IMG/VR virus record: IMGVR_UViG_2663763339_000005
Coordinates: 1 to 45,686 of that record
Length of the DNA: 45,686 nt
Origin: a virus
Taxonomy: Duplodnaviria; Heunggongvirae; Uroviricota; Caudoviricetes
Direction: 5' to 3' (one strand)
How positions within the stretch are numbered: the stretch's first letter is position 1; every line of letters begins with the position of its first letter. The notes beneath the pieces were generated by a model. It saw nothing but the letters and a program-made list of their open reading frames with translations. It was not told where the DNA came from and did not search any database. Below are positions 1 to 45,686 of the stretch, piece by piece. The position numbers and the translations under genes were made by a program.

Positions 1-1164
1 TTACGCCTTCTTTATATCCTCCATAATTCCAGAGTGGGACATATTTGGGACATTATCACCAAAAATGTCGTCTATTTTCCTCGCATGCTCTGTCAAATGA
101 TTAGGCGCAAGGTGAGCATACCTACGAACCATTTCTATGGACTCCCATCCGCCCATTTCCTGAAGCACTGATAATGGGACGCCTGACTGAATCAGCCAGC
201 TTGCCCAGGTGTGTCTGAGGTCATGGAAACGGAAATCTTCAATTCCTGCACGACGACAAGCTGATAGCCATGATGTCTTGCTGTCGATGCGCATCTTCCT
301 GACCGCAGGCGTTGATGTTCCATCTGCTCGCTTAGCCGCCTTGGTATGTACAAACACCCATTTGTGATGCTTGCCTATTTGATCACGCAACACTTTACAG
401 GCGGTATCGTTCAGCGCCACACCAATGGCGCGGTTTGATTTGCTCTCTTCTGGATTCACCCAGGCAACTCGTCGCTGCATGTCGATTTGTTGCCATTCCA
501 GATTTATGATGTTCGACTTTCTCAGACCAGTTGCCAGCGCAAACTTGACGACAGATTTCAGTGGTTCGGGGCACTCATCAATAAGGCGTTTTGCTTCCTC
601 CTTTTCCAGCCATCTGACTCGCTTGTTTCTGACCGCTGGTATCTTGATGACAGGCGCTTTTTCCAGCCACTTCCAGTCGCGTTCTGCAGCACGGAGAATG
701 GCCTTTATCATGGCAAGATGCTTTGCCTTTGTCTGAGTTGATACTGGCTTTGGTTCATAAACAGGCGGTTCTTTACCTTTCCTGATGGCGGCCTGAACTT
801 TCTGTTTCCATATTTCTTTCGTCTTTCTGTTATGCATTCTGCTTACAGCAGAGTAAATCTTTGCCTCCGAGATATCTTTAAGCCTTATACCCTCAAAATG
901 TTCAAGCCAGAACTCAATCCGGCTTTTATCTGAATCGAGAGATTTTTTATCAGCTTTTTCCTCAAGCCATCTTAGGCAGGCCTCTTCAAAAGTGACATCA
1001 GGTAAATCCCCTAGCTTTTCTACTCGCCAGAGTTCTGCTTTTCGCTTGTCGTGCAACTCCTGAGCTTGCCGCTTGTCCTTTGTGCCAAGAGATTCCTTAA
1101 TTCGTTTCCCGCCCGGGAGCGAATACGAGGCATACCATATTTCATTTCTGCGGAAGAGTGACAT
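1..1164 (-). CDS. intD: Tyrosine integrase (DLP12 IntD-type), complete; stop codon at window position 1-3
   Basis: 387-aa ORF with the C-terminal catalytic region typical of tyrosine recombinases (HDLRHT...W...G, RYAH); sequence recalled as matching E. coli IntD; followed upstream by an excisionase-like gene. Confidence 0.93.
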
Positions 1165-1391
1165 TTTCTTTCCTCTGTTATGCCATCACCCGCGCTCACC
1201 TGGACAGTATGCAGCGGAGACTGAAGCGCCGCAATGCAGGCTTGCCGTGTTGTGAGGTAAGGAGATTTTGGCTTGGTTGGATCTTTACGTGTTGCCTGTA
1301 GGCGGCCTGTTCGTATCCAGTTGGTGGCGGTTGGTCTGGATATCTTAAGAAACTGACAGGCCTCATCGAGTGTGAGGCTGTATGATTCCAT
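1020..1391 (-). CDS. Excisionase-like protein (AlpA/Xis MerR-type HTH at N-terminus); overlaps int start
   Basis: ORF 1020..1421 with internal Met ([31 protein letters not shown]) giving an HTH of Xis/AlpA type; position immediately upstream of int. 3' extent uncertain (possibly a degraded or longer-than-usual xis). Confidence 0.55.
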
Positions 1392-1641
1392 GGTTACCTC
1401 TGCTTTTTGAACGCATGTCACGTAACTTCTTAATGTGTTCTGCCGTTTCGATCTCTTCTGCTATCCGATCTGCATCAGCTTTATTCACAGGTTCAAAGTC
1501 ATGATTAAAGCGGAACATGCTGGCGATACATGTTCTGCCTTTTCGGATGTAGTGAACTTTGTTGTGGGTAGAACGCAGGATTTTGCAGGGAGTGCCGTGG
1601 TGGTCGACGTACCAGGTGTTAGGAAAAATGATTCTGAACAT
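1363..1641 (-). CDS. Hypothetical protein (early-left region)
   Basis: 92-aa ORF between xis and the zinc-finger gene, same strand as the pL operon; no family recognised. Confidence 0.35.
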   Translation of the reverse strand: MFRIIFPNTWYVDHHGTPCKILRSTHNKVHYIRKGRTCIASMFRFNHDFEPVNKADADRIAEEIETAEHIKKLRDMRSKSRGNHGIIQPHTR

Positions 1642-1688
1642 TTTTACACCTCAGTTGGACGATGTTGAAATTTGCTGCTTTGAGGCCA

Positions 1689-1907
1689 TCACAGTCCCCA
1701 TTGTTTGTTCTTAAGTTCGATCTCCTCCTGGCAACTCGCACAAGTTCGACAACCCTGAACAGCCAGGCGTCTTCGCTCATCTATCGGATCGCCACACTCA
1801 CAACAATGAGTTGCGGATACAGTCTGGTAGTTCAGACGACGCATTTTTATTGCTGTATTGCGCTGTAATTCTTCGATTTCTGATGCTGAATCAATGATGT
1901 CTGCCAT
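1689..1907 (-). CDS. TraR/DksA-family C4 zinc-finger protein (lambda orf-like)
   Basis: 72 aa with CCECGDPIDERRR...CRTCASC four-cysteine motif typical of the TraR/DksA phage zinc-finger family. Confidence 0.75.
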   Translation of the reverse strand: MADIIDSASEIEELQRNTAIKMRRLNYQTVSATHCCECGDPIDERRRLAVQGCRTCASCQEEIELKNKQWGL

Positions 1908-2005
1908 CTTTCATTAATCCCTGAATTGTTGGTTAATACGCTTGAGGGTAAATGCGAATAATAAAAAAGGAGCCTGTAGCTCCCTGATGATTTTGCTTTT
2001 CATGT

Positions 2006-2221
2006 TCACCGTTCCTTAAAGACGCCGTTCAACATGCCGATCGCCAGGCTTAAATGAGTCGGTGTGAATCCCATCAGCGTTACCGTTTCGCGGTGCTTCT
2101 TTAGTACGCTACGGCAAATGTCATCGACGTTTTTATCCGGAAAATGCTGTCTGGCTTTTTTGATTTCAGAATTAGCCTGACGGGCAATGCTGCGAAGGGC
2201 GTTTTCTTGCTGAGGTGTCAT
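2006..2221 (-). CDS. Hypothetical lambda-like small early protein
   Basis: ORF 2006..2287; likely start at internal Met (MTPQQENAL...) at 2221; resembles small ORFs of the lambda xis-exo interval. Confidence 0.45.
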   Translation of the reverse strand: MTPQQENALRSIARQANSEIKKARQHFPDKNVDDICRSVLKKHRETVTLMGFTPTHLSLAIGMLNGVFKER

Positions 2222-2297
2222 TGAACAAGCCCCATGTCGGCAAGCATAAGCACACAGAATATGAAGCCCGCTGCCAGAAAAATGCATTCAGTGGTTG

Positions 2298-2489
2298 TCA
2301 TACCTGGTCTCTCTCATCTGCTTCTGCTTTCGCCACCATCATTTCCAGCTTTTGTGAAAGGGATGTGGCTAACGTATGAAATTCTTCGTCTGTTTCTACT
2401 GGTATTGGCACAAACCTGACTCCAATTTGAGCAAGGCTATGTGCCATCTCAATACTCGTTCTTAACTCAACAGGAGATGCTTTGTGCAT
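2298..2489 (-). CDS. Hypothetical lambda-like small early protein (orf63-like)
   Basis: 63-aa ORF directly upstream of exo on the same strand; sequence recalled as lambda orf63-like. Confidence 0.5.
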   Translation of the reverse strand: MHKASPVELRTSIEMAHSLAQIGVRFVPIPVETDEEFHTLATSLSQKLEMMVAKAEADERDQV

Positions 2490-2640
2490 ACCGCCTCCCG
2501 TTTATTATTTATCTTCTCAGCCAGCCGCTGTGCTTTCAGGGGATTTCTGATAACAGAAAGGCCGGGAAATACCCAGCCTCGCTTTGTAACGGAGTAGACG
2601 AAAGTGATCGCGCCTACCCGGATATTATCGTGAGGATGCG

Positions 2641-3321
2641 TCATCGCCATTGCTCCCCAAATACAAAACCAATTTCAGCCAGTGCCTCGTCCATTTTTTC
2701 GATGAACTCCGGCACCATCTCGTCAAAACTCGCCATGTACTTTTCATTCCGCTCAATCACGACATAATGCAGGCCTTCACGCTTCATGCGCGGGTCATAG
2801 TTGGCAAAGTACCAGGCATCTTTTCGCGTCACCCACATGCTGTACTGCACCTGGGCCATGTAAGCCGATTTTATTGCCTCGAAACCACCGAGCCGGAATT
2901 TCATGAAATCCCGGGAGGTAAACGGGCATTTCAGTTCAAGGCCGTTGCCGTCACTGCATAAACCATCGGGAGAGCAGGCGGTGCGCATACTTTCGTCGCG
3001 ATAGATGATCGGGGATTCAGTAATATTCACGCCGGAAGTGAATTCAAACAGGGTTCTGGCGTCGTTCTCGTACTGTTTTCCCCAGGCCAGCGCCTTAGCA
3101 TTAACTTCCGGAGCCACACCGGTGCAAACCTCAGCCAGCAGGGTGTGGAAGTAGGACATTTTCATGTCAGGCCACTTCTTTCCTGAGCGGGGCTTTGCTA
3201 TCACGTTGTGAACTTCTGAAGCGGTGATGACGCCGAGCCGTAATTTGTGCCATGCATCATCCCCCTGTTCGACAGCTCTCACGTCGATCCCGGTACGCTG
3301 CAGGATAATGTCCGGTATCAT
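2641..3321 (-). CDS. exo: Lambda exonuclease (Red alpha)
   Basis: 226 aa, near-identical to remembered lambda Exo ([43 protein letters not shown]...). Confidence 0.95.
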
Positions 3322-4103
3322 GCTGCCACCTTCTGCTCAGTGGCTTTCTGTTTCAGGAATCCAAGAGCTTTCACTGCTTCGGCCTGTGTCAGTTCTGACG
3401 ATGCGCGAATGTCGCGGCGAAATATCTGGGAACAGAGCGGCAATAAGTCGTCATCCCATGTTTTATCCAGGGCGATCAGCAGAGTGTTAATCTCCTGCAT
3501 GGTTTCATCGTTAACCGGAGTGATGTCGCGTTCTGGCTGACGTTCTGCAGTGTATGCAGTATTTTCGACAATGCGCTCGGCTTCATCCTTGTCATAGATA
3601 CCAGCAAATCCGAAGGCCAGACGGGCACACTGAATCATGGCTTTATGCCGTAACATCCGTTTGGGATGCGACTGCCACGGCCCCGTGATTTCTCTGCCTT
3701 CGCGGGTTTTGAATGGTTCGCGGCGGCATTCATCCATCCATTCGGTAACGCAGATCGGATGATTACGGTCCTTGCGGTAAATCCGGCATGTACAGGATGC
3801 ATTGTCCTGCTCAAAGTCCATGCCATCAAACTGCTGGTTTTCATTGATGATGCGGGACCAGCCATCAACGCCCACCACCGGAACAATGCCGTTCTGCTTA
3901 TCAGGGAAGGCGTAAATTTCTTTCGTCCACGGATTAAGGCCGTACTGGTTGGCGACGATCAGCAATGCGATGAACTGCGCATCGCTGGCATCACCTTTAA
4001 ATGCCGTCTGGCGAAGAGTGGTGATCAGTTCCTGTGGGTCGACAGAATCCATGCCGACACGTTCAGCCAGCTTCCCTGCCAGCGTTGCGAGTGCTGTACT
4101 CAT
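3318..4103 (-). CDS. bet: Recombination protein Bet (Red beta, ssDNA annealing)
   Basis: 261 aa matching lambda Bet ([48 protein letters not shown]...); 4-nt overlap with exo. Confidence 0.95.
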
Positions 4104-4108
4104 CCGTT

Positions 4109-4405
4109 TTATACCTCTGAATCAATATCAACCTGGTGGTGAGCAATGGTTTCAACCATGTACCGGATGTGTTCTGCCATGCGCTCCTGAAACTCAACAT
4201 CGTCATCAAACGCACGGGTAATGGCTTTTTTGCTGGCCCCGTGGCGTTGCAAATGATCGATGCATAGCGATTCAAACAGGTGCTGGGGCAGGCCTTTTTC
4301 AATGTCGTCTGCCAGTTCTGCCTCTTTCTCTTCACGGGCGATCTGCTGGTAGTAACGCGCCCAGCTCTGAGCCTCAAGACGATCCTGAATGTAATAAGCG
4401 TTCAT
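4109..4405 (-). CDS. gam: Gam (RecBCD inhibitor), short form
   Basis: 98 aa matching lambda GamS ([57 protein letters not shown]...). Confidence 0.93.
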
Positions 4406-4480
4406 GGCTGAACTCCTGAAAATGGCTGTGAAAATATCGCCCGCGAAATGCCAGGCTGATTAGGAAAACAGGAAAGGGGA

Positions 4481-4771
4481 TTAGCGATTCAGGCCGTTAC
4501 CGCGTCCGTCGAGAAAAACTTCCACGAGCAAATCACGGGTATAAGTGCGCTCGATGCCGCGATGCAGATAAAGCCGTCCGCGTAAATTAGCTGATGCAGT
4601 CCAGGTACCATCTTTGTGTTTGACCAGCATTCCTGGCATGACCGCGCCGCGATTAACGGTCTGCGTTCCGTAATGTTGATGAACCATAAAAACTCCTGCC
4701 CGTAAGCTGGGCTGCTGAACATATAGAGACTTCTGCGCGTATTCAGGCGGTGGATGGCCGCCGGTTGTCAT
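4481..4771 (-). CDS. Hypothetical protein in the kil/cIII position of the pL operon
   Basis: 96-aa ORF immediately downstream (in transcription) of the putative pL promoter; no confident family match. Confidence 0.35.
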
Positions 4772-4964
4772 AACTAAGCCGCCTCGTTGAAGCGACTAAG
4801 GTATGAAATGTTGAGTTGATTTCAGCTGGTCACACCGACGTTCACGCGTCCGTTTCACCCCTCGCACTCCCCGAAGCCTGCTGAAATTCAAACTGCGGAT
4901 CTAAGCGGTCATCGCAACGGTGAATCAGGTGGTTGCCGTATCGTTGTGTTGTTGCGATGAACTT

Positions 4965-4993
4965 ATTTAAAACTATAGTTGTTTTACCGTCAA
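4965..4993 (-). promoter_or_regulatory. Putative early-left promoter pL with overlapping operators
   Basis: On minus strand TTGACG-17 nt-TTAAAT; palindromes AACTATAGTT (4971-4980) and AACAACAAAAGTTGTT (4991-5007) overlap the -35 region and spacer; mirrors pR architecture. Confidence 0.5.
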
Positions 4994-5134
4994 CAACAAA
5001 AGTTGTTTTATTGGTTGTTTTAGATATAACTGGTTGTATTTAGGATGGATTTATTTTGTGACTTGAATCGCATAGCGATAACTGAAGCGAGGTTATGGTG
5101 GTTTTTTTAACGGTGTGTGTGATGAGGGGAGGGC

Positions 5135-5165
5135 AAAAGAAAACCCGGCACGGTGACCGGGATTC
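5135..5165 (-). terminator. Rho-independent terminator downstream of repressor gene
   Basis: Minus-strand hairpin CCCGGTCACCGTGCCGGG followed by TTTTCTTTT. Confidence 0.6.
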
Positions 5166-5282
5166 TTACGCCGTTAGGTAAAGATATTATTGCGGTGGCT
5201 TAATATTACTACCTAGAGCAAAGATAGGAATTAGTTCTTTACTGAATGAGCACAATGCCCAGTTGATAATTTTTAATTGGTA

Positions 5283-5972
5283 CTACCCATGCTTCCTATA
5301 TGTCTGCGGCATGCTCCCAATAACCTTACCGAAGATGAACACCCGGTTCATCTCGTCTTTCTCGATCGGGTCCCACGGTGAGTAGCTTTTGTTATCAGAG
5401 ATGACCAGCAGCTTATCCTTCATCATTTGCAGGCGCTTTACATGGGCTGTGTCGTCGTACAGAAACGCATAGATACCATCACCGTCGAAAGATTTAACTG
5501 TGATATCAACGAACAGCAGATCACCTGGTTCGATCGTTCCTGACATGCTGTCACCACGCACGTTAATGATGCGGATATTTTCCGCCTTCCTACCATCGAA
5601 CATATGACGAGCATCGTCAAACGAGTACTCAACCGAGCGTAGAACTTCTACAAACTCACGGTTGATGACTCCCGGCCCAGCACTGACTTCTATATCAAGA
5701 ACGTCAATCTTGAAGTATTTGGAATGGCTGACAGTTGATTGTATTGGTTGCACTGTACTGTCTGACATATTTCCAACGCCAGAAGATAACCATTCTGCGC
5801 GCACACCCAAAGCGTTCGCGATCTCCACGATTTTAGTTGTTTGATTAGCTTTCCCTGTTTCGATTTTCTGAATAGCAGCTTGGCTAACCCCGACCAAATC
5901 CCCAAGCGCCTTTTGTGTAAGGCCTCGCGCTAATCTGGCTTCTTTAAGTCTTTCTGAGAGTGTTGTTTTCAT
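5283..5972 (-). CDS. cI-like prophage repressor (HTH_XRE + LexA-like S24 peptidase domain)
   Basis: ORF 5283..6038; start at internal Met MKTTLSERLKEARLARGLTQKALGDLVGVSQAAIQKIE (HTH); C-terminal domain with GDSM (Ser) and VKRL (Lys) autocleavage motifs; divergent from cro-like gene. Confidence 0.85.
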   Translation of the reverse strand: MKTTLSERLKEARLARGLTQKALGDLVGVSQAAIQKIETGKANQTTKIVEIANALGVRAEWLSSGVGNMSDSTVQPIQSTVSHSKYFKIDVLDIEVSAGPGVINREFVEVLRSVEYSFDDARHMFDGRKAENIRIINVRGDSMSGTIEPGDLLFVDITVKSFDGDGIYAFLYDDTAHVKRLQMMKDKLLVISDNKSYSPWDPIEKDEMNRVFIFGKVIGSMPQTYRKHG

Positions 5973-6014
5973 AGTCCAAATGTACAACCAAGGTTTTATT
6001 TCATCAAACGAAAA

Positions 6015-6048
6015 TGGTTGTTGACTAAAAACAACCATAGTTTTAATC
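6015..6048 (+). promoter_or_regulatory. Putative early-right promoter pR with operator palindrome
   Basis: TTGACT(6020-6025)-17 nt-TAATCT(6043-6048); palindrome GGTTGTTGACTAAAAACAACC overlaps -35; sits between divergent repressor and cro-like genes. Confidence 0.55.
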
Positions 6049-6076
6049 TTGATTCAAATTAACCACGGAGGTTGTT

Positions 6077-6307
6077 ATGAACCCAGCTATCAAAACAGCG
6101 ATCAATATCGTTGGTTCACAAAAGAAACTGGGCGCTGCTTGCGAAGTTTCACAGCAGGCCGTCTATAAGTGGCTTCACAACAAAGCAAAGGTATCCCCTG
6201 AACATGTCGGCAGCATTGTTACGGCTACTGGTGGAGTAGTGAAGGCATACCAGATTCGCCCGGATCTTCCGAAGTTGTTTCCACACACCGAAAAGAACGC
6301 AGCTTAA
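6077..6307 (+). CDS. Cro/YdaS-like small HTH regulator
   Basis: 76 aa, first gene of rightward operon opposite the repressor; GSQKKLGAACEVSQQAVYKW HTH resembles YdaS/Cro family. Confidence 0.75.
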   Translation: MNPAIKTAINIVGSQKKLGAACEVSQQAVYKWLHNKAKVSPEHVGSIVTATGGVVKAYQIRPDLPKLFPHTEKNAA

Positions 6308-6376
6308 ATTTCCATTTCACGCTCTTTAACAATAAGCAATCAACTTAACAGTCAATTCAAACTAAAGGAGTCAATT

Positions 6377-6916
6377 ATGCAACCACTTACATACCAACAG
6401 ACTAGCGGATTTAGCCCGACTGCGGTGATAAATCGTTCTCAAACAAAACAGGTGCCAGGCCACGAAAAAATCCGTGATGCCGTCCGCGCCTGGTCGGCTG
6501 AAGATAATCAGGATGTCGTTGCCGCACTCATTGTGAATGAGTATCGAGCACAGGGCGGCGGCACTATCGATTTTTCTGATGATGTCAGTCGTGCACGCCA
6601 GAAGCTGTTCCGCTTTCTCGATAACAAATTCGATTCTGAAAAATACCGAAATAACGTGCGTGAACTGACTCCAGCAATTCTGGCAGTACTACCGCTGAAA
6701 TATCGCGGCCACCTGGTTGAGCAGGATAGCTTCATGGCTCGGCTGGCTGAAATGGAAAAGGAACTCAGTGAGGCAAAACAGGCTGTCATTCTCAACGCAC
6801 CACGCCACCAGAAACTGAAGGAAATTAGTGAAGGTATTGTGTCGATGTTTCGTGTGGACCCAGATCTGGCTGGTCCATTGATGGCGATGGTTACTACCAT
6901 GCTGGGGGCGATATGA
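6377..6916 (+). CDS. YdaT-like regulatory protein in the cII position
   Basis: 179 aa following cro-like gene; resembles Rac-prophage YdaT family by position and composition (recalled, not searched). Confidence 0.4.
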   Translation: MQPLTYQQTSGFSPTAVINRSQTKQVPGHEKIRDAVRAWSAEDNQDVVAALIVNEYRAQGGGTIDFSDDVSRARQKLFRFLDNKFDSEKYRNNVRELTPAILAVLPLKYRGHLVEQDSFMARLAEMEKELSEAKQAVILNAPRHQKLKEISEGIVSMFRVDPDLAGPLMAMVTTMLGAI

Positions 6917-7002
6917 CAGGTTCAGAAATGGCGAAAGCCGGTCTGCTGGAACAGAACCGACTTTCAGGTGCAAATCGTAACACACTCATTGCGGGAGGAA
7001 TT

Positions 7003-7932
7003 ATGGCAAACACTGCTGAGATATTCAATTTTCCAGTGCCGGATGCGGCACAAAAGGAGCCGCGCGTGGCAGATCTCGATGATGGTTATACGCGCATTGC
7101 AAATGAGTTGCTGGAAGCTGTGATGCTGGCCGGATTAACACAGCACCAGCTTCTGGTCTTCCTAGCTGTCATGCGCAAAACATATGGCTTTAATAAAAAA
7201 CTGGATTGGGTGAGCAACGAGCAACTGTCCGAATTGACCGGGATATTGCCGCACAAGTGTTCTGCTGCAAAAAGTGTTCTGGTAAAGCGTGGGATTTTGA
7301 TTCAGAGCGGGCGGAATATCGGTATTAATAATGTGGTCAGTGAATGGTCAACATTACCCGAATCAGGTAAGAAAAATAAAGTTTACCTGAAAGAGGTAAA
7401 TTTACCTGAATCAGGTAAGAAAAGTTTACCCAAATCAGGTAAAGGCGTTTACCCGAATCAGGTAAACACAAAAGACAAACTAACAAAAGACAATATAAAA
7501 CCTTTTTCGTCCGAGAATTCTGGCGAATCCTCTGACCAACCAGAAAACGATCTTCCTGTGGTGAAACCAGATGCTGCAATTCAGAGCGGCAGCAAGTGGG
7601 GGACAGCAGAAGACCTGACCGCCGCAGAGTGGATGTTTGACATGGTGAAGACCATCGCGCCATCAGCCAGAAAACCGAATTTTGCAGGGTGGGCTAACGA
7701 TATCCGCCTGATGCGTGAACGTGACGGACGTAACCACCGCGACATGTGTGTGCTGTTCCGCTGGGCATGCCAGGACAACTTCTGGTCCGGTAACGTGCTA
7801 AGTCCGGCCAAACTCCGCGACAAGTGGACCCAACTCGAAATCAACCGTAACAAGCAACAGGCAGGCGTGACAGCTAGCAAACCAAAACTCGACCTGACAA
7901 ACACAGACTGGATTTACGGGGTGGATCTATGA
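7003..7932 (+). CDS. Replication initiator O-like protein (contains ori iterons)
   Basis: ORF 6913..7932; start at Met 7003 preceded by GGAGG; N-terminal replisome-organiser-like domain; four iterons inside the gene; followed by lambda P. Confidence 0.8.
   Translation: MANTAEIFNFPVPDAAQKEPRVADLDDGYTRIANELLEAVMLAGLTQHQLLVFLAVMRKTYGFNKKLDWVSNEQLSELTGILPHKCSAAKSVLVKRGILIQSGRNIGINNVVSEWSTLPESGKKNKVYLKEVNLPESGKKSLPKSGKGVYPNQVNTKDKLTKDNIKPFSSENSGESSDQPENDLPVVKPDAAIQSGSKWGTAEDLTAAEWMFDMVKTIAPSARKPNFAGWANDIRLMRERDGRNHRDMCVLFRWACQDNFWSGNVLSPAKLRDKWTQLEINRNKQQAGVTASKPKLDLTNTDWIYGVDL
7353..7467 (+). repeat. Replication origin iterons within O gene (4 x ~ACC(C/T)(G/A)AATCAGGTAA) followed by A/T-rich stretch
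   Basis: Direct repeats cccgaatcaggtaa / cctgaatcaggtaa / cccaaatcaggtaa / cccgaatcaggtaa read directly in sequence. Confidence 0.8.
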
Positions 7933-8630
7933 AAAACATCGCCGCACAGATGATTAACTTTGACCGTGAGCAGATGCGTCGGATCGCCAACAACATGCCG
8001 GAACAGTACGACGAAAAGCCTCAGGTACAGCAGGTAGCGCAGATCATCAATGGTGTGTTCAGCCAGTTACTGGCAACTTTCCCGGCGAGCCTGGCTAACC
8101 GTGACCAGAATGAACTGAACGAAATCCGCCGCCAGTGGGTTCTGGCTTTCCGGGAAAACGGGATCACCACAATGGAACAGGTTAACGCTGGAATGCGCGT
8201 AGCCCGTCGGCAGAATCGACCATTTCTGCCATCACCCGGGCAGTTTGTTGCATGGTGCCGGGAAGAAGCATCCGTTATCGCCGGACTGCCAAACGTCAGC
8301 GAGCTGGTTGATATGGTTTACGAGTATTGCCGGAAGCGAGGCCTGTATCCGGATGCGGAGTCTTATCCGTGGAAATCAAACGCGCACTACTGGCTGGTTA
8401 CCAACCTGTATCAGAACATGCGGGCCAATGCGCTTACTGATGCGGAATTACGCCGTAAGGCCGCAGATGAGCTTGTCCATATGACTGCGAGAATTAACCG
8501 TGGTGAGGCGATCCCTGAACCAGTAAAACAACTTCCTGTTATGGGCGGTAGACCTCTAAATCGTGCACAGGCTCTGGCGAAGATCGCAGAAATTAAAGCT
8601 AAGTTCGGACTGAAAGGAGCAAGTGTATGA
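7929..8630 (+). CDS. P: Replication protein P (DnaB helicase loader)
   Basis: 233 aa, near-identical to remembered lambda P (MKNIAAQM.NFDREQMRRIANNMPEQYDEKPQVQQVAQIINGVFSQLL...). Confidence 0.95.
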   Translation: MKNIAAQMINFDREQMRRIANNMPEQYDEKPQVQQVAQIINGVFSQLLATFPASLANRDQNELNEIRRQWVLAFRENGITTMEQVNAGMRVARRQNRPFLPSPGQFVAWCREEASVIAGLPNVSELVDMVYEYCRKRGLYPDAESYPWKSNAHYWLVTNLYQNMRANALTDAELRRKAADELVHMTARINRGEAIPEPVKQLPVMGGRPLNRAQALAKIAEIKAKFGLKGASV

Positions 8631-8947
8631 CGGGCAAAGAGGCAATTATTCATTACCTGGGGACGCATAAGAGCTTCTGTGCACAGGACGTTGCCGCGGT
8701 AACAGGCGCAACCGTAACCAGCATAAATCAGGCTGCGGCTAAAATGGCGCGGGCAGGAATCCTGGTCGTTGATGGTAAGGTCTGGCGAACGGTGTATTAC
8801 CGGTTCGCTACCAGAGAAGAACGGGAAGGAAAGGTGAGCACGAATCTGATTTTTAAGGAGTGTCGCCAGAGTGCCGCGATGAAACGCGTATTGAGGGTAT
8901 ATAAAAGGAACATCAATGGGTACACAATGATGAAACAGGTGAGTTGA
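8627..8947 (+). CDS. ren: Ren-like protein
   Basis: 106 aa matching lambda Ren N-terminal region (MTGKEAIIHYLGTH.SFCA.DVAA.TGATVTSINQAAAKMARAG...). Confidence 0.85.
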   Translation: MTGKEAIIHYLGTHKSFCAQDVAAVTGATVTSINQAAAKMARAGILVVDGKVWRTVYYRFATREEREGKVSTNLIFKECRQSAAMKRVLRVYKRNINGYTMMKQVS

Positions 8948-8997
8948 TTTCAAACTGTAGTACAATTCTCTCCAGTTTGAACAGGAAAGAATATGCT

Positions 8998-9330
8998 ATG
9001 AACCCTTATATTTATCTTGGTGGTGCAATACTTGCAGAGGTCATTGGTACAACCTTAATGAAGTTTTCAGAAGGTTTTACACGGTTATGGCCATCTGTTG
9101 GTACAATTATTTGTTATTGTGCATCATTCTGGTTATTAGCTCAGACGCTGGCTTATATTCCTACAGGGATTGCTTATGCTATCTGGTCAGGAGTCGGTAT
9201 TGTCCTGATTAGCTTACTGTCATGGGGATTTTTCGGCCAACGGCTGGACCTGCCAGCCATTATAGGCATGATGTTGATTTGTGCCGGTGTGTTGGTTATT
9301 AATTTATTGTCACGAAGCACACCACATTAA
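8998..9330 (+). CDS. emrE: Small multidrug resistance efflux protein EmrE
   Basis: 110 aa from internal Met MNPYIYLGGAILAEVIGTTLMKFSEGFTRLWPS...; four TM helices; known moron of DLP12-type prophages. Confidence 0.92.
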   Translation: MNPYIYLGGAILAEVIGTTLMKFSEGFTRLWPSVGTIICYCASFWLLAQTLAYIPTGIAYAIWSGVGIVLISLLSWGFFGQRLDLPAIIGMMLICAGVLVINLLSRSTPH

Positions 9331-9360
9331 AAATAATTTGTTTCTAAACGACTAAAATAT

Positions 9361-9400
9361 GGAGGCTCTTATATTTATATGAGCCTCGTTTTATGCTTTT
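9361..9400 (+). terminator. Rho-independent terminator after emrE
   Basis: Hairpin GAGGCTC...GAGCCTC followed by GTTTTATGCTTTTTG. Confidence 0.65.
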
Positions 9401-9587
9401 TGTTAATGTCTTTATTTTTTTTATGTATTCTTTTGTGCTTTCAAGATTATGGCGTAAGAAAATTGCAATACGATTATTGTTGTATATTCAAGATAATGTG
9501 ACCTTAATTGTCTTTTTAAATAAAAATTAAACAAAAATTATATCTCACCACTAAGGTTTATAAAAGCATACGTTAGCAGGTGTCACC

Positions 9588-11114
9588 ATGAAAAAAGCCA
9601 TAGCATATATGCGATTTTCATCACCAGGTCAGATGTCTGGCGACTCATTAAACCGACAGAGAAGACTTATTGCTGAATGGTTAAAGGTAAATAGTGATTA
9701 TTATCTTGATACCATAACATATGAAGATTTAGGATTAAGTGCATTCAAAGGAAAGCATGCACAATCAGGAGCTTTTTCGGAATTTTTAGATGCTATAGAG
9801 CATGGTTATATATTGCCAGGAACTACATTGTTAGTTGAAAGTCTGGACAGACTTTCAAGAGAAAAAGTCGGTGAAGCGATTGAGCGTCTGAAATTGATTT
9901 TGAATCACGGTATTGATGTTATAACTCTTTGCGATAATACAGTCTATAATATTGACTCTTTGAATGATCCATATTCATTAATAAAAGCCATACTTATAGC
10001 ACAAAGGGCAAATGAAGAAAGCGAGATAAAGTCAAGTCGGGTTAAATTATCATGGAAGAAAAAACGGCAGGATGCACTGGAGTCAGGCACGATTATGACG
10101 GCGTCTTGTCCGAGATGGCTCTCCTTAGATGACAAAAGAACGGCTTTTGTTCCAGACCCCGACAGGGTGAAAACTATTGAGCTAATTTTTAAACTCAGGA
10201 TGGAAAGGCGCTCATTGAATGCAATAGCCAAGTATTTAAATGATCATGCTGTAAAGAATTTCTCAGGAAAAGAAAGTGCATGGGGACCTTCTGTAATTGA
10301 AAAATTATTAGCGAATAAAGCTCTGATAGGTATATGCGTACCTTCATATCGTGCAAGAGGTAAAGGAATAAGTGAAATCGCTGGCTATTATCCCAGAGTC
10401 ATATCAGATGATTTGTTTTACGCTGTGCAGGAAATTCGGTTGGCACCTTTTGGTATTAGCAATAGTAGCAAAAACCCTATGTTGATAAATCTACTTCGAA
10501 CAGTTATGAAGTGCGAGGCTTGTGGTAATACCATGATTGTTCATGCGGTATCTGGAAGTTTGCATGGCTATTATGTTTGTCCGATGAGAAGACTGCATCG
10601 ATGTGACAGGCCATCAATAAAGAGAGATTTGGTTGATTATAATATCATTAATGAGTTGCTTTTTAATTGTAGTAAAATCCAACCAGTTGAAAACAAGAAA
10701 GATGCTAATGAAACTTTAGAGTTGAAAATTATTGAGCTCCAGATGAAAATTAATAATTTAATTGCTGCATTATCTGTTGCGCCTGAAGTTACCGCTATAG
10801 CAGAAAAAATCAGAGTATTAGATAAGGAATTACGAAGGGCTTCTGTATCATTAAAAACTTTGAAGAGTAAAGCGGTGAGCTCACTTGGTGATTTTCATGC
10901 TATTGACTTAACCAGTAAAAATGGGCGAGAGCTATGTCGTACACTTGCCTATAAAACATTCGAAAAAATCATAATCAATACAGATAATAAAACCTGTGAT
11001 ATCTATTTTATGAATGGCATTGTTTTTAAACACTATCCTTTAATGAAAACAATATCCGCCCAGCAGGCGATAAGTACTCTCAAATATATGGTTGATGGTG
11101 AGGTTTATTTTTGA
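9588..11114 (+). CDS. ybcK: Large serine recombinase (resolvase-domain N-terminus, zinc ribbon, coiled coil), YbcK-like
   Basis: 508 aa; N-terminal resolvase fold with catalytic Ser in AIAYMRFSSPGQ; cysteine cluster CEACGN...CPMRRLHRC; AT-rich codon usage indicating foreign origin. Confidence 0.85.
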   Translation: MKKAIAYMRFSSPGQMSGDSLNRQRRLIAEWLKVNSDYYLDTITYEDLGLSAFKGKHAQSGAFSEFLDAIEHGYILPGTTLLVESLDRLSREKVGEAIERLKLILNHGIDVITLCDNTVYNIDSLNDPYSLIKAILIAQRANEESEIKSSRVKLSWKKKRQDALESGTIMTASCPRWLSLDDKRTAFVPDPDRVKTIELIFKLRMERRSLNAIAKYLNDHAVKNFSGKESAWGPSVIEKLLANKALIGICVPSYRARGKGISEIAGYYPRVISDDLFYAVQEIRLAPFGISNSSKNPMLINLLRTVMKCEACGNTMIVHAVSGSLHGYYVCPMRRLHRCDRPSIKRDLVDYNIINELLFNCSKIQPVENKKDANETLELKIIELQMKINNLIAALSVAPEVTAIAEKIRVLDKELRRASVSLKTLKSKAVSSLGDFHAIDLTSKNGRELCRTLAYKTFEKIIINTDNKTCDIYFMNGIVFKHYPLMKTISAQQAISTLKYMVDGEVYF

Positions 11115-11225
11115 GTAATAATCACTTTTTCAACCGTGCTATAGTAAGAAAGTTAGGTAAGTACAATAAAATTATCTATCCTGAACGAAGCGTCCTGAGC
11201 TATGGTTTTACTATAGGGACTGCCA

Positions 11226-11543
11226 ATGGATGCTGGCGTTCTCGTTCTAGCAGTTCAACAATCCCCAATCACAAAACAATTCACTGATAACGAACTTTGC
11301 ACACTCGCCTGGTTATGGCGAGCAGGGAATGTGATGTTAATTGCCTACCAGAACGTTACTCATCTTCTTCAGGATGCGGAGCATGGTGAAGCTGGTCACT
11401 TCACTTCCATCGAGCAAGAATATCCCCAGATACTCAACAGAGCGCGAGCAATCCTCGTCCGAGAAACGGCACATGTAAAACTTCAGCCGTGGCAGGATGA
11501 TAAGTGGAGTCGAGTATTGCCGTATTTGCGTCAAATCTGTTAG
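11226..11543 (+). CDS. Hypothetical protein
   Basis: 105-aa ORF in AT-rich island between ybcK and the next ORF; no family recognised. Confidence 0.3.
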   Translation: MDAGVLVLAVQQSPITKQFTDNELCTLAWLWRAGNVMLIAYQNVTHLLQDAEHGEAGHFTSIEQEYPQILNRARAILVRETAHVKLQPWQDDKWSRVLPYLRQIC

Positions 11544-11747
11544 GAGTATAGCCGCCAGCCATGAGTGTTGTATTAAAACAAGGATGTCTATATATGGGAT
11601 AGCGAGAGTATGAATATCAGTTATTTTGAGAGTTAACTGATTGTGAAATTAGTTTTTTTCACAAACGAGTGGGGTTACTATGATGAGTGTTCTAATGCAT
11701 AGGGAACACCTAATTTTTTCAATGAATTCAAATTGATAGGATCAAAA

Positions 11748-12677
11748 ATGGCACAACAGAGAACTACCTCCCTCAGATCCATACCTTTAGACTTAGATGT
11801 TAAGCAAGAGGCTGTCATTAACGGTATAGAAATGGGGGTACTCGATAACGGAATTCCGTACCTTACTCAGAATGGGTTGGCAAATGTTTGTGGTGTTCAG
11901 CGTTTGCGAATCAAGGAAATTACCGATGAGTGGGCTCAATCCGTTGAGAACGGTATTTTCAAAAAAGGAAGAATGACTTTTATTGGTACATATCTTCTTA
12001 ATGAAGGTTTTACAGATGAAAAACTTTATATACCAATAATTCGAAATGGTGTTGAGTACCATGCTTATCCAGATGTTGTATGCATGGCTATACTTGAATA
12101 CTATGCCTTTGAAGCAAAACAAGCAGAAAGTGAGACTGCAATTAGATCTTACAGAGAGCTTGCTAAAAAAGGCCTCAAGACATTTATATACGAGGCGCTA
12201 AAATATCAACCGGAGGACCCGTGGAGGCATTACCATGACAGAGTATCTTTATTAAAAGATAAGGGAACCATACCTGATGGGTATTTCATTATATTTAATG
12301 AAATTGCAGGTATGATGGTAGATCTCATCAATGCTGGATTAGCGATTAATCAGCATACCGTACCTGATGGCAGTGTTGGTTCTTGCTGGGCGCGTCACTG
12401 GAAAGCAAAGGGGTTAGCAACAGAATTTGGAGAAAGAGTAGACTGTGAGCATTATTACCCTGAAGATTTTCTTCAGGCAAGTTCCAATCCTCAGATCATT
12501 AATGCCTATCCTGATTCTGCATTGTCAGAGTTTCGTAGATGGTTTAAGCATGAATATTTAACCACAAAGTTCCCACCGTATATTCTTAAAAAATCAAACG
12601 TGCTTCCTGGTGGTACAGAAGATGCTAATCGTCTGATAGAAGCTTTCAAAAAATCAGAGCTAGAAAATAAACCATAA
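11748..12677 (+). CDS. Hypothetical phage moron protein (possible antirepressor-like N-terminal domain)
   Basis: ORF 11733..12677; start at Met 11748 preceded by AGGA; ~309 aa; AT-rich; occupies the slot where K-12 DLP12 has ybcL/ybcM; function unassigned. Confidence 0.45.
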   Translation: MAQQRTTSLRSIPLDLDVKQEAVINGIEMGVLDNGIPYLTQNGLANVCGVQRLRIKEITDEWAQSVENGIFKKGRMTFIGTYLLNEGFTDEKLYIPIIRNGVEYHAYPDVVCMAILEYYAFEAKQAESETAIRSYRELAKKGLKTFIYEALKYQPEDPWRHYHDRVSLLKDKGTIPDGYFIIFNEIAGMMVDLINAGLAINQHTVPDGSVGSCWARHWKAKGLATEFGERVDCEHYYPEDFLQASSNPQIINAYPDSALSEFRRWFKHEYLTTKFPPYILKKSNVLPGGTEDANRLIEAFKKSELENKP

Positions 12678-12873
12678 TTGTTTTTTGGCTTTTGATTTTA
12701 CATAATCATTTTGCCATAATCATGTCATCGGAGCCTGAACAACTCCGGTGACTTCTGCGCTAAACGGGGACGTTTATGCGCACATACAATCCAAACTCTC
12801 TTCTCCCTTCACAGATGCAGAGATGCACCTGCGATTTTTTGCATCCAGCGTTTGACCTCTGCGGAGGTGAAGC

Positions 12874-13329
12874 GTGAATCTCCCACAAGATGGCATCAAA
12901 TTACATCGCGGTAACTTCACCGCTATCGGTCGGCAGATCCAGCCTTATCTGGAGGAGGGCAAATGCTTTCGCATGGTGCTTAAACCGTGGCGTGAGAAAC
13001 GCAGTCTTTCCCAGAATGCACTCAGCCACATGTGGTACAGCGAAATCAGTGAATACCTCATCAACAGGGGTAAAACGTTCGCCACTCCAGCTTGGGTAAA
13101 AGATGCTCTCAAACACACATATCTCGGTTATGAAACCAAAGACCTGGTTGATGTCGTAACCGGTGATATCACCACTATCCAGTCGTTACGCCATACCTCC
13201 GATCTTGATACCGGAGAGATGTATGTCTTCCTGTGTAAGGTTGAAGCCTGGGCGGTGAATATTGGCTGCCACCTGACTATTCCGCAGAGCTGCGAGTTCC
13301 AGCTGCTCCGTGACAAGCAGGAGGCGTAA
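12874..13329 (+). CDS. ybcN: NinB/YbcN-family protein
   Basis: 151 aa recalled as matching E. coli YbcN; begins the nin-like gene string with translationally coupled downstream genes. Confidence 0.8.
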
Positions 13330-13499
13330 TGGCTACACCGCTTATTCGTGTCATGAACGGACACATCTACAGAGTATCAAATCGTCGTAAGCGTAAGCCT
13401 GAGCCGAAGCCATCCGAAATACCAACACTGCTCGGATATACCGCTAGCCTGGTTGATAAAAAATGGTTGCGACTGGCAGCAAGGAGGAATCATGGCTGA
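13329..13499 (+). CDS. ninE: NinE-like small protein
   Basis: 56-aa ORF ([56 protein letters not shown]) read from sequence; TAATG overlap with ybcN stop; below six-frame track cutoff. Confidence 0.75.
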   Translation: MATPLIRVMNGHIYRVSNRRKRKPEPKPSEIPTLLGYTASLVDKKWLRLAARRNHG

Positions 13500-13782
13500 T
13501 TTGAGAAAAGCAGCGCGTGGTCGGGAATGCCAGGTAAGAATCCCTGGCGTATGTAATGGCAATTCTGAAACGTCTGTACTGGCACATATCCGGCTGGCTG
13601 GATTGTGCGGTACCGGTATCAAACCGCCAGACCTGATTGCCACCATTGCATGTTCTGCCTGCCACGACGAAATCGACCGCCGCACACATTTTGTCGATGC
13701 TGCATATGCAAAAGAATGCGCGCTGGAAGGTATGGCGAGAACACAGGTTATCTGGCTGAAAGAGGGGGTTATTAAGGCGTGA
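13492..13782 (+). CDS. ybcO: YbcO-like nuclease (DUF1364 family)
   Basis: ORF 13453..13782 with start at [34 protein letters not shown]...; cysteine/histidine-rich; overlaps ninE stop. Confidence 0.8.
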
Positions 13783-14141
13783 ATACCTACAGCATCACAT
13801 TACCCTGGCCTCCGAGCAATAATCGCTATTACCGCCATAATCGCGGGCGCACGCACATCAGCGCAGAAGGGCAGGCATACCGCGATAACGTCACCCGAAT
13901 CATTAAAAACGCAATGCTGGATATCGGCCTGGCTATGCCAGTGAAAATCCGTATTGAGTGCCACATGCCGGATCGCCGTCGCCGTGACCTGGATAATCTG
14001 CAAAAAGCCGCTTTTGACGCACTCACCAAAGCAGGTTTCTGGCTGGATGATGCTCAGGTCGTTGATTACCGCGTTGTGAAGATGCCTGTTACCAAAGGTG
14101 GGAGGCTGGAACTGACCATCACCGAAATGGGGAATGAATGA
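13779..14141 (+). CDS. rusA: Holliday junction resolvase RusA
   Basis: 120 aa matching RusA ([36 protein letters not shown]...DLDNL). Confidence 0.93.
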
Positions 14142-14278
14142 TGTTTGAGTTTTATATGGCAGAACTTCTTCGCCACCGCTGGGGGCATCTGCGCTTATAT
14201 CGTTTCCCCGGTTCTGTTTTGACCGATTACCGAATACTGAAGAATTACGCCAAAACCCTGACAGGAGCAGGAGTATGA
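14138..14278 (+). CDS. ylcG: YlcG-like small protein
   Basis: 46-aa [49 protein letters not shown] read from sequence, overlapping rusA stop. Confidence 0.7.
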
Positions 14279-14363
14279 AGTCAGAGATAACAATCAACTA
14301 ATACTGTTTTGTTGATTTTTGCTTGTAATTGGCGTTCTGGTCTGATTTTTGTGGAGTAAGTTG

Positions 14364-14747
14364 ATGCGTGATATTCAGATGGTTCTTGAGCGTTGGGGAG
14401 CGTGGGCGGCTAATAATCATGAAGATGTGACCTGGTCGTCCATTGCCGCCGGTTTTAAGGGATTAATTACTTCAAAAGTAAAATCTCGCCCGCAATGTTG
14501 TGACGATGACGCGATGATTATTTGCGGGTGCATGGCCCGTCTGAAAAAGAACAACAGCGATTTGCACGATTTATTAGTAGATTATTATGTAGTCGGTATG
14601 ACATTCATGTCACTGGCAGGTAAGCATTGCTGCTCTGATGGTTATATCGGGAAAAGGTTACAGAAGGCTGAGGGCATAATTGAAGGGATGTTAATGGCAT
14701 TAGATATCCGGTTAGAGATGGATATCGTTGTTAATAACTCTAATTAA
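14364..14747 (+). CDS. quuD: Late-gene antiterminator Q (QuuD type)
   Basis: ORF 14349..14747; start at [22 protein letters not shown]...; cysteine cluster [12 protein letters not shown]; position upstream of lysis cassette. Confidence 0.9.
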
Positions 14748-14885
14748 TATGCCAATTGTTTACTAAAAATTATTAAAAATGGGGCGTTGAGACGCCCCCA
14801 AAAATAAAGGGTAATATATAACAGAAGGTTTATATAGTTAGAAGCAAGGTTGTGCTTCTAAAGGAAGTGGCTTGAGGGAGCCACT

Positions 14886-14925
14886 TATATGTTGGGGAGG
14901 CAACGCCTCCCGCAACATATCTTTT
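14886..14925. terminator. Bidirectional rho-independent terminator between Q and convergent nmpC
   Basis: Long palindrome ATATGTTGGGGAGGCAACGCCTCCCGCAACATAT followed by CTTTTTCG; a second hairpin GGGGCGTTGAGACGCCCC lies at about 14780-14797. Confidence 0.7.
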
Positions 14926-14936
14926 TCGTAATCAGA

Positions 14937-16034
14937 TTAGAACTGGTAAACCAGACCTACAGCAACGATGTCATCAGTGCTTACACCGAGTGCTTTAGTG
15001 AAGTCATTTTTGTCAAGCAGGTTGATTTTGTAATCAACGAAAGTAGACATATTTTTGTTGAAGTAATAGGTTGCACCTACATCAACATATTTGACTAAGT
15101 CCTGATCGCCCCATACTCCAAGATCTTTACCTTTAGATTGCAGGTAAGCAACGGACGGACGCAGACCGAAATCGAACTGATATTGTGCAACAGCTTCGAA
15201 GTTTTGGGCTTTATTAGCAACGAAGTGATCAGCAAATACAGTCATATTCTGGGTTTCAGAATAGGTAGTGGCCAGGTAAATGTTGTTAGCGTCATATTTC
15301 AGACCTGCGGCCCAAACTTCTGCATTTTTACCGGAAGCAAATACTTCAGGAAGAACTTTCCCTGCATTAACTTGAGTGTCGGTACGATCAGATTTCGCAT
15401 AAGTTGCACCGATACCGAATCCTTCGTATTCATAGGTAGCAGAGAAACCGAAGCCATCACCGTTACCTTCAGTGTAGTTATCGAAATCGCTACGATCGTT
15501 TTTGCCTTGGTACTGAGCAGCAAAGTTCAGACCATCAACCAGACCAAAGAAGTCGTTGTTACGATAGGTTGCAACACCAGTGGTGCGACCAGTCATGAAC
15601 ACATCTGTTTGGGTCCAGGTATCGCCACCGAATTCTGGCAGAACGTCAGTCCACGCACCGATGTCGTATGCTACACCGTAGTTACGGCCGTAATCGATTG
15701 AGCCGTAGTCACCGAATTTCAGGCCTGCAAATGCAAGACGGGTTTTGTCTTTGGAGGAACCTTGAGATTCAGCGCGGTTGCCTTTGAATTCATATTCCCA
15801 CTGACCGAAACCAGTCAGTTGATCGTTGATTTGGGTTTCACCTTTGAAGCCAAGACGGGCATAAGTAGTATCACCATCATCTGCATCATTAGAGGAGAAG
15901 TAGTGCTTGGCATTAACTTTCCCGTACAGATCCAGCTTGTTACTGTCTTTATTATAAATTTCAGCTGCCTGAGCAGACATCGCCATCAGTACTGATGCAG
16001 CTACAGCAGAAATTGCCACTGTTAATTTTTTCAT
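14937..16034 (-). CDS. nmpC: Outer membrane porin NmpC (OmpC/OmpF family), intact
   Basis: 365 aa with signal peptide [23 protein letters not shown] and C-terminal ...VGLVYQF beta-barrel terminus; no IS interruption. Confidence 0.93.
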
Positions 16035-16622
16035 CGTGAGCCCTTTTTTTTGAACTATTATTAAAAAATGATGTCACTGCGCGATAAATATTCATCTAAT
16101 CAATGTGATTATTTCAAGATGTAAGTTTTAGTTTCTCATTTAATTTGTGAAGTAGATCTCTATTTTTATCTGAACTTTTTCTATCGAAACCTATTTATGG
16201 CTCTTATTTGAACAAAAATAAACCTATTAGCTAATTTATATTAATGGTTGTTATTTATGGAGGTTCTATAATTCGGCAGTTTAATTTAAATCAACTAAAA
16301 ATAACGTCTGAAATTATTTATTGGTTATTTGTTGAGGTTTTCTTATGTATTTGTGGTGGTGTTTTGAACACTCGGTAGCATTCTCATAAATATCATTCAG
16401 TGGTTTACGTACGTAAAAAATTGGTTATGCTGTTAAGAGTGGTTACTTCGTCACACAGCTTAAACCCGCCGTCGAGCTGGTTTTTCCATTTTTTGAGTCT
16501 CGATATTAGCTGATAACTCAATACCTGAGTTATTCACTGACTCCGAGTCTGTTACGTTTCTGCTTTTTTGCGATACGTTGTATTCCCTCAATTTACACCC
16601 GCTTTGTCTGCGAGGTGGGGTT

Positions 16623-16838
16623 ATGAAATCCATGGATAAGTTAACAACGGGTGTCGCCTATGGCACCTCAGCAGGTAGTGCCGGTTACTGGTTTTTACAG
16701 CTGCTCGATAAAGTCACGCCCTCACAGTGGGCAGCAATAGGTGTGCTGGGTAGCCTGGTATTTGGCCTGCTGACGTACCTGACAAACCTTTATTTCAAGA
16801 TTAAAGAAGATAAGCGCAAGGCTGCGAGAGGTGAATAA
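16623..16838 (+). CDS. essD: Holin, phage-21 S-type (pinholin), EssD
   Basis: ORF 16578..16838; start at [28 protein letters not shown]...; two TM segments; immediately upstream of endolysin. Confidence 0.88.
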
Positions 16839-17335
16839 TGCCTCCATCATTACGAAAAGCCGTTGCTGCTGCTATTGGTGGCGGAGCAATTGCTATAGCA
16901 TCAGTGTTAATTACTGGCCCAAGTGGTAACGATGGTCTGGAAGGTGTCAGCTACATACCATACAAAGATATTGTTGGTGTATGGACTGTATGTCACGGGC
17001 ATACAGGAAAAGACATCATGCTCGGTAAAACGTATACCAAAGCAGAATGCAAAGCCCTCCTGAATAAAGACCTTGCCACGGTCGCCAGACAAATTAACCC
17101 GTACATCAAAGTCGATATACCGGAAACAATGCGCGGCGCTCTTTACTCATTCGTTTACAACGTGGGTGCTGGCAATTTCAGAACATCGACGCTTCTTCGC
17201 AAAATAAACCAGGGCGATATCAAAGGCGCATGTGATCAGCTACGTCGCTGGACATATGCTGGCGGTAAGCAATGGAAAGGCCTGATGACTCGTCGTGAGA
17301 TTGAGCGTGAAGTCTGTTTGTGGGGGCAACAGTGA
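16838..17335 (+). CDS. rrrD: SAR endolysin (lysozyme), RrrD
   Basis: 165 aa; N-terminal signal-anchor-release segment ([20 protein letters not shown]) plus lysozyme fold; recalled as matching RrrD/phage 21 R. Confidence 0.92.
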
Positions 17336-17793
17336 GCAGAGTAACCGCGATTATATCCGCTCTGATTATCTGCATCATCGTCAGCCTGTCATGGGCGGTC
17401 AATCATTACCGTGATAACGCAATCGCCTACAAAGCCCAGCGCGACAAAAATGCCAGAGAACTGAAGCTAGCGAACGCGGCAATTACTGACATGCAGATGC
17501 GTCAGCGTGATGTTGCTGCGCTCGATGCAAAATACACGAAGGAGTTAGCTGATGCGAAAGCTGAAAATGATGCTCTGCGTGATGATGTTGCCGCTGGTCG
17601 TCGTCGGTTGCACATCAAAGCAGTCTGTCAGTCAGTGCGTGAAGCCACCACGGCCTCCGGCGTGGATAATGCAGCCTCCCCCCGACTGGCAGACACCGCT
17701 GAACGGGATTATTTCACCCTCAGAGAGAGGCTGATCACTATGCAAAAACAACTGGAAGGAACCCAGAAGTATATTAATGAGCAGTGCAGATAG
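17320..17793 (+). CDS. rzpD: i-spanin Rz (RzpD)
   Basis: N-terminal TM helix and coiled-coil periplasmic domain; GTG-initiated (17320 or 17332), overlapping endolysin stop. Confidence 0.88.
17552..17734 (+). CDS. rzoD: o-spanin Rz1 (RzoD), lipoprotein embedded in Rz in +1 frame
   Basis: 60 aa with lipobox LVVVGC and proline-rich mature region, fully nested in rz. Confidence 0.88.
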
Positions 17794-17824
17794 AGCTGAC
17801 CATATCGATGGGCAACTCATGCAA

Positions 17825-18118
17825 TTATTTTGAGCAATACACACGCGCTTCCAGCGGAGTATAAATGCCTAAAGTAATAAAACCGAGCAATCCATTTACG
17901 AATGTTTGCTGGGTTTCTGTTTTAACAACATTTTCTGCGCCGCCACAAATTTTGGCTGCATCGACAGTTTTCTTCTGCCCAATTCCCGAAACGAAGAAAT
18001 GATGGGTGATGGTTTCCTTTGGTGTTACTGCTGTCGGTTTGTTTCCAACAGTAAACGTCTGTTGAGCACATCCTGTAATAAGCATTGCCAGAGCGGCAGA
18101 AAACAACATTTTTTTCAT
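17825..18118 (-). CDS. borD: Bor lipoprotein (serum resistance-associated)
   Basis: ORF 17825..18166; start at MKKMLFSAALAMLITGCAQQ (lipobox); recalled as matching lambda Bor. Confidence 0.9.
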   Translation of the reverse strand: MKKMLFSAALAMLITGCAQQTFTVGNKPTAVTPKETITHHFFVSGIGQKKTVDAAKICGGAENVVKTETQQTFVNGLLGFITLGIYTPLEARVYCSK

Positions 18119-18477
18119 CTTATTATCCTGCATTGTTAAAAACGGCAGAATCCTATGTGACAACAATTAAACGATAGTTAAATGGATTGATGAAAATTAA
18201 AACTATATAGGTGGATGCTCAGCCTATTGGAGGAGGGGGGCACTCAGAATCCTGTGGAATGAAATAAACCGCTCTATCTGTCCATTACCCTTTTAGCTGC
18301 GCTGTATCGTCGCCGTATTCCCGCATTAACCATGACCGTAGCCCGACGGGGAATTCCTTCTGCGTGAGTGTGCGGGAATAATCAAAAACGATGCACACCG
18401 GGTTTTACTGTGCTGACAGACGCAGGGTTACCCTCATAGTCGCTTTTCCGGTGCGATGGTGGAAGAAACCGGGATGT

Positions 18478-18672
18478 TCATCCATCATCACTTTGGATTG
18501 ATGTATATGCTCTCTTTTCTGACGTTAGTCTCCGACGGCAGGCTTCAATGACCCAGGCTGAGAAATTCCCAGACCCTTTTTGCTCAAGAGCGATGTTAAT
18601 TTGTTCAATCATTTGGTTAGGAAAGCGGATGTTGCGGGTTGTTGTTCTGCGGGTTCTGTTCTTCGTTGACAT
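18478..18672 (-). CDS. YlcI-like small protein (DUF3950-like)
   Basis: 64 aa MSTKNRTRRTTTRNIRFPNQMIEQINIALEQKGSGNFSAWVIEACRRRL...; recalled as DLP12 ylcI-like. Confidence 0.6.
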   Translation of the reverse strand: MSTKNRTRRTTTRNIRFPNQMIEQINIALEQKGSGNFSAWVIEACRRRLTSEKRAYTSIQSDDG

Positions 18673-18834
18673 GAGGTTGCCCCGTATTCAGTGTCGCTGA
18701 TTTGTATTGTCTGAAGTTGTTTTTACGTTAAGTTGATGCAGATCAATTAATACGATACCTGCGTCATAATTGATTATTTGACGTGGTTTGATGGCGTAGA
18801 TGCACGTTGTGACATGTAGATGATAATTATTATC

Positions 18835-19050
18835 ATTTTTGCGGGTCCTTTCCGGCGATCCGACAGGTTACGGGGCGGCGACCTCGCGGGTTTTCGCTAT
18901 TTATGAAAATTTTCCGGTTTAAGGCGTTTCCGTTCTTCTTCGTCATAACTTAATGTTTTTATTTAAAATACCCTCTGAAAAGAAAGGAAACGACAGGTGC
19001 TGAAAGCGAGCTTTTTGGCCTCTGTCGTTTCCTTTCTCTGTTTTTGTCCG
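18835..19050 (+). other. Helper prophage cos site (cosQ-cosN-cosB); cosN 12-nt cohesive end GGGCGGCGACCT at 18863-18874
   Basis: Sequence gcgggtcctttccggcgatccgacaggttacgGGGCGGCGACCTcgcgggttttcgctatttatgaaaattttccggtttaagg... matches the remembered lambda genome ends; immediately upstream of Nu1. Confidence 0.93.
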
Positions 19051-19061
19051 TGGAATGAACA

Positions 19062-19581
19062 ATGGAAGTCAACAAAAAGCAGCTGGCTGACATTTTCGGT
19101 GCGAGTATCCGTACCATTCAGAACTGGCAGGAACAGGGAATGCCCGTTCTGCGAGGCGGTGGCAAGGGTAATGAGGTGCTTTATGACTCTGCCGCCGTCA
19201 TAAAATGGTATGCCGAAAGGGATGCTGAAATTGAGAACGAAAAGCTGCGCCGGGAAGTTGAAGAACTGCGGCAGGCCAGCGAGACAGATCTCCAGCCAGG
19301 GACTATTGAGTACGAACGCCATCGACTTACGCGTGCGCAGGCCGACGCACAGGAGCTGAAAAATGCCAGAGACTCCGCTGAAGTGGTGGAAACCGCATTC
19401 TGTACTTTCGTGCTGTCGCGGATCGCAGGTGAAATTGCCAGTATTCTCGACGGGATCCCCCTGTCGGTGCAGCGGCGTTTTCCGGAACTGGAAAACCGAC
19501 ATGTTGATTTCCTGAAACGGGATATCATCAAAGCCATGAACAAAGCAGCCGCGCTGGATGAACTGATACCGGGGTTGCTGA

Positions 19582-19607
<26 letters not shown>
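19062..19607 (+). CDS. nu1: Terminase small subunit Nu1
   Basis: 181 aa matching lambda Nu1 (MEVNKKQLADIFGASIRTIQNWQEQGMPV...). Confidence 0.96.
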
Positions 19608-23288
<3,681 letters not shown>

Positions 23289-23308
<20 letters not shown>

Positions 23309-24608
23309 TCTCCCGCATATTGCCAGCATGGCCTTTAATGAGCCGCTGATGCTTGAACCCGCCTATGCGCGGGTTTTCTTTTGTGCGCTTGCAGGCCAGC
23401 TTGGGATCAGCCGCCTGACGGATGCGGTGTCCGGCGACAGCCTGACTGCCCAGGAGGCACTCGCGACGCTGGCATTATCCGGTGATGATGACGGACCACG
23501 ACAGGCCCGCAGTTATCAGGTCATGAACGGCATCGCCGTGCTGCCGGTGTCCGGCACGCTGGTCAGCCGGACGCGGGCGCTGCAGCCGTACTCGGGGATG
23601 ACCGGTTACAACGGCATTATCGCCCGTCTGCAACAGGCTGCCAGCGATCCGATGGTGGACGGCATTCTGCTCGATATGGACACGCCCGGCGGGATGGTGG
23701 CGGGAGCATTTGACTGTGCTGACATCATCGCCCGTGTGCGTGACATAAAGCCGGTATGGGCGCTGGCCAACGACATGAACTGCAGTGCAGGTCAGCTGCT
23801 TGCCAGCGCCGCCTCCCGGCGTCTGGTCACGCAGACCGCCCGGACAGGCTCCATCGGCGTCATGATGGCTCACAGTAATTACGGTGCTGCGCTGGAGAAA
23901 CAGGGTGTGGAAATCACGCTGATTTACAGCGGCAGCCATAAGGTGGATGGCAACCCCTACAGCCATCTTCCGGATGACGTCCGGGAGACACTGCAGTCCC
24001 GGATGGACGCAACCCGCCAGATGTTTGCGCAGAAGGTGTCGGCATATACCGGCCTGTCCGTGCAGGCTGTGCTGGATACCGAGGCTGCAGTGTACAGCGG
24101 TCAGGAGGCCATTGATGCCGGACTGGCTGATGAACTTGTTAACAGCACCGATGCGATCACCGTCATGCGTGATGCACTGGATGCACGTAAATCCCGTCTC
24201 TCAGGAGGGCGAATGACCAAAGAGACTCAATCAACAACTGTTTCAGCCACTGCTTCGCAGGCTGACGTTACTGACGTGGTGCCAGCGACGGAGGGCGAAA
24301 ACGCCAGCGCGGCGCAGCCGGACGTGAACGCGCAGATCACCGCAGCGGTTGCGGCAGAAAACAGCCGCATTATGGGGATCCTCAACTGTGAGGAGGCTCA
24401 CGGACGCGAAGAACAGGCACGCGTGCTGGCAGAAACCCCCGGTATGACCGTGGAAACGGCCCGCCGCATTCTGGCCGCAGCACCACAGAGTGCACAGGCG
24501 CGCAGTGACACTGCGCTGGATCGTCTGATGCAGGGGGCACCGGCACCGCTGGCTGCAGGTAACCCGGCATCTGATGCCGTTAACGATTTGCTGAACACAC
24601 CAGTGTAA
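23289..24608 (+). CDS. C: Head protease / scaffold C (GTG start)
   Basis: GTG at 23289 preceded by GGAGG; VTAELRNLPHIASMAFNEPLMLEPAYARVFF matches lambda gpC; S49-type protease domain. Confidence 0.9.
24213..24608 (+). CDS. nu3: Scaffolding protein Nu3 (in-frame internal start within C)
   Basis: ATG at 24213 (MTKETQSTTVSATASQADV...) in the C frame, as in lambda. Confidence 0.85.
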   Translation: MTKETQSTTVSATASQADVTDVVPATEGENASAAQPDVNAQITAAVAAENSRIMGILNCEEAHGREEQARVLAETPGMTVETARRILAAAPQSAQARSDTALDRLMQGAPAPLAAGNPASDAVNDLLNTPV

Positions 24609-24617
24609 GGGATGTTT

Positions 24618-24950
24618 ATGACGAGCAAAGAAACCTTTACCCATTACCAGCCGCTGGGCAACAGTGACCCGGCTCATACCGCAACCGCGCCCGGCGGATT
24701 GAGTGCGAAAGCGCCTGCAATGACCCCGCTGATGCTGGACACCTCCACCCGTAAGCTGGTTGCGTGGGATGGCACCACCGACGGTGCTGCCGTTGGCATT
24801 CTTGCGGTTGCTGCTGACCAGACCAGCACCACGCTGACGTTCTACAAGTCCGGCACGTTCCGTTATGAGGATGTGCTCTGGCCGGAGGCTGCCAGCGATG
24901 AGACGAAAAAACGGACCGCGTTTGCCGGAACGGCAATCAGCATCGTTTAA
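24618..24950 (+). CDS. D: Head decoration protein D
   Basis: 110 aa from [27 protein letters not shown]...; matches lambda gpD. Confidence 0.95.
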
Positions 24951-24967
24951 CCTTACCCTTCATCACT

Positions 24968-24995
24968 AAAGGCCGCCTGTGCGGCTTTTTTTACG
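24968..24995 (+). terminator. Hairpin plus T-run between D and E (terminator-like attenuator)
   Basis: GGCCGCCTGTGCGGC followed by TTTTTTT. Confidence 0.5.
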
Positions 24996-25005
24996 GGATT
25001 TTTTT

Positions 25006-25281
25006 ATGTCGATTTACACAACCGCCCAGCTGCTGGCGGCAAATGAGCAGAAATTTAAGTTTGATCCGCTGTTTCTGCGTCTCTTTTTCCGTGAGAGCTA
25101 TCCCTTCACCACGGAGAAAGTCTATCTCTCACAAATTCCGGGACTGGTAAACATGGCGCTGTACGTTTCGCCGATTGTTTCCGGTGAGGTTATCCGTTCC
25201 CGTGGCGGATCCACCTCTGAATTTACACCGGGATATGTCAAGCCCAAGCACTTAGCATGGCTTTCTGAGGCTTTCGTGTAG
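25006..25281 (+). pseudogene. E: Major capsid protein E, 5' fragment (codons 1-81 intact, then 9 element-derived codons and stop), disrupted by insertion
   Basis: MSIYTTAQLLAANEQKFKFDPLFLRLFFRESYPFTTEKVYLSQIPGLVNMALYVSPIVSGEVIRSRGGSTSEFTPGYVKPKH matches lambda gpE N-terminus; divergence begins exactly after 25250. Confidence 0.92.
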
Positions 25282-25413
25282 TTGCTGGTTTTTACACTTA
25301 ATCTTTTGATAATAAAGAATAAGTTTATCTGGCGCTTTCACTGGATTTTCCTCGTTATCTGTGTGTTGCAATCATCTCTGTATTGCAGCTTGTATTGCTT
25401 TTTGGGGCTAAAA

Positions 25414-26649
25414 ATGGCTGGCGAGAACAAACTGAGCGACAAAGCACTTAAAGGATATCTGGGGAAACCCAGAGAAAAGCAGATCACCATTGCTGATGGA
25501 AAGGGGCTTTCTATTCGTGTGAGTACCAAGGGGGCTGTGAGCTTTGTTTTCTTCTACAGGTTAGCAGGTGGCCGGGCTGCTCCGGTCTGGCTAACGTTGG
25601 GTAAATATCCTGATATGTCACTCAAACAGGCAAGGGAAAAGCGCGACGAGTGCCGTGGTTGGTTGGCTGACAAACGTGATCCGCGTATCCAGATTAAGAT
25701 TCAGGCTGAAGAACGCTTAAAGCCGGTCACAGTGGAGGATGCACTAAATTACTGGTATGAAAATTACTGTAAGGTGCGTCGTAAAACTCATGCTGTAACG
25801 CTTGGCAGATTTCGAAAGCATATCTTTCCCTATATCGGTCATTTGCCCGTAAATGACACTCACCTATATGAATGGCTGGACTGTTTTGACCGAATTAAAC
25901 GTAATGCACCAGTTATGGCGGCGTATGTTTTTTCTGACACTAAATTAGCTCTTCGTTTTTGTCGGGTACGCCAGTACGCGACGTGTGATGCTTTAAAGGA
26001 TTTGCGCATGAGTGATGTGGGGCAGATTGCAGGTAAGCGGGATCGGGTTCTGGATGAAGCCGAACTGGGCCAGCTCTGGAAGGCAATTTTTGTCGAGCCT
26101 GATTTAAAACTAATGTCTGAATACACGCGAAAAATGTTTGTGCTTTGTACAGTATTTGGATGTCGAATGAGTGAAGCCCGATTATCTGAATGGAGCGAAT
26201 GGGATCTCGAAAGTTGGGTTTGGACTGTACCAAAAGATCACTCAAAAACTGGTGTTGAAATCGTCAGACCAGTACCTGAAATTCTACGACAGTGGGTAAC
26301 GGATGTTCACGAAGAGACAAAACATACTGGTTATGTGCTGGGAAGTCTGCGAATTAGAGAAAGCGTAAGCAAGATTGGGGGGAAAATCGGTAAACGTTTG
26401 GGCCATGAAAAACAATGGTCACTACACGACCTTAGAAGAACGCTATCTACTCATCTAAGTGATCTCGGTGTTGAATTTTATGTAGTAGAACAACTGTTAG
26501 GCCATGCGCTACCTGGCGTGGCAGGTGTTTACAACCGGAGTAAGTTTATGGCTAAAAAACTGGATGCTCTGGAACTCTGGACTACATATCTCAATAGCAT
26601 CGCAGGTGCTGATTCAAAAGTGACAATCCTCAAACAAAAGGCTGGTTAA
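25414..26649 (+). CDS. Tyrosine integrase, P4-like family (element integrase)
   Basis: ORF 25282..26649; start at Met 25414 (MAGENKLSDKALKGY...); C-terminal HDLRRT...GH...Y catalytic motifs; adjacent to left attachment junction. Confidence 0.88.
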   Translation: MAGENKLSDKALKGYLGKPREKQITIADGKGLSIRVSTKGAVSFVFFYRLAGGRAAPVWLTLGKYPDMSLKQAREKRDECRGWLADKRDPRIQIKIQAEERLKPVTVEDALNYWYENYCKVRRKTHAVTLGRFRKHIFPYIGHLPVNDTHLYEWLDCFDRIKRNAPVMAAYVFSDTKLALRFCRVRQYATCDALKDLRMSDVGQIAGKRDRVLDEAELGQLWKAIFVEPDLKLMSEYTRKMFVLCTVFGCRMSEARLSEWSEWDLESWVWTVPKDHSKTGVEIVRPVPEILRQWVTDVHEETKHTGYVLGSLRIRESVSKIGGKIGKRLGHEKQWSLHDLRRTLSTHLSDLGVEFYVVEQLLGHALPGVAGVYNRSKFMAKKLDALELWTTYLNSIAGADSKVTILKQKAG

Positions 26650-26650
26650 C

Positions 26651-26878
26651 ATGAAAAAAATGGCAATTGTTGATAAAAAGGGTCTGGAGTACATTCCTAA
26701 CATCGATCGTATGATCCGTGAGAAAGAATGTCGGGAGCTAACCACTCTTGCAAACAGCACACGCTGGAAGCTGGAGAAGGAAGGAAAATTTCCTAAGCGG
26801 ATCAAGATTGGTTCCACTGCTGTTGCATATCGTCTTTCAGAAGTGCAGGCATGGATTCGAGGTGAGTGGGTAGTTTAA
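26651..26878 (+). CDS. AlpA-like transcriptional regulator/excisionase
   Basis: 75 aa; ...RELTTLANSTRWKLEKEGKFPKRIKIGSTAVAYRLSEVQAWI is a typical AlpA HTH; directly downstream of integrase. Confidence 0.8.
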   Translation: MKKMAIVDKKGLEYIPNIDRMIREKECRELTTLANSTRWKLEKEGKFPKRIKIGSTAVAYRLSEVQAWIRGEWVV

Positions 26879-26904
26879 ATTATCTCAGAATAAAATATTA
26901 TGAA

Positions 26905-26938
26905 TTACTGATTTGAGAATTTGTACTCAAATCAGTAA
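26905..26938. terminator. Bidirectional hairpin between alpA and convergent membrane-protein gene
   Basis: TTACTGATTTGAG...CTCAAATCAGTAA 13-bp inverted repeat in AT-rich context. Confidence 0.5.
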
Positions 26939-26947
26939 TAACATTCT

Positions 26948-27484
26948 TTATAAGAGATTAAATCCAAATAAAGAGTAATCATATACCGGGGTGCATTGCA
27001 TCCCACTGAATATGCTGATGTTTTTTTCTGTTTCTATCCTTTTTTCAATAAGTTGTTGTATATTTTTACAGTACAATTTGTGTGTGATGTTATTATCGTA
27101 AGCCTGATATAGCAACGTCAATGTTGACGCTAGGAAACATACAGATAAAATTAAAATAATATATGCAGTTTTTTTATTTTTTGTCCATGATCTATTTGTT
27201 TGTGAAATATAAAGAATTCTGAGGTGGATAATGGTGAGAGACAATAGCAGGCCACTCAATAAAATAAGTATTGGGTTTGCGTATTTTATTAATGGTTGAG
27301 AGCAAAAAACTATTATAGCTCCTGTGACTGCGTATGAGAAAAAGGAGTGATTAAACTTCTTACTCCTTCTCTCAAGTATTTTAATTTCATCTTGTGTGGG
27401 GGTTTTAGATGCCTCTAATATAAGTTTATTGAATGTTTCTGTTATCTTGTTTTTTGTGTTTGTGGCTATTTTTTTTAGATTCAT
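26948..27484 (-). CDS. Hypothetical membrane protein (element cargo)
   Basis: 178 aa, very AT-rich, hydrophobic segments (AVTGAIIVFCSQPLI..., ILILLSGLLLSLTIIHL..., AYIILILSVCFLASTLTLL); opposite strand to core element genes. Confidence 0.5.
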   Translation of the reverse strand: MNLKKIATNTKNKITETFNKLILEASKTPTQDEIKILERRSKKFNHSFFSYAVTGAIIVFCSQPLIKYANPILILLSGLLLSLTIIHLRILYISQTNRSWTKNKKTAYIILILSVCFLASTLTLLYQAYDNNITHKLYCKNIQQLIEKRIETEKNISIFSGMQCTPVYDYSLFGFNLL

Positions 27485-27834
27485 AGCATTCTAACTCCCT
27501 TAACTTATTTATTACTTTCTCTTTATGATAAGAGAGGGGAATGACTTGGTAAAGTGATTTGTCATTAATAATGATAATCCTTGCGATAAATATTTCTGCA
27601 AGTTATTTATCTGTTTGTTGCTATCTTGTTAAGCGTTGGGTGTGGTTTATGTTTGGAGCGACTTTATTTAATCGTGATTTTATGGATTTATATTTATATC
27701 CTGTAAGATAAGCGCATGTTAGTTCAGGAGTAGTGTCAGATAAAATTATTCGGAGTAGAACTACCTTTTCTGTTTATTGCCAGTATTTACATAGCAATGC
27801 GCCGTAGTTACTCACATCACGGCGCTGATACTAA

Positions 27835-28137
27835 TTATTCAGATTCTTTGGCTTTACGCCGCTGGAGTTCTTCACGAGCGACGGCTACGAGTTGCCCGAT
27901 TTCCTCCGCTGCCTTGATGCCGATTTGTTCGACCTTAGCTAAGGCATCCAGTGAAGACACGAGGGGATTTTCTCCGCTTCCTTCTGCCTGGCGGCGGGCG
28001 ATCTCACCGCGCATGGCGGTTACTATGAATCCGGCGTTGCTTTCGCCGTCCAGTTTTACGGATTCCATGCCCTCCATAACATCGTGGGGAACCCTGATCG
28101 TTGTCATTTGCGATTTTGCATTTTTGTATACAGACAT
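27835..28137 (-). CDS. Putative ribbon-helix-helix transcriptional repressor of the element
   Basis: 100 aa; N-terminal TTIRVPHDVMEGMESVKL...GFIVTAMRGEIARRQ fits beta-strand/helix/helix RHH pattern; divergent from operon containing primase across an operator-rich region. Confidence 0.5.
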   Translation of the reverse strand: MSVYKNAKSQMTTIRVPHDVMEGMESVKLDGESNAGFIVTAMRGEIARRQAEGSGENPLVSSLDALAKVEQIGIKAAEEIGQLVAVAREELQRRKAKESE

Positions 28138-28139
28138 AG

Positions 28140-28345
28140 TTAATCACCAATTTGTTATGTGTATATCACTATACACAAAAGTGAGATATAAAAACACTTG
28201 CAATGTATATCACCACAATATAATGTATATCTCACATTATGGTAGCTATGTATCTCACAATGATCGATTCATAAAAACGACGAAACCCGGCAGTGCGCGA
28301 ACACTAACCGGGCTTCTAACCAAACCGTTAAACGAGGTAACGACT
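28140..28345. promoter_or_regulatory. Operator-rich divergent promoter region of the element
   Basis: Repeated TGTATATC(A/T)CAC-like motifs in both orientations (tgtgtatatcactatacaca, gtgagatata, tgtatatcacc, tgtatatctcac, tgtatctcac). Confidence 0.55.
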
Positions 28346-28711
28346 ATGGCTGGAACACAGCATACCCAAACTCACCCTAAATTTATATACATCTTTCTGG
28401 CGCTACATCGCGATCGCATAGCAGATGGAGCAACTACGGTACATGTAGCCGCTGACACGCTGGTTGATGCCCGCAAGATGGTTAAGGAGATGGGCTATAC
28501 TGCGGCTTTCTGGAAAGGGCGGGAAGAAAACACGCTGTTTATTCAGAAATGTGAAAACAATTTCATCTGGCGTTTTATCGCCCTGAGTACGGCACAACCG
28601 CGCGTGATTACCATCGAGGCCACCAGCGAACAGGAAGCCCGCCAGCAATCCCCAACTGGCTGCGTGATGATATTCGCCGCCCGTATTCGTCAGGAGGTGT
28701 GCCATGAATGA
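28346..28711 (+). CDS. Hypothetical protein, first gene of element rightward operon
   Basis: ORF 27797..28711 trimmed to Met 28346 preceded by GAGG; 121 aa; internally repeated small domain; function unknown. Confidence 0.45.
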   Translation: MAGTQHTQTHPKFIYIFLALHRDRIADGATTVHVAADTLVDARKMVKEMGYTAAFWKGREENTLFIQKCENNFIWRFIALSTAQPRVITIEATSEQEARQQSPTGCVMIFAARIRQEVCHE

Positions 28712-28928
28712 TCTTTATTTTAAAGTGCTGACACATGCTGAAAACGCGCTCGTTTGTGGCAAAAATATGCGAGAAATCTTATCAACTTGGCTTGATGGGA
28801 CAACAAATGCGGAACACGATGAACGGGATGCTAATTTAGCTGGAGCGTTAATTACGTTACTTGATCCTGTCATCAAAGAGCTGGATGAAGCTATAAAAAT
28901 ACACGACCAGAGCTATACCGGAGAATAA
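28704..28928 (+). CDS. Hypothetical protein
   Basis: 74-aa ORF translationally coupled to upstream gene. Confidence 0.4.
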   Translation: MNDLYFKVLTHAENALVCGKNMREILSTWLDGTTNAEHDERDANLAGALITLLDPVIKELDEAIKIHDQSYTGE

Positions 28929-28930
28929 AA

Positions 28931-29218
28931 ATGAAAAATAAATTTTCTGGCTTTATTGCCAGCGGTCAAACTCATTCAAAAATCAGCCTTGGGGATATTT
29001 TCAAAGATAGCTATGGCTATCGAGTAAAGATTATTTCGGTTGATGATCGCCGTGTCTCTTATTTGCGTGATGGTTATGATTTTGAATGTGTTATGCCGCG
29101 TCAGCAGTTCGAAAGAGATTTCATTCTGGTAAAAAATTGCAAGACAGATAATCAGAGGCGTGCCGCAGGCTATATCCGCAAAATTCGGGCAATGTTAGTT
29201 GCCGGAGGTAACAAATGA
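28931..29218 (+). CDS. Hypothetical protein
   Basis: 95-aa ORF immediately upstream of and overlapping primase start. Confidence 0.4.
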   Translation: MKNKFSGFIASGQTHSKISLGDIFKDSYGYRVKIISVDDRRVSYLRDGYDFECVMPRQQFERDFILVKNCKTDNQRRAAGYIRKIRAMLVAGGNK

Positions 29219-31035
29219 AACGTGCTCCGAACTTAAAATACCAACCGCGCGACAAAATGACAGAAGTCATCATTTTTGCTGGCAGTGATGCCTGGAGCCA
29301 TGCAAAAGAATGGAATGAATGGGCGGGTAAGCATATTGCAGCAGATGATACACCACCAGTAATTCTGGGTACGGAACAACTGGAAAACCTGGATGATATG
29401 CAAATTATCGATGAAGGCCGTCATTATGTGCGTGTTTATCGTGCCGGAAAGATCGCAGAGAAAAATCTGACGAAGGTTGCGACATTACTTGCTATTGCAG
29501 GCGTAAAGGAAGCACGTTGTTACCGTAGCTTTGTTGATCGAGAGCCTGAAGACTGGACTCCGCGCCTTGTCGGCCTAAAAGCTGAAGCGGAGCATGGGGA
29601 AAGTCTGGTGATTGAACTGCCAGTGAAGAAGGCAGAGCGCAAAAATGACGAGCGTGCTTCATCTTTGGCGTTGAATCAGATGGGGGCCAGCCAGCGCGGT
29701 GAAGTTCTCCTGGCACATTACGGCGGCGAACTGGCAATCAATGCCGACTCTGACACCGTTCATCATTACAACGGCGTTGTATGGGAGCCGGTTCAGGATA
29801 AAGAGTTACAGCGTGCTATGGCGCAGATTTTCATTGATGCGGAGATCAGCTATTCGCAGAACGCCATTAAATCGGCGGTAGATACCATGAAGTTAAGTTT
29901 GCCTGTAATGGGGAATACAGCCCGTAACCTGATTGGATTCAGTAACGGGGTATTTGATACCAGAACAGGTAATTTTCGGGATCATAACAAAAACGACTGG
30001 TTGTTAATTGCCAGTGAATTACCTTTCAGCCCACCAGCAGAGGGGGAAACGCTGGCAACACATGCGCCGAATTTCTGGAAGTGGTTGCGCCGTTCGGTGG
30101 CTGAGAATGACCGCAAGGCAGATCGCGTACTGGCGGCATTATTCATGGTGCTGGCGAACCGGTACGACTGGCAGTTATTCATTGAGGTAACAGGGCCGGG
30201 GGGAAGTGGTAAAAGCGTGATGGCGGAGATTTGCACCATGCTGGCGGGTAAGGCTAATACAGTATCAGCAAGCATGAAGGCGCTGGAAGATGCAAGGGAA
30301 CGTGCGTTAGTGGTTGGCTTTTCGCTGATTATCATGCCGGATATGACCCGCTACGCTGGTGATGGGGCAGGGATTAAGGCCATTACAGGCGGTGACAAGG
30401 TGGCAATTGACCCGAAACACAAAGCCCCCTATTCAACGCGTATTCCGGCAGTAGTGCTGGCGGTTAACAATAACGCCATGTCATTCAGTGACCGCAGCGG
30501 GGGGATCTCACGTCGTCGGGTGATATTCAATTTTTCGGAAGTTGTACCGGAGAACGAACGCGATTCGATGCTGGCGGAAAAAATAGAAGGTGAGCTGGCG
30601 GTAGTGATTCGTCATCTGCTTACACGGTTTGCTGATCAGGACGAAGCCAGACGCCTGTTATATGAGCAGCAGAAATCTGAAGAAGCACTGGCGATAAAGC
30701 GAGAGGGGGATTCGCTGGTGGACTTCTGCGGCTATCTCATGGCATCGGTAATGTGTGATGGCCTGTTAGTGGGTAATGCTGAAATTGTGCCATTCAGCCC
30801 ACGCAGGTATCTCTATCATGCCTATCTGGCTTATATGAGGGCACATGGGTTTGGTAAACCTGTAACACTGACGCGCTTCGGTAAAGATATGCCGGGGGCA
30901 ATGGCGGAATATGGCAGGGAGTATATGAAACGGAAAACGAAGCACGGTTTGCGTTCAAACGTGACACTGACGGAGGAATCAGAAGACTGGATGCCATCAT
31001 GTGTATCGGTCACTAATGACGATAGCAAAAATTAA
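29215..31035 (+). CDS. Primase/helicase, phage-plasmid P4-family (D5_N + SF3 helicase-like C-terminal domain)
   Basis: 606 aa; Walker A GPGGSGKS; region NGVFDTRTGNFRDHNKNDW...; followed by iteron array. Confidence 0.85.
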   Translation: MKRAPNLKYQPRDKMTEVIIFAGSDAWSHAKEWNEWAGKHIAADDTPPVILGTEQLENLDDMQIIDEGRHYVRVYRAGKIAEKNLTKVATLLAIAGVKEARCYRSFVDREPEDWTPRLVGLKAEAEHGESLVIELPVKKAERKNDERASSLALNQMGASQRGEVLLAHYGGELAINADSDTVHHYNGVVWEPVQDKELQRAMAQIFIDAEISYSQNAIKSAVDTMKLSLPVMGNTARNLIGFSNGVFDTRTGNFRDHNKNDWLLIASELPFSPPAEGETLATHAPNFWKWLRRSVAENDRKADRVLAALFMVLANRYDWQLFIEVTGPGGSGKSVMAEICTMLAGKANTVSASMKALEDARERALVVGFSLIIMPDMTRYAGDGAGIKAITGGDKVAIDPKHKAPYSTRIPAVVLAVNNNAMSFSDRSGGISRRRVIFNFSEVVPENERDSMLAEKIEGELAVVIRHLLTRFADQDEARRLLYEQQKSEEALAIKREGDSLVDFCGYLMASVMCDGLLVGNAEIVPFSPRRYLYHAYLAYMRAHGFGKPVTLTRFGKDMPGAMAEYGREYMKRKTKHGLRSNVTLTEESEDWMPSCVSVTNDDSKN

Positions 31036-31048
31036 ACTTATGGAATAA

Positions 31049-31280
31049 CTGTTCACCACTGTTCACCCTGTCATAAATATCTTTTATATCAGTATATTAT
31101 AGGGTGAACAGTTATTTATGAACTGTTCACCAAACTATTCACTGTTCACCTTTTTGATTGTTTATTGAGCTTCAAGGGTGAACAGTGGTGAACAGTTGGT
31201 GAATAGTTTTTGTGAAACTGTTCACCCATTAACATTATGAATTAAAAGAGAAAATATCAAAAGGTGAACAGGTGAAGGGT
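31049..31280. repeat. Element replication origin: ~10 copies of TGTTCACC/GGTGAACA iterons in both orientations
   Basis: ctgttcaccactgttcaccc, gggtgaacagtt, gaactgttcacc, cactgttcacc, gggtgaacagtggtgaacagttggtgaatag, actgttcaccc, aggtgaacaggtgaaggg read directly. Confidence 0.8.
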
Positions 31281-31322
31281 TAAAACGCAAAAATTTTAAT
31301 TTACTGCTGTGAGATAAAGCCT

Positions 31323-31568
31323 ATGACAGCGAAGCACACAAAAAAATCACAATCGCACGCCCTTGATTTGACGGAACACTGGTTAAGGGTGTCGATAAAA
31401 ATCATCGACCGCAACGCCGGGGAAGGATACGCGAAAGCACATCCCGAACTGATTAGCGCATTCATGACAACGGCGGCTGCAAACTTTGCCACTCTGACCG
31501 AACGGGAGATTGCTGAAGCGGAGGAAGTGACAACAATCAATATTAAGTCCGGAGAGCAGGCAGCATGA
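31323..31568 (+). CDS. Hypothetical protein
   Basis: 81-aa ORF downstream of ori, coupled to SSB gene. Confidence 0.4.
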   Translation: MTAKHTKKSQSHALDLTEHWLRVSIKIIDRNAGEGYAKAHPELISAFMTTAAANFATLTEREIAEAEEVTTINIKSGEQAA

Positions 31569-32014
31569 CGGCGCAAATATCAGTTTACGGGCGGTTGGTG
31601 GACGACCCGCAGACAAAACAGACCAGCAAGGGCACCCCCATGACGCTGGCGCGTATGGCGGTATCACTGCCCTGCAGTCAGTCGGATGACGGTCAGGCGA
31701 CGATGTGGTTATCTGTCCTGGCGTTTGGCAGACAAGCCGACGCGCTGGCAAAGCATCACAAAGGCGAACTCCTGAGCGTGGCGGGTAACATGCAGATGAG
31801 CCAGTGGACTGGACAGAACGGCGAAACGCGGCAGGGCTGGCAGGTTATCGCAGACAGCGTAATCAGTGCGCGATCGGTGCGACCGGGCGGCAATAAAGGC
31901 CAACAGGGGCAGGCTACTGACGCACTGAACAGAGCAAAACAACAGGCAGATCAGCAAGGAAGCCAGCCACCAGTGGGAGATAATGAGCAATGGGGAGATG
32001 ATATCCCGTTTTAA
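31565..32014 (+). CDS. Single-stranded DNA-binding protein (SSB)
   Basis: 149 aa; OB-fold N-terminus, Gly/Gln-rich linker and acidic C-terminal tail ...GDDIPF characteristic of SSB. Confidence 0.85.
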   Translation: MTAQISVYGRLVDDPQTKQTSKGTPMTLARMAVSLPCSQSDDGQATMWLSVLAFGRQADALAKHHKGELLSVAGNMQMSQWTGQNGETRQGWQVIADSVISARSVRPGGNKGQQGQATDALNRAKQQADQQGSQPPVGDNEQWGDDIPF

Positions 32015-32231
32015 ATATTGCCAATAAAAAAAGGCCGGAAAAAATAAATTTTCCGGCATGCTACATAAATCCCGACCAAAGGGAGTGAAGATATTAACAC
32101 TAATTTTCCGCACTGAAGTTGTCACCCCAAAACTTTATACAACATTGCACTCGGTTGCATGTATTCGCATGACAAATATCGGTGATAGCATATATCCACA
32201 ATTATTTTTAATGAATGCAAAGAGGATGCGT

Positions 32232-33272
32232 ATGGTTGATTTATATTCGCCTACTCAGCTTGTACAGGTGGTTAATGCTGTAGATGTACAAAAACAACTA
32301 AATGCGTTGTTTACCAGTTTGTTTTTTACTCGCTCGGTAATGTTTGAATCGCGCGATATTATTCTTGATACAATCGACGATCCAAATATCCCAATTGCAG
32401 CGTTTTGTTCTCCTATGGTGGGTAGTAAAGTTTCACGTGACGAAGGGTACGAATCAAAAACAATTCGTCCAGGCTATATGAAGCCGAAAAGCAGCATTGA
32501 TCCAAATAAGTTAGCTGTGCGCCCTGCTGGTGTATCACCTGAGCAATACAATGCTTTTGGGGCGCGTAATATTAAAGTTAAACAGGCGATTGTAAATCAA
32601 GCTAAAGCTATTCGTGCACGTATTGAATGGCTTGCTGTTCAGGCAATCACAACGGGGAAAAATATCATTGAGGGCGATGGTATTGAACGTTATGAGCTGG
32701 ACTGGAATATTAAACCACAAAATATCATCACTCAGTCTGGCGGTGCTGAGTGGTCAGGTAAGGATAAAGAAACTTTTGATCCAAATGATGATATTGAGAG
32801 CTACGCAGAATTTAGTGAGGGCGTCACTAATATTATCATTATGGGCGGTAATGTATGGAAGAAATACCGTTCATTCAGAGCGATAAAAGAGGCTCTGGAT
32901 ACCCGTCGTGGTTCTAATTCCGAACTGGAAACGGCCCTTAAAGACCTTGGTGATTCGGTGAGTTTTAAAGGGTATATGGGCGATGTTGCGATTGTTGTTT
33001 ACAGCGGGCGTTATACCGACGAGGACGGAACAGAAAAACATTTCCTTGATCCTGATTTGATGGTGCTTGGCAATACGGCTCTTCAGGGGATTGTCGCCTA
33101 TGGCGGTATTCAGGATCCGGAGCTAATCCGAATGGGGCTGACTAAAGCCGAACTTGCACCGAAAAACTATATTGTGCCTGGTGATCCGGCTATTGAATAT
33201 GTGCAGACACATTCAGCACCACAGCCAATACCGGCCCGCATCAATCGTTTTGTTACCGTTCGCATTGGCTAA
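32232..33272 (+). CDS. Major capsid protein, lambda gpE family (element-encoded divergent paralogue)
   Basis: ORF 32058..33272; start Met 32232 preceded by AGAGGA; clear alignment to lambda E (ITQSGGAEWSGKDKETFDPNDDIESYAEF...NIIIMGGNVWKKYRSFRAIKEALDTRRGSNSELETALKDLG..YKG..GDVAIVVYSG); ~346 aa versus 341 for lambda E. Confidence 0.88.
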   Translation: MVDLYSPTQLVQVVNAVDVQKQLNALFTSLFFTRSVMFESRDIILDTIDDPNIPIAAFCSPMVGSKVSRDEGYESKTIRPGYMKPKSSIDPNKLAVRPAGVSPEQYNAFGARNIKVKQAIVNQAKAIRARIEWLAVQAITTGKNIIEGDGIERYELDWNIKPQNIITQSGGAEWSGKDKETFDPNDDIESYAEFSEGVTNIIIMGGNVWKKYRSFRAIKEALDTRRGSNSELETALKDLGDSVSFKGYMGDVAIVVYSGRYTDEDGTEKHFLDPDLMVLGNTALQGIVAYGGIQDPELIRMGLTKAELAPKNYIVPGDPAIEYVQTHSAPQPIPARINRFVTVRIG

Positions 33273-33281
33273 GGGGGAGCA

Positions 33282-33623
33282 ATGGCTACTCATTACACTG
33301 AACTCATGGCTGGCACTGAAGCACTGGTGACTACGCTGGGGATATTTTCAGCTAATAAAGGGGTAATTCCTGCATTTACGCCACTGATGCAGGAAGATGC
33401 AACAGGTGCACTGGTAGTATGGGATGGTTCGAGCGTAGGTAAAGCGGTTTATGTTTCCGCTGTACAAATCGACACCGCGAAAAAAACACAGGCTCAGGTC
33501 TATAAGACAGGTGTCTTAAATGTTGATGCTCTGAACTGGCCTGAGTCTGTTAAAGAACTGTCAGTAAAGGTTGCAGCGTTTGTTGGCTCAGGTATTTCTG
33601 TTCAGCCGCTGGCTCGTGTGTAA
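33282..33623 (+). CDS. Head decoration protein, lambda gpD family (element-encoded divergent paralogue)
   Basis: 113 aa; PLMQEDATGALVVWDGSSVGKAVYVSAV...YKTGVLNVDALNWPE...FVGSGISV aligns with gp[28 protein letters not shown]...[15 protein letters not shown]...FAGTAISI. Confidence 0.8.
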   Translation: MATHYTELMAGTEALVTTLGIFSANKGVIPAFTPLMQEDATGALVVWDGSSVGKAVYVSAVQIDTAKKTQAQVYKTGVLNVDALNWPESVKELSVKVAAFVGSGISVQPLARV

Positions 33624-33634
33624 AGGGGGATACA

Positions 33635-34018
33635 ATGCAGAATGATTACAATGACCTTAAGCCAATTGCCGAAATGATGTACCCGAATCAAGCTGTAGAG
33701 GAATTAAAAGCTATCGCTGACAAAATGTGTTTAAGCGAGCGCCTTGTTGATATGAATCAGGTGATGGAAATTACAACCCTGAGTCGTCGTACACTGCTAA
33801 ACCTTGAGGCTAGTGGAGAGTTCCCGGAGCGTGTGCAGGTTACGGAAGGGCGTAAGGCCTGGTATTTAAGTGAAGTGATCGACTGGATAAATAATATTCC
33901 TCGCGCTTCTGAATATTGCCGCGTACCTGTCCCAAAAAAGCCAGATGCGGCGCTATGCCTCAAGATTGAGCGTGTACGCCGCAATGCACGGGATGGTCGC
34001 TATAAGCTGATTGGTTGA
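33635..34018 (+). CDS. Small HTH protein adjacent to element cos (candidate packaging-redirection / Nu1-like DNA-binding factor)
   Basis: 127 aa; MNQVMEITTLSRRTLLNLEASGEFPERVQVTEGRKAWYLSEVIDWI is a MerR/AlpA-like winged HTH; ends just upstream of cos-like site. Confidence 0.45.
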   Translation: MQNDYNDLKPIAEMMYPNQAVEELKAIADKMCLSERLVDMNQVMEITTLSRRTLLNLEASGEFPERVQVTEGRKAWYLSEVIDWINNIPRASEYCRVPVPKKPDAALCLKIERVRRNARDGRYKLIG

Positions 34019-34029
34019 TGAAATTAGGG

Positions 34030-34250
34030 CCCGCTCTGGCTGGCGGGTCCTTTCCGGCGATCCAGGACGTTACGGGGCGTCAGGCGCGCAGATTCTTGCT
34101 ATTTATGACAATTTTCTGCGATTTGCCGTTTCTGTTCTTCTTCGTTGTAACTATATGTTATTAATGGAAATGCCACCTAAAAAGAAAGGAAATGGTAAGC
34201 GCTATTTTGAGCTAAAAACAGCTTAACCGTTTCCTTTCTCCAAAATTTAC
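34030..34250 (+). other. Element cos-like site (lambda-like cosQ, variant cosN GGGCGTCAGGCG at 34075-34086, cosB-like R/IHF elements)
   Basis: ggcgggtcctttccggcgatccaggacgttacgGGGCGTCAGGCGcgcagattcttgctatttatgacaattttctgcgatttgccgtttctgttcttcttcg...aaaaagaaaggaaatgg aligns block-by-block with the helper cos at 18840-19040. Confidence 0.8.
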
Positions 34251-34260
34251 TGAGGCGGCT

Positions 34261-34686
34261 ATGAATCCATGCGCAGAAGTCATGACAACTATCAAACTAA
34301 GCGGATCTTTAGCTTCTTTGTTCGCCAGAGAACATCAGCGCCTTATCGGTCCGACGCGTGAGGCATTAAGGGTATTATCAGCCACTATTCCGGGATTTGA
34401 GAAATTCATGAACACTAGCAAGGCTTGAGGACTCACTTTCGCCGTGTTTGTGGATAAAAATAATGTCGCGCAGGATGATCTCGATTTTCCAAATGGTGGT
34501 CGTACGATTCGAATTGTTCCGATCATTATGGGGAGTAAGCGTGCTGGTGTTCTGCAAACCATTCTTGGCGCTTTCTTGGTGGTTGGTGGTGTTCTGGGGG
34601 CAACGATAGGGCAAGCATGGAACGGTGGTGTGTGGAGCGGCAAGTATTTTCTATTGGCAGAAGCCCATTCCGCCAAGATAGGCTAG
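34261..34686 (+). pseudogene. Tail assembly protein I-like ORF interrupted by a single in-frame TGA (34426-34428)
   Basis: N-part MNPCAEVMTTIKLSGSLASLFAREHQRLIGPTREALRVLSATIPGFEKF and C-part ...RTIRIVPIIMGSKRAGVLQTILGAFLVVGG resemble helper gpI (LYGDLQRFGRRIDLRVKTGAEAIRALATQLPAFRQKL / AVIHIVPRVAGAKSGGVFQIVLGAAAIAG); same frame across the stop. Confidence 0.45.
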
Positions 34687-34781
34687 ACGTATAAGATCGG
34701 TTACAATCTATAAATCAGCTGTTGAATTATTGAATTTTAACCATATTTATCAGATGGACTTCATTCAAAAAGGTAACTTTG

Positions 34782-35468
34782 ATGGCCGGACAATTAGACG
34801 AAGCAGCAAAACAGATTTTGGGTACCTTACTGGCAGATTTTACAGATCGAGGGTTAACTGCACAGGATTTAAAAAATGGTTATGAAGGCCCGAACATCAA
34901 TGCGCTAGCTACTGCAGTATGCAACGTCGCTGATTTTACATCTGTAGATTTTGAAGTTGCCTTTGGCGATCTCGAAAAAAGCAAACTAATCAAAACTGGC
35001 CCCATGAAAATGTTCGATAATGATCACAATAGCTCTGTGATCATTATTGCTTCTTATAGCCTACGTGAATATGTTTATTTGACGGAGGCTGGATACAAGG
35101 AGTCCAGGAAAGTACCAAATCGCCCACAACGTGTTCAGCGTATAGTCAATAATCTAACGATCACCGGCGGACATTTCAGCAATACGCAATTAGGGCAGGG
35201 AGAGGTCGTTTCCCAAACCCAAAACATCACAAGCAGTTCCGATTCTGAAATAGTTGCTAAGCTGATTTCTATCATTGAAGAACAGGGGCAAGTAGTTAAC
35301 AGCGATCAACGTTCTGATATTGAAGCAGCTGTGGCAGCCGCTAATGAAGGTGATGGTAAAGAAGCGAAATCATTGCTGTCTAAAGTATGCGGTCCTGTTT
35401 GGGAGTCTGTGCAACCAGTAATATGGCCGATCATTGGTGAGTTGGTTAAGAAAGGGCTCGGGATTTAA
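34782..35468 (+). CDS. Hypothetical protein (element cargo, unknown function)
   Basis: ORF 34779..35468; ATG 34782 preceded by AGGT; 228 aa, acidic, no recognised family. Confidence 0.45.
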   Translation: MAGQLDEAAKQILGTLLADFTDRGLTAQDLKNGYEGPNINALATAVCNVADFTSVDFEVAFGDLEKSKLIKTGPMKMFDNDHNSSVIIIASYSLREYVYLTEAGYKESRKVPNRPQRVQRIVNNLTITGGHFSNTQLGQGEVVSQTQNITSSSDSEIVAKLISIIEEQGQVVNSDQRSDIEAAVAAANEGDGKEAKSLLSKVCGPVWESVQPVIWPIIGELVKKGLGI

Positions 35469-35660
35469 TTTAATAAATTCTAAAAGGGCTGTTTGGGTAG
35501 TATTTTTATGGGGCTCTTCAATTAAAAGGAGTCATAGGGTCAAACGATGTGCCTATGACTCCTGGATAAAGCCATCAGAGAATATTAGTGTTAACAATTT
35601 CTCTTCAGCCCTTGTTTATACGATGCCAGCTTCAGAACCGAATCAACGCTCATGCGATCT

Positions 35661-35954
35661 TTAGCATCTCGGTAATGACAGTAAGTTATTATTCCATCGA
35701 CCATCAGCATAAGTACGTATAAATTTCCGCCCTCCCCCTCCTGGATCAACGACACCTACATCAGCACGTTTGCCATAACTATCAGTGACATAGAAAGTAT
35801 GTAACTTGTTCTCAATTGAATTAACTACATCTGCCACAGTCCACTTACTTCCAGGGGGATTAAATTGAGGGCTTCCCACATGAGTAATGTGTTCATGAAG
35901 GGCGTTCGAACTGGAGAGAGTAATACAAGTTAATCGTACATCAACCATCTTCAA
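35661..35954 (-). CDS. Hypothetical small protein, possibly DUF3892-like (element cargo near right junction)
   Basis: 97 aa with ITHVG and NNLLSLPRC motifs recalled as DUF3892-like; opposite strand, AT-rich. Confidence 0.4.
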   Translation of the reverse strand: MKMVDVRLTCITLSSSNALHEHITHVGSPQFNPPGSKWTVADVVNSIENKLHTFYVTDSYGKRADVGVVDPGGGGRKFIRTYADGRWNNNLLSLPRC

Positions 35955-36174
35955 CTCCTTATTTACTGTGAAAAATCATAAGATACAGCATGTATCGAAA
36001 TACAGCAGGGTGAACAATTTCGATTTACGAGGACTTAGCAAAGTCTCTTTCTCTTAAACTGTGGGCTTGTATTGCAGGTTGTATTGCAACTGTAGCTAAG
36101 CAATATCAGTTGTAAGCTTTATTTCTTTTACAGTCAATCGTATAGCATCGTATTTGACTCATGTAGCCCAAGCA

Positions 36175-36955
36175 TGAGGTGAATCCGCAGATGACCCTGC
36201 GTCGCCTGCCGGATGAAGATCCACAGAATCTGGCGGACCCGGCTTACCGCCGCCGTCGCATCATCCTGCAGAACATGCGAGACGAAGAGCTGGCCATTGC
36301 TCAGGTCGAAGAGATGCAGGCAGTTTCTGCCGTGCTTAAGGGCAAATACACCATGACCGGTGAAGCCTTCGATCCGGTTGAAGTGGATATGGGCCGCAGT
36401 GTGGCGAACAACATCACGCAGTCCGGCGGTACGGAGTGGAGCAAGCGTGACAAGTCCACGTATGACCCGACCGACGATATCGAAGCCTACGCGCTGAACG
36501 CCAGCGGTGTGGTGAATATCATCGTGTTTGATCCGAAAGGCTGGGCGCTGTTCCGTTCCTTCAAAGCCGTCAGGGAGAAGCTGGATACCCGTCGCGGCTC
36601 TAATTCCGAGCTGGAGACAGCGGTAAAAGACCTGGGCGAAGCGGTGTCCTATAAGGGGATGTATGGCGATACGGCGATCGTCGTGTATTCCGGACAGTAC
36701 GTGGAAAACGACGTCAAAAAGAACTTCCTTCCGGACAACACGATGGTGCTGGGGAACACTCAGGCACGCGGTCTGCGCACCTATGGCTGCATTCAGGATG
36801 CGGACGCACAGCGCGAAGGTATTAACGCCTCTGCCCGCTACCCGAAAAACTGGGTGACCACCGGCGATCCGGCGCGTGAGTTCACCATGATTCAGTCAGC
36901 ACCGCTGATGCTGCTGGCTGACCCTGATGCGTTCGTGTCCGTACAACTGGCGTAA
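36175..36955 (+). pseudogene. E: Major capsid protein E, 3' fragment (codon 82 to stop), separated from 5' fragment by the inserted element
   Basis: ...HEVNPQMTLRRLPDEDPQNLADPAYRRRRIILQNMRDEELAIAQVEEMQ... matches lambda gpE; in-frame TAG immediately upstream of the junction; 245 nt (5' part) + 781 nt = 1026 nt, the exact length of lambda E. Confidence 0.92.
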
Positions 36956-36996
36956 TCATGGCCCTTCGGGGCCATTTTCTCTCTGTGGAGGAGTCC

Positions 36997-37392
36997 ATGA
37001 CGAAAGATGAACTGATTGCCCGTCTTCAGGTGCTGGGTGAGCAACTGAACCGTGATGTCAGCCTGACGGGGACGAAAGAAGAACTGGCACTCCGTGTGGC
37101 AGAGCTGGAAGAGGAGCTTGATGACACGGATGACGCTGCCGGTCAGGACACATCTGTCAGCCCGGAAAATGCGCTGACCGGACATGAAAATGAGGTTGTA
37201 TCAGCGCAGCCGGATACCGTGATTGATACGGCTGATCTGGTCACGGTTGTGGCACTGGTGACGCTGCATACTGATGCACTTCACGCCACGCGGGATGAGG
37301 CTGTGGCATTTGTGCTGCCGGGAACGGCGTTCCGTGTCTCTGCCGGTGTGGCAGCTGAAATGACAGAGCGCGGCCTGGCCAGAATGCAATAA
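36997..37392 (+). CDS. FI: DNA packaging protein FI
   Basis: ORF 36958..37392 with start at MTKDELIARL...; matches lambda gpFI. Confidence 0.92.
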   Translation: MTKDELIARLQVLGEQLNRDVSLTGTKEELALRVAELEEELDDTDDAAGQDTSVSPENALTGHENEVVSAQPDTVIDTADLVTVVALVTLHTDALHATRDEAVAFVLPGTAFRVSAGVAAEMTERGLARMQ

Positions 37393-37403
37393 CGGGAGGC
37401 GCT

Positions 37404-37757
37404 GTGGCTGATTTCGATAACCTGTTCGATGCTGCCATTGCCTGCGCCGATGAAACGATACGCGGGTACATGGGAACGTCAGCCACCATGACATCCGGTG
37501 AGCAGTCCGGTGCTGTGATACGTGGTGTTTTTGATGACCCTGAAAATATCAGCTATGCCGGACAGGGCGTGCGCGTTGAAGGCTCCAGCCCGTCCCTGTT
37601 TGTCCGGACTGATGATGTGCGGCAGCTGCGGCGCGGCGACACGCTGACCATCGGTGAGGAAAACTTCTGGATAGACCGGATTTCGCCGGATGATGGCGGA
37701 AGCTGTCATCTCTGGCTTGGGCGGGGCGTACCGCCTGCCGTTAACCGTCGCCGCTGA
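37404..37757 (+). CDS. FII: Head-tail connector FII
   Basis: 117 aa matching lambda gpFII (MADFDNLFDAAIA.ADETIRGYMGTSATMTSGEQSGAVIRGVFDDPENISYAGQG...). Confidence 0.94.
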   Translation: MADFDNLFDAAIACADETIRGYMGTSATMTSGEQSGAVIRGVFDDPENISYAGQGVRVEGSSPSLFVRTDDVRQLRRGDTLTIGEENFWIDRISPDDGGSCHLWLGRGVPPAVNRRR

Positions 37758-37768
37758 AAGGGGGATGT

Positions 37769-38347
37769 ATGGCCATAAAAGGTCTTGAGCAGGCCGTTGA
37801 AAACCTCAGCCGTATCAGCAGAACGGCGGTGCCCGGTGCCGCCGCAATGGCCATTAACCGCGTTGCTTCATCCGCGATATCGCAGTCGGTGTCACAGGTT
37901 GCCCGTGAGACAAAGGTACGCCGGAAACTGGTAAAGGAAAGGGCCAGGCTGAAAAGGGCCACGGTCAAAAATCCGCAGGCCAGAATCAAGGTTAACCGGG
38001 GGGATTTGCCCGTAATCAAGCTGGGTAATGCGCGGGTTGTCCTTTCGCGCCGCAGGCGTCGTAAAAAGGGGCAGCGTTCATCCCTGAAAGGTGGCGGCAG
38101 CGTGCTTGTGGTGGGTAACCGTCGTATTCCCGGCGCGTTTATTCAGCAACTGAAAAATGGCCGGTGGCATGTCATGCAGCGTGTGGCCGGGAAAAACCGT
38201 TACCCCATTGATGTGGTGAAAATCCCGATGGCGGTGCCGCTGACCACGGCGTTTAAACAAAATATTGAGCGGATACGGCGTGAACGTCTTCCGAAAGAGC
38301 TGGGCTATGCGCTGCAGCATCAACTGAGGATGGTAATAAAGCGATGA
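37769..38347 (+). CDS. Z: Tail completion protein Z
   Basis: 192 aa matching lambda gpZ. Confidence 0.93.
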   Translation: MAIKGLEQAVENLSRISRTAVPGAAAMAINRVASSAISQSVSQVARETKVRRKLVKERARLKRATVKNPQARIKVNRGDLPVIKLGNARVVLSRRRRRKKGQRSSLKGGGSVLVVGNRRIPGAFIQQLKNGRWHVMQRVAGKNRYPIDVVKIPMAVPLTTAFKQNIERIRRERLPKELGYALQHQLRMVIKR

Positions 38348-38739
38348 AACATACTGAACTCCGTGCAGCCGTACTGGATGCACTGGAGAAGCATGACACC
38401 GGGGCGACGTTTTTTGATGGTCGCCCCGCTGTTTTTGATGAGGCGGATTTTCCGGCAGTTGCCGTTTATCTCACCGGCGCTGAATACACGGGCGAAGAGC
38501 TGGACAGCGATACCTGGCAGGCGGAGCTGCATATCGAAGTTTTCCTGCCTGCTCAGGTGCCGGATTCAGAGCTGGATGCGTGGATGGAGTCCCGGATTTA
38601 TCCGGTGATGAGCGATATCCCGGCACTGTCAGATTTGATCACCAGTATGGTGGCCAGCGGCTATGACTACCGGCGCGACGATGATGCGGGCCTGTGGAGT
38701 TCAGCCGATCTGACTTATGTCATTACCTATGAAATGTGA
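38344..38739 (+). CDS. U: Tail terminator protein U
   Basis: 131 aa matching lambda gpU ([54 protein letters not shown]...). Confidence 0.94.
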
Positions 38740-38746
38740 GGACGCT

Positions 38747-39487
38747 ATGCCTGTACCAAATCCTACAATGTCGGTGAAAGGTGCCGGGACCACCCTGTGG
38801 GTTTATAAGGGGAGCGGTGACCCTTATGCGAATCCGCTTTCAGACGTTGACTGGTCGCGTCTGGCAAAAGTTAAAGACCTGACGCCCGGCGAACTGACCG
38901 CTGAGTCCTATGACGACAGCTATCTCGATGATGAAGATGCAGACTGGACTGCGACCGGGCAGGGGCAGAAATCTGCCGGAGATACCAGCTTCACGCTGGC
39001 GTGGATGCCCGGAGAGCAGGGGCAGCAGGCGCTGCTGGCGTGGTTTAATGAAGGCGATACCCGTGCCTATAAAATCCGCTTCCCGAACGGCACTGTCGAT
39101 GTGTTCCGTGGCTGGATCAGCAGTATCGGTAAGGCGGTGACGGCGAAGGAAGTGATCACCCGCACGGTGAAAGTCACCAATGTGGGACGTCCGTCGATGG
39201 CAGAAGATCGCAGCACGGTAACAGCGGCAACCGGTATGACCGTGACGCCAGCCAGCGCTTCCGTAGTGAAAGGGAAGAGCACCACGCTGACCGTGGCATT
39301 CCAGCCGGAAGGCGCAACCGACAAGAGCTTCCGTGCGGTGTCAGCGGATAAAACAAAAGCCACCGTGTCGGTCAGTGGTATGACCATCACCGTGAATGGC
39401 GTTGCTGCAGGTAAGGTCAACATTCCGGTCGTATCCGGTAATGGTGAGTTTGCTGCGGTTGCAGAAATCACCGTCACCGCCAGTTAA
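38747..39487 (+). CDS. V: Major tail protein V (with C-terminal Ig-like domain)
   Basis: ORF 38717..39487 with start at [36 protein letters not shown]...; matches lambda gpV. Confidence 0.94.
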
Positions 39488-39502
39488 TCCGGAGAGTCAG
39501 AG

Positions 39503-39925
39503 ATGTTCCTGAAAACCGAATCATTTGAACATAACGGTGTGACCGTCACGCTTTCTGAACTGTCAGCCCTGCAGCGTATTGAGCATCTCGCCCTGATGAA
39601 ACGGCAGGCAGAACAGGCGGAGTCAGACAGCAATCGGAAGTTTACTGTGGAAGACGCCATCAGAACCGGCGCGTTTCTGGTGGCGATGTCCCTGTGGCAT
39701 AACCATCCGCAGAAGACGCAGATGCCGTCCATGAATGAAGCCGTTAAACAGATTGAGCAGGAAGTGCTTACCACCTGGCCCACGGAGGCAATTTCTCATG
39801 CTGAAAACGTGGTGTACCGGCTGTCCGGTATGTATGAGTTTGTTGTGAATAATACCCCTGAACAGACAGAGGACGCCGGGCCTGCAGAGCCTGTTTCTGC
39901 GGGAAAGTGTTCGACGGTGAGCTGA
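39503..39925 (+). CDS. G: Tail assembly chaperone G
   Basis: 140 aa matching lambda gpG; slippery heptamer GGGAAAG at 39901-39907 near the 3' end. Confidence 0.93.
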   Translation: MFLKTESFEHNGVTVTLSELSALQRIEHLALMKRQAEQAESDSNRKFTVEDAIRTGAFLVAMSLWHNHPQKTQMPSMNEAVKQIEQEVLTTWPTEAISHAENVVYRLSGMYEFVVNNTPEQTEDAGPAEPVSAGKCSTVS

Positions 39926-40341
39926 GTTTTGCCCTGAAACTGGCGCGTGAGATGGGGCGACCCGACTGGCGTGCCATGCTTGCCGGGATGTCATCCACGG
40001 AGTATGCCGACTGGCACCGCTTTTACAGTACCCATTATTTTCATGATGTTCTGCTGGATATGCACTTTTCCGGGCTGACGTACACCGTGCTCAGCCTGTT
40101 TTTCAGCGATCCGGATATGCATCCGCTGGATTTCAGTCTGCTGAACCGGCGCGAGGCTGACGAAGAGCCTGAAGATGATGTGCTGATGCAGAAAGCGGCA
40201 GGGCTTGCCGGAGGTGTCCGCTTTGGCCCGGACGGGAATGAAGTTATCCCCGCTTCCCCGGATGTGGCGGACATGACGGAGGATGACGTAATGCTGATGA
40301 CAGTATCAGAAGGGATCGCAGGAGGAGTCCGGTATGGCTGA
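39907..40341 (+). CDS. T: Tail assembly protein T (expressed as G-T by -1 programmed frameshift)
   Basis: 144-aa ORF in -1 frame relative to G, beginning at the slippery site; matches lambda gpT. Confidence 0.9.
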   Translation: MFDGELSFALKLAREMGRPDWRAMLAGMSSTEYADWHRFYSTHYFHDVLLDMHFSGLTYTVLSLFFSDPDMHPLDFSLLNRREADEEPEDDVLMQKAAGLAGGVRFGPDGNEVIPASPDVADMTEDDVMLMTVSEGIAGGVRYG

Positions 40342-42895
40342 ACCGGTAGGCGATCTGGTCGTTGATTTGAGTCTGGATGCGGCCAGATTTGACGAGCAGA
40401 TGGCCAGAGTCAGGCGTCATTTTTCCGGTACGGAAAGTGATGCGAAAAAAACAGCGGCAGTCGTTGAACAGTCGCTGAGCCGACAGGCGCTGGCTGCACA
40501 GAAAGCGGGGATTTCCGTCGGGCAGTATAAAGCCGCCATGCGTATGCTGCCTGCACAGTTCACCGACGTGGCCACGCAGCTTGCAGGCGGGCAAAGTCCG
40601 TGGCTGATCCTGCTGCAACAGGGGGGGCAGGTGAAGGACTCCTTCGGCGGGATGATCCCCATGTTCAGGGGGCTTGCCGGTGCGATCACCCTGCCGATGG
40701 TGGGGGCCACCTCGCTGGCGGTGGCGACCGGTGCGCTGGCGTATGCCTGGTATCAGGGCAACTCAACCCTGTCCGATTTCAACAAAACGCTGGTCCTTTC
40801 CGGCAATCAGGCGGGACTGACGGCAGATCGTATGCTGGTCCTGTCCAGAGCCGGGCAGGCGGCAGGGCTGACGTTTAACCAGACCAGCGAGTCACTCAGC
40901 GCACTGGTTAAGGCGGGGGTAAGCGGTGAGGCTCAGATTGCGTCCATCAGCCAGAGTGTGGCGCGTTTCTCCTCTGCATCCGGCGTGGAGGTGGACAAGG
41001 TCGCTGAAGCCTTCGGGAAGCTGACCACAGACCCGACGTCGGGGCTGACGGCGATGGCACGCCAGTTCCATAACGTGACGGCGGAGCAGATTGCGTATGT
41101 TGCTCAGTTGCAGCGTTCCGGCGATGAAGCCGGGGCATTGCAGGCGGCGAACGAGGCCGCAACGAAAGGGTTTGATGACCAGACCCGCCGCCTGAAAGAG
41201 AACATGGGCACGCTGGAGACCTGGGCAGACAGGACTGCGCGGGCATTCAAATCCATGTGGGATGCGGTGCTGGATATTGGTCGTCCTGATACCGCGCAGG
41301 AGATGCTGATTAAGGCAGAGGCTGCGTTTAAGAAAGCAGACGACATCTGGAATCTGCGCAAGGATGATTATTTTGTTAACGATGAAGCGCGGGCGCGTTA
41401 CTGGGATGATCGTGAAAAGGCCCGTCTTGCGCTTGAAGCCGCCCGAAAGAAGGCTGAGCAGCAGACTCAACAGGACAAAAATGCGCAGCAGCAGAGCGAT
41501 ACCGAAGCGTCACGGCTGAAATATACCGAAGAGGCGCAGAAGGCTTACGAACGGCTGCAGACGCCGCTGGAGAAATATACCGCCCGTCAGGAAGAACTGA
41601 ACAAGGCACTGAAAGACGGGAAAATCCTGCAGGCGGATTACAACACGCTGATGGCGGCGGCGAAAAAGGATTATGAAGCGACGCTGAAAAAGCCGAAACA
41701 GTCCGGCGTGAAGGTGTCTGCGGGCGATCGTCAGGAAGACAGTGCTCATGCTGCCCTGCTGACGCTTCAGGCAGAACTCCGGACGCTGGAGAAGCATGCC
41801 GGAGCGAATGAGAAAATCAGCCAGCAGCGCCGGGATTTGTGGAAGGCGGAGAGTCAGTTCGCGGTACTGGAGGAGGCGGCGCAACGTCGCCAGCTGTCTG
41901 CACAGGAGAAATCCCTGCTGGCGCATAAAGATGAGACGCTGGAGTACAAACGCCAGCTGGCTGCACTTGGCGACAAGGTTACGTATCAGGAGCGCCTGAA
42001 CGCGCTGGCGCAGCAGGCGGATAAATTCGCACAGCAGCAACGGGCAAAACGGGCCGCCATTGATGCGAAAAGCCGGGGGCTGACTGACCGGCAGGCAGAA
42101 CGGGAAGCCACGGAACAGCGCCTGAAGGAACAGTATGGCGATAATCCGCTGGCGCTGAATAACGTCATGTCAGAGCAGAAAAAGACCTGGGCGGCTGAAG
42201 ACCAGCTTCGCGGGAGCTGGATGGCAGGCCTGAAGTCCGGCTGGAGTGAGTGGGAAGAGAGCGCCACGGACAGTATGTCGCAGGTTAAAAGTGCAGCCAC
42301 GCAGACCTTTGATGGTATTGCACAGAATATGGCGGCGATGCTGACCGGCAGTGAGCAGAACTGGCGCAGCTTCACCCGTTCCGTGCTGTCCATGATGACA
42401 GAAATTCTGCTTAAGCAGGCAATGGTGGGGATTGTCGGGAGTATCGGCAGCGCCATTGGCGGTGCTGCCAGTGGTGGAGCATCCGCGTCAGGCGGTACAG
42501 CCATTCAGGCCGCTGCGGCGAAATTCCGTTTTGCGACCGGGGGATTTACGGGAACCGGCGGCAAATATGAGCCAGCGGGGATTGTTCACCGTGGCGAATT
42601 TGTCTTCACGAAGGAGGCAACCAGCCGGATTGGTGTCGGCAACCTGTACCGCCTGATGCGGGGCTATGCGGAAGGTGGTTATGTGGGCGGTGCCGGAAGT
42701 CCGGCGCAGATGCGGCGGGCTGAAGGCATTAATTTTAATCAGAACAATCACGTGGTGATTCAGAACGACGGTACGAATGGTCTGCCAGGTCCACAGATGA
42801 TGAAGGCAGTGTATGACATGGCCCGCAAGGGTGCCCGTGATGAAATTCAGACACAGATGCGTGATGGTGGCCTGTTCTCCGGAGGTGGACGATGA
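40334..42895 (+). CDS. H: Tail tape measure protein H
   Basis: 853 aa, same length as and matching lambda gpH. Confidence 0.95.
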   Translation: MAEPVGDLVVDLSLDAARFDEQMARVRRHFSGTESDAKKTAAVVEQSLSRQALAAQKAGISVGQYKAAMRMLPAQFTDVATQLAGGQSPWLILLQQGGQVKDSFGGMIPMFRGLAGAITLPMVGATSLAVATGALAYAWYQGNSTLSDFNKTLVLSGNQAGLTADRMLVLSRAGQAAGLTFNQTSESLSALVKAGVSGEAQIASISQSVARFSSASGVEVDKVAEAFGKLTTDPTSGLTAMARQFHNVTAEQIAYVAQLQRSGDEAGALQAANEAATKGFDDQTRRLKENMGTLETWADRTARAFKSMWDAVLDIGRPDTAQEMLIKAEAAFKKADDIWNLRKDDYFVNDEARARYWDDREKARLALEAARKKAEQQTQQDKNAQQQSDTEASRLKYTEEAQKAYERLQTPLEKYTARQEELNKALKDGKILQADYNTLMAAAKKDYEATLKKPKQSGVKVSAGDRQEDSAHAALLTLQAELRTLEKHAGANEKISQQRRDLWKAESQFAVLEEAAQRRQLSAQEKSLLAHKDETLEYKRQLAALGDKVTYQERLNALAQQADKFAQQQRAKRAAIDAKSRGLTDRQAEREATEQRLKEQYGDNPLALNNVMSEQKKTWAAEDQLRGSWMAGLKSGWSEWEESATDSMSQVKSAATQTFDGIAQNMAAMLTGSEQNWRSFTRSVLSMMTEILLKQAMVGIVGSIGSAIGGAASGGASASGGTAIQAAAAKFRFATGGFTGTGGKYEPAGIVHRGEFVFTKEATSRIGVGNLYRLMRGYAEGGYVGGAGSPAQMRRAEGINFNQNNHVVIQNDGTNGLPGPQMMKAVYDMARKGARDEIQTQMRDGGLFSGGGR

Positions 42896-43221
42896 AAACC
42901 TTCCGCTGGAAAGTGAAACCCGGTATGGATGTGGCTTCGGCCCCTTCTGTAAGAAAGGTGCGCTTTGGTGATGGCTATTCCCAGCGAGCGCCTGCCGGGC
43001 TGAATGCCAACCTGAAAACGTACAGCGTGACGCTTTCTGTCCCCCGTGAGGAGGCCACGGTACTGGAGTCGTTTCTGGAAGAGCACGGGGGCTGGAAAGC
43101 CTTTCTGTGGACGCCGCCTTATGAGTGGCGGCAGATAAAGGTGACCTGCGCAAAATGGTCGTCGCGGGTCAGTATGCTGCGTGTTGAGTTCAGCGCAGAG
43201 TTTGAACAGGTGGTGAACTGA
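42892..43221 (+). CDS. M: Tail tip protein M
   Basis: 109 aa matching lambda gpM (MKTFRWKVKPGMDVASAPSVRKVRFGDGYSQRAPAGLNANLKTY...). Confidence 0.94.
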   Translation: MKTFRWKVKPGMDVASAPSVRKVRFGDGYSQRAPAGLNANLKTYSVTLSVPREEATVLESFLEEHGGWKAFLWTPPYEWRQIKVTCAKWSSRVSMLRVEFSAEFEQVVN

Positions 43222-43919
43222 TGCAGGATATCCGGCAGGAAACACTGAATGAATGCACCCGTGCGGAGCAGTCGGCCAGCGTGGTGCTCTGGGAAATCGA
43301 CCTGACAGAGGTCGGTGGAGAACGTTATTTTTTCTGTAATGAGCTGAACGAAAAAGGTGAGCCGGTCACCTGGCAGGGGCGACAGTATCAGCCGTATCCC
43401 ATTCAGGGGAGTGGTTTTGAACTGAATGGCAAAGGCACCAGTACGCGCCCCACACTGACGGTTTCTAACCTGTACGGTATGGTCACCGGGATGGCGGAAG
43501 ATCTGCAGAGTCTGGTCGGTGGAACGGTGGTCCGGCGTAAGGTTTACGCCCGTTTTCTGGATGCGGTGAACTTCGTCAACGGAAACAGTGGCGCCGATCC
43601 GGAGCAGGAGGTGATCAGCCGCTGGCGCATTGAGCAGTGCAGCGAACTGAGCGCGGTGAGTGCCTCTTTTGTACTGTCCACGCCGACGGAAACGGACGGT
43701 GCTGTTTTTCCGGGACGTATCATGCTGGCCAACACCTGCACCTGGACCTATCGCGGTGATGAGTGCGGTTATCACGGTCCGGCAGTCGCGGATGAATATG
43801 ACCAGCCAACGTCCGATATCACGAAGGATAAATGCAGCAAATGCCTGAGTGGCTGTAAGTTTCGCAATAACGTCGGCAACTTTGGCGGCTTCCTTTCCAT
43901 TAACAAACTTTCGCAGTAA
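43221..43919 (+). CDS. L: Tail tip protein L
   Basis: 232 aa matching lambda gpL, including C-terminal Cys cluster CSKCLSGCKF. Confidence 0.94.
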   Translation: MQDIRQETLNECTRAEQSASVVLWEIDLTEVGGERYFFCNELNEKGEPVTWQGRQYQPYPIQGSGFELNGKGTSTRPTLTVSNLYGMVTGMAEDLQSLVGGTVVRRKVYARFLDAVNFVNGNSGADPEQEVISRWRIEQCSELSAVSASFVLSTPTETDGAVFPGRIMLANTCTWTYRGDECGYHGPAVADEYDQPTSDITKDKCSKCLSGCKFRNNVGNFGGFLSINKLSQ

Positions 43920-43923
43920 TCCC

Positions 43924-44667
43924 ATGACACAGACAGAATCAGCGATTCTGGCGCACGCCCGGCGATGTGCGCCAGCGGAGTCGTGCGGCTTCGTGGTAAG
44001 CACGCCGGAGGGGGAAAGATATTTCCCCTGCGTGAATATCTCCGGTGAGCCGGAGGATTATTTCCGGATGGCTCCGGAGGACTGGCTGCAGGCAGAAATG
44101 CAGGGTGAGATTGTGGCGCTGGTCCACAGCCACCCCGGTGGTCTGCCCTGGCTGAGTGAGGCTGACCGGCGGCTGCAGGTGCAGAGTGATTTGCCGTGGT
44201 GGCTGGTCTGCCGGGGAGTGATTCATAAGTTCCGCTGTGTGCCGCATCTCACCGGGCGGCGCTTTGAGCACGGGGCGACGGACTGTTACACGCTGTTCCG
44301 GGATGCTTATCATCTGGCTGGGATTGAGATGCCGGATTTTCATCGCGGGGATGACTGGTGGCGTAACGGTCAGAATCTCTATCTTGACAATATGGAGGCG
44401 ACTGGTTTTTACCGTGTCGCACTGACAGAGGCGCAGCCGGGCGATGTGCTGCTGTGCTGCTTTGGTTCATCGGTGCCGAATCATGCCGCTATTTACTGCG
44501 GTGACGGCGAGCTGCTGCACCATATTCCTGAACAACTGAGCAAACGAGAGAGGTATACCGACAAATGGCAGCGACGCACACACTCCCTCTGGCGTCACCG
44601 GGCATGGCGCGCATCTGCCTTTACGGGGATTTACAACGATTTGGCCGCCGCATCGACCTTCGTGTGA
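43924..44667 (+). CDS. K: Tail assembly protein K (MPN/JAMM + NlpC/P60 domains)
   Basis: ORF 43849..44667; start at MTQTESAILAHARRCAPAESCGFVV...; HSHPGG JAMM motif; start codon choice uncertain (lambda annotation may use a later Met). Confidence 0.85.
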   Translation: MTQTESAILAHARRCAPAESCGFVVSTPEGERYFPCVNISGEPEDYFRMAPEDWLQAEMQGEIVALVHSHPGGLPWLSEADRRLQVQSDLPWWLVCRGVIHKFRCVPHLTGRRFEHGATDCYTLFRDAYHLAGIEMPDFHRGDDWWRNGQNLYLDNMEATGFYRVALTEAQPGDVLLCCFGSSVPNHAAIYCGDGELLHHIPEQLSKRERYTDKWQRRTHSLWRHRAWRASAFTGIYNDLAAASTFV

Positions 44668-45236
44668 AAACGGGGGCTGAAGCCATCCGGGCACTGGCCA
44701 CACAGCTCCCGGCGTTTCGTCAGAAACTGTGCGACGGCTGGTATCAGGTACGGATTGCCGGGCGGGACGTCAGCACGTCCGGGTTAACGGCGCAGTTACA
44801 TGAGACTCTGCCTGATGGCGCTGTGATTCATATTGTTCCCAGAGTCGCCGGGGCCAAGTCAGGTGGCGTATTCCAGATTGTCCTGGGAGCTGCCGCCATT
44901 GCCGGATCATTCTTTACTGCCGGAGCCACCCTTGCAGCATGGGGGGCAGCCATTGGGGCCGGTGGTATGACCGGCATCCTGTTTTCTCTCGGTGCCAGTA
45001 TGGTGCTCGGTGGTGTGGCGCAGATGCTGGCACCGAAAGCCAGAACTCCCCGTACACAGACAACGGATAACGGCAAACAGAACACCTATTTCTCCTCACT
45101 GGATAACATGGTTGCTCAGGGCAATGTTTTGCCTGTTCTGTACGGTGAAATGCGTGTGGGGTCGAGGGTGGTTTCTCAGGAGATCAGCACGGCAGACGAA
45201 GGGGACGGTGGTCAGGTTGTGGCGATTGGTCGCTGA
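44565..45236 (+). CDS. I: Tail assembly protein I
   Basis: 223 aa matching lambda gpI; overlaps 3' end of K in another frame. Confidence 0.93.
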   Translation: MAATHTLPLASPGMARICLYGDLQRFGRRIDLRVKTGAEAIRALATQLPAFRQKLCDGWYQVRIAGRDVSTSGLTAQLHETLPDGAVIHIVPRVAGAKSGGVFQIVLGAAAIAGSFFTAGATLAAWGAAIGAGGMTGILFSLGASMVLGGVAQMLAPKARTPRTQTTDNGKQNTYFSSLDNMVAQGNVLPVLYGEMRVGSRVVSQEISTADEGDGGQVVAIGR

Positions 45237-45296
45237 TGCAAAATGTTTTATGTGAAACCGCCTGCGGGCGGTTTTGTCGTTTATGGAGCGTGAGGA

Positions 45297-45686
45297 ATGG
45301 GTAAAGGCAGCAGTAAGGGGCATACCCCGCGCGAAGCGAAAGATAACCTGAAATCCACGCAGCTGCTGAGTGTGATTGATGCCATCAGCGAAGGGCCGGT
45401 TGAAGGTCCGGTGGATGGATTAAAAAGCGTGCTGCTGAACAGTACGCCGGTGCTGGACAGTGAGGGGAATACCAACATCTCCGGCGTCACGGTGGTGTTC
45501 CGGGCAGGTGAGCAGGAGCAGACACCGCCGGAAGGTTTTGAATCCTCCGGCTCCGAGACTGTGCTGGGTACGGAAGTGAAATATGACACGCCGATCACCC
45601 GCACCATTACGTCTGCAAACATCGACCGTCTGCGCTTTACCTTCGGCGTGCAGGCACTGGTGGAAACCACCTCAAAGGGGGACCGG
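45297..45686 (+). CDS. J: Tail tip attachment protein J, N-terminal part (runs off window end)
   Basis: ATG 45297 preceded by GAGGA; MGKGSSKGHTPREAKDNLKSTQLLSVIDAISEGPVEGPVDGLKS... matches lambda gpJ start; no stop before window end. Confidence 0.9.
   Translation, partial: MGKGSSKGHTPREAKDNLKSTQLLSVIDAISEGPVEGPVDGLKSVLLNSTPVLDSEGNTNISGVTVVFRAGEQEQTPPEGFESSGSETVLGTEVKYDTPITRTITSANIDRLRFTFGVQALVETTSKGDR

Follow-up and report, generated by a model that had tools for sequence, protein, structure and literature searches.

The transcript predicted to start at the leftward promoter pL of a lambda-like prophage that lacks an N gene opens with about 140 nucleotides of conserved, structured RNA, as judged from the comparison of related sequences. 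This leader RNA may function as a cis-acting processive antiterminator for the left operon, a reading to which we assign a probability of roughly 0.55. The broader proposal stands at even odds in our estimate: such leaders may constitute a second class of RNAs that bind the polymerase and cause processive antitermination without a protein, with a structure unrelated to that of put RNAs. They would be pseudoknotted, extend for 100–140 nucleotides from position +1 of pL, be interchangeable with put RNAs by cassette exchange, and occur in prophages of about 40% of complete E. coli genomes.

The analysed stretch of DNA, 45,686 nucleotides long and referred to here as the window, is an intact lambda-like (lambdoid) prophage of the DLP12/Bievrevirus type without an N gene. 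The region of interest is 99% identical to phages PhiR34_1 and Turner. The features of the prophage and of the leader RNA are listed in Table 1.

Table 1. Features of the prophage and of the predicted pL leader RNA (positions in the window)
Feature	Position	Strand	Remarks
Left arm		minus	int, xis, small lambda-like ORFs, exo, bet, gam, kil
Intrinsic terminator	1967–1985	minus	8-bp stem, then UUUUUUAUUAUU; precedes DksA-like gene, xis and int; −10.2 kcal/mol, z = −3.45
Terminator-like hairpin	2558–2580	minus	pL operon, downstream of exo; 9-bp GC-rich stem, z = −3.7
kil (68 aa)	4481–4687	minus	first recognised left-operon gene; phrog_294, E = 1e-38
Separate conserved module	4746–4808	minus	63 nt upstream of kil: hairpin, AUGACAACC, GGCGG-CCAUCCA-CCGCC hairpin
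Conserved pL-leader RNA	4819–4958	minus	P0, P2, P1, P3 and three invariant joining blocks; family alignment, model R1
P1 3' arm GCUGAAAU	4819–4826	minus	predicted 3' boundary of the RNA
Invariant block GUGACCA	4827–4833	minus	alignment A1; ends the core
P3 hairpin	4834–4853	minus	ACGGACG / CGUGAA loop / CGUCGGU; conserved internal G.G pair
G-rich joining block GGAGUGCGAGGGGUGAA	4854–4870	minus	conserved; GCGAGGGGU invariant in A1
P2 3' arm CUUCGG	4871–4876	minus	predicted to pair with 4893–4898
P1 5' arm AUUUCAGC	4880–4887	minus	within the P2 loop
P2 5' arm CCGCAG	4893–4898	minus	predicted to pair with 4871–4876
Invariant block ACCGCUUAGA	4900–4909	minus	identical in 24 of 24 sequences of A1
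P0 3' arm GUUGCGAUGA	4909–4918	minus	just before ACCGCUUAGA; inverted repeat, pairing kept in relatives
P0 5' arm UCAUCGCAAC	4951–4960	minus	transcript 5' end
pL −10 hexamer TTAAAT	4965–4970	minus	read from sequence; 17-nt spacer to −35
oL operator repeats	4967–5043		three copies; repeat pairs I1, I2, I7, I8, I16, D3
pL −35 hexamer TTGACG	4988–4993	minus	read from sequence; mirrors pR −35 TTGACT inside operator repeats
cI-transcript terminator	5144–5161	minus	upstream limit of pL region; one edge of cargo slot
cI-like repressor	5283–5963	minus	immunity region
YdaS-like cro	6077–6307		immunity region
YdaT/CII-like gene	6377–6916		immunity region
Right arm			O, P, ren, cargo genes, nin region, Q-like gene at 14349–14747

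The pL region lacks an N gene

The six-frame list of ORFs contains none of 60 codons or more on either strand of positions 4772–5282, which confirms the ORF-free interval of about 500 bp on which the original prediction was built. Between the start of a 96-codon ORF (4771) and the stop codon of cI (5283), there are a 31-residue ORF on the minus strand (4796–4891) and a 36-residue ORF on the plus strand (4933–5043), both starting with TTG. Two further short plus-strand ORFs of 40 and 34 residues start at 5263 and 5277 and overlap the 3' end of cI. The gene-free gap is actually about 595 bp long, because Kil proper is the 68-residue ORF at 4481–4687. Kil is annotated with the same length of 68 residues in HK225 and 4A7.

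The N family was searched for in several places. A small antiterminator gene expressed from pL at another position, which would have spoken against an RNA-based mechanism, was looked for, and none of the nine left-operon ORFs scanned had a PHROGs match to N. Four right-operon genes (ren, Q, NinB and RusA) were scanned against PHROGs as well and provided no N gene, and N is not the first gene after the element in any of ten other family members. Neither N nor Nun appears in the curated and automatic annotations of phages that are 99% identical to the window. The ORF list, the PHROGs scan and the annotations of near-identical phages thus bear out the claim that pL is not followed by a gene of the size of N or Nun.

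The pL-like promoter and the operator elements that had been noted in the gap were confirmed, and the promoter with its oL operators occupies positions 4965–5043. The oL repeats mirror those of oR at 5984–6046, for example over 19 nucleotides with 95% identity. A consensus promoter scan did not list pL at 4993–4965. The positions of the −35 and −10 hexamers place the predicted transcript start at approximately A4958, within the 5' arm of P0. In 80 IMG/VR loci with identical Kil, which include three different immunity types, conservation of the transcribed leader is 95% or higher. In phages with type-B immunity (4A7 and Perceval), homology to the window starts at 4958–4959, which is the boundary between promoter and transcript, and in those with type-C immunity the similarity starts at 4924.

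The stretch from the cI terminator to pL (5144–5282) is a cargo slot, which is empty in the window. The same slot is filled in relatives (L001, L003, L007 and L088) with GevA/GevT, a HipA-type toxin pair, a 543-residue protein, or an ASCH-domain gene pair. Cargo of the DLP12 type is also present in the right arm (8944–12870 and 14937–16034), where it includes an EmrE-like SMR transporter, a YbcK-like recombinase, YbcL, YbcM, and an NmpC/OmpD-like porin.

Predicted fold of the leader RNA

In the 5' to 3' direction, the predicted fold consists of helix P0, the single-stranded block ACCGCUUAGA, helix P2 with its loop engaged in P1, the block GAGUGCGAGGGGU, hairpin P3, and the block GUGACCA. The helix P0 corresponds to a 10-bp inverted repeat, in which TCATCGCAAC (4909–4918) and GTTGCGATGA (4951–4960) are 100% complementary and located 32 nucleotides apart. 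A 9-bp stem had been described immediately past the −10 hexamer; the stem is real and is positioned at the transcript start, and its length is 10 bp. It is the conserved helix P0, which covaries in other subfamilies. The expectation that the pL transcript begins with a structured leader was correct. The functional core of the RNA (4819–4916) is located downstream of this stem.

P0 is the closing helix of the family and pairs the 5' end of the transcript in most subfamilies. Its arms have different sequences elsewhere and still pair (CAUCGAG/CUCGAUG, CAUCGAA/UUCGAUG, and CACGCAGAG/UUCUGUGUG). The pairing is retained even across the recombination joint of type-C immunity, as UAUUGCA/UGCGAUG. In subfamilies in which P0 was found, its 5' arm begins 5–7 nucleotides past the −10 hexamer.

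Helix P1 would pair the P2 loop with the 3' tail of the RNA, and the leader therefore probably contains a pseudoknot. P1 comprises 8–12 bp in the E. coli and L114 groups, and other pairing sequences occupy its site in the L110 group (UAUCAG/CUGAUA) and in L121 (AUCUCAA/UUGAGAU). It is missing from one subfamily, the short-loop subgroup. The 3' boundary of the RNA was placed at 4819, because frequent substitutions resume just downstream (4818–4796). The joining block between P2 and P3 has the family form G(A/C)GUGCGAGGGGU. In P3, positions 4853–4847 are predicted to pair with 4840–4834, and the internal G.G pair is kept in 31 of 34 distinct sequences. The family is recognised by the blocks ACCGCUUAGA, GCGAGGGGU and GUGACCA in this order, split by covarying P2 and P3, and the window contains this arrangement.

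Two- to three-codon mini-ORFs with good ribosome-binding sites are positioned just 3' of the RNA in other subfamilies (L114, L096, L125 and L127). Their sequences, AUG AAG CAC UAA and AUG CAC AAC UAA, recall the bar minigenes of lambda.

Selection for the fold among relatives

Folding of the single sequence is unremarkable in comparison with shuffled sequences, with z-scores of −0.61 for positions 4772–4965 and +0.11 for 4811–4960. Since the window sequence is no more stable than its shuffled controls, the case for a leader fold beyond chance rests on the relatives. The structure prediction and Rfam search that had been suggested for the pL leader thus provided neither an unusual folding energy nor an Rfam match, whereas comparative covariation was strong.

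The fold was evaluated in an unfitted MAFFT alignment of 24 distinct sequences (A1) and in a model-fitted alignment (A2). Standard pairs occupy 80.9% of the paired cells of A1, compared to 25–45% when the partners were slid relative to each other. Thirteen pairs changed on both sides, against two to nine in the slid controls. The covariation score of 0.379 exceeded those of the slid controls (at most 0.094) and was not reached by any of 500 shuffles. Alignment A2 agrees with this picture, and most of the support comes from P2 and P3. Five of the six pairs of P2 change on both sides across the family, with 86–89% of cells paired, as do six of the seven pairs of P3. The helices between the invariant blocks have wholly different sequences in different subfamilies.

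Within the E. coli population, the common substitutions in the helices either turn a pair into G.U, fall on a position that is already mismatched, or affect the end pair of P0 (4960). This end pair is upstream of the predicted transcript start, and the remaining disruptive changes are singletons. The comparison of relatives demonstrates that the predicted leader fold is under selection, always next to the promoter and independently of the type of repressor and of the downstream gene.

Distribution and annotation of the element

The covariance model of the family (R1) matches the window at 4811–4916 with a score of 119 bits (E ~4e-27). A search with filters off revealed no second copy within positions 1–20000 of the window, including none in the pR operon. 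All 44 matches of R1 in the fetched loci directly follow a −10 hexamer, and about 19 different promoter and operator sequences are located upstream of them. The carriers are enterobacterial prophages without N, in which a pL-type, repressor-controlled leftward promoter is positioned just upstream of the element, and the downstream genes are unrelated between subfamilies. R1 found nothing significant in HK022, HK639 and HK225.

The element is present in 2210 of 5426 complete E. coli genomes (~40%). Distant copies are encoded in the genomes of Scandinavium, Trabulsiella and Enterobacter, and a pattern scan of IMG/VR provided 29 further loci. Human-gut metagenomes also carry the element, and the metagenome scans returned E. 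coli-type variants and one L114-type sequence, without a new subfamily.

No Rfam 15 family matched positions 4811–4960 at E values up to 10 in a scan of 4300–7000, where only chance matches elsewhere were reported, and five loci from other subfamilies had no match at E up to 1. In the literature covered, the motif strings matched unrelated primers only; a study outside that scope, King et al. 2011 (J Bacteriol 193:5784), reportedly deals with antiterminator RNAs in HK639. All 12 sampled E. coli records lack an annotated feature beneath the match. The element occurs in 16 deposited phage genomes, where it is either unannotated or translated as a long Kil or hypothetical protein, and recognition of the leader as an RNA would correct such records.

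A boxA motif and a conserved module upstream of kil

An exact boxA, CGCTCTTTAACAA, is located on the plus strand at 6320–6332, between cro and the cII-like gene, which is the position of nutR. The window contains no other exact match. Five nucleotides past this boxA (region 6320–6350, plus strand) is the sequence AATCAACTTAACA, which recurs as AATCAACTCAACA at 4809–4821 of the minus strand, where the pL RNA has its 3' edge. The type-B phages 4A7 and Perceval, in which the gap between cro and cII is 30 nucleotides long, lack both boxA and the 13-mer. The two motifs could be what is left of a nut site, or they could provide the right operon with a Nus-dependent anti-Rho signal. The pL leader contains neither a boxB hairpin nor a boxA within three mismatches, and no boxB-like hairpin is common to the two early transcripts.

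A separate conserved module precedes kil (4746–4808). It is 77–97% identical in other genera whose Kil proteins are about 40% identical, and the highest value, 97%, is that of Enterobacter prophages. The module opens variable ORFs, all of which start with MTTGGHPPP, including a polyproline stretch. In HK225 and HK639 the module follows an intrinsic terminator, and the record of HK639 annotates its GGCGG hairpin as a terminator.

The element alternates with put RNAs at pL

The put RNAs are about 70 nucleotides long, consist of two stem-loops and a short triplex, and act without a phage protein (PMC9378689). The record of HK639 contains a "putL-like antiterminator RNA" at 34187–34312, downstream of pL. 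HK639 and three carriers of the new element (L135, L105 and L122) have in common a 52-nucleotide 5' leader module and the 3' flank, and L135 and HK639 also have the same first gene. Between these common flanks, HK639 contains put, and L135, L105 and L122 contain the new element.

The new element is absent from all of 80 put-bearing loci, and a search of 14 loci with the element revealed put in none of them. As judged by these loci, the new element and put alternate at pL and are mutually exclusive. The cassette swap indicates that the two are interchangeable in position, which does not entail that they work by the same mechanism. The original prediction of a put-type RNA was therefore right in part: the comparative context makes the leader a likely stand-in for put, and both its architecture and the covariance search described below place it outside the put family.

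The initial transcribed sequence at pL includes other modules. A 45-nucleotide module, CATCGAAACGAAACATCGACAGCTGAGCGAAGTTAGCCAGCGGCG, occurs without any difference at pL of phi80 and HK225 and of several phages of Enterobacter and Klebsiella, CobraSix and KO-TP1 being among the phages named, and it is 96% identical over 53 nucleotides in HK639. In HK225 (L087, 4830–5097), it is followed by a GC-rich leader of about 290 nucleotides that is free of ORFs. This leader contains neither put nor the new element and may be a further type of leader RNA.

Proposed mechanism and alternative functions of the leader

Based on the conservation of the leader and its alternation with put, the following mechanism can be proposed. 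Transcription would start from pL at about position 4958, and the nascent RNA corresponding to 4958–4819 would fold. The folded leader may then bind in cis the polymerase that has synthesised it, in the manner of the put RNA of HK022. Mutations in the beta-prime zinc-binding domain prevent put from acting. The polymerase with the bound leader would become resistant to pausing and termination throughout the left operon, so that kil, gam, bet and exo, and then xis and int, could be expressed without any phage protein. The hairpins at 2580–2558 and 1985–1967, which stand between the recombination genes and xis and int, would be read through. The HK639 terminator ACCCGCUCCGGCGGGUUUUUU is retained in at least five element-bearing relatives, and the adjacent GGCGG hairpin is present in others.

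Why antitermination would be needed is less obvious for the E. coli group than for the HK639-like relatives, because the element directly adjoins the kil leader, and the closest strong terminator predicted downstream is about 2.2 kb away. The leader RNA cannot account for transcription reaching Q, because it is present in a single copy and is absent from the pR operon. Between pR and Q, a simple scan revealed no strong intrinsic terminator on the plus strand.

Three other functions of the leader carry lower weight than antitermination. One of them, which we consider unlikely, is that of a nut-like recognition site, in which a phage protein or host factor would bind the invariant blocks and be loaded onto the polymerase, making antitermination dependent on a protein. 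The approximately 30 invariant unpaired nucleotides would fit such a protein site, as would the exact boxA at the nutR position and the recurrence of the neighbouring 13-mer at the 3' edge of the RNA. However, no N-like ORF was found among the scanned ORFs of the window or the first genes of ten other family members, and the single copy of the element has no partner site in pR. The nut-like reading of boxA and the 13-mer was rejected, since the 13-mer is polymorphic and type-B phages have the same leader but neither motif. In addition, put, for which the element is exchanged, functions without a phage protein (PMC9378689).

It is unlikely to a similar degree that the leader is a sensor, such as a riboswitch, thermosensor or attenuator, through which a signal from the host would gate the elongation of left-operon transcripts or their translation. 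A compact pseudoknotted RNA with invariant joining regions resembles an aptamer, and its promoter-proximal position in the region controlling lysis and lysogeny would suit a sensor. Nevertheless, no conserved expression platform was found after the element: there is no conserved terminator, anti-terminator or structure sequestering the ribosome-binding site, and the downstream sequences and genes vary. The Rfam searches of the window and of other subfamilies, at the E values given above, matched no family, and the swap with put argues for a constitutive function in elongation.

A function of the leader in transcript stability or processing, with P0 burying the 5' triphosphate and protecting the early message, or as the precursor from which a trans-acting small RNA would be cleaved, is quite improbable. 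In most subfamilies the extreme 5' end of the transcript is indeed paired in P0, and regulatory small RNAs encoded by prophages are common in E. coli (bioRxiv preprint 10.64898/2026.05.13.724894). A stabilising hairpin, however, requires neither an invariant core of 100 nucleotides nor a pseudoknot, and the element lacks its own terminator. None of the small RNA families in Rfam, AgvB and AsxR included, is matched by the element, and its exclusive alternation with put would be left unexplained.

The reading of the region as protein-coding is effectively excluded. The ORF starting with TTG at 4891, or with GTG at 4858 preceded by GGGGAG nine nucleotides upstream, would specify either an arginine-rich peptide (MKRTRERRCDQLK...) or additional residues at the N-terminus of Kil, which might serve as a miniature N-like factor. 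It encodes KRTRERR, resembling the arginine-rich motif of N, and many of the changes are at third positions. The codon TAG at 4798–4796 is CAG in most relatives, in which the frame continues into kil, as annotated in Perceval and PhiR47_2. Nonetheless, in the L114/L096 subfamily GUG is followed at once by UAA, and the TTG frame meets UGA. The in-frame TAG is present in the window and in several viable phages, and two relatives have frameshifting indels. The PHROGs match covers the 68-residue Kil part only, and the pattern of substitutions fits RNA pairing. The arginine-rich mini-ORF was rejected as an artefact of the G-rich core, in which the reading frame is not conserved. The annotation of Kil at 68, 77, 96, 128 or 139 residues results from the replacement of TAG (4796–4798, minus strand) by CAG in most relatives, and the long Kil annotations translate straight through the structured RNA.

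Membership of the leader in the put family, judged by similarity to putL and putR (CGAACGGC ... GGCGKG.UCA.GGAWGA ... CAAU), was evaluated with a covariance model (R2) built from 16 put sequences. The putL and putR sequences of HK022 were read from its genome according to the numbering of the cryo-EM study (PMC9378689), and a put pattern retrieved more than 120 IMG/VR loci. R2 recovers putL of HK022 (94 bits), putL of HK639 (81 bits) and putR of HK022 (65 bits). When R2 was applied to positions 1–16000 of the window with filters off, the best score was 10.3 bits (E = 0.4), in the overlap of the exo and bet genes at 3241–3279. Since R2 finds the known puts and nothing in the window, the leader does not belong to the put family, and the resemblance to HK022-like put sequences anticipated in the original prediction was not found, with nothing above ~10 bits against 65–94 bits for known puts. 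The same position and the same N-less phage background notwithstanding, the chance that the leader is a diverged HK022-type put RNA is vanishingly small, given this score, the absence of common sequence blocks, and the different number and arrangement of helices.

Comparison with known antitermination systems

As an antiterminator, the leader RNA would take the regulatory role of the lambda N/nutL/nutR system, from the same position between pL and the recombination genes. Lambda encodes N, with its N-terminal arginine-rich motif, as the first gene of the pL operon, whereas the window has no N ORF. Both early transcripts of lambda contain a boxA and a boxB hairpin, whereas in the window an exact boxA is present only between cro and cII and is confined to one immunity type.

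Processive antitermination by RNA alone is known from very few systems. Apart from its own system, which combines RNA with protein, a study from 2021 counted only put and EAR as RNA-based antiterminators (PMC8191782). EAR from the eps operons of Bacillus and conAn2 from conjugative plasmids of Gram-positive bacteria are structured leader RNAs as well, and they are thought to act in cis by modifying the polymerase during elongation (PMC8191782). Their hosts and sequences are unrelated to those of the new RNA, which no Rfam family matches, and conAn2 requires a partner protein.

The closest parallel is put, the only such RNA whose structure on the polymerase is available in the literature covered (PMC9378689). 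Both put and the new RNA occupy the start of the pL transcript in lambdoid phages without N, and both have conserved unpaired nucleotides between helices. The two stem-loops of put are joined at a single G, whereas the new RNA is predicted to have four helices, including a pseudoknot, with invariant joiners of 10 to 17 nucleotides in a total of 100–140 nucleotides. The new RNA also contains a conserved G.G pair and has no sequence blocks in common with put. HK022 has putR past pR, whereas the window contains no second copy of the new RNA past pR; HK639 has put in the left operon only, as do about two thirds of the put-bearing contigs among the matches listed.

If the leader is an antiterminator, it would explain how the recombination and excision genes are expressed in a very common group of E. 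coli prophages without N. The compact variants of 95 nucleotides, such as that of L125, lend themselves well to cryo-EM and could be employed as portable genetic parts. An RNA with a fold unrelated to that of put, performing the same job in the same slot, would provide an independent view of how a nascent RNA locks the polymerase in a termination-resistant state.

Follow-up and report, generated by a model that had tools for sequence, protein, structure and literature searches.

A predicted immunity switch with 14-bp operators in a lambda-like phage of Escherichia coli

Which sites, read by which proteins, would set the immunity specificity of a lambda-like phage whose operators differ from those of lambda? 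The question is raised by positions 4965-6048 of a 45,686-nt stretch of DNA, analysed here as a whole and called the window. The earlier note had proposed a non-lambda immunity type at this locus, with a cI-like repressor and operators mirrored at pL and pR. The window is an intact lambdoid phage or prophage, and the region is the lysis/lysogeny (immunity) control switch of a lambda-like E. coli phage, ordinary in kind. We consider it highly probable that this switch works through a cI repressor, combining a 434-like helix-turn-helix with a LexA-like S24 domain, and a small Cro, both of which most likely bind 14-bp dyads.

The phage backbone and the two regulators

Positions 4780-6320 share 99.6% identity with Escherichia phage PhiR34_1 and 99.5% with phage Turner. 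The gene order runs from int through exo, bet, gam and kil to pL/OL, a terminator, cI, OR, cro, a cII-like gene, O, P, ren, emrE-like and ybcK genes, and on to Q, the lysis genes and lambda-like head and tail genes. The window thus shares with lambda the flanking gam, bet, exo, O, P, ren and Q genes and the virion module. It differs from lambda in having a YdaT-family protein gene at the cII position (found by domain search), a YdaS-family gene at cro, and no N gene downstream of pL. The earlier note's claim of a lambda-like backbone is correct as regards the virion, replication, recombination and Q genes, but not as regards N, which is missing between pL and kil.

The pL leader (4772-4958, 187 nt) runs directly into kil (4481-4771, PHROG 294). 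There is no N-like gene between pL and kil, and none is annotated anywhere in PhiR34_1. Because N is missing after pL and a 10-bp inverted repeat (4909-4918 / 4951-4960) is present, we considered an antitermination RNA like the put sites of HK022; this candidate was not supported, as the 187-nt fold had z = 0.00 against shuffles. With 4772-4966 as query, a distant blastn search gave matches in this phage group alone, apart from 37 nt matched in HK225, and no HK022 homology, and an Rfam scan of 4300-6600 gave only a chance microRNA match. Between two immunity types, the leader sequence is 95-99% conserved. At the place expected for a nutR, just past the end of cro, is CGCTCTTTAACAA (6320-6332), which closely resembles boxA, an antitermination element; it is not followed by a convincing boxB hairpin. 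The element may not be a conserved one, since PhiR30_1 and the Klebsiella phage have a far shorter interval between cro and cII.

The identification of cI as a repressor with an S24 autocleavage domain is borne out. The protein matches Pfam HTH_3 in its N-terminal domain (49.2 bits, cut-off 23) and Peptidase_S24 in its C-terminal domain (67.3 bits, cut-off 23.3), and its translation contains an Ala98-Gly99 site and a Ser/Lys dyad in the contexts G-D-S142-M and V-K179-R-L; self-cleavage itself is predicted. The recognition helix reads S30-Q-A-A-I-Q-K36 (VSQAAIQKIETG). The start at 5972 is backed by the relatives, all of which begin MKTTL or MKKTL. A 251-aa version starting at 6038, as annotated in the GenBank records of PhiR34_1 and PhiR5_1, would begin inside OR1, and the relatives favour the 229-aa start.

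The Cro-like protein matches Pfam PF15943 at 62 bits and PHROG 35. Its helix and that of cI (VSQQAVYKW and VSQAAIQKI) both contain S-Q-x-A-x-x-K, and cI and Cro hold key helix residues in common within each immunity type. These common residues suggest that Cro uses the same sites as cI.

Table 1. Predicted features of the control region (positions in the window; promoter elements are given with their coordinates).
Feature	Position	Strand	Sequence or elements	Remarks
Predicted pL	4965-4993	-	-35 TTGACG (4993-4988), 17 nt, -10 TTAAAT (4970-4965)	start near 4958
Predicted OL1	4969-4982		AAAACTATAGTTGT; reverse complement (minus strand) ACAACTATAGTTTT	in pL spacer; exact match to the dyad pattern
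Predicted OL2	4993-5006		ACAACAAAAGTTGT	adjoins pL -35; exact match to the dyad pattern
Candidate OL3	5024-5037		ACAACCAGTTATAT (minus strand)	half-consensus, a single good half-site; centre 31 bp from OL2
Intrinsic-terminator-like hairpin and T run	5144-5161	-		end of cI transcription unit
cI repressor	5283-5972	-		229 aa; HTH_3 N-terminal domain and S24 C-terminal domain
Predicted pRM	5979-6007	-	-35 TTGATG (6007-6002), 17 nt, -10 TACATT (5984-5979)	6 nt to cI ATG
Predicted OR3	5984-5997		ACAACCAAGGTTTT	over pRM spacer and -10
Predicted OR2	6008-6021		ACGAAAATGGTTGT	adjoins pRM -35; one-base overlap with pR -35
Predicted pR	6021-6049	+	-35 TTGACT (6021-6026), 17 nt, -10 TAATCT (6044-6049)	start near 6056
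Predicted OR1	6031-6044		ACAACCATAGTTTT	in pR spacer
Operator-like sequence	6062-6075		ACCACGGAGGTTGT	over cro ribosome-binding site; 31 bp from OR1
Cro-like repressor	6077-6307	+		76 aa; YdaS / P22-Cro family; helix V-S-Q-Q-A-V-Y-K-W

Predicted operators and promoters

An unbiased dyad-symmetry scan, together with the repeat families, indicated units of 14 bp, and the predicted operator unit is the dyad A(C/A)AAC-N4-GTT(G/T)T. Across the 45.7 kb the dyad AMAACNNNNGTTKT has four matches, all inside the two control regions; the mean in shuffled sequences was 0.21, and none of 100 shuffles reached four. Counted on both strands, the window contains 38 copies of the hexamer AACAAC; shuffles averaged 26.5, and 2 of 100 reached 38. 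Five of these copies fall in 4948-5019 and four in 5962-6076, where the window-wide density predicts about 0.06 and 0.1.

Three dyads, separated by roughly two helical turns, lie between the divergent cI and cro genes and overlap pR and pRM, a tripartite operator layout. Their centres (5990.5, 6014.5 and 6037.5) put OR3 and OR2 24 bp apart and OR2 and OR1 23 bp apart. The left half-site of OR2 is degenerate, and this degeneracy is itself kept across genera, OR2 being essentially invariant in all relatives. A second set of the same specificity is present at pL as OL1 and OL2, 24 bp apart from centre to centre; OL1 is identical to OR1 at 13 of 14 bases. A canonical OL3 was sought 23-24 bp from OL2, and no match was found there. 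The half-consensus site listed in Table 1 sits inside a patch of about 95 bp that differs between immunity types; its ACAACCA half is conserved in four lineages (L005, L008, L009 and L012). We assign it as OL3 tentatively, because its partner half-site is poor in every lineage.

Six other lineages carry an identical recognition helix and allowed these sites to be compared: two from Klebsiella and one each from Kosakonia, Enterobacter, Symbiopectobacterium and Providencia, with 62-84% identity in the N-terminal domain (62% in Klebsiella phage ST101-KPC2phi6.1; 65-84% in the prophages of Kosakonia, Enterobacter, Klebsiella grimontii, Symbiopectobacterium and Providencia). The three OR sites occur at the same offsets in all six lineages, and OL1 and OL2 are 24 bp apart in all four whose OL lay within the DNA compared. 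OL1 is invariant in four phages of this immunity type and is present in four more distant lineages. Among the 31 sites tabulated from seven lineages, the N4 spacing never varies. The 62 half-sites give the consensus A1 (62/62), C2 (44, with A in 18), A3 (55), A4 (62/62), C5 (55), Y6 and A7; the seven without C5 are all OR2 left halves. In an ungapped alignment of six OR regions (the window and five lineages), contact positions had 97.8% column identity and 26 of 30 were invariant, compared with 81% at site centres, 85% in spacers and 70-79% in the remainder.

The AACAAC/GTTGTT half-sites described in the earlier note are therefore to be shortened by one base. ACAAC/GTTGT half-sites do overlap both pL and pR, but the flanking base lies outside the core, because it is A in 30 and T in 29 of the 62 half-sites.

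Just upstream of cro, the sequence at 6062-6075 has two mismatches to the pattern in the window itself and at most one in L005, L008, L009 and L010. Its equivalent in L012 is an exact match (AAAACCTCGGTTGT, i.e. ACAACCGAGGTTTT), and it is absent in L011. This could be a fourth operator over the cro ribosome-binding site, although the ribosome-binding site alone could explain its conservation. Two other resemblances were set aside. An operator look-alike inside cI (5827-5840, ACGATTTTAGTTGT) is a by-product of the Q-T-T-K-I-V codons, and its DNA is not conserved in relatives. A third copy of AACAAC near pL (5014-5019) is not conserved in the Klebsiella phage and is altered in PhiR47_2; it is probably no site.

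A generic sigma-70 scan called neither pL nor pR because both -10 hexamers are weak, and we place these predicted promoters by their position and by their conservation in relatives. The pL -10 equivalent is TTTAAT at the same position in lineage L009, and the pR -10 equivalents in relatives are TATTCT, TAATAT or TATTAT, also in the same place. Homology to phages of the other immunity type resumes near 4958, within a base or two of the predicted pL +1. The near identity of the pL and pR spacers claimed earlier was confirmed: the cores of the two promoters form a 19-nt inverted repeat that is 95% complementary (4967-4985 / 6028-6046).

OR3 and the geometry of pRM, absent from the earlier note, are added here. 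In six of six relatives pRM retains TTGnnn-17-TAnnTT with a gap of 6-7 nt to the ATG. Since this spacing is kept, and the gap itself diverges in sequence among relatives and has no Shine-Dalgarno sequence, the pRM transcript from which cI is translated, like that of lambda, is probably leaderless. With the predicted +1 at 5972, the centres of OR3, OR2 and OR1 would lie at about -18.5, -42.5 and -65.5. Lambda operator centres lie at about -19, -42 and -66 relative to the cI start.

The terminator hairpin is conserved in relatives whatever cargo genes sit between cI and the hairpin. In the window this slot (5162-5282, from the cI stop to the terminator) is empty; it is the positional equivalent of rexAB, which lambda carries between cI and the terminator upstream of OL. 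Close relatives fill it with HipA/HipD, GevT/GevA, a putative lipoprotein or other genes, and the terminator and OL are still conserved. Opposite the terminator region, inspection by eye found a possible 28-codon ORF on the plus strand (5096-5182, MVVFLTVCVMRGGQKKTRHGDRDSYAVR). GAGG stands only 2 nt upstream of its ATG, and nothing nearby looks like a convincing promoter; the ORF is unlikely to be a gene.

Specificity relative to lambda, 434 and a second immunity type

In lambda and in the window alike, three operators separate the divergent promoters pRM and pR; OR1 and OR2 overlap pR, and OR3 overlaps pRM. Both also have a leaderless cI start, which in the window is predicted. The cI N-terminal domain belongs to a different HTH subfamily, and the specificity is, as had been proposed, not that of lambda, whose operators are 17 bp long and of different sequence. 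The nearest characterised system, which the earlier note had overlooked, is phage 434. Among solved structures the best match to the cI N-terminal domain is that of the 434 repressor (E = 7e-10), followed by 434 Cro.

In phage 434, OR and OL each comprise three sites of 14 bp, whose outer 4+4 bases are conserved (PMC1636474). The operators annotated in its genome are ACAAGAAAGTTTGT, ACAAGATACATTGT, ACAAGAAAAACTGT, ACAAGGAAGATTGT, ACAATAAATATTGT and ACAAACTCCATTGT. As in the window, these are dyads that start with ACAA and end with TTGT, three of them at OR with 22-24 bp spacing, and the repressor has a LexA-like S24 C-terminal domain. We therefore weighed whether the module is effectively imm434, each repressor recognising the operators of the other, so that there would be no separate immunity type. 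Besides the structural kinship, this reading draws on OL2, which fits the 434 consensus ACAA-N6-TTGT exactly, on the other four strong sites, which are one base off, and on the OL2-OL3 distance, which is 31 bp in both. The details of recognition argue the other way. Identity to the 434 repressor is just 38% over the N-terminal domain and 29% over the whole protein, and of the 434 helix-3 residues Q28, Q29, S30, E32 and Q33 the window keeps only Q28 (Q29A, S30A, E32Q, Q33K); by hand alignment, 434 Arg43 is Thr. C occupies position 5 in 55 of 62 half-sites but in none of the twelve 434 half-sites, which have G, T or A there. Position 2, an invariant C in 434, is A in 18 of 62 (0 of 12 in 434), and of the five strong sites, three contain the resulting AAAAC half. 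The Cro proteins, too, are unrelated: BLASTP gave no alignment at E <= 100 between the YdaS/P22-Cro family protein of the window and 434 Cro. OR1 lies in the pR spacer in the window and downstream of the pR -10 in 434, and the cI start is apparently leaderless in the window, whereas that of 434 has an annotated ribosome-binding site. The window thus has N-terminal homology to imm434 but neither its full set of helix-3 contacts, its operator set nor a 434-type Cro, and we consider identity with imm434 improbable.

The link between helix and half-site can be followed in phages that share almost everything else. PhiR30_1 and 4A7 (Bievrevirus) have the same phage backbone and operator layout as the window and an almost identical cI C-terminal domain; over this domain, the terminator, the pL leader and cII, DNA identity to the window is 90-98%. 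Their cI N-terminal domain, in contrast, is only 51-53% identical, their helices read VAQPTIWRL in cI and VAQPTVWRW in Cro, and their operators are of an ATACGC/ATAGC type (ATACGC-NN-GCGTAT-like) rather than the ACAAC type. In a genome scan, 18 further loci with the helix VAQPTIWRL or VAQPTIWRI had no ACAAC-type site. A Pseudoalteromonas relative with the helix VSQVAVMKI has sites of the form A(C/T)AAC-N4-GTT(G/A)T. The recognition helix is linked to the half-site sequence by covariation.

Divergence from PhiR30_1 and 4A7 is confined to two patches, at about 4958-5055 and 5840-6375. The junction at 5840 falls inside the DNA-binding coding region of cI, near codon 45 and well upstream of the hinge, and the other, at 6376, is at the start of the cII-like gene. 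Because the first junction lies within the N-terminal coding region, the heteroimmune phages have the C-terminal domain in common. The patch boundaries show that specificity has been swapped as two small patches.

The three palindromes quoted in the earlier note, AACAACAAAAGTTGTT (4992-5007), GGTTGTTGACTAAAAACAACC (6016-6036) and AACTATAGTT (4971-4980), are present at those positions, as are the pL and pR hexamers. The first is OL2 and the last is the core of OL1, but GGTTGTTGACTAAAAACAACC (GGTTGTT-N7-AACAACC) is no site: it spans the pR -35 and is made up of the half-sites on either side, the right one of OR2 and the left one of OR1. The functional units could instead be such larger, outward-facing palindromes, GTTGTT-N7/8-AACAAC, as exemplified by this 21-bp sequence; its 9-bp arms are conserved in relatives, and OL has a similar outward arrangement, GTTGTTTTACCGTCAACAAC. 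Their gap, however, differs in length between OR (7 bp) and OL (8 bp) and varies in sequence among closely related phages, whereas the inward N4 is constant in every tabulated site. OR3 is a complete inward dyad without an outward partner, and the homologous 434 repressor binds 14-bp inward dyads. We regard outward units as slightly less probable still than identity with imm434, and retain the 14-bp dyad as the predicted operator. That the clustering of AACAAC is a compositional accident of A+T-rich intergenic DNA without regulatory meaning is scarcely credible, for although the bare hexamer is only modestly above shuffles window-wide, all dyad matches lie in control regions, the sites are kept across genera while spacers drift, and they are replaced wholesale when the recognition helix changes.

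The proposed switch and its distribution

By analogy with lambda and 434, repressor dimers would fill OR1 and OL1 and then, cooperatively, the weaker OR2 and OL2, blocking pR and pL. By the same analogy, pRM would be stimulated by a dimer bound at OR2, centred some 42.5 bp before the predicted leaderless start of cI, and shut off when OR3 is occupied. RecA-stimulated self-cleavage at Ala98-Gly99 would lead to prophage induction, and commitment to lytic growth would come from the action of Cro on these operators. We infer binding, promoter starts, cooperativity and activation here, the last two from the lambda-style geometry; where the sites lie, how they are spaced and conserved, and how they covary with the helix are observations.

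We used a 637-bp module (5740-6376), comprising the cI N-terminal domain, OR and cro, as a query to assess how widespread this switch is. Of 5,426 complete E. coli genomes, 1,524 (28%, about a quarter) carry the module, in 1,728 copies that are nearly all at least 99% identical. Some genomes hold two to four copies, with four the maximum; many strains therefore carry at least two prophages or remnants with the same immunity specificity. By comparison, the cI N-terminal domain and operators were found at high identity in only six phage records. A literature search found no description of these operators or this switch, nor any data on binding, mapped transcripts or immunity for this type of phage, a result to be read with the thin coverage of subscription journals in mind, where absence is not proof. 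The immunity type is common, yet apparently uncharacterised, although the kind of system is well understood.

Exact boundaries of operators, promoters and module are now given for a very common E. coli prophage immunity type, clinical lineages included. Their main value is for annotation and the design of experiments; the general understanding of how such switches work is unchanged. The parallel with 434, combined with the difference at position 5, leads to a specific, testable prediction of the residues that determine specificity: the G of the C5·G pair might be read by Lys36, which corresponds to Gln33 of 434. We put forward, as a tentative possibility that we think rather less likely to be right than wrong, that the module is a natural, re-targeted cousin of 434. 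A few helix-3 changes, notably Gln33 to Lys, would have made C·G the pair recognised at position 5 of the half-site and produced a heteroimmune specificity that is now among the commonest lambdoid types in E. coli, perhaps with a fourth operator added over the cro ribosome-binding site. If this is true, the phage would offer a tractable natural system for studying the evolution of repressor-operator specificity and of superinfection-immunity networks.

Follow-up and report, generated by a model that had tools for sequence, protein, structure and literature searches.

The window analyzed here is a 45,686-nucleotide stretch of phage DNA, in which positions 8998–12677 form a low-GC block located between ren and ybcN of a DLP12-like lambdoid prophage. 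The host element is a lambda-like prophage at tRNA-Arg that retains replication, lysis, head, and tail genes and has its major capsid gene split by an ~11-kb element. GC content is 0.31–0.41 across 9000–11200, rises to 0.46 over 11200–11600, where the remnant of a P22AR_C gene lies, and is 0.375–0.40 over 11600–12800, compared with 0.47–0.55 in the flanking DNA. Prophage locus and gene order are those of DLP12 in Escherichia coli K-12 (emrE-ylcJ-ybcK-ybcL-ybcM-ylcH-ybcN), with EmrE and YbcK 99% and 98% identical at the protein level and the flanks 96–97% identical at the DNA level. Homology to K-12 spans 8716–11153 and starts again at 12690; in between, positions 11154–12689 stand in place of the ybcL/ybcM segment, a P22AR_C stump and bstA (1.5 kb) taking the room of the two K-12 genes (1.8 kb). 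A preliminary description of the region had reported a low-GC block in the nin region with its own terminator, four ORFs, and a replacement of ybcL/ybcM, and the GC profile, the ORF positions (Table 1), and the homology breakpoints all agree with it, the terminator being the hairpin and U tract behind emrE. The island is real, yet already explained by known gene families.

Table 1. Features of the island, with coordinates in the window
Feature	Position	Strand	Evidence or detail
emrE, SMR multidrug efflux pump	8998..9330	+	NCBIfam EmrE model, Pfam, K-12 identity
Intrinsic-terminator-like hairpin 3' of emrE	9362..9400	+	GGAGGCTC...GAGCCTC then GTTTTATGCTTTT
ybcK, predicted large serine recombinase	9588..11114	+	Pfam domains, K-12 identity
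105-aa ORF, 3' remnant of Bro-N/P22AR_C antirepressor-like gene	11226..11543	+	Pfam, alignment to full-length homolog
bstA moron cassette, cargo differing from strain GPEC709	11542..12691	+	blastn breakpoints vs. six slot variants
Two abutting 8-bp-arm palindromes	11616..11664	.	second overlaps predicted −35
Predicted sigma-70 promoter of bstA, TTTTCA-17-TATGAT	11656..11684	+	consensus scan, 9/12 positions
Candidate aba (anti-BstA) self-immunity element	11701..11769	+	repeats AGGGAACACCT (11701–11711), AGAGAACTACCT (11758–11769)
bstA, predicted 309-aa BstA-family abortive-infection protein	11748..12677	+	PADLOC, alignments, PF26567
Right boundary common to all slot variants: 10-bp-stem hairpin (12724–12752) and small ylcH-like ORF	12692..12876	+	

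The left part of the island, the emrE-ylcJ-ybcK block, is present in most E. coli, including K-12, and its two named genes are what the preliminary description had called them. The emrE product scores 240.6 bits against the NCBIfam EmrE model NF042984 (cut-off 226), matches Pfam Multi_Drug_Res (E 2.1e-35), and is identical to K-12 EmrE in 109 of 110 residues. The hairpin that follows (9362–9388, then a U tract) folds as RNA with a free energy of −14 kcal/mol (z −3.44), a stability reached by 1 of 200 shuffles; with a loop longer than 8 nt, it was passed over by the consensus terminator scan. YbcK, identical to its K-12 counterpart in 497 of 508 residues, contains the Pfam domains Resolvase, Recombinase, and Zn_ribbon_recom, all above their cut-offs, and its catalytic-type motifs are intact in sequence (YMRFS(11)S and LDRLSR; R9/S11 and D87-R88-R91). 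Domains and motifs assign it to the large serine recombinases, with the predicted catalytic serine present.

The 105-aa ORF had been left unassigned. It matches Pfam P22_AR_C (E 7.7e-14) and corresponds, at 78% identity, to residues 101–198 of the 202-aa Bro-N+P22AR_C protein of TW08637. This full-length homolog carries both domains, whereas the ORF has P22_AR_C only and lacks Bro-N, and the DNA homology of the window to full-length Bro-N/P22AR_C genes begins at 11227–11239. The profile and alignment identify the ORF as the C-terminal half of an antirepressor-like gene, a remnant truncated at its 5' end.

For the 309-aa ORF (ATG at 11748, stop at 12677), the preliminary description gave no function, guessed at a defense gene from the variable slot, and proposed a profile search. 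That search places the protein in the BstA defense family. The PADLOC BstA profile (PDLC02356) matches with an E value of 3.8e-121, residues 15–309 covering profile positions 5–291 of 292, and the RefSeq name is "BstA C-terminal domain-containing protein," so that the BstA identity is already on record in RefSeq naming. The BstA-specific C-terminal domain PF26567, a model that our local copy of Pfam does not include, is present in the precomputed annotation of an identical database protein and of all close homologs. The protein shares 41% identity with BstA-BTP1, 38–39% with the BstA-Ec type, and 61% with a homolog in NCTC9022; an alignment with the first two covers both domains from end to end and has 61 invariant columns, and the AF2 model has a pLDDT of 86. 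BstA-BTP1, from the Salmonella prophage BTP1 (PMC8585504), is also prophage encoded and has a similar length (307 vs. 309 aa) and the same two-domain layout, its identity with the window protein extending over 99% of the length and the invariant motifs being common to both. BstA-Ec (E. coli NCTC10963 type) shares family and host species with the window protein; its proxy locus in our comparison (strain 2012C-4431, L002) encodes 301 aa in RefSeq and lies next to cI in another lambdoid prophage. Among relatives of the window gene, the DNA is 76–80% identical and the protein 90–92% identical, which indicates purifying selection on bstA. These comparisons establish the 309-aa product as a full-length representative of the known BstA abortive-infection family, and an unknown moron can now be annotated as a defense gene. 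Three members of the family with only ~40% mutual identity all gave phage defense experimentally (PMC8585504).

The proteins on which defense was tested are other BstA proteins, ~40% identical to the one in the window. BstA-BTP1, expressed in MG1655, inhibited lambda vir, phi80, P1vir, and T7 but not T4 or T5. Identity with the tested BstA-Ec was considered and rejected: the NW_761 primer is missing from the window and is found in the 2012C-4431 locus, the product of which is 38% identical.

The start codon of bstA is bracketed by a repeat pair with a start-to-start distance of 57 bp. The pair is imperfect, agreeing at 6 of 7 core positions (AGgGAAC vs. AGaGAAC; best ungapped match 6/8), and occupies the same positions as the pairs of its clade; the homology of the window to the bstA relatives begins exactly there. 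Across 54 dereplicated BstA loci, a locus-specific direct repeat at an offset of 57 bp around the start codon was found in 29, compared with 2.8 expected and with 3–7 loci having an offset-57 repeat in control regions. The upstream copy matches the downstream copy of its own locus and not those of other loci, and 0 of 2,000 permutations reach the observed count. The upstream G variant of the window, AGGGAAC, recurs in a separate set of large prophage contigs (L025–L030). As read from the sequences, this 57-bp signature matches in position and spacing the known aba self-immunity element of BTP1, the only phage for which Owen et al. defined aba (PMC8585504). Direct repeats bracket the start codon in both, at a spacing of 56 bp in BTP1 and of 57 bp in the window, whereas the repeat sequences are unrelated, CCCGCC in the former and AGAGAAC-type (imperfect) in the latter; the proxy locus of 2012C-4431 has ATCCCTaCA/ATCCCTgCA, 57 bp apart across the start codon. 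The most likely candidate for the aba of the window bstA is the 57-bp-spaced pair at 11701–11769. Altering one base of either repeat was enough to abolish aba function in BTP1 (PMC8585504). We lean slightly toward the view that the repeat sequence sets cognate specificity, in which case aba would be predictable for every BstA clade; the prediction for the nin clade would be AGAGAAC(A/G)(C/A)CC(T) near −47 and +10, of which the window would have a naturally imperfect copy. For dozens of BstA variants, the signature yields concrete candidates for aba, which bear on a question from the 2021 paper, namely how so short a piece of DNA can switch BstA off. Within the searchable, and incomplete, literature, we found no paper on a family-wide aba repeat architecture and no post-2021 work on BstA mechanism or aba architecture.

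The position of bstA in the window is not immediately downstream of the prophage repressor. From the repressor region, near 5283–6038, to bstA is a distance of 5.7 kb that takes in O, P, ren, emrE, and ybcK, and in the 90%-identical relatives, too, the gene follows that for replication protein P. Owen et al. described bstA 3' of cI as a strikingly conserved architecture, frequent though not universal (PMC8585504), and BTP1 bstA, directly 3' of cI, is thought to use the cI promoter, whereas the window gene sits in the nin region with its own predicted promoter. A whole BstA clade with these properties breaks the cI-adjacent architecture thought to be typical of the family. As cI adjacency is missing, expression of bstA in the lysogen rests on the 9/12 promoter match, and a TATCAT/TATGAT −10-like box occurs at the equivalent place in the relatives. 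A consensus scan found no canonical terminator 3' of the 309-aa gene.

The palindrome noted earlier upstream of this gene is present as TTGTGAAA-N8-TTTCACAA at 11641–11664, 84–107 nt 5' of the bstA ATG, and abuts another, ATCAGTTA-N10-TAACTGAT, at 11616–11641. Its significance is marginal: at least one such palindrome appears in the 204-bp spacer by chance in 5.9% of Markov simulations, and the RNA fold of the region is unremarkable (z −1.8). Neither palindrome is conserved in the bstA relatives of 90% identity, whose homology begins only at 11687–11701, and a conserved operator was rejected on this ground; a CRP site was also rejected, TGTGA and TCACA being spaced by 12 nt, not 6.

Beyond family membership, cassette boundaries, distribution, purifying selection, and the start-codon repeat architecture, which are directly established, a mode of action may be drawn from the characterized family (PMC8585504). 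BstA would be made in the lysogen, probably from its own predicted promoter at 11656–11684. When a susceptible foreign phage infects, the protein would go to the replicating phage DNA via its putative N-terminal DNA-binding domain and block phage DNA replication, and the cell would die with no progeny released; the cognate aba overlapping the bstA start would spare the lytic replication of its own prophage. Lambda RexAB, discussed in the same work, is similarly a prophage-encoded abortive-infection system that is expressed in the lysogen and excludes other phages, but it is a two-protein, membrane-depolarizing system at the cI locus, unrelated to BstA in sequence and mechanism and lacking an aba-type DNA element.

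An active BstA system has to be weighed against the unlikely case that the cassette is an inert passenger, silent or nonfunctional in a defective and much-rearranged prophage and with a degenerate aba. The promoter evidence for bstA is weak, the aba-like repeats of the window are imperfect, the major capsid gene is interrupted by the ~11-kb element, and some genomes carry IS-disrupted copies of the cassette, all of which would suit a passenger. However, more than 100 genomes carry an intact, nearly identical bstA ORF: at least 80% of 11115–12770 is present in 106 of 5,426 complete E. coli genomes, and conservation of the cassette is 99% or higher in about 106–132 of the complete genomes. Purifying selection on bstA is strong across the clade, a viable prophage is not required for BstA defense, and the recurrence of AGGGAAC in the L025–L030 contigs also counts against an inert passenger.

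We give still less credence to the 309-aa protein being a KilA-N/Bro-type prophage regulator, an antirepressor or transcription factor that forms one antirepressor module with the P22AR_C stump. The neighboring gene is indeed an antirepressor-type remnant and PADLOC reports a weak "HTH" match (E 2.1e-8), but the BstA match is full length and takes in the BstA-specific C-terminal domain, and the tested BstA members all defend despite being mutually as divergent as the 309-aa protein is from them. Moreover, the P22AR_C gene is a module separate from the bstA cassette and precedes unrelated cargo in other strains.

Assignment of the 309-aa gene to BstA also fits the slot in which it lies. In blastn comparisons with six slot variants, the right edge always falls at 12690–12692, whereas the left edge varies. 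The hairpin in the shared right boundary has a z of −3.57 as an RNA fold, and copies of 12716–12859 are also found 5' of the Bro-N/P22AR_C gene in TW08637 and EC20-72C-1. The cargo of other strains comprises ybcL/ybcM, an alpha/beta hydrolase, a 260-aa protein of unknown function, a HEPN protein (PDC-M28A), and PD-Lambda-1. The last two bear out the earlier suggestion of a variable, defense-carrying slot: PD-Lambda-1 (DUF4041/T5orf172) and the HEPN candidate PDC-M28A occupy the same place in other DLP12-like E. coli prophages, 5' of ylcH-ybcN and around the Bro-N/P22AR_C gene, and are single- or two-gene defense morons whose proteins and mechanisms are unrelated to BstA. BstA-carrying lambda-like prophages at the tRNA-Arg hotspot of E. 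coli have already been catalogued (PMC10121019). The island is very probably a mosaic of the emrE-ylcJ-ybcK block, the 3' stump of a Bro-N/P22AR_C antirepressor-like gene, and a ~1.15-kb self-contained moron of the BstA family.

It is extremely improbable that an active YbcK captures, inverts, or excises the downstream cassette and so makes the slot variable through site-specific recombination: ybcK lies directly upstream of the slot and its catalytic-type motifs are intact, but repeat searches found no direct or inverted pair flanking the cassette or ybcK, the left breakpoint is not fixed among slot variants (11153, 11399, 11541), prophages without ybcK show equal slot variability, and 90%-identical bstA relatives occupy nin regions beside unrelated genes. 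The idea, raised in the preliminary description, of YbcK acting on a flanking segment likewise gained no candidate sites, as neither 8400–13400 nor the whole window contained suitable direct or inverted repeats beyond chance-level short matches in a search for which serine recombinase att sites may be too short or degenerate. A 9-bp inverted repeat, CTATAGTAA/TTACTATAG, just 3' of ybcK folds no better than shuffles (z +0.7), and a literature search turned up no study of recombination by YbcK. Homologous exchange at conserved nin-region boundary sequences, rather than YbcK, most likely brought the cassette in. The ren–ybcN slot of DLP12-like prophages is a cargo site where known defense genes occur, and its uncharacterized proteins, such as the 260-aa protein of GPEC709 and the 169-aa protein of EC20-72C-1, are reasonable defense candidates.

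The 309-aa ORF between ybcK and ybcN, suspected in the preliminary description of being a defence moron, is a member of the published BstA family, and that suspicion was right. Residues 15–309 align with positions 5–291/292 of the PADLOC BstA model (E 3.8e-121), and tblastn against phages matched BstA of Salmonella phage BTP1 (40% identity across 99% of the length), annotated "BstA abortive infection system, replication inhibitor." In a five-way alignment, the protein was 41% identical to BstA-BTP1, 39% to the Escherichia coli BstA-Ec type, 61% to the NCTC9022 homolog, which is among those listed by Owen et al. (PMC8585504), and 51% to a homolog from a Pseudomonas phage; 61 columns were invariant, distributed across both halves. 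The BstA-Ec type was represented by the locus of strain 2012C-4431 (L002), so assigned because it matches the published cloning primer NW_761 exactly; the primer sequence is absent from the window. We found 1,250 homologs in a large protein database, the close ones carrying PF26567 (BstA-like C-terminal domain), and newer RefSeq annotations name this exact protein (WP_000068668.1) "BstA C-terminal domain-containing protein." In E. coli, Hochhauser et al. 2023 described ten lambda-like prophages that carry BstA, each of them integrated at a tRNA-Arg gene (PMC10121019), and the window agrees with them in prophage kind and integration site. The gene is already known: it is picked up by standard defence-finder models, carries the BstA label in RefSeq, and is catalogued at this prophage site. 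Our findings beyond the literature located in our searches are the nin-region position of this bstA clade and a family-wide 57-bp repeat signature.

An AlphaFold2 model built with 68 homologs as input was confident, at a mean pLDDT of 86, with disorder limited to residues 1–13. Neither Foldseek against the PDB nor a PDB sequence search found solved relatives, for which reason an N-terminal DNA-binding assignment is plausible but weakly supported; the C-terminal domain was likewise without a solved relative in these searches. According to Owen et al. 2021, BstA is produced constitutively in lysogens, co-localises with the replicating DNA of the infecting phage, blocks phage DNA replication, and protects at the population level via abortive infection, homologs at only ~40% identity being interchangeable for defence (PMC8585504). 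The encoding prophage escapes through aba, a 63-bp DNA element extending from -29 to +34 relative to the start codon of bstA in BTP1, whose terminal direct repeats CCCGCC are essential and which acts as DNA and is specific to its own BstA (PMC8585504).

Comparing BstA loci L002, L004, L012, and L015–L094, we scanned 54 dereplicated loci from -120 to +120 of the start codon for direct repeats matching at 7/8 positions or more at offsets of 30–100 bp. As a control, we had first recovered the BTP1 repeats, CCCGCCA at -28 and +28. At offset 57, a repeat was present in 29 of 54 loci, whereas 2.8 were expected and the count in 300 shuffles peaked at 8; such counts are not fully independent because the loci are mutually related. 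The neighbouring offsets 56 and 58 gave 7 and 6 loci, and control regions at offset 57 gave 3–7. The upstream copy usually falls between -50 and -34, while its downstream partner lies in codons 3–9, a variable protein region that is modelled as disordered. The repeat sequence varies from clade to clade (e.g., ATCCCT, CAGCAGGCCGCC, TTGAAGGCCACC, GCAGCACCCC, and AAAAGAGATCACCCT). Upstream copies agree far better with the downstream copy of their own locus than with those of others: a match of at least 7/8 was found for 16 of 55 own pairs but for 3.8% of cross pairs, and none of 2,000 permutations attained the observed count. Judged by sequence, such locus-specific pairs have the appearance expected of a cognate aba acting at the DNA level. 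The window pair, AGGGAACACCT and AGAGAACTACCT, is 57 bp apart and, partly as read from the sequence, matches at 6/7 core positions and at 10/12 with one gap. In several close relatives (L031, L032, and L035) the AGAGAAC core is perfect in each copy, but the upstream G variant of the window recurs in another group. DNA homology between the window and these relatives starts at 11687–11701, that is, at the upstream repeat.

While BstA-BTP1, the BstA-Ec type, and the Pseudomonas phage homolog are encoded directly downstream of cI, an arrangement called strikingly conserved by Owen et al. (PMC8585504), the window bstA lies in the nin region. Its 90–92% identical relatives on IMG/VR contigs follow replication protein P and precede genes of the DUF1367 and DUF968 types. 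Upstream of the gene we predicted a sigma-70-like promoter, and a TATCAT/TATGAT box is conserved in relatives. The palindrome noticed earlier, TTGTGAAA-N8-TTTCACAA, overlaps the predicted -35, is not conserved in relatives, and is only marginally unlikely by chance. Another BstA clade, whose tblastn identity to the window protein is 54–63% (L012:3456-4385 in DEC5E and L003:4572-5504 in NCTC9022), is found in a non-lambdoid element beside yfhL that also encodes a tyrosine integrase, a DNA polymerase, and SNF2 and VRR-NUC proteins; in E. coli, BstA is thus not restricted to lambda-like prophages.

Features of the window and cargo of the slot in other prophage versions
Feature or version	Window position	Cargo or remark
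Prophage integrase	1-1164	
22-nt direct repeats	7354-7470	TTACCYGAATCAGGTAAGAAAA, three copies
emrE terminator hairpin	9362-9388	then U tract
105-aa ORF	11226-11543 (+)	
bstA cassette	11542-12691	
Palindrome	11641-11664	
Predicted promoter	11656-11684	
57-bp repeat, upstream copy	11701-11711	
bstA	11748-12677 (+)	
57-bp repeat, downstream copy	11758-11769	
K-12	matches 8716-11153 and 12690-13400	ybcL/ybcM
ST131	matches as far as 11399	alpha/beta hydrolase
GPEC709	matches as far as 11541	260-aa protein, L009:4110-4892
TW08637		HEPN protein (PADLOC candidate PDC-M28A) + partner ORF
EC20-72C-1		169-aa protein, L010:3547-4056; PD-Lambda-1 (E 1.9e-198) upstream of its Bro-N/P22AR_C gene
ET490		TagO/VasI-like protein
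Inserted element: integrase ORF	25282-26649	
Inserted element: primase	29215-31035	
Inserted element: GGTGAACAGT inverted repeats	31034-31249	clustered
Inserted element: second capsid gene	32058-33272	
161-nt copies	18841-19001 and 34043-34203	76% identical

The cassette occupies a variable slot, whose breakpoints we located with blastn against six versions of the prophage region. The breakpoints are sharp, and the right edge is common to all versions, homology resuming at 12690–12692, 13 nt past the bstA stop codon. A second copy of window 12716–12859 precedes the Bro-N/P22AR_C gene in TW08637 and EC20-72C-1 and would provide a short shared boundary sequence permitting module exchange by homologous recombination. 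At least 80% of 11115–12770 is present in 106 of 5,426 complete E. coli genomes. Pfam and PADLOC gave no match for the GPEC709 260-aa, EC20-72C-1 169-aa, and TW08637 133-aa (L008:4516-4917) proteins, the last adjoining the HEPN protein; they are candidate defence genes, as they occupy the slot holding BstA elsewhere and PD-Lambda-1 lies in the same EC20-72C-1 region.

YbcK could be thought to drive this variation. It has the three large-serine-recombinase domains, intact R-x-S and D-R-x-x-R motifs as read from the sequence, and 497/508 residues identical to K-12 YbcK. No study of recombination by YbcK turned up in our literature search. A repeat search around ybcK and the cassette found no flanking pair, the left breakpoints in blastn are not constant among slot variants, and the slot is equally variable in prophages without ybcK; YbcK is therefore not implicated. 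The 105-aa ORF, rejected as a new protein, consists of the P22AR C-terminal domain alone (Pfam E 7.7e-14) and aligns at 78% identity with residues 101–198 of the homologous 202-aa Bro-N + P22AR_C protein of TW08637 and EC20-72C-1, strains lacking emrE and ybcK. This partial alignment and the abrupt onset of DNA homology at 11227–11239 identify the ORF as the 3′ remnant of an antirepressor-like gene, truncated at the right end of the emrE–ybcK block.

The AT-rich island is genuine, with a GC of 0.31–0.41 over 9000–11200 and 0.375–0.40 over 11600–12800 against 0.47–0.55 in the flanks, climbing to 0.46 over 11200–11600, and the ORF positions proposed earlier were borne out on the window sequence. 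Other E. coli genomes contain identical DNA, which RefSeq annotates in the order ren (frameshifted), emrE, ylcJ (frameshifted), ybcK (as recombinase family protein), P22AR C-terminal domain protein, 309-aa protein, and then a small ORF followed by ybcN. EmrE scores above the NCBI EmrE-specific cut-off and is identical to K-12 EmrE at 109/110 residues, and the terminator hairpin 3′ of its gene is convincing. The window is a lambda-like prophage, with replication, lysis, head, and tail genes following the integrase, and the equivalent prophage in strain GE3 lies between tRNA-Arg and ompT, the DLP12 site. The 22-nt repeats, ~47 bp apart within the O-like replication gene, are lambda-type origin iterons, which suggests that the prophage origin is intact. 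In the GE3 version (L006:5866-7467), a SIR2-family gene adjoining the repressor may be a second defence moron; it is absent from the window, whose immunity region differs.

The lambda-E-like major capsid gene is apparently split by an ~11-kb inserted element (~25000–36200). By analogy with AST215 (98% identical DNA), its genes encode a tyrosine integrase, HTH regulator, Icd-like protein, primase, and SSB, as well as major capsid and head-decoration proteins of its own. The element thus resembles a capsid-forming phage satellite that has integrated within its likely helper's capsid gene. A 161-nt sequence of the element has a copy just upstream of the prophage small terminase gene and may be a cos-like packaging site. 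The inverted repeats downstream of the element's primase gene resemble origin iterons.

Follow-up and report, generated by a model that had tools for sequence, protein, structure and literature searches.

The stretch of DNA analyzed here, hereafter the window (45,686 nucleotides; IMG/VR record IMGVR_UViG_2663763339_000005), holds a complete lambdoid prophage. It carries int, exo/bet/gam, kil, cI, cro, a cII-like gene, O, P, and ren, followed by ybcK, ybcN, ninE, ybcO, rusA, ylcG, Q, the lysis genes, terminase, and the head and tail genes. An earlier note on this DNA had placed a porin gene, nmpC, in antisense orientation between Q and the lysis genes, and this is indeed the arrangement (Table 1). 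The 2.6 kb around nmpC were 100% identical to E. coli SE11, where the RefSeq prophage adjoins intD. The prophage of SE11 and of the window corresponds, at full length, to the cryptic prophage DLP12 of K-12. In DLP12 the order reads ybcN-ninE-ybcO-rusA-ylcG-quuD-nmpC-essD-rrrD-rzpD-borD, with a Q-nmpC spacer 100% identical and a segment holding the putative late promoter (pR', see below) 98.9% identical to the window. DLP12 differs in having lost the early region and the structural genes, whereas the window prophage, like that of SE11, is complete.

Table 1. Features of the Q-nmpC-lysis region, in window coordinates
Feature	Position	Strand	Basis or remark
Late antiterminator Q (QuuD type, Q21/Q933W family), 127 aa	14364-14747	+	PF06530, E 4e-53
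nmpC 3' UTR, predicted IpeX small RNA, 167 nt	14770-14936	-	Four stem-loops plus terminator hairpin 14798-14781, U-run
Intrinsic terminator for transcripts leaving Q	14887-14926	+	Hairpin 14887-14920, then CUUUUU
Porin gene nmpC/lc	14937-16034	-	365 aa, 23-aa signal peptide, single unbroken ORF
Divergent control region, AT-rich (26-30% G+C)	16035-16403	.	nmpC promoter and probable sigma-E promoter (+)
Predicted late promoter pR'	16404-16446	+	-35 TTTACG 16404-16409; -10 TATGCT 16426-16431; by homology
Conserved box TAAGAGTGGTTAC	16434-16446	+	Putative start A at 16438
Leader hairpin with U-runs	16456-16494	+	Counterpart of the first terminator-like hairpin after 933W-type pR'
S21-type pinholin/antiholin	16623-16838	+	Dual start, ATG 16623 and 16632; PF04971, E 3.5e-35
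SAR endolysin (lysozyme)	16838-17335	+	PF00959; coordinates transferred from SE11 annotation
Spanin Rz	17332-17793	+	PF03245; coordinates transferred from SE11 annotation
Spanin Rz1	17552-17734	+	Coordinates transferred from SE11 annotation
bor/iss lipoprotein gene	17825-18118	-	PF06291, E 1.7e-30; annotated iss in SE11

The dual start of the holin was seen as MKSM, and the annotation of phage 21 has the corresponding S21-71/S21-68. 3' of the lysis cassette, bor/iss constitutes a second antisense passenger gene.

The porin cassette, the site that it occupies, and the small RNA derived from it were already described in the 1980s to 2000s, and the module is widespread. A segment running from Q through the porin to the holin was found, at a query coverage of at least 80%, in 2395 of 5426 complete E. 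coli genomes (about 44%) and in 36 phage records, some of them deposited as isolates in their own right (among them mEp332, Turner, the PhiR series, and Perceval). An identical Q was present in 80 IMG/VR loci, and the porin lay between Q and the holin wherever the sequence reached far enough. Among the closest known systems is lc of phage PA-2 (GenBank J02580), which aligned to 14710-17525 at 97.9% identity, that is, over 2.8 collinear kb. PA-2 and the window agreed in the Q-side spacer, in how the porin gene is oriented, and in the lysis genes, with essentially no difference in the region.

The product of nmpC matched the 16-strand porin profile over its full length (Pfam Porin_1, PF00267; E 1e-156, profile positions 1-337 of 337), as expected of a general bacterial porin. 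Residues 24-365 matched the solved OmpC, OmpK36, OmpF, and PhoE structures with E values from 1e-135 to 1e-110. The protein has a cleavable signal peptide and ends in ...VYQF, with the C-terminal aromatic residue used for barrel assembly. In the PA-2 record, a signal peptide of 23 codons is annotated at this position. NmpC of the window and Lc of PA-2 were identical at 363 of 365 residues, the changes being H99R and F154V. This near identity, together with the shared site between Q and S, identifies nmpC as a phage porin of the Lc/NmpC type. The earlier note had also stated that nmpC is uninterrupted here and disrupted by IS5 in K-12. As a matter of fact, IS5 splits the gene after codon 346 in K-12 MG1655, and also in the laboratory phage 434B. 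Among the IMG/VR loci in which the alignment spanned the whole gene, the ORF was intact in 76 of 76, with two alleles of 365 and 360 aa that were about 91% identical. In 2 further IMG/VR loci, the nmpC alignments were split or incomplete. Thus, an intact nmpC is the rule and K-12, with its IS5 disruption, the exception, and the integrity of the ORF in all 76 sampled full-length prophage loci argues for selection.

Published data bear on the expression of such porins in lysogens. NmpC of prophage Perceval in strain LF82 was transcribed 10-fold above the local background in the lysogen (PMC9928086), and Perceval carries the same module with 94-95% identity to the window. The nmpC genes of CFT073 gave both mRNA and protein at 37°C (PMC12890032), and PnmpC was an active sigma-70 promoter in K-12 (PMC11677980). 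By analogy with these strains, it is plausible that this prophage expresses its porin in lysogens, as the earlier note had thought probable.

Upstream of nmpC, Q belongs to the PF06530 family that marks the Q21/Q933W-type antitermination cassettes. It matched the solved Q21 structures 6p18/6jnx (E 7.6e-7), was 78% identical to Q of a 933W-type Stx2 phage, and was identical to the SE11 gene annotated quuD by RefSeq. The spacer separating Q from nmpC (14748-14936, 189 bp) was 100% identical in the window, K-12 DLP12, and PA-2. The earlier note had described a strong bidirectional terminator here. The strength was confirmed on the + strand, where the hairpin at 14887-14920 had a folding energy of -21.3 kcal/mol (z -5.4) and none of 200 shuffled sequences was as stable. 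The bidirectionality did not hold. Read on the - strand, this hairpin is followed by AUAAGUGG, without a U-run, and leftward transcripts have a hairpin of their own at 14798-14781 (-13.9 kcal/mol, then AUUUUU). The spacer thus contains two separate one-way terminators that are crossed: the Q transcript would end at 14926, about 11 nt before the stop codon of the convergent nmpC, and the nmpC transcript about 23 nt past the stop codon of Q.

On the - strand, the Q-nmpC spacer folded at -63.1 kcal/mol (z -9.0). In 25 variants of the spacer, the changes fell in loops or in a bulge, or kept pairing as G-U. IpeX, a small RNA of 167 nt that is produced within the porin transcript (PMC12197685), lowers OmpC and OmpF (PMC12197685; PMC5069750). 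From the stop codon of nmpC to the U-run, we counted 167 nt, matching the published size. Because of this distance and of the 100% identity with K-12, we conclude that the structured spacer corresponds to the nmpC 3' UTR and IpeX, with predicted ends. IpeX presumably starts directly after the nmpC stop codon. Rfam, searched with permissive thresholds on the region and gathering thresholds on the whole window, returned nothing relevant, and it has no IpeX model. The RefSeq K-12 record leaves ipeX unannotated.

The region between nmpC and the holin would hold more than the porin promoter. PnmpC itself is found in K-12 no further than 199-210 bp from the start codon, according to a study that mapped its start site by 5' RACE (PMC11677980). 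A sigma-70 consensus scan of 16035-16403 gave no match. PA-2 has two annotated CRP sites. One maps to 16143-16163, and the other to 16438-16458, that is, to the first 21 nt of the putative pR' transcript described below. The latter is better read as the putative start of the late transcript. In addition, a K-12 reporter fragment has been described as spanning '-121 to +650' of the lysis operon. Since its forward primer matches 15962-15981, the +1 published in a study of RpoE falls near 16083, and a GAACT-N-TCACT motif noticed there by eye fits a sigma-E promoter. The reverse primer had no match in the window within 3 mismatches, and the +1 is anchored by the forward primer alone. There is probably, then, a second, stress-responsive rightward promoter upstream of pR', dependent on sigma-E.

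The main result concerns the late promoter itself. The 246 bp preceding the holin gene were used as a BLAST query against 2.3 Gb of sequence. Positions 16403-16485 matched the segment that ends the Q gene in hundreds of Stx-phage records (76-77% identity over 82 nt, E 2e-7), and the records of 933W type annotate this segment as pR'. The window and 933W-type promoters have in common the -35 TTTACG, a spacer motif CGTAAAAA, the box TAAGAGTGGTTAC, and the first leader hairpin. The -10 hexamer is TATGCT in the window and TATCAT in 933W-type phages; TATGCT is the weaker of the two and fell below the threshold of our promoter scan, a point against the homology-based assignment. The annotated promoter could be tied to a mapped transcript. 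In strain Sakai (TTTACG-N16-TATCAT), counting from a start 7 nt past the -10 to the end of the tR' U-run gives exactly 258 nt on version.2 of a record whose version.1 was used in the StxS paper, and the primary pR' transcript of Sakai is 258 nt by dRNA-seq and Term-seq (PMC7547250). This geometry fits the reported transcript, which indicates that the annotated 933W-type promoter is the one that was mapped.

Conservation pointed to the same element. Among 54 distinct variants, positions 16414-16453 were invariant and positions 16454-16473 nearly so (0.999), while the surrounding spacer varied, making the pR' element the most conserved part of the nmpC-holin spacer. The box TAAGAGTGGTTAC occurred once in the window. 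It was missing from phage 21, where Q differs while the holin is of the same type; the element thus travels with the type of Q and not with the type of holin. Two relatives had other genes in place of the porin between Q and the pR' element, namely an antisense ORF in PhiR40_1 and a sense ORF in POCJ13. Most likely, therefore, to judge from homology, pR' of the window lies at 16404-16431 with a start at about 16438. It begins 1657 bp past the stop codon of Q, and is thus displaced from the immediate downstream position that it takes in a Q21/Q933W cassette.

This placement bears directly on the central proposal of the earlier note, namely that the Q-dependent late transcript crosses the terminator and about 1.1 kb of antisense nmpC before it reaches the lysis genes, and that this antisense transcription is a built-in switch between lysogenic conversion and lysis. 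The pR' homologue lies beyond nmpC. Late transcription most likely starts about 185 nt before the holin gene and diverges from nmpC without crossing it. The proposal is thus not supported: with a divergent start on the far side of nmpC, the Q-dependent switch would be removed. In the literature that we searched, no paper was found that mentions nmpC together with a late promoter.

The 185-nt leader between pR' and the holin gene showed allelic differences. The leader hairpin had a minimum free energy of -8.4 kcal/mol (z +0.7) in the window, -14.1 in the K-12 allele, and -21.9 in the 933W type, and its stem in the window allele has a C-U mismatch. Position 16478 is polymorphic (T/G). The weak T allele was found in 27 of 78 loci and always came with a 16-bp insertion, containing a U-run, further down the leader; K-12 has the G allele and lacks these 16 bp. 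Apart from this weak hairpin, we found no convincing tR' in the leader of the window allele, a point against this placement of pR', since a lysogen has to keep its late genes silent.

Comparison with known systems delineates what is particular to this arrangement. In the 933W-type Stx phages with their StxS leader, which resemble the window in Q and in the promoter elements listed above, pR' overlaps the stop codon of Q and the cargo (tRNAs, stx) lies downstream in sense orientation. In contrast, a 1.66-kb antisense cassette separates Q from pR' in the window, the holin follows 185 nt on, and there is no homologue of the +258 terminator. Phage 21 shares the Q family with the window, as well as the holin, endolysin, spanin, and bor genes. 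It differs in that Q is immediately followed by pR', the Q-binding element, and the terminator, then by two tRNA genes and no porin, and its promoter segment could not be aligned with that of the window. The cassette also resembles the lambda morons bor and lom, autonomous passenger genes that are expressed from the prophage and sit at phage operon boundaries; bor is present here as well, in antisense. Like a moron, the porin gene has its own terminator (the - strand hairpin at 14798-14781 with its U-run), it is absent between Q and S in the relatives phage 21 and 933W type, and PhiR40_1 and POCJ13 have other genes in this slot. That its own promoter is active in the lysogen is plausible by analogy with the literature on K-12 and Perceval. 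Unlike the lambda morons, the porin cassette would also give rise to a small RNA acting in trans, and its site is between a regulator gene and the promoter on which that very regulator acts.

The reading that we favor, and that we hold to be likely, is that of a lysogenic-conversion porin cassette of a DLP12-like prophage, inserted between Q and pR', with late transcription diverging from the porin gene. The cassette would be a self-contained leftward unit made of a CRP-dependent sigma-70 promoter, the porin gene, and a structured 3' UTR whose terminator yields IpeX. The predicted pR' would stand back to back with the porin promoter across the AT-rich spacer. On the other side, the + strand terminator would close the early operon before the porin gene. 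The early operon supplies Q protein, which would act in trans 1.66 kb away, on a transcript that would start at pR' and never cross the porin gene. It is possible that early transcripts escaping the post-Q terminator would still run antisense through nmpC.

The layout proposed in the earlier note, with pR' directly after Q, the hairpin at 14887-14926 acting as tR', and a Q-modified polymerase crossing nmpC so that lytic growth shuts off the porin by transcriptional interference, has the textbook on its side: pR' normally adjoins Q, and phage 21 is built in this way. A strong + strand terminator does follow Q, and AT-rich hexamers resembling a -10 can be read by eye at 14812-14838. Yet these weak hexamers were all that inspection by eye and a promoter scan yielded directly after Q; the scan found no + strand promoter-like site at 14748-14936. 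The 189 bp after Q resemble no pR' of the Q21/933W family, the homologue being located at 16404-16485, and the pR' element is displaced likewise in relatives that carry other cargo. Moreover, inserting an rrnB terminator between nmpC and quuD in K-12 left IS5 transposition, which reports indirectly on rightward transcription into the IS5 copy inside nmpC, without measurable change (PMC11677980). This is a weak argument, as DLP12 is devoid of early promoters. We regard this layout as very improbable. A weaker form of the switch would be independent of Q: early transcripts from pR, rendered resistant to termination by an N-like or put-like system, would cross nmpC in antisense, and the collision with porin transcription would occur early in lytic growth. 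In its favor, the rightward early operon ends with Q, toward which nmpC is transcribed; in lambda, pR transcripts modified by N run on past Q, and an exact boxA CGCTCTTTA lies 13 nt past the stop codon of cro. Against this, boxA-like matches occurred at chance frequency in the window, and our search for an N gene, nut sites, and put sites gave little beyond that one boxA: no N-like ORF between kil and cI, no inverted repeat or evident boxB hairpin, an unremarkable fold of the pL leader, and no matching Rfam family. The post-Q terminator that such transcripts would have to pass is also strong (-21.3 kcal/mol). We consider this version doubtful, at about one chance in a few.

The remaining alternative concerns the porin rather than the late transcript. 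nmpC might be intact and yet effectively silent, conferring no conversion phenotype in this host. E. coli B nmpC was called a quiescent porin gene in the title of Prilipov et al. 1998, and the very AT-rich region upstream of nmpC is typical of silenced foreign DNA. This is difficult to reconcile with transcription of NmpC of Perceval in the LF82 lysogen (PMC9928086), with the mRNA and protein seen in CFT073 (PMC12890032), with the transcripts from PnmpC that are detectable in K-12 (PMC11677980), or with the selection to which the 76 intact ORFs point. A silent porin is unlikely in our opinion.

The favored reading, with pR' beyond nmpC, leaves room for another connection between the two units. 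Since the two terminators are crossed, the 3' end of the Q mRNA would be an exact complement of IpeX over about 159 nt. Were both RNAs produced, they could form a duplex and be cleaved, a speculative RNA link between lysogeny and lysis to which we give a low probability. If true, the porin/IpeX unit would damp leaky expression of Q in lysogens, and the surge of Q mRNA upon induction would titrate IpeX away. This would connect lysogenic conversion with the lytic switch at the RNA level, by a route other than the antisense switch of the earlier note.

The porin cassette is a textbook case of lysogenic conversion, which alters the permeability of the outer membrane and the sensitivity to phages and colicins. 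Through the IpeX that it encodes, the cassette would also lower the host's own major porins. About the cassette itself we found nothing new, and the main value of the analysis is a corrected transcription map. For annotators, the correction is that the late promoter of this prophage type would have to be sought 1.66 kb from Q, beyond an antisense passenger gene. If pR' lies beyond nmpC, as homology suggests, models in which late transcripts cross everything between Q and S would be wrong for this prophage family.

Upstream of nmpC, the intact porin gene that lies antisense between Q and the holin gene, mapping a published K-12 reporter primer onto the window placed the reported +1 of the RpoE-dependent promoter of the lysis cassette near position 16083 (+). 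The start codon of nmpC, which is encoded on the other strand, is about 50 nt away. Within 16050-16083 (+), a GAACT...TCACT motif is consistent with a candidate RpoE-dependent promoter; RNA made from it would overlap nmpC mRNA at the latter's 5' end. At the other end of the porin gene, the small ORF1 starts within the terminator hairpin that follows Q and runs antisense across the 3' end of nmpC; it is unlikely to be a genuine gene.

The CRP binding site annotated in the GenBank record of PA-2, a lambdoid phage carrying the lc porin, maps to window positions 16438-16458, that is, to the initial 21 nt of the transcript from the late promoter pR' (taking its inferred start) and its conserved leader hairpin, where a single CRP half-site match (TCACA) was found. 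This first hairpin after pR' is polymorphic at position 16478 among 78 prophage loci. Fifty of them carry the K-12-type G, which leaves the GC stem intact, vs 27, including the window and PA-2, with a T that creates a C-U mismatch. The T allele never occurred without a 16-bp leader insertion, CTGCTTTTTTGCGATA, at 16559-16574, a pairing that could reflect compensation or else mere common ancestry.

As for early antitermination, no N-like ORF was found between kil and cI (4772-5283). An exact boxA, CGCTCTTTA, is present at 6320-6328, 13 nt past the cro stop codon, and no obvious boxB hairpin accompanies it.

The EmrE/QacE-type gene is a further passenger gene of the prophage, common to the window, the K-12 cryptic prophage DLP12 and strain SE11. 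A second protein matches the BstA family of abortive infection, an anti-phage defence. In the window, its gene is flanked by the ybcK recombinase gene and a ybcN/ninB-like gene, whereas DLP12 has ybcL/ybcM at this place and SE11 other small genes.

Passenger and small ORFs in the window and in two comparator phages
Feature	Coordinates	Strand	Remarks
EmrE/QacE-type small multidrug efflux gene	8997-9330	+	immediately after ren
BstA-family protein	11733-12677	+	314 aa; phrog_6287, E 1.9e-136
ORF1	14889-15098	+	69 aa; 'ORF1' in PA-2 record, hypothetical protein in laboratory phage 434B
Shigella phage POCJ13	4317-5045		region holds a 594-nt ORF, sense, ahead of stx1
PhiR40_1	3255-3847		region holds a 447-nt ORF, antisense

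An extra gene between Q and a pR'-like element was also seen in other phages with a QuuD-like Q, namely POCJ13 and PhiR40_1, so the Q-to-pR' gap looks like a recurrent cargo slot.

Follow-up and report, generated by a model that had tools for sequence, protein, structure and literature searches.

We consider it very probable that the analysed stretch of 45,686 nucleotides (the window) carries a helper-embedded phage-inducible chromosomal island (PICI) that belongs to the 11capE family, occupies site E:Phage_cap_E:80, and shares the orientation of the surrounding gene E, whose lambdoid prophage at tRNA-Arg looks intact apart from this, and that the island operates by the mechanism proposed below. 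The element is a further copy of an already published family. "Helper-embedded PICIs" were described by Tommasini, Mageeney and Williams (NAR Genom Bioinform 2023, PMC10111431), with Eco567.11capE of E. coli NRG857c as the type element at E:Phage_cap_E:80 and 201 instances. The view of the earlier note that such an arrangement was undescribed for E. coli satellites is therefore superseded, as the family appeared in 2022–2023 with the same insertion site. Beyond PMC10111431, our analysis adds minor points, namely that the cargo end is variable and that the 12-base cohesive-end sequence carries a change conserved across the family. Coordinates are collected in Table 1.

Table 1. Features of the satellite and of its helper prophage in the window
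Feature	Position	Strand	Details
Helper, left part	1..25250	+	Lambdoid prophage at tRNA-Arg (DLP12-type, intD) site
Helper cosN 12-base cohesive-end sequence GGGCGGCGACCT	18873..18884	+	Just upstream of Nu1; exact match, one occurrence
5′ fragment of helper major capsid gene E	25006..25250	+	245 nt; Pfam Phage_cap_E profile positions 1–78
attL copy of 10-bp identity block AGCCCAAGCA	25241..25250	+	Exact repeat search and sequence reading
Helper-embedded PICI, 11capE family	25251..36164	+	10,914 bp between two core copies
Doubled motif TGTATTGC-n4-TGTATTGC, int-proximal arm of attP	25379..25398	+	Starts ~132–133 bp downstream of att centre
Tyrosine integrase, 411 aa	25414..26649	+	Arm-DNA-bind_3 and Phage_integrase domains
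AlpA-family regulator	26651..26878	+	Pfam Phage_AlpA, E 2.8e-15; probable excisionase
Variable 'Bro zone' position	26948..28711	.	Three ORFs; RefSeq annotation of identical copies
178-aa predicted membrane protein ('Bro zone')	26948–27484	−	
YlcI/YnfO protein ('Bro zone')	27835–28137	−	
Icd-like protein ('Bro zone')	28346–28711	+	
Replication zone	28704..32014	+	74-aa protein, DUF4222 protein, primase-helicase, 81-aa protein, SSB; Pfam and PHROG matches
Primase-helicase	29215–31035	+	Pfam D5_N, DUF5906, Pox_D5
SSB	31565–32014	+	Pfam SSB
Satellite's own E-type major capsid protein, 346 aa	32232..33272	+	Pfam Phage_cap_E, E 2.4e-41
Satellite's own D-type head decoration protein, 113 aa	33282..33623	+	Pfam HDPD, E 4.5e-15
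Second AlpA-type winged-HTH protein, 127 aa	33635..34018	+	Pfam Phage_AlpA; phrog_2790; PDB 8c3t AlpA
Satellite cos region	34043..34241 (about)	+	Aligns with helper cos at 18841–18990
Variable cargo end	34261..35954	.	phrog_32, phrog_28570, phrog_8224; DUF3892
Lambda I-type tail assembly gene, two fragments (cargo end)	34261–34428 and 34444–34686		
229-aa protein (cargo end)	34779–35468		
DUF3892 protein (cargo end)	35661–35954	−	
Doubled motif TGTATTGC-n4-TGTATTGC, other attP arm	36068..36087	+	Ends ~81 bp upstream of att centre
attR copy of AGCCCAAGCA	36165..36174	+	Exact repeat search and sequence reading
3′ fragment of helper gene E	36175..36955	+	781 nt; Pfam Phage_cap_E profile positions 94–328
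Rest of helper late operon in window	36956..45686	+	FI, FII, Z, U, V, G/T, H, M, L, K, I

Gene E keeps its lambda-type gpE match from the start at 25006 through His82 (CAC, 25249–25251), past which the frame reads LAWLSEAFV and ends at a stop codon (25279–25281); an in-frame TAG at 36164–36166 precedes the resumption of the reading at 36175. This is in agreement with the earlier note, which had placed the split at 25250/36175 and had counted 1026 nt for the two fragments. Joined (245 + 781 nt), they encode a 341-aa protein that is collinear over its full length with the solved lambda major capsid protein (7vi9, E 1e-223) and identical at 338 of 341 residues to the uninterrupted E of the Yu5 prophage. 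The reported 10-bp direct repeat was also recovered: AGCCCAAGCA occurs in the window exactly twice, once per junction (0.05 matches expected in shuffled sequence; two matches in 0 of 100 shuffles), and the identity ends sharply, with 0 extra bases on either side. The proposed bounds of 25241–36174 hold for the junctions, whereas the element proper is taken as 25251–36164 plus one copy of the 10-bp core. Judging from the sequence, satellite excision could restore an E gene of 1026 nt, with the predicted junction ...GTCAAGCCCAAGCATGAGGTG... The idea that the satellite disables the helper capsid gene and that its excision would restore E is supported: the insertion is site-specific and co-oriented, and the element matches the published family in each feature compared.

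The left part of the helper is ordered as int, early region, Q, lysis genes, cos, Nu1, A, W, B, C, D, and codons 1–81 of E plus two bases, and matches an annotated prophage adjoining tRNA-Arg in strain Yu5 at 99.5% identity over 24 kb; that prophage served as the empty-site comparator. The ORF lengths of Nu1, A, B, C, and D are those annotated in the Yu5 prophage, as are those of the genes from FI to I, all of which are full length. Within the satellite, every ORF is intact and the main genes are all co-oriented with E, in the order int-alpA, variable zone, pri-ssb, and capsid-decoration-cos. Domain scans and alignment to the helper cos substantiated the replication module, cos site, and capsid genes that had been read from the insert. 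Its capsid protein is 41% identical to helper E, with 3bqw (E. coli CFT073 'prophage' capsid protein; E 2.6e-121) as the nearest solved structure, and its decoration protein is 38% identical to helper D. Sequence comparison with Rpp structures at E up to 1 gave no match for the second AlpA-type protein, which is encoded directly upstream of the satellite cos. No Bro-N domain protein was detected in the element by domain scan, no C4/isrK-type RNA was found in it, and family scans of its ORFs yielded no portal, protease, or terminase subunit. The cargo-end genes had no PADLOC or NCBIfam match; this position is occupied by HEPN and DUF262 genes in NRG857c and by TIR or Abi genes in other genomes.

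The integration signals are organized as in the published family. TGTATTGCA occurs three times, all adjoining the element ends (25379, 36068, and 36080), as the earlier note had stated of arm-type repeats; the TGTATTGC core has a fourth copy at 25391, and a degenerate third motif copy, TGTGTTGC, lies in the int-proximal arm at 25362. On both arms the doubled motifs are located at the distances from the att centre published for 11capE (132 ± 2 bp and 81 ± 2 bp; PMC10111431), and the integrase is identical at 410 of 411 residues to that of NRG857c 11capE. For the type element, mitomycin C induction led to excision of the composite, replication, and then precise satellite excision, and the predicted attB and attP junctions, including restored E, were demonstrated experimentally (PMC10111431).

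The insertion is widespread, as became apparent when the same element was sought in E of other lambdoid prophages, a check that had been proposed earlier. A search of 5,426 complete E. coli genomes located the left junction in 173, and all 44 IMG/VR contigs with the left end of the element join it to an E 5′ fragment. Full-length copies at 99.8–99.9% identity were found in 4 complete genomes and copies at ≥80% coverage in 26; attL from the core inward is identical in NRG857c, AREA_C483, and AST215. The element was absent from 50,697 GenBank phage records. Copies of the element in prophages at the Qin locus and at the DLP12 locus, the latter adjoining appY/ompT, are 99.8–99.9% identical, while the late genes that flank them are only 96.4–98.5% identical. 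Therefore, the element moves between prophages, and its divergence, about ten times below that of its flanks, implies that the movement was recent. This, together with the intact element ORFs, an integrase one residue away from one shown to excise, the intact att arms with all four motif half-sites, and the full-length state of all other helper head and tail genes in the window, makes it unlikely that in this strain the element, its helper, or the pair of them have become immobile relics, with the insertion left as a fixed scar and a decaying prophage permanently inactivated by it. However, several near-identical copies reside in prophages with clear defects (in AREA_C483, an IS3-associated deletion that runs from hokD to D; in AST215, a frameshifted J), NRG857c gave no particles (PMC10111431), and the public viral contigs lack the excised form (0 matches to the exact 28-nt attP junction in IMG/VR), as would be expected of relics.

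For an active helper-embedded PICI, we propose the following cycle. While integrated, the satellite would leave the helper unable to make its major capsid protein. Upon SOS induction, the entire composite would excise and replicate, with the satellite copied passively. Helper late transcription would then run into the co-oriented satellite and drive int and alpA, so that the satellite would excise late; we infer this read-through to be the trigger, and a pattern scan found no plus-strand terminator-like site between E codon 82 and int. A tyrosine-recombinase crossover within the A[A/G]CC[C/G]AAGCA core would restore the 1026-nt E and release a circle of ~10.9 kb, which would be replicated by its own primase-helicase and SSB and packaged from its own lambda-type cos, presumably by the helper terminase. 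The satellite cos is 78% identical to the helper cos over 150 bp in the same orientation, with conserved cosN flanks and R3, R2, and R1-like cosB elements. However, its cosN-equivalent 12-mer, GGGCGTCAGGCG (34075–34086), which is present in 14 of 15 related elements, differs from that of the helper at 5 of 12 positions, so cleavage by the helper terminase is an assumption. Packaging and transfer are unproven for any family member, since infectious helper or satellite particles were not recovered from NRG857c by the authors of the family (PMC10111431); for the window we infer both, as well as any role of the satellite's E-like and D-like proteins.

It is improbable that the element is instead an integrative island for which gene E is a mere safe, common landing site and which the surrounding prophage does not package. 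Such an island could, for example, carry cargo or defence genes or act as a brake on prophage lysis. The cargo hotspot at the right end, the lack of demonstrated packaging, and the divergent cosN 12-mer would all fit. However, the element has kept a co-oriented lambda-type cos and E-like and D-like head genes, which would have no obvious use without encapsidation. The proximity of its capsid gene to 3bqw points in the same direction, as does the resemblance of 11capE to the transferable PICI EcCICFT073 in size, gene order, and some sequence (PMC10111431); the same paper reports packaging of related Gram-negative PICIs by lambda and phi80.

Homologous recombination between the conserved late genes on either side as the main route of spread, with little part for integrase-mediated insertion and with the shared 'site' inherited and not re-targeted, is highly improbable. 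Lambdoid prophages are notoriously mosaic, and flanking head and tail genes that are 96–98% identical between prophages are ample for recombination. However, E alleles that clearly differ, one of them strongly divergent, share this junction, and the core alleles at attL and attR vary together in 12 of 14 pairs, as expected if the crossover happens inside the core. In addition, the excision seen experimentally is precise and of integrase type, and related integrases use 13 other late-gene sites (PMC10111431). An assembly artefact or chimera, for which no support was found, is refuted by the recurrence of the same junctions in the 173 complete genomes and 44 independent viral-contig predictions.

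Among known satellites, the P4-like ones share with the element the arm-binding domain type of the integrase, a primase-helicase of the D5/P4-alpha type, and an Icd-like gene; both also have a cos site with a cargo hotspot close to it. They differ in their P2-like helper, where that of the window is lambdoid, and the element has E- and D-type shell genes, no Sid, Psu, or Delta named in Pfam, PHROG, and NCBIfam scans of its ORFs, and no detected C4/isrK immunity RNA. Of the earlier description of a P4-like integrase with AlpA at one end, AlpA and the integrase domain type stand, but the element is a Gram-negative PICI and not a P4-like satellite. Capsid-forming PICIs (cf-PICIs; bioRxiv 10.1101/2022.09.08.507074) likewise have their own capsid-shell genes; they encode everything for building and filling capsids, whereas family scans of the window element gave only the capsid and decoration proteins. 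Gram-negative PICIs such as EcCICFT073 (Fillol-Salom et al. 2018, 2019; PMC6092414, PMC6739421) are similar in size, unidirectional int-alpA-pri layout, cos-type packaging site without terS, and an E-family capsid homologue, that of the window being closest to PDB 3bqw. However, EcCICFT073 is chromosomal and contacts its helper only in trans, whereas the window element resides inside its helper; EcCICFT073 also lacks phage cosB and needs Rpp to retarget TerS, whereas the window element keeps helper-type R elements, and the one candidate protein tested has no sequence match to Rpp. The closest known system is Eco567.11capE, with the same insertion point in E, doubled-motif positions, and gene order, and 99.1% nucleotide identity over the first ~8.9 kb. 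The two differ in the last ~2 kb of cargo (I-gene fragments, 229-aa protein, and DUF3892 in the window; HEPN, DUF262, and a short ORF beginning like Nu1 in NRG857c), in the helper site (tRNA-Arg versus icd), in the core allele (AGCCCAAGCA versus AACCCAAGCA), and in satellite-helper cos similarity, which is lower in the window (78% over 150 bp) than in the published 11capE (90% over 258 bp).

The helper gene E is split by the insert. Up to His82, its first part corresponds to a major capsid protein of the lambda type, after which the frame enters an unrelated LAWLSEAFV segment and meets a stop codon, and its second part is immediately preceded by an in-frame TAG. Two exact copies of the decamer AGCCCAAGCA are present in the 45.7-kb window, one at each junction; 0.05 matches were expected by chance from shuffles, and none of 100 shuffled sequences contained two. 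The identity between the junctions extends 0 bases beyond the decamer on either side, and this 10-bp block corresponds to codons 79–82 of E. Joining of the two parts of E gives a 1026-nt gene with a 341-aa product, which is collinear end to end with 7vi9, the solved structure of the lambda capsid protein (E = 1e-223). This is in agreement with the earlier note, in which a split E, a 10-bp direct repeat at its junctions, and fragments summing to 1026 nt had been described; this description is accurate. The sequence of the window permits a precise excision that would regenerate E. The predicted junction of the restored gene is ...GTCAAGCCCAAGCATGAGGTG..., and that of the excised satellite circle (attP) is ...CTCATGTAGCCCAAGCACTTAGCATGG....

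An uninterrupted counterpart of this gene is present in strain Yu5, whose prophage beside tRNA-Arg (intD, the DLP12 site) shares 99.5% identity with the first 24 kb of the window. E of the Yu5 prophage is 1026 nt long, its product is identical to the reconstructed protein at 338 of 341 positions, and it aligns with the left junction (attL) to the left of the core and with the right junction (attR) to the right of the core, with a synonymous CCG for CCC as the sole difference within the core. The lengths of the ORFs for Nu1, A, B, C, D, and FI through I are the same in the window and in the Yu5 annotation, and E is the only visible helper defect inside the window. The helper, as examined over positions 1–19000, is a full-length relative of cryptic prophage DLP12, located at tRNA-Arg. 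Its passenger genes, assigned through the annotation of the 99.5% identical Yu5 prophage, are emrE and the ybcK recombinase gene, and the porin and iss/bor genes were assigned in the same way.

Features of the helper, the junctions, and the embedded satellite
Feature	Position	Strand	Remark
Helper porin gene	14937-16034	-	assigned via Yu5 prophage annotation
Helper iss/bor	~17825-18166	-	assigned via Yu5 prophage annotation
Helper cos, aligned region	18841-18990		
Helper cosN 12-mer	18873-18884		GGGCGGCGACCT
E, first part	25006-25250	+	start codon at 25006
Decamer, attL	25241-25250		AGCCCAAGCA
Stop codon in E frame	25279-25281	+	
Doubled TGTATTGC, left	25379-25398		
Tyrosine integrase	25414-26649	+	Arm-DNA-bind_3 domain
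AlpA	26651-26878	+	
Short variable zone	26948-28711		membrane and YlcI/YnfO proteins (minus), Icd-like protein (plus)
DUF4222 protein	28931-29218		
Primase-helicase	29215-31035	+	D5_N/DUF5906/Pox_D5
SSB	31565-32014		
Capsid protein	32232-33272		Phage_cap_E
Decoration protein	33282-33623		lambda-D type
Second AlpA-type winged-HTH protein	33635-34018		127 aa, 35-aa N-terminal extension; directly upstream of satellite cos
Satellite cos, aligned region	34043-34192		
Satellite cosN-equivalent 12-mer	34075-34086		GGGCGTCAGGCG
Doubled TGTATTGC, right	36068-36087		
In-frame TAG	36164-36166	+	
Decamer, attR	36165-36174		AGCCCAAGCA
E, second part	36175-36955	+	

The element comprises 10,914 bp between the repeats, and its int, alpA, and pri genes are all located on the strand of E, so they are co-oriented with the 341-aa lambda-type reading frame that the insert splits. 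The capsid protein of the satellite is 41% identical to helper E, its decoration protein is 38% identical to helper D, and the nearest solved structure of the former is 3bqw, a CFT073 'prophage' capsid protein. Among the element ORFs, family scans recognised neither portal nor protease, terminase, or tail genes. In the variable zone, a 304-aa ORF at 27797–28711 is probably an artefactual upstream over-extension: on identical copies, RefSeq calls just its final 366 nt (28346–28711) as an Icd-like protein, and the YlcI/YnfO gene (27835–28137) is located on the opposite strand. When Rfam was searched at E up to 1, just a weak SymR-like match and two meaningless microRNA matches were returned. The SymR antisense RNA-like match (28279–28351, minus strand) scored 33.6 bits, below the cut-off of 61 (E = 0.0028), and covers the beginning of the Icd-like gene together with the bases immediately upstream; it may represent a small antisense regulator or may be due to chance.

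The type element of the helper-embedded PICIs (HE-PICIs), Eco567.11capE (11capE below), is an 11-kb PICI of E. coli NRG857c that is located within E of the lambdoid prophage 50icd and has a 10-bp attL/attR identity block and its own capsid gene (PMC10111431). NRG857c was found among the matches to the window element. The window integrase is identical to the 11capE integrase at 410 of 411 residues and therefore falls in the E-site subclade of the single HE-PICI integrase clade, and attL shows no difference from the core inward among the window, NRG857c, and two strains with near-identical satellites, AREA_C483 and AST215. The HE-PICI signature is a doubled TGTATTGC in two co-oriented copies, of which the upstream one is 81 ± 2 bp and the downstream one 132 ± 2 bp away from the attP centre (PMC10111431). 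In the window, the doubled motifs are ∼81–82 bp and ∼132–133 bp from the core centres (36169.5 and 25245.5), as published. HE-PICI zones are ordered as Integration, Bro, Replication, and Late (PMC10111431); the Integration, Replication, and Late zones of the window element follow this order, and the Bro position is occupied by the membrane, YlcI/YnfO, and Icd-like proteins, the same content as in the type element. Domain and Rfam scans of the window element were negative for a Bro-N domain and for C4/isrK RNA. The reading of the insert in the earlier note as a satellite-like element, with an integrase, AlpA, a replication module, a cos region, capsid genes, and arm-type repeats near both ends, is thus supported by domain and family scans and by the match to 11capE in integrase, att site, and motif spacing. 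The insert is confirmed as a further member of the published 11capE family at the site E:Phage_cap_E:80. The current Pfam profile places the insertion at positions 75–78, compared with 80 in the published site name, and this shift is attributed to a difference in profile version. The published elements number 201 at this site and 290 at 13 other late-gene sites (PMC10111431).

The same element was sought in other E genes, as the earlier note had proposed, and was found repeatedly. Coverage of a 400-bp probe across attL was 80% or more in 173 of the 5,426 complete E. coli genomes, and the 30-mer of the left end of the element was present in 44 IMG/VR contigs, in all 44 of which it was joined to an E 5′ fragment; the E alleles at these 44 junctions are several, one of them strongly divergent. 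An assembly artefact is rejected by this recurrence of the same left junction. The window adds one copy and confirms that the family is common, with the junction in ∼3% of complete E. coli genomes. Copies with 99.8–99.9% identity are located in prophages at the Qin locus (AREA_C483, locus L001) and the DLP12 locus (AST215, locus L003), and the flanking late genes are 96.4–98.5% identical to those of the window. By this comparison, the element is younger than the flanking sequence and moves from one prophage to another. In the host prophage of AREA_C483, the region from hokD to D is missing through an IS3-associated deletion, and in that of AST215, J is frameshifted; therefore, some satellites are stranded in helpers that are unable to support them.

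Among the comparison loci (L001–L048), the att core takes several forms, summarised as A[A/G]CC[C/G]AAGCA. Of the 14 elements with both ends captured, 12 have matching attL and attR alleles and two have mixed ones, which fits a crossover inside the core together with a preference for matching sites. The window allele AGCCCAAGCA is among the rarer ones and occurred once among 47 other attL copies examined. The exact 28-nt attP junction of the excised form had 0 matches in IMG/VR, and GenBank phage records lacked the element, apart from a 78% primase match, so these collections offer no separate sign that the element exists in free or encapsidated form.

The region directly downstream of the second AlpA-type protein bears out the cos site of the earlier note, as it aligns to the helper cos with 78% identity and no gaps. 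Satellite and helper have conserved cosN flanks and conserved R3, R2, and R1-like repeats. The cosN-equivalent 12-mer of the satellite differs from the lambda sequence of the helper at 5 of 12 positions. Of 15 related elements among loci L001–L048, 14 have the satellite form, and the lambda form is present in all six sampled helper cos sites. None of the phage records searched matched the satellite cos region at >80% identity, and therefore an alternative helper with a matching cos was not identified. In the composite (helper plus embedded satellite), the two co-oriented cos regions are 15.2 kb apart, measured between the 12-mers, with that of the satellite downstream. As a matter of speculation, the second cos of an unexcised composite might interfere with, or sabotage, helper packaging.

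The ∼2 kb to the right of cos form a cargo hotspot that is swapped between otherwise near-identical copies (34191–36164 in the window, 28939–30913 in locus L002). The window copy carries there a lambda I-type tail assembly gene in two pieces, together with genes for a 229-aa protein (phrog_28570) and a DUF3892 protein. The ORFs at 34261–34428 and 34444–34686 match positions 2–50 and 66–121 of the 203-position phrog_32 profile, i.e. its N-terminal half, and these adjacent ORFs look like a broken captured late gene. The same position is occupied by HEPN and DUF262 genes in NRG857c and by TIR or Abi genes in other copies. Searches of the cargo end and the variable zone for known defence systems gave 0 PADLOC and 0 NCBIfam matches. 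It is already known that PICI ends carry cargo and defence genes.

The best-supported mechanism is the published account. After addition of mitomycin C to NRG857c, the composite was excised at 1 h and replication came next; satellite excision started at 2 h and reached 42–98%, as determined by qPCR and deep sequencing (PMC10111431). The predicted attB and attP junctions were confirmed by deep-sequencing reads; plaque-forming particles were not recoverable, and particle isolation failed (PMC10111431). Applied to the window, the integrated satellite would stop helper capsid synthesis and would be copied passively with the induced composite. It would then probably be switched on by late transcription reading in, because the main satellite genes are co-oriented with E. 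A pattern scan, which is weak evidence with promoter and terminator counts equal to those of shuffled sequences, detected nothing resembling a + strand terminator between the first part of E and int. Excision would restore E and free a circle with its own replication genes and cos, and the satellite would presumably be packaged by the helper terminase because the cos regions are homologous and terminase genes are absent from the element. Its lack of portal, protease, and tail genes would likewise fit encapsidation and transfer by helper virions. The location of the satellite inside the helper capsid gene would tie its release to the helper late programme, and helper capsid production would be held hostage until the satellite exits, a striking form of cis-regulatory parasitism.

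A different reading is that the satellite is partly capsid-forming, building its own shell on the portal, protease, and scaffold of the helper, with cohesive ends incompatible with those of the helper. Its own E-like and D-like proteins, the conserved GGGCGTCAGGCG as opposed to GGGCGGCGACCT of the helper, and the block of E in cis would fit this. For other Gram-negative PICIs, the capsid gene is reported to be dispensable for transfer. We consider this reading, in which members of the family would be more than passive passengers in lambda-size heads, improbable. The full capsid-formation and packaging module of cf-PICIs (bioRxiv 10.1101/2022.09.08.507074) comprises capsid, protease, portal, connectors, and small terminase; assignment to this class is rejected, as capsid and decoration proteins alone were identified among the element ORFs. 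PICIs of the Rpp-dependent Gram-negative type, such as EcCICFT073, encode Rpp and have a cosB unlike that of the helper, whereas the window element retains helper-type R3/R2/R1-like cosB repeats, and its 127-aa HTH protein beside cos matched an AlpA structure alone, with no hit to 6HLK or 6HN7 (Rpp) even with the threshold relaxed to E = 1. A P4-like satellite is rejected on the basis of the lack of sid, psu, and delta proteins among the element ORFs in Pfam, PHROG, and NCBIfam scans and of a P4-type CI/C4 immunity RNA in Rfam, which was blank at gathering scores and gave no C4/isrK even at E up to 1.

The earlier note had regarded the arrangement as undescribed for E. coli satellites; this view does not hold. 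The arrangement was reported in 2023, together with induction experiments and 491 additional examples; it has already been described and studied by experiment, and is known to be frequent. Relative to the type element, the window copy has another helper location on the chromosome and another cargo end. The cargo hotspot, the cosN 12-mer variant, and the combination of a helper-type cosB with an HTH protein without Rpp similarity go beyond the published description as small additions.

Follow-up and report, generated by a model that had tools for sequence, protein, structure and literature searches.

Doubled arm-type repeats at the probable attachment site of a helper-embedded PICI in the capsid gene of a lambda-like prophage

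The window analysed here – the whole 45,686-nucleotide (45.7-kb) stretch of viral DNA – contains a short interval, 25251-25413, that lies between the broken end of a phage capsid gene and the start codon of an integrase gene. Close to that start codon is a doubled repeat, and the same repeat, doubled again and in the same orientation, recurs at the far end of a 10,924-bp insert. What is this interval, to what kind of element does it belong, and which protein reads the repeats? Our analysis indicates that the segment 25251-36164, together with one copy of a 10-bp core, is a phage-inducible chromosomal island (PICI) of the helper-embedded kind, or HE-PICI, lying co-oriented in the prophage gene E, and that the interval is the P′ arm of its attP; we put the probability of this reading at roughly 0.85.

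An insert in prophage gene E

The window is a lambda-like prophage, with a CI-type repressor, O-like replication genes, and terminase, portal, D, FI and tail genes. Its lambda-type major capsid gene, E, is interrupted at 25250/36175, and the terminase, portal, D, FI and tail genes lie on the same strand around the split gene, which is the late-gene location of HE-PICIs. The features that define the junctions and the principal genes of the insert are as follows.

25006-25250, + strand: 5′ fragment of prophage E, codons 1-81 with the first 2 nt of codon 82 (from the list of open reading frames)
25241-25250, + strand: attL copy of the identity block AGCCCAAGCA, an exact duplicate (0.05 expected)
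25414-26649, + strand: tyrosine integrase, 411 aa (Pfam Arm-DNA-bind_3, 3.7e-19; Phage_integrase, 1e-16)
26651-26878, + strand: AlpA-family protein, 75 aa (Pfam Phage_AlpA, 2.8e-15)
29215-31035, + strand: D5/P4-type primase (Pfam)
31034-31250: iterons, following the primase
32232-33272, + strand: the element's own E-type capsid gene (Pfam Phage_cap_E, 2.4e-41)
36165-36174, + strand: attR copy of the identity block, an exact duplicate
36175-36955, + strand: 3′ fragment of prophage E (from the list of open reading frames and the restored E)

The insert is bounded by the exact 10-bp direct repeat AGCCCAAGCA (25241-25250 and 36165-36174), and identity between attL and attR stops at these 10 bp, with no extension on either side. 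The block is present in exactly two copies in the 45.7-kb window, where about 0.05 would be expected by chance; two copies were obtained in none of 100 shuffles. The first-pass annotation had placed a 10-bp core at both junctions and had located it within the codons for GYVKPKH of gpE, and both statements are borne out: joining 25006-25250 to 36175-36955 yields an uninterrupted E protein of 341 aa, in which the core falls in the K-P-K-H codons of that peptide (codons 79-82). In the interrupted gene, by comparison, the frame of the 5′ fragment runs past the junction into a stop codon that ends at 25281. The block has the published a[g/a]cc[c/g]aagca form and sits at about codon 80 of the Phage_cap_E profile. 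A tRNA scan of the window found no tRNA; the target is thus not a tRNA.

Evidence that the junctions mark a site at which the gene was once whole comes from other genomes. The reconstructed empty site (260 nt) matches, at 100% identity, uninterrupted genes annotated as 'major capsid protein' in further E. coli genomes. Of 5426 complete E. coli genomes, 3102 contain it largely intact, and it is present in 80 phage records, lambda-named phages among them. The junction running from the E fragment through attL into int was found in 173 genomes, and 177 have the integrase at no less than 95% identity, from which it follows that nearly all copies of the element occupy the E site. The closest whole-element matches are in strains 1218KP and AREA_C483 (99.9%), while the element of NRG857C matches 82% of the query at 98.9% identity.

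The main genes of the element are all co-directional with E. Their order is int, AlpA, Icd-like, DUF4222, primase, iterons, SSB, E-type capsid and D-type decoration, followed by a second AlpA-like gene and then by variable cargo. Pfam recognises Int, AlpA, DUF4222, the D5-type primase, SSB, Phage_cap_E and HDPD; the Icd-like protein is annotated in the near-identical (99.9%) copy L001. This is the organisation of a PICI – int and alpA, a regulatory zone, primase and ori, late genes – and the RefSeq annotation of the 99.9% copy agrees with it. The integrase itself has an N-terminal Arm-DNA-bind_3 domain (PF13356) apart from the catalytic domain (PF00589), as befits a heterobivalent recombinase; the N-terminal domain matches the integrase N-terminal structures 3JU0 and 3JTZ, neither of which was solved with DNA. 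The AlpA-family protein encoded at 26651-26878 is a candidate excision directionality factor.

The element, its core and its repeat motif were published in 2023, and the present result is a correct rediscovery (Tommasini, Mageeney and Williams 2023, NAR Genom Bioinform; preprint 2022; PMC10111431). That study named the family helper-embedded PICIs and recorded 14 integration sites in nine late genes. Its prototype is Eco567.11capE of E. coli NRG857c; the corresponding site group, E:Phage_cap_E:80, is defined by a 10-bp identity block in gene E, with 201 instances of the site and the variants agcccaagca, aacccaagca and agccgaagca listed in the supplement. Mitomycin C induced precise excision of 11capE, as documented by qPCR and deep sequencing (PMC10111431). 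The window element is a member of this group, which is known in detail. Its int is 99.7% DNA-identical to that of E. coli NRG857C, which places the integrase in the 11capE clade; the target codon, the 10-bp block, the doubled motif with its distances, and the order int, alpA, primase, SSB, E-like capsid and D-like decoration are likewise the same, and only the variable cargo beside attR differs. What is added here to the published account is a layout shared with P4, the fis PICI and the tRNA-Ile2 PICI, a probable 7-bp overlap, a candidate IHF site and the conservation of the integrase arm domain.

The reconstructed attP runs from about 36060 to 36174 and then from 25251 to 25413. One human-gut metagenome contig matched the predicted attP junction pattern: along it come primase, capsid and cargo, then a P arm carrying the doubled motif, the core AACCCAAGCA, the P′ arm and int, which is the order expected of an excised circle or of a tandem copy. 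Coverage of the contig is low (2.86x, taken from the contig name), and it may represent a tandem copy rather than a circle. The pattern had no match in viral contigs, and contiguous attP was absent from all 5426 complete E. coli genomes searched.

The arms of attP, the overlap and a candidate bend site

The elements of the reconstructed site, other than the two copies of the block, are these.

25251-25413, + strand: P′ arm, from the core to the int start codon on the insert side; the interval with which this analysis began
25299-25311, - strand: candidate IHF site TATCAAAAGATTA in the P′ arm, 59.5 bp from the core centre
25362-25370, + strand: degenerate third repeat copy TGTGTTGCA, 17 bp upstream of the left pair
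25379-25399, + strand: P′ doubled repeat TGTATTGCA-gct-TGTATTGCT, with columns invariant across six elements
36068-36088, + strand: P-arm doubled repeat TGTATTGCA-ggt-TGTATTGCA, with columns invariant across five elements
36158-36181, + strand: attR core region CTCATGT-AGCCCAA-GCATGAG-GTG, as read from the sequence

At each end of the insert the TGTATTGC repeat is doubled at a spacing of 12 bp, and its orientation is the same at both ends. There are three exact copies of TGTATTGCA in the window, at 25379, 36068 and 36080, every one of them on the + strand and at an end of the insert; the expectation is about 0.44 copies, and three copies were seen in 0 of 100 shuffles. The second copy on the left is TGTATTGCT, at 25391. 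The 20-nt doubled form, TGTATTGCNNNNTGTATTGC, is expected 0.03 times and, window-wide, is found solely at 25379-25398 and 36068-36087, on the + strand. Single copies carrying one mismatch to TGTATTGCA occur at the chance rate (15 found, 15.06 expected) and were rejected as meaningful: with no enrichment among these, the signal resides in copies that are exact, doubled and located at the ends. The degenerate third copy is partly kept, as CGTTGCA, in relatives from the E site and the C site. We also considered whether this copy, at 25362, and a TGTGTTGCA in the P′ arm of the fis PICI might be one shared site, and rejected the equation, the two lying at +116 and +65 respectively.

Measured from the core, the doubled repeat of the P arm extends from -104 to -81, the second, co-oriented pair from +132 to +153, and the int ATG follows at about +168. 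Put more exactly, the P-arm pair ends 81.5 bp before the core centre, and the P′ pair with its 2-nt lead starts 131.5 bp after it, stopping about 15 nt short of the int ATG. These distances agree with those published for the doubled motif tgTGTATTGCantgTGTATTGCa, namely 81 ± 2 bp from the attP centre on its upstream side and 132 ± 2 bp on its downstream side (PMC10111431). The positions at which the repeats had originally been noticed, 25377-25398 and 36066-36090, are right, and the interval drawn around the left pair is exactly the insert-side arm, from the core to the int ATG at 25414. Between the E fragment and int a scan of the P′ arm found no terminator on the + strand, and the accompanying promoter scan returned one weak sigma-70-like site (25291-25320; 9/12 matches, 0.5 expected), too weak to define an int promoter.

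The position of strand exchange can be narrowed by comparison with relatives. In the Kosakonia and Cedecea elements attL and attR share no more than the block's first 7 bp (AGCCAAA and AACCAAA). Because these identity blocks are 7 bp long, we infer that the crossover, or overlap, of the window element is probably the first 7 bp of its own block, AGCCCAA at 25241-25247. The structure of attR lends support: around the presumed 7-bp overlap there is a 7-bp inverted repeat, complementary at 6/7 positions, and the same symmetry is seen in the Kosakonia and Cedecea relatives (L002, L003). Clear core-type inverted repeats are found in attR only, the half-sites of attL being weak; the attR inverted repeat is offered as a candidate for the core-type half-sites of Int.

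Within the P′ arm, 25299-25311 is the sole perfect match in the whole window to WATCAANNNNTTR, the IHF core consensus. Matches with at most one mismatch stand at +61 to +65 in four further elements – those of Kosakonia and Cedecea, the protease-site element and the fis PICI – and in the portal-site element a match was looked for and was absent. The presence of an IHF match near +60 suggests a bend site, at which the P′ arm would be folded back on the core.

The protein that reads the repeats

A scan of contigs with the integrase gave three loci only (Kosakonia, Cedecea and a partial locus from Kluyvera); for that reason the more distant relatives were taken from a DNA search of E. coli genomes. 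At the E site, the integrases of Kosakonia and Cedecea are 89% and 83% identical to the window Int, and both elements keep the doubled motif and its spacing. Other relatives occupy other sites. One E. coli element lies in a ClpP-type protease gene and another in a portal gene; their blocks, ATGATGATCCAT and AAGGCGAT respectively, are unrelated to that of the window, and each carries the same doubled motif at nearly the same distances. In a third element, inserted in a terminase gene, the motif stands upstream of int; the locus compared here stops short of that element's opposite end. When both arms were aligned, the doubled motif was the only block conserved across site groups, and in most elements the P′ pair ends 14-17 nt ahead of the int ATG.

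The integrase is divided in a corresponding manner. Between site groups its arm domain (residues 1-95) is 63-76% identical and the rest of the protein 40-53%, and in the DNA-level search the arm-domain part of int alone was detectable in the distant groups. A constant arm domain and a constant motif, combined with diverging core-binding and catalytic parts, is what the model of an integrase with separate arm sites predicts. The repeats lie on both arms, are unrelated in sequence to the core, and are kept when the core changes. The original suggestion of a tyrosine-integrase att site with arm-type binding sites is hence supported from several directions: by the domains of Int, the empty site and the attP contig, and also by retention of the motif in relatives with unrelated cores and by the layout of P4, to which we return below.

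The mechanism that we propose begins with a heterobivalent Int that would bind the core through its core-binding and catalytic domains, while its N-terminal arm domains would occupy the four TGTATTGC half-sites, one for each protomer of a tetramer. DNA bending would fold the arms back onto the core, and strand exchange within the overlap would either integrate the element into E or excise it. Excision, probably aided by AlpA, would restore E exactly (GTC AAG CCC AAG CAT GAG). Since the P′ repeats stop about 15 nt ahead of the start codon of int, the bound protein would probably also dampen expression of that gene. Arrangements of this kind have been described in related systems: the arm sites of IntS overlap the intS promoter in KplE1 (PMC2951348), and the title of Piazzolla et al. 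2006, cited in the same paper, states that expression of the P4 integrase is negatively regulated by Int and Vis.

A critical issue is the identity of the protein that binds the repeats, for which the published study listed the Int arm domains, AlpA or some other protein (PMC10111431). On the sequence comparisons made here we consider it probable that the arm domain of Int reads the TGTATTGC repeats: the motif is found on both arms, far from the core, and four half-sites are available to a tetramer. The alternative is that AlpA, a winged-helix protein of the excisionase type, binds doubled TGTATTGC in place of Int and thereby sets the direction of recombination, regulates int, or both. The gene encoding this AlpA-family protein follows directly after int, AlpA has been named as a possible binder, and the abstract of PMC7498355 gives direct repeats at intervals of one helical turn as the typical binding sites of directionality factors, a spacing also seen here. 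Moreover, AlpA is 59-69% identical among the motif-sharing E, C and B groups and 32-39% identical to the AlpA of the fis PICI, which has another repeat. We nonetheless regard binding by AlpA as unlikely. A motif placed on both arms, some 81 and 132 bp from the core, has the pattern of Int arm sites, whereas the sites of directionality factors, as with lambda Xis, are usually on one arm. In the terminase-site element the motif is unchanged while AlpA is just 44-49% identical, with a predicted recognition region that reads ALGRRHRS as against TLANSTRW; the Int arm domain, in contrast, stays within the 63-76% range. With the P′ copy ending 14-17 nt ahead of the int ATG, a promoter could not be fitted in downstream of an activator site; the position would suit an arm site or repression rather than activation, and the equivalent repeats of P4 are annotated as attP arm repeats. 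Covariation between the HE-PICI and fis clades favours Int, albeit not decisively: both Int and AlpA differ between the two, and the comparison does not cleanly separate them because AlpA also changes between clades with different repeats.

Two other possibilities concern how E came to be the target and whether the site still works. The first-pass annotation had pointed out that the element's own capsid gene encodes GYMKPKS at the position homologous to GYVKPKH, and had seen in this a hint of how the target was acquired. The homology is real – the capsid protein of the element shares 41% identity with the restored E, and GYMKPKS, encoded at 32472-32492, aligns with GYVKPKH – whereas the hint is not upheld. 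It is very unlikely that this gene explains the targeting of E by the integrase: its DNA at the aligned position, AGCCGAAAAG, matches the core at just 6/10 positions, and for sister integrases the targets are portal, protease and terminase genes. In the portal-site element (L006), furthermore, there are homologues of E and D and no portal gene is annotated, which indicates that carriage of a capsid gene does not follow the target. The likeness has been explained by capture of nearby helper late genes, with the proposal that differences at the site in the element's own capsid gene would prevent self-integration (PMC10111431); capture of such genes by an element living in that region fits better than the capsid-gene hint. 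As to activity, some related copies lie in degraded prophages (the D gene next to the AREA_C483 copy is truncated by an IS3), and this, together with the count of 0/5426 for contiguous attP, would be compatible with the insert being a dead remnant whose repeats no longer act as a recombination site. We hold that to be extremely improbable, given that int, alpA, the core copies and the four half-sites are intact in the window, that the near-identical int of NRG857C belongs to an element that excises precisely on induction, that a metagenome contains the attP junction of a related element, and that repressor, replication, terminase, portal and tail genes are all retained in the prophage around the insert.

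One layout in several clades

A comparable architecture is found in other elements. The record of phage P4 (NC_001609) annotates a 12-nt 'attP arm sequence repeat'. As in the window element, the P4 integrase has an arm-type DNA-binding domain, and two co-oriented tandem 12-nt repeats stand on each side of the core, the P′ pair about 16 nt before the int ATG. The particulars differ. The repeats of P4 lie at 63.5 bp (P) and 122.5 bp (P′) from the core centre, against 81.5 and 131.5 bp in the window element; the repeat consensus is TTGGGGGCAT rather than TGTATTGCA; the core is of 20 bp rather than a 10-bp block; the two integrases are 21% identical overall; and P4 has additional, inverted repeat copies at and inside int. 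Beyond the attP architecture the two have in common a P4-type primase, an Icd-like protein and AlpA only. P4-like satellites are recognised by psu, sid, delta, epsilon and alpha. Ten element ORFs scanned with Pfam gave no hits to Sid/Psu or Delta/Epsilon of P4 (none is annotated in the 99.9% copy either), and in place of sid, psu and delta there are E-like and D-like genes. Rfam, applied to the whole window at gathering thresholds, found nothing, and so no P4-type immunity RNA was detected there.

The fis PICI of E. coli PE15 (L009) is another such element, its integrase belonging to a sister clade (46-51% identity). Here the repeat is TGTATAAAC, likewise doubled, with its copies spaced by 12 bp. 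Relative to the block centre, one pair begins at +137, finishing 20 nt short of the int ATG, and the other ends at -76; the 38-kb locus has no exact copies beyond these four. A perfect IHF consensus lies at +65. Integration is into the 3′ end of a chromosomal gene, the function of which is kept. According to PMC10111431 the HE-PICI motif is absent from other PICIs, sister fis PICIs included; judged from the sequences compared here, this is true of the motif itself and untrue of the architecture. A further instance is the tRNA-Ile2 PICI that hosts the protease-site element, which has the doubled repeat GGTATCCTA at both ends. This PICI has been said to be without alpA (PMC10111431), and it has an HTH_17 protein.

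Parallels extend to the lambda-type systems, lambda Int and the IntS/TorI system of KplE1 (PMC2951348). These share with the window element arm-type sites, different from the core, on either arm, and an int gene beside attL with P′ sites over its expression signals; the probable short overlap and the candidate bend site between core and arm would be further points in common. The window element departs from them in that its arm sites are strictly paired, two plus two, at fixed spacing, in that the N-terminal domain is of a different family (Arm-DNA-bind_3), and in that the target gene is disrupted, attP carrying no replacement sequence for it.

Four clades are accordingly found with one layout: HE-PICIs with the repeat TGTATTGCA, the fis PICI with TGTATAAACA, the tRNA-Ile2 PICI with GGTATCCTA and P4 with TTGGGGGCAT. 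We lean, if only slightly, towards the view that a doubled arm repeat is a general attP design of P4/PICI-type integrases bearing Arm-DNA-bind_3. The geometry held in common may consist of one pair some 65-90 bp before the core, another some 120-140 bp beyond the core, just upstream of int, and a bend site near +60. Should this be true, the arm domain and its repeat would be a co-evolving recognition pair, fixed while core specificity moves among late genes, and the natural variants could be used to read the recognition code of the arm domain.

The position has consequences for helper and satellite. Because the satellite sits in the capsid gene, there can be no helper heads until the satellite leaves; replication and transcription of the helper can take in the satellite as well. 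The comparisons made here narrow two linked questions, namely which protein reads the TGTATTGC repeats and how the arm architecture can stay the same while core specificity moves among late genes.

Attachment-site layout across related elements

One issue is whether the doubled arm-type repeat is peculiar to HE-PICIs: their motif is stated to be absent from fis PICIs (Tommasini, Mageeney and Williams 2023, PMC10111431). The fis PICI of E. coli PE15 (L009) nonetheless carries a doubled repeat of its own, TGTATAAAC, at 18902-18922 and 3011-3031 of the locus (minus strand), and the positions of these pairs relative to core and int match those of the HE-PICI motif. The stated absence holds for sequence, but not for architecture. 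Doubled repeats also mark both ends of the tRNA-Ile2 PICI within which the protease-site HE-PICI of an E. coli locus (L005) is housed: there GGTATCCTA is doubled with 11-bp spacing, at about 6701-6720 and about 27081-27100, and the integrase of this tRNA-Ile2 PICI, like that of the satellite, has an Arm-DNA-bind_3 domain.

A human gut metagenome contig of low coverage (ORSG01002381) runs continuously from the right end of a related element through the core to the left end and int. Judged by this order, the segment (6601-6629 of locus L008) is an attP junction, derived from either an excised or a tandem form.

The P′ arm of the satellite, between core and int, contains a further candidate feature:

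25299-25311, minus strand: candidate IHF site, perfect consensus WATCAANNNNTTR, at +59.5 from the core centre

This is the sole occurrence of the perfect consensus across the window; in four related elements IHF near-matches lie at +61 to +65.

Prophage genes outside the satellite

Two open reading frames of the prophage itself deserve mention:

9588-11114: large serine recombinase (508 aa), prophage early region
14937-16034, minus strand: 365-aa open reading frame on the opposite strand, between the early and lysis regions

The serine recombinase is distinct from the satellite's tyrosine integrase. At the position equivalent to the 365-aa frame, a related prophage (that of the portal-site element locus, L006) has an annotated OmpC-type porin.

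Cargo and a second AlpA

Towards attR the satellite encodes the following:

33635-34018: second AlpA-family protein (127 aa), 3′ of the satellite capsid and decoration genes
34200-36060: variable cargo region, adjoining attR

The second AlpA is longer than the int-adjacent AlpA, with which it shares only 27% identity. The cargo here comprises a protein of unknown function (229 aa) alongside a DUF3892-like protein of 97 aa (minus strand). Because close relatives carry differing genes in this region – TIR, DUF262 plus HEPN, abortive-infection, DUF2971 or small-terminase – it looks like a hotspot for defence or cargo genes.

Probable replication and possible packaging signals

Immediately 3′ of the primase gene lies a set of clustered repeats:

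31034-31250: GGTGAACAGT/ACTGTTCACC iterons, direct and inverted

These clusters are probably the satellite's origin of replication. Elsewhere, 150 bp of the element (34043-34192) match the prophage at 18841-18990 with 78% identity, and the prophage partner sits directly upstream of the small terminase gene. The element segment has the appearance of a cos-like copy; a comparable shared segment has been described for the prototype element 11capE (PMC10111431). If the segment is indeed such a copy, the helper terminase could package the satellite.

Follow-up and report, generated by a model that had tools for sequence, protein, structure and literature searches.

Gene content of the locus

The window (the whole stretch of viral DNA that was analysed, 45,686 nt) carries on its reverse strand, at positions 26948–27484, an intact open reading frame of 178 codons with an ATG start. 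It is designated orf178 here, and its product is a predicted inner-membrane protein. A Shine–Dalgarno-like motif (AAGGGAG) is located 10 nt before the start codon. The same reading frame was annotated as "hypothetical protein" by PGAP in RefSeq genomes of E. coli (WP_001049527.1 and WP_001049530.1).

orf178 is carried by a satellite of 10.9 kb (approximately 25251–36174) that interrupts the lambda-like major capsid gene E of a helper prophage; the two fragments of gene E were located at 24979–25281 and 36179–36955. The 10 bp core AGCCCAAGCA is found at both satellite junctions, as attL (25241–25250) inside the 5′ fragment of the helper gene and as attR (36165–36174) just ahead of its 3′ fragment. 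The left end of the element is formed by the tyrosine integrase gene of the helper-embedded PICI (HE-PICI; 25414–26649, forward strand, with the start assigned by PGAP; the mechanically predicted reading frame starts at 25282) and by alpA (26651–26878, forward strand; excisionase/activator; Pfam Phage_AlpA, E=2.8e-15). On the other side of orf178, a gene for a small DNA-binding protein of 100 aa (27835–28137, reverse strand; YlcI/YnfO-type, RHH-like) represents the leftward gene of the satellite switch, and its position is conserved. Further satellite genes encode icd-like and DUF4222 proteins, a D5-type primase, SSB and a second AlpA-like protein, and the late zone contains the satellite's own E-like capsid protein (Phage_cap_E) and a lambda-D-like decoration protein.

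The surrounding element is identified as a helper-embedded PICI at site E:Phage_cap_E_80 by its left end, at which integrase and AlpA genes run in the same direction as the interrupted gene E, by a short direct repeat, and by a replication zone (primase, SSB) that precedes a late zone containing captured phage late genes; the same satellite arrangement is annotated in RefSeq genomes. This type has already been published by Tommasini, Mageeney and Williams in 2023 (PMC10111431). orf178 falls in the dynamic zone of that paper, the interval between integration and replication genes, in which, according to its authors, Bro-N network proteins and immunity RNAs predominate. In the text of PMC10111431, "membrane" and "cargo" do not occur and "defense" occurs once, and no membrane or defence cargo is mentioned for this zone.

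Rfam searching of the whole window at gathering thresholds gave no match. One sub-threshold SymR-like match corresponds to the switch region, outside the orf178 cassette.

Composition and signals of the orf178 cassette

The preliminary description of this DNA had reported a very AT-rich reverse-strand reading frame of 178 aa, and this was confirmed. The GC content of orf178 is 30.5 % and flat over the codon positions (0.30/0.31/0.31). The window has 49.1 %, the satellite 44 %, the ylcI-like gene 52 %, and int, alpA and the primase gene have 44–50 %. The drop to approximately 30 % is limited to orf178 and its upstream spacer. alpA and orf178 are convergent, and orf178 is transcribed against the surrounding operons. 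It does lie between alpA and the switch region, as had been described, but it does not border the switch: the ylcI-like gene intervenes, co-oriented and 350 bp upstream of orf178, and it is this RHH-like gene, not orf178, that faces the icd-like rightward operon.

A perfect 14 bp inverted repeat with an 8 nt loop (26904–26939) separates the convergent stop codons of alpA (26878) and orf178 (26948). Fold z-scores of −4.8 (forward strand) and −6.0 (reverse strand) were obtained, and none of 200 shuffled sequences folded equally well. The hairpin, which belongs to the orf178 cassette and not to the satellite backbone, is probably a terminator or insulator. It had been described as a bidirectional hairpin flanking the gene. 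The hairpin is indeed present, on the 3′ side only, and a simple terminator scan accepted it on the forward strand only; on the strand of orf178, the U-run begins approximately 8 nt past the core stem. It may plausibly be a bidirectional terminator.

The spacer that separates orf178 from the ylcI-like gene (27485–27834, reverse strand; 350 bp, 34 % GC) is 99–100 % identical across all copies that bear orf178. Approximately 40 nt ahead of the orf178 start codon, it contains a sigma-70-like promoter candidate on the reverse strand (TTTACC-17-TATCAT, 27525–27553), a match to only 9 of 12 consensus positions. The ylcI-like stop codon is followed by a GC-rich hairpin that lacks a U-run (approximately 27797–27825), and no terminator-like site was found on the reverse strand of the spacer. 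From the position of orf178 on the strand opposite the induction-driven int–alpA–primase–capsid genes, behind an RHH regulator, with a candidate promoter and with no such site upstream, we infer that it would be made in the resident, uninduced state.

In its GC drop and antisense orientation, in its candidate promoter and 3′ hairpin, and in its absence from close relatives, orf178 resembles the morons of lambda/HK97-type prophages, which consist of a promoter, a gene and a terminator with deviant GC content. It differs from them in that its carrier is a satellite and that its promoter and terminator are predicted only. The signals read from the DNA would be best explained by a self-contained single-gene "moron" cassette composed of candidate promoter, ORF and hairpin.

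Occupancy of the slot between alpA and the switch

Of 5426 complete E. coli genomes, 179 contain the int–alpA backbone (177 of them at ≥95 % identity) and 68 the orf178 region, that is, approximately 38 % of the backbone carriers. An alpA-to-icd query revealed that closely related satellites have other genes within the same flanks; twelve loci were inspected, and occupants of the slot were counted by using junction-spanning queries. At least seven different occupants were identified in the 5426 genomes. orf178 is the commonest single occupant, yet a minority. The same slot holds a CAP12/Pycsar-type TIR protein in 37 genomes (E=7e-67 against the PADLOC candidate PDC-S35), a DUF2971 protein in 34 (two variants, with a SWIM protein, were among the inspected slots), a putAbiC protein in 11 (PF16872, E=2.8e-16; 60.2 bits against a cut-off of 22) and an unknown protein of 265 aa in four. 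Other occupants are unknown proteins of 241 aa and of 164 aa, the latter with an IS66-family element directly after it (an IS66-disrupted gene), so that several occupants are unknowns (178, 164, 241 and 265 aa). All occupants have a GC content of 27–35 %, and the recognisable slot-mates in the satellite family are all anti-phage-type genes. The PICI of E. coli Nissle, which has the same YlcI-like/icd-like switch, contains nothing between alpA and the YlcI-like gene.

Homology between sibling satellites ends at 26869–26883, around the alpA stop codon that forms the left boundary of the slot, and restarts at 28127, at 28293–28310 or at 28556. The minimal block that travels together in all copies bearing orf178 (26880–28127) comprises the hairpin, orf178, the spacer and the coding region of the ylcI-like gene; across the satellite family, the swap-prone region as a whole extends from approximately 26870–26883 to 28293–28556. 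The small leftward genes beside each occupant encode homologous RHH-like proteins. The same 101-aa YlcI-like gene and icd-like switch were also found in ordinary tRNA-integrated PICIs, in which the slot holds other small genes. An obligatory pair of orf178 and the YlcI-like gene was considered and rejected, since the latter is found without orf178 in other PICIs. Because the YlcI-like gene and the switch recur in PICIs with other or empty slots, we assign the RHH gene to the backbone and regard orf178, which lies downstream of it, as optional cargo.

The proposal that orf178 is horizontally acquired accessory cargo, not a core satellite function, is therefore upheld: orf178 is present in 68 of the 179 carriers, unrelated genes take its place in sibling slots, and a comparison of related elements revealed a variable slot and not the conserved presence in all related satellites that a core gene would have had.

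These data also bear on the suggestion that orf178 serves the life cycle of the satellite at the membrane, either in the timing of helper lysis, as PLE LidI does, or by interfering with helper development. Satellites do encode small membrane proteins that alter lysis timing (PLE LidI), and a 35 %-identical homologue in a Kosakonia-type HE-PICI, in which slot and orientation are kept, hints at a lasting association with this type of satellite. Approximately 62 % of near-identical satellites lack orf178, however, so it cannot be needed for transfer; moreover, it lies on the strand opposite the induction-driven genes, and homologues occur outside satellites on Pseudomonas chromosomes. A life-cycle function is thus considered very unlikely.

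Rousset et al. in 2022 reportedly described comparable accessory hotspots in P4-like satellites. The slot is like the immune hotspots of PICIs and P4-like elements in that unrelated low-GC genes are swapped at a fixed int/alpA-adjacent position in near-identical satellites, and in that its recognisable occupants are TIR/PDC-S35, putAbiC and DUF2971 proteins. It is unlike those described in that orf178 matches no known defence family and that the slot includes the leftward RHH regulator and operator region, so that cargo and immunity type are exchanged together. Carriage of immune systems at the 5′ or 3′ ends of PICIs is reported in a passage of PMC11364771 that cites Fillol-Salom et al. 2022.

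The slot-mates lend some weight to an abortive-infection effector, which would be inert in the membrane until infection and would then oligomerise and depolarise or permeabilise the inner membrane; the cell would be killed before phage release, as with RexB, the transmembrane (TM) effectors of retrons and CBASS, and AbiC-type proteins. In sibling satellites, the putAbiC membrane protein occupies the same slot on the same strand, and in the 11 genomes concerned it shares with orf178 the position behind the RHH gene and the low GC content. The two proteins have no sequence similarity, and they differ in architecture: the putAbiC protein has one N-terminal TM helix and a large soluble domain, orf178 three TM helices and a small periplasmic domain (as predicted).

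Alleles, selection and protein family

All 14 distinct DNA alleles, from genome and viral-contig loci, keep the frame of 178 codons. Against two divergent allele groups, dN/dS was 0.05–0.21 in codons 1–81 and 0.11 in codons 120–178. In codons 82–119, dS was approximately 0.4 and dN/dS approximately 1, and the DNA around this patch is 98–100 % identical; the patch seems to have been imported by recombination from a more distantly related allele. orf178 is a real gene under purifying selection.

It might still be argued that the reading frame is decaying or non-functional, an AT-rich remnant kept by hitch-hiking. Truncated versions are present in the databases (clusters of 110, 130 and 97 aa), dN/dS is near 1 in codons 82–119, and GC content is flat over the codon positions. 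On the other hand, all 14 alleles are intact, with strong purifying selection outside the patch; distant homologues in other genera keep specific residues, and a co-evolution signal gave an AlphaFold (AF2) pLDDT of 87. That orf178 is a remnant of this kind is barely credible.

A word-indexed search of 5.8 billion proteins returned only copies of ≥83 % identity, from E. coli wherever a name was given. Exhaustive scanning of 1.84 billion cluster representatives by using HMMER yielded eight distant relatives of 113–175 aa (E=8e-20 to 2e-4), full-length or nearly so, and a profile search enlarged the family to a total of 15 clusters. The family is thus tiny, at 24–36 % identity. Residues P71, C139, Q143, F159 and C164 are invariant in the family alignment, and F48, P64, G78 and E153 are nearly so.

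Searches of Pfam, PHROG and NCBIfam with orf178 gave no family match, only sub-threshold noise of the kind expected from TM composition, and the 14 family members share no Pfam family. At E≤0.01, none of the PADLOC-DB 2.0 defence HMMs and none of the PHROG families (holins, RexB, Imm and other phage membrane proteins) was matched. The Pfam model of putAbiC (PF16872) was not matched either, its gathering score being the threshold. A tblastn search of 50,697 phage genomes at E≤1 returned no homologue of orf178. One weak match was obtained on a Pantoea plasmid. Every source labels the family proteins as hypothetical, and a literature search with the RefSeq protein accessions and locus tags retrieved no paper. 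The family is unnamed, very rare and uncharacterised. It is newly described here, together with the documentation of the at least seven occupants that are swapped in the slot along with the operator side of the switch; the satellite type (PMC10111431) and the carriage of immune genes at PICI ends (PMC11364771) had been published.

Predicted structure and topology

Several TM segments had been predicted in the preliminary description. Kyte–Doolittle analysis gave three hydrophobic stretches (approximately residues 48–66, 70–92 and 106–128), and AlphaFold placed helices over the same residues. With a shallow alignment of seven sequences, a pLDDT of 42.7 was obtained and the model was unusable; with the family alignment of 14 sequences, AF2 reached a pLDDT of 87.3, because the co-evolution signal is strong, and predicted an all-helical architecture of five helices (3–26, 31–68, 71–94, 100–147 and 152–161). 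Fold searches revealed no informative fold relative and nothing specific, and the family profile had no meaningful match among PDB sequences.

The predicted layout comprises basic helices (1–47), a TM hairpin (48–92), a basic loop (93–105), a third TM helix (TM3, 106–128) and a C-terminal domain (129–165). Almost all members have a net positive charge in the N-terminus and in the loop; acidic residues are very rare in the loop, and the C-terminal domain is neutral to acidic across the family. From the positive-inside rule and hydropathy we infer a topology in which the N-terminus would be inside, the TM1–TM2 turn outside, the 93–105 loop cytoplasmic and the C-terminal domain of approximately 50 residues periplasmic. 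The turn carries the conserved motif QPLxK[YF]xNP and the C-terminal domain the motif HDxYCxxxQ...EKNSxIFNNMxCR, in which C139 and C164 are invariant. Judging by the geometry of the modelled helices, these two cysteines probably form a periplasmic disulfide.

Column identity is 0.59 in the TM1–TM2 turn and 0.39 in the C-terminal domain, and low in the N-terminus (0.20), the basic loop (0.24) and TM3 (0.14). Conservation is thus concentrated on the predicted periplasmic face. Such a surface would predict a mechanism that can be tested, interference with DNA delivery and not cytoplasmic sensing. It also speaks against an abortive-infection effector, since the cytoplasmic parts, which would sense the trigger, are the least conserved and the periplasmic parts the most conserved in the predicted topology. 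In favour of such an effector, weak matches to Saf_2TM and DUF4231 were obtained (both E=0.036), in one family member only; these TM-effector matches are far below the cut-offs and not family-wide.

A conserved surface in the periplasm with two invariant cysteines would also suit an orphan immunity protein, directed against a membrane- or periplasm-acting bacteriocin or a T6SS toxin and analogous to the immunity proteins of pore-forming colicins with their three to four TM segments. The benefit would then be a competitive advantage, not phage resistance. The colicin A immunity protein is similar in size to orf178. Against this stands that no Pfam immunity family was matched and that the recognisable slot-mates are all of the anti-phage type.

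Genomic contexts of the homologues

In the HE-PICI of Kosakonia/Phytobacter, the 35 %-identical homologue lies in the same slot and on the same strand, 67 nt behind an RHH gene of 59 aa and next to a gene for a 203-aa single-TM protein. The Pantoea homologue adjoins an HNH-domain gene and, by reading of the translations, is directly beside T6SS tssF/G/J-like genes, with primase and integrase (satellite) remnants close to smpB. In Pseudomonas mandelii, the homologue follows a retron type XI RT-protease gene (PADLOC, E=1e-174) on the same strand after 49 nt, and it also adjoins a DUF4238 gene. On a metagenomic contig, a homologue adjoins a Hachiman-type HamB helicase gene. One homologue lies approximately 3 kb from a pyocin S/immunity pair, and in an Imm42–umuDC context another lies approximately 1 kb from the Imm42 immunity gene. 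The neighbours in another Pseudomonas-like context were uninformative, and a metagenome scan with the family alignment added only one new distant context.

A two-gene system with a conserved partner, such as a toxin–antitoxin pair, was considered and rejected, as the neighbours of the distant homologues are mutually unrelated; the family therefore behaves as a single-gene cassette in mobile and conflict islands. It is rare and found in satellites and conflict islands. A retron RT is adjacent in only one of approximately eight distinct contexts, and no RT was found in the window or in the other homologue loci inspected.

The co-oriented homologue 49 nt behind the retron RT-protease and the one beside the Hachiman-like helicase speak in favour of an abortive-infection effector. 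However, retron type XI has been described as a single-gene system (PADLOC model note; PMC7736814), and no sensor partner is conserved across the contexts. Taking these data together with the slot-mates and the predicted topology, we consider abortive infection unlikely.

Proximity to the pyocin S/immunity pair, to Imm42 and to the T6SS tssF/G/J-like genes points instead towards orphan immunity and, together with the umuDC context, counts against an anti-phage role. The gene of a cognate toxin, however, is adjacent in none of the contexts, and two of the homologue contexts are clear phage-defence islands. Orphan immunity is accordingly regarded as distinctly improbable.

Proposed role in phage exclusion

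The preliminary description had named orf178 a candidate abortive-infection or superinfection-exclusion effector, which agrees with the slot-mates and with some of the other contexts of the family. Between these two, exclusion at the envelope is favoured because the conserved surface would face the periplasm and no sensor partner was found. Our preferred reading, which is put forward tentatively and by analogy, is that orf178 may be a single-gene envelope-level phage-exclusion protein, SieA-like in action and not homologous to SieA. Made in the resident state, it would protect the cell, the helper prophage and the satellite from incoming phages at the envelope. It would most likely do so by blocking the ejected tail-tip/tape-measure machinery as this engages the inner membrane for DNA delivery, that is, by superinfection exclusion as exerted by P22 SieA, HK97 gp15 or T4 Imm. 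Classical Sie genes are mostly phage-borne, and the absence of orf178 from the 50,697 phage genomes counts against exclusion.

A more far-reaching reading, about which we are rather doubtful, is that the family might constitute a previously unrecognised single-gene anti-phage system of the envelope, in which the small disulfide-bonded periplasmic domain and the QPLxK[YF]xNP turn would intercept a DNA-delivery apparatus, probably of lambdoid phages. HE satellites would carry the family to guard the helper–satellite composite, and it would also be scattered over the defence islands of Enterobacterales and Pseudomonas.

If orf178 blocks entry or aborts infection, it represents a new and very small single-gene anti-phage family, and the alpA-proximal slot of HE-PICIs would be a productive source of defence genes that are missed by HMM catalogues. 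If it is inactive against phages, orf178 is an ordinary hypothetical moron in a satellite type and a hotspot phenomenon that have both been published.

Comparison with P22 SieA

[quoted passage not shown] Homology was rejected by comparison of the family profile with P22 SieA by using hhalign (probability 0.2 %), so that the relation proposed for exclusion is one of functional analogy and not of family membership. The SieA motif FxRYPxEAxxFNK is absent from orf178; the conserved motif of SieA is predicted to be cytoplasmic, whereas the conserved residues of orf178 are predicted to be periplasmic. SieA is carried by a phage, orf178 by a satellite and without a homologue in phage genomes. The two loci are parallel in arrangement. 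In the immI region of P22, the reverse-strand gene sieA follows mnt, which encodes an RHH repressor; sieA has its own promoter and is divergent from arc–ant; orf178 likewise lies on the reverse strand behind the YlcI-like RHH gene, divergent from an antirepressor-type operon and preceded by a promoter candidate.

Insertion site and right-end variable region

The entire satellite (window 25241-36174), a helper-embedded phage-inducible chromosomal island (HE-PICI), interrupts the major capsid gene E of the helper prophage, fragments of which were located at 24979-25281 and 36179-36955. The left and right att cores lie at 25241-25250 and 36165-36174, respectively. This arrangement agrees with the published helper-embedded PICI type that uses site E:Phage_cap_E_80 (PMC10111431). 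The satellite has a full-length E-like capsid gene of its own (32232-33272); a decoration gene resembling that of lambda D (33282-33623) comes next, then a second AlpA-like gene (33635-34018). The right-end accessory region (34019-36160) is a second variable hotspot of the satellite: its products in this copy are a protein of 229 aa that matched no family (34779-35468, +) and, from the opposite strand, a DUF3892 protein (35661-35954, -), and in sibling satellites it holds HEPN+DUF262, TIR, an Abi-family gene, DUF2971 or a small terminase subunit.

Divergent patch and upstream spacer of orf178

Two allele groups of orf178, the gene for the predicted inner-membrane protein in the slot between alpA and the switch, were separated by a sharp-edged divergent patch at codons 82-119 (27128-27241), which runs from the end of TM2 through the basic loop into the beginning of TM3. 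Within the patch dS was about 0.4 and dN/dS about 1, and the flanking DNA was 98-100 % identical between the two groups. The patch looks like a short recombinant import.

The AT-rich spacer of 350 bp upstream of orf178 (27485-27834) is better conserved than orf178 itself, because it showed 99-100 % identity across all orf178 carriers. It also folded better than its shuffles (z=-3.4), and is opened by a GC-rich hairpin without a U-run, directly after the stop codon of the ylcI-like gene.

Switch region

In the satellite switch (27835-28711), a leftward gene for an RHH-like protein is followed by the membrane-protein gene, and the icd-like operon is divergent; this layout is shared with P22 immI (L044, 1337-3994), in which mnt-orf59a-sieA is set against arc-ant. 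Across all slot variants, the small proteins encoded leftward were homologous to one another; their alignment to Mnt was to its RHH part, with an identity of only 16 %. The Rfam model of the SymR antitoxin RNA matched below its threshold at 28279-28351 (-; 33.6 bits, gathering score 61, E=5.5e-4). This SymR-like stretch lies upstream of the icd-like gene, in the region of the divergent promoters, and may represent an antisense RNA that regulates the switch.

Homologues of orf178 in other genomes

In Pseudomonas mandelii (L013, 6303-8447), a distant orf178 homologue was found 49 nt downstream of a retron type XI RT-protease gene and co-oriented with it. Retron type XI is described as a single-gene system (PADLOC model note; PMC7736814); the two genes may be chance neighbours in a defence island, or the homologue may be an unrecognised accessory membrane component.

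The satellite of E. coli IAI39 (L002, 9288-10804) carries an integrase truncated by an IS3-family element and a primase with an internal stop; the composite adjoins a tRNA-Arg gene, and only a 3' fragment of the capsid gene remains. Its orf178 is intact, and the gene has therefore persisted in a decaying satellite copy.

The HE-PICI slot of Kosakonia sp. S29 / Phytobacter (L019, 8510-9121) contains two cargo genes. One encodes an orf178 homologue; the other, which has the same orientation as alpA, encodes a single-TM protein of 203 aa without a Pfam match.

Follow-up and report, generated by a model that had tools for sequence, protein, structure and literature searches.

Gram-negative PICIs are common, and what keeps them quiescent is unexplained. 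The only regulator tested in these islands is AlpA, an activator. The founding PICI paper found no regulator besides AlpA and called the global repressor 'unclear' (PMC6092414). Does the intergenic region at 28138-28345 of the DNA analysed here (45,686 nt, referred to as the window) belong to such a repressor and carry its operators? An original prediction had read it, from the letters of the sequence, as a repressor/operator switch between a small leftward gene and a rightward operon of a satellite. We consider it likely that this region is a two-layer immunity and replication-control switch of a helper-embedded PICI satellite, in which a protein, five sites and an antisense RNA together probably keep the satellite's replication genes off.

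Gene calls and family profiles identify the window as an E. coli lambdoid prophage whose major capsid gene is interrupted by an island of about 11 kb. The N-terminal (24979-25281) and C-terminal (36179-36955) fragments of this lambda-E-type helper gene flank the satellite (25282-36178), which has the same orientation as the capsid gene it interrupts. The island carries int (25408-26649), alpA (26651-26878), a leftward membrane-protein gene, the leftward gene of the 100-aa candidate repressor (27835-28137, minus strand), the intergenic region of 208 bp and a rightward operon. The first gene of this operon (28346-28711, plus strand) encodes an Icd-like protein, a putative host cell-division inhibitor (NCBIfam NF033153, E 2.8e-23, and PHROG matches). 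It is followed on the plus strand by a 74-aa gene (28704-28928), a DUF4222 gene (28931-29218) and the gene of a D5-type primase (D5_N/Pox_D5 primase-helicase; 29215-31035), and within 28704-31035 starts and stops overlap or abut. Both the leftward 100-aa gene and a rightward operon leading to the primase had been predicted and are found here. Downstream, the island carries an SSB gene, its own major capsid (32058-33272) and decoration (33282-33623) genes and, beyond these capsid genes, a second, longer AlpA-like gene of 127 aa (33635-34018, plus strand; phrog_2790, excisionase and transcriptional regulator). Control of replication and packaging genes had been proposed; the replication genes do lie in the facing operon, and the packaging and capsid genes are located 4 kb downstream.

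With int, alpA, a primase and capsid genes of its own, inserted in and co-oriented with a helper late gene, the island is of the published helper-embedded PICI (HE-PICI) type, and its description as a satellite is thereby supported. This configuration has been published for Eco567.11capE, an element of the same type and size that has the same gene order and likewise interrupts the major capsid gene of its helper; the Eco567.11capE paper differs in describing zones and C4/isrK-type immunity RNAs, and in it the RHH gene, operators and antisense RNA are all unmentioned (PMC10111431). In the helper-embedded arrangement, helper late transcription reads into int-alpA (PMC10111431). Two further features lie to the left of the intergenic region. 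An AT-rich gene of 178 aa (26948-27484, minus strand), downstream of the candidate repressor gene and on the same strand, encodes the predicted membrane protein, for which NCBIfam and PHROG gave no match and Pfam none above threshold (weak matches only, E 0.002 or worse); the gene is possibly cargo or a defence gene. A GC hairpin with a 7-bp stem (GCGCCGT...ACGGCGC, 27800-27826) lies 8 nt past the stop of the candidate repressor gene, with no T-run on either strand.

The 100-aa protein belongs to the NCBIfam family YlcI/YnfO (NF041551; 70.5 bits against a cut-off of 30, residues 8-49) and has 249 homologue clusters in Enterobacterales. A ribbon-helix-helix (RHH)-like N-terminus had been predicted for it; a fold match and a G-x-S turn agree with this, whereas the threshold of a curated RHH family is not reached. 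In an AF2 model of residues 1-56 (pLDDT 83) the fold matches RHH proteins almost exclusively, and the strand-helix-helix domain of about 45 residues matches solved RHH proteins. The full-length AF2 model, uninformative in fold searches, shows an extended N-terminus, helices at 18-27 and 34-51 and a long helix at 58-99, giving a layout of an N-terminal RHH domain (residues ~8-53) and a long C-terminal helix (58-99). The turn between the helices lies in D-G-E-S-N at residues 30-34, and the strand M11-T12-T13-I14-R15-V16-P17 alternates polar and hydrophobic residues, with R15 and P17 invariant. None of the Pfam RHH families reaches its threshold; the PSK_trans_fac model scores 16.3 bits against a cut-off of 28.3 and matches 18 of 25 homologues with a best E of only 0.0011. 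A PDB profile search with the 100-aa protein gave no RHH match, and hhalign assigned probabilities of 6% to Arc and 1% to Mnt. Despite this low probability, the hhalign register places TTIRVPHDV with QFNLRWPREV of Arc and FNFRMPMEV of Mnt. The RHH assignment appears reasonable because of the fold model, the G-E-S turn and the invariant R15 and P17, and it rests on fold, not sequence. By alignment with Arc and Mnt, the base-contacting residues would be 11, 13 and 15 (M-T-R here). The C-terminal half (residues 51-100, encoded at 27838-27987) is also conserved, with L59, S62, L63, L66, I72 and G73 invariant. Residues 45-86 weakly resemble the helix-hairpin-helix of archaeal Hef (1x2i, E 0.0055); AF2 draws this stretch as one continuous helix. 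A literature search returned no functional study for YlcI/YnfO proteins, for RHH proteins in PICIs, or for Icd-like genes with an antisense RNA.

Repeats of a common type had been noted throughout the region. Their pattern, TGTATATCWCAC, was searched over the window with up to two mismatches and gave 14 matches against 4.9 expected; seven overlapping matches form five sites, all within 28158-28260. When these sites are aligned at their 3' ends a tighter consensus, TRTATMTCAC, has five exact copies in 28160-28258 (99 bp) and one exact match outside the cluster in 45.7 kb, against 0.18 expected, an enrichment test that is partly circular as the consensus was fitted post hoc. That lone other copy, at 9539-9548 (plus strand), lies 40 nt upstream of the helper's 508-aa ORF (9588-11114) and is statistically not significant. 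By a de novo 8-mer statistic, 30 of 1000 local dinucleotide shuffles reach five sites, a modest result because the region is TA-rich. Taken from sequence alone the repeats are suggestive; the decisive support is comparative.

The five sites, candidate operators O1 to O5, are spaced by about 22-23 bp. O1 (TGTATATCAC, 28160-28169, plus strand) sits inside an imperfect palindrome (28155-28180), where it shares bases with the putative -10 and transcription start of the leftward gene, a position that is conserved in other classes of repeat. O2 (28181-28190) reads TATATCTCAC on the minus strand. O3 (TGTATATCAC, 28204-28213, plus strand) lies in the spacer directly after the -35 of the rightward promoter P_R, O4 (TATATCTCAC, 28226-28235, plus strand) overlaps the end of the -10 and the expected transcription start, and O5 (TGTATCTCAC, 28249-28258, plus strand) is found at about +20 of the rightward transcript. 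Both orientations are present, as had been claimed, in the form of four direct sites and one inverted site (O2). The intergenic region does measure 208 bp, close to the ~200 bp given before; however, the repeats are confined to its proximal ~100 bp, and the distal ~85 bp form a different conserved element. LexA boxes were considered as well. The repeats resemble LexA half-sites, but they are without the CTG-N10-CAG geometry found beside K-12 symR.

P_R is sigma-70-like (28198-28226, plus strand), with a -35 of TTGCAA (28198-28203), a 17-nt spacer and a -10 of TAATGT (28221-28226), which is overlapped by a TATAAT at 28219-28224. Across all classes, 34 of 37 unique regions have this geometry (-35, 17-18 nt, -10) at an unchanged offset. 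For the leftward gene a -10 of TATAGT (28168-28173, minus strand) may be read from the sequence with low confidence; TGTGTATAnT is conserved there in all classes, and the leftward promoter has a poor -35. A scan for promoters and terminators reported neither P_R nor the terminator of the antisense RNA described below, and both were placed by conservation across lineages.

The comparison set comprised about 100 related loci from at least nine genera. Loci in GTDB genomes came from Xenorhabdus, Photorhabdus, Enterobacter, Erwinia, Serratia, Phytobacter and a contig filed under Martelella; further loci were contigs of three divergent homologue clusters (Escherichia or Klebsiella), 80 IMG/VR contigs and EcCICFT073. 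Among complete E. coli genomes, 861 of 5426 contain matches to a 1.8-kb region holding the module. All loci share one layout: the start codon of the RHH gene, O1, a class-independent TATACACAAAA element, O2, a TTGACx -35, O3, a TAnnnT -10, O4, often O5, a two-hairpin leader and the start of the first rightward gene. The sites lie at about 5, 28, 50, 73 and 97 nt from the RHH gene start in every lineage, two helical turns apart.

What differs between lineages is the sequence of the repeat, and it changes in step with three strand residues of the protein. Among the residues facing DNA in the Arc alignment (11, 13 and 15), R15 is invariant, and eight classes, each with a repeat of its own, can be told apart by residues 11 and 13. 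Class MTR, to which the window belongs, has TRTATMTCAC; the repeat is GTGTGTTTC in class LTR, GTGTAAGAC in STR, GTGTGTATTTA in L/VNR, GGTGTGTA in MNR, GGTATTCAC in QNR, TGTGATTCA in QSR and GTGGGCCACAC in AKR, the class of EcCICFT073. Across the classes the 5' GTGT-like half of the repeat is shared and the 3' half is variable. The shared half fits the invariant arginine R15, and the covariation points to a simple recognition code that would match residues 11 and 13 to the variable half of the repeat. As the N-terminal coding region and the sites are 25-120 bp apart, plain linkage could account for their co-inheritance. With sites on the -35, -10 and start of P_R and eight classes of repeat that covary with the beta-strand residues, the repressor/operator reading that had been proposed is well supported computationally.

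EcCICFT073, the model PICI, carries the same divergent module in the same gene order (NC_004431, 1380473-1380652), and its GTGGGCCACAC repeats flank the promoter. Its RHH protein has only 59 aa, the C-terminal helix being deleted in frame. EcCICFT073 works with this 59-aa version, and the C-terminal helix is therefore not essential for a working island.

The region as a whole had been described as operator-rich, a description that missed a predicted cis-antisense RNA gene on the first rightward gene, which takes up nearly half of it. This RNA of about 78 nt (28274-28351, minus strand) is SymR-like and has two hairpins, as judged from covariation, folding and a sub-threshold Rfam match. Its predicted start, at about 28351, is 3 nt beyond the Icd-like ATG, and its predicted end is near 28274. 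Its 5' hairpin would present an anti-Shine-Dalgarno CCUC in the apical loop, its 3' hairpin is GC-rich and followed by a U-rich tail, and its complementarity to the Icd-like gene covers the RBS and start codon. When 34 distinct leaders are aligned, 98% of the cells in the consensus structure pair, compared with 90% in shuffles and 35-47% when partners are slid, and the 36 compensatory cells observed were reached in none of 500 shuffles. The strand of the structured RNA is unambiguous: 104 cells are G.U on the minus strand (A.C on the plus strand) with no converse case, and the minus strand is the more stable one in 34 of 34 leaders, with a mean of -34.3 against -21.8 kcal/mol. For the window itself the minus strand folds with -30.8 kcal/mol (z -4.2) and the plus strand with -19.1 kcal/mol (z -1.9). 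A structured leader on the sense strand, either C4/CI-like or a riboregulated 5' UTR, was rejected, since all 104 wobble cells and all 34 stabilities favour the minus strand.

The putative promoter of this RNA has a -10 of TATGCT at 28359-28364 (minus strand), inside codons 5-7 of the Icd-like gene. TAnnnT, 7 nt and then an A at the base of the hairpin are found in 41 of 41 unique leaders, and the TAnnnT box persists even at loci where the N-terminal peptide encoded there is of another gene family. The antisense unit escaped the promoter and terminator scan because its -35 is weak and its terminator tail interrupted.

At gathering score Rfam gave no match in the whole window, C4 and isrK included, and these two gave none in 27500-28800 at E up to 10. 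A permissive Rfam scan found SymR (RF01809) on the minus strand at 28279-28351 with 33.6 bits (E 3e-4), below the gathering score of 61. Conversely, a covariance model built from the leader alignment finds the annotated K-12 symR with 23.2 bits (E 7e-4); two other matches of this model in the window score similarly, at about 22 bits, and look spurious. One of them (6923-7012, minus strand, 21.6 bits), at the 5' end of the helper ORF 6913-7932, is a GC hairpin between an A-tract and a U-tract and probably arose by chance. Apart from these reciprocal matches, the predicted RNA resembles SymR of the K-12 SymR/SymE system in its length (about 77-78 nt), its two hairpins, its cover of RBS and start codon, its start 3 nt inside the target ORF (AGYCAU) and a -10 box 7 nt upstream of the start, which in K-12 reads TAGAAT, 7 nt, AGTCAT. 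It differs in its sub-threshold score and in its target, which is Icd-like (NF033153) and not of the SymE family; moreover, the upstream operator is for LexA in K-12 and would be for the RHH protein in the satellite. On this comparison the RNA is best called SymR-like, and it is not filed as a SymR member.

From the position and conservation of these parts we infer a switch of two layers. In the first layer, RHH dimers would insert their two-stranded beta-sheet into the major groove and bind the five TRTATMTCAC sites, with higher-order assembly probably provided by the long C-terminal helix. O3, O4 and O5 cover the spacer, -10, start and early transcribed region of P_R, and protein bound there would occlude the promoter and keep the operon of Icd-like, 74-aa, DUF4222 and primase genes off. 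O1 and O2 would cover the protein's own promoter, so that the protein limits its own synthesis by autoregulation. In the second layer, the antisense RNA, expressed from the promoter inside the first Icd-like codons, would pair with the RBS and start codon of the Icd-like gene, first by a loop-loop contact of CCUC with GAGG, and thereby block leaky synthesis of the putative division inhibitor from escaping mRNA. Release of the switch, for which the original prediction presumed a helper phage protein as inducer, may involve AlpA, a helper factor, or helper late transcription entering via int-alpA.

Four other explanations were weighed against the two-layer switch. The one that survives best, though we judge it unlikely, accepts that the protein binds the repeats but makes it only an autoregulator, or else an activator of P_R or a partner of the Icd-like protein in the manner of an antitoxin, and leaves on/off control to AlpA and the antisense RNA. 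AlpA is the tested activator, and overexpressing it alone is enough to induce EcCICFT073 (PMC6092414), so that master control may lie elsewhere than with the RHH protein. The same functional island has only the 59-aa version without the C-terminal helix, the weak Pfam matches point to an antitoxin-type RHH family, and the first gene of the operon is toxin-like with antisense control resembling that of type I toxin-antitoxin systems. Against a role in activation, every class places O3 and O4 where occlusion classically occurs, in the spacer of P_R and over its -10 and start. Against the antitoxin variant, the RHH gene is divergent from the Icd-like gene, whereas type II antitoxins are co-transcribed.

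It is quite improbable that the repeats are sites for AlpA, acting as activator, antiterminator or excisionase, and not for the RHH protein. AlpA does activate downstream PICI genes (PMC6092414), and AlpA-type proteins recognise sites within promoters (PMC9371919). However, AlpA sequences do not track the repeat classes. MTR and LTR operators can have the same AlpA (100% identity), a second AlpA goes with STR, LTR and MNR operators alike, and at some loci an HTH_17 protein takes the place of AlpA. Less probable still are iterons of a satellite replication origin, recognised by the primase or an initiator. The repeats are short, phased, AT-rich and upstream of a replication operon, as iterons would be, but their classes do not track the primase either: MTR operators occur with primases whose N-terminal regions are less than 80% identical in seven loci, and across the classes the replication modules are of D5_N, DUF927 or AAA_25 types. 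In addition, the sites overlap conserved promoter hexamers, and PICI origins are reported beside pri-rep genes (PMC6092414). Scarcely credible is a chance product of a TA-rich promoter region next to a small ORF with no regulatory role, for although five 8-mer sites turn up in 3% of local dinucleotide shuffles, at least nine genera keep the sites in the same number, spacing and position while their sequence changes by class, and the protein is conserved in 249 clusters.

Shuffling of components extends beyond AlpA and the primase. The same repeat class reappears in different genera with different leaders and different downstream genes, and LTR or MNR N-termini and operators accompany C-terminal halves of the protein at least 95% identical to that of the window. 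What is exchanged as a unit is therefore the N-terminal domain together with its operators, as in a phage immunity region.

Among known systems, P22 immI and CopG/RNAII of pMV158 appear to be the closest, and by this analogy the kind of system is already known. The P22 immI repressor Mnt is a small RHH protein that oligomerises through a C-terminal helix, and its gene diverges from the operon that it represses; operator and promoter overlap, and the short cis-antisense sar RNA covers the RBS of an operon gene, ant. The satellite shares with it the RHH protein with C-terminal helix, the divergent operon, sites overlapping the promoter and a predicted cis-antisense RNA over the RBS. It differs in that sequence membership is not detectable (hhalign 1-6%), that it has five phased sites compared with the one operator of P22, that the RNA targets an Icd-like gene and not ant, that its operon leads to a primase and that the element hosting it is a satellite. 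In pMV158, CopG, an RHH protein co-transcribed with repB, and the antisense RNAII jointly limit expression of the replication initiator. RHH protein and antisense RNA acting on replication genes would be common to both systems; in contrast to pMV158, the RHH gene of the satellite is divergent, an Icd-like gene is present and the protein families differ. Arrays of short repeats, direct or inverted, are bound by the omega repressor of pSM19035, and the five sites of the satellite resemble this arrangement.

An Icd-type gene also heads the operon of P1 immI (c4, icd, ant), where a small RNA pairs with its RBS and holds translation down. This C4 RNA is encoded upstream on the same strand and acts in trans on its own transcript. 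The satellite resembles P1 immI in its Icd-type first gene with a small RNA that would pair at the RBS, but its RNA lies on the opposite strand and the C4 and isrK models do not match the locus. The role proposed here is that of the Stl/Rpr master repressors of Gram-positive PICIs (SaPIs), which are helix-turn-helix proteins released by helper proteins. As with Stl/Rpr, the gene of the candidate repressor and the excision/replication operon of its phage satellite are transcribed divergently: in order, int, alpA, a transmembrane-protein gene and the leftward RHH gene are followed by the Icd-like to primase genes reading rightward. The fold is RHH and not helix-turn-helix, and a further difference is the reported reliance of Gram-negative PICIs on the activator AlpA (PMC6092414). 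New are the YlcI/YnfO family in such a role, the setting in a Gram-negative PICI and the class structure.

A wider reading is put forward here tentatively, and with more doubt than confidence. The YlcI/YnfO RHH protein may be the missing master repressor of enterobacterial PICIs, be they classical, capsid-forming or helper-embedded, the model EcCICFT073 included, existing as exchangeable cassettes of N-terminal beta-strand residues and five phased operators and backed by a SymR-like antisense lock on the Icd-like inhibitor. For islands as frequent as these, the region supplies a candidate repressor with mapped putative operators, and the predicted antisense RNA would be a second lock. Candidate repressor, putative operators and predicted RNA are all present in EcCICFT073, and the question is therefore directly testable. 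The class structure predicts which satellites would be mutually 'immune', and the YlcI/YnfO y-genes of E. coli K-12 prophages gain a first hypothesis on their function.

The tentative master-repressor reading would also bear on two neighbouring systems. K-12 symR aligns with the satellite RNA (AGYCAUA..., UUAG, GUGUUSGCGCAC) and has a LexA box where the satellite has RHH operators; the 5' control modules of chromosomal symE-symR and of the satellite may thus share ancestry. The helper prophage encodes a YlcI/YnfO paralogue of its own, a 64-aa protein (18478-18672, minus strand; NF041551, 37.6 bits, E 1.6e-9) whose gene has the cosB R sites (CGTTTCCNTTCT) and the small terminase gene just to its right. 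This paralogue of the lambdoid helper could cross-talk with the candidate repressor of the satellite.
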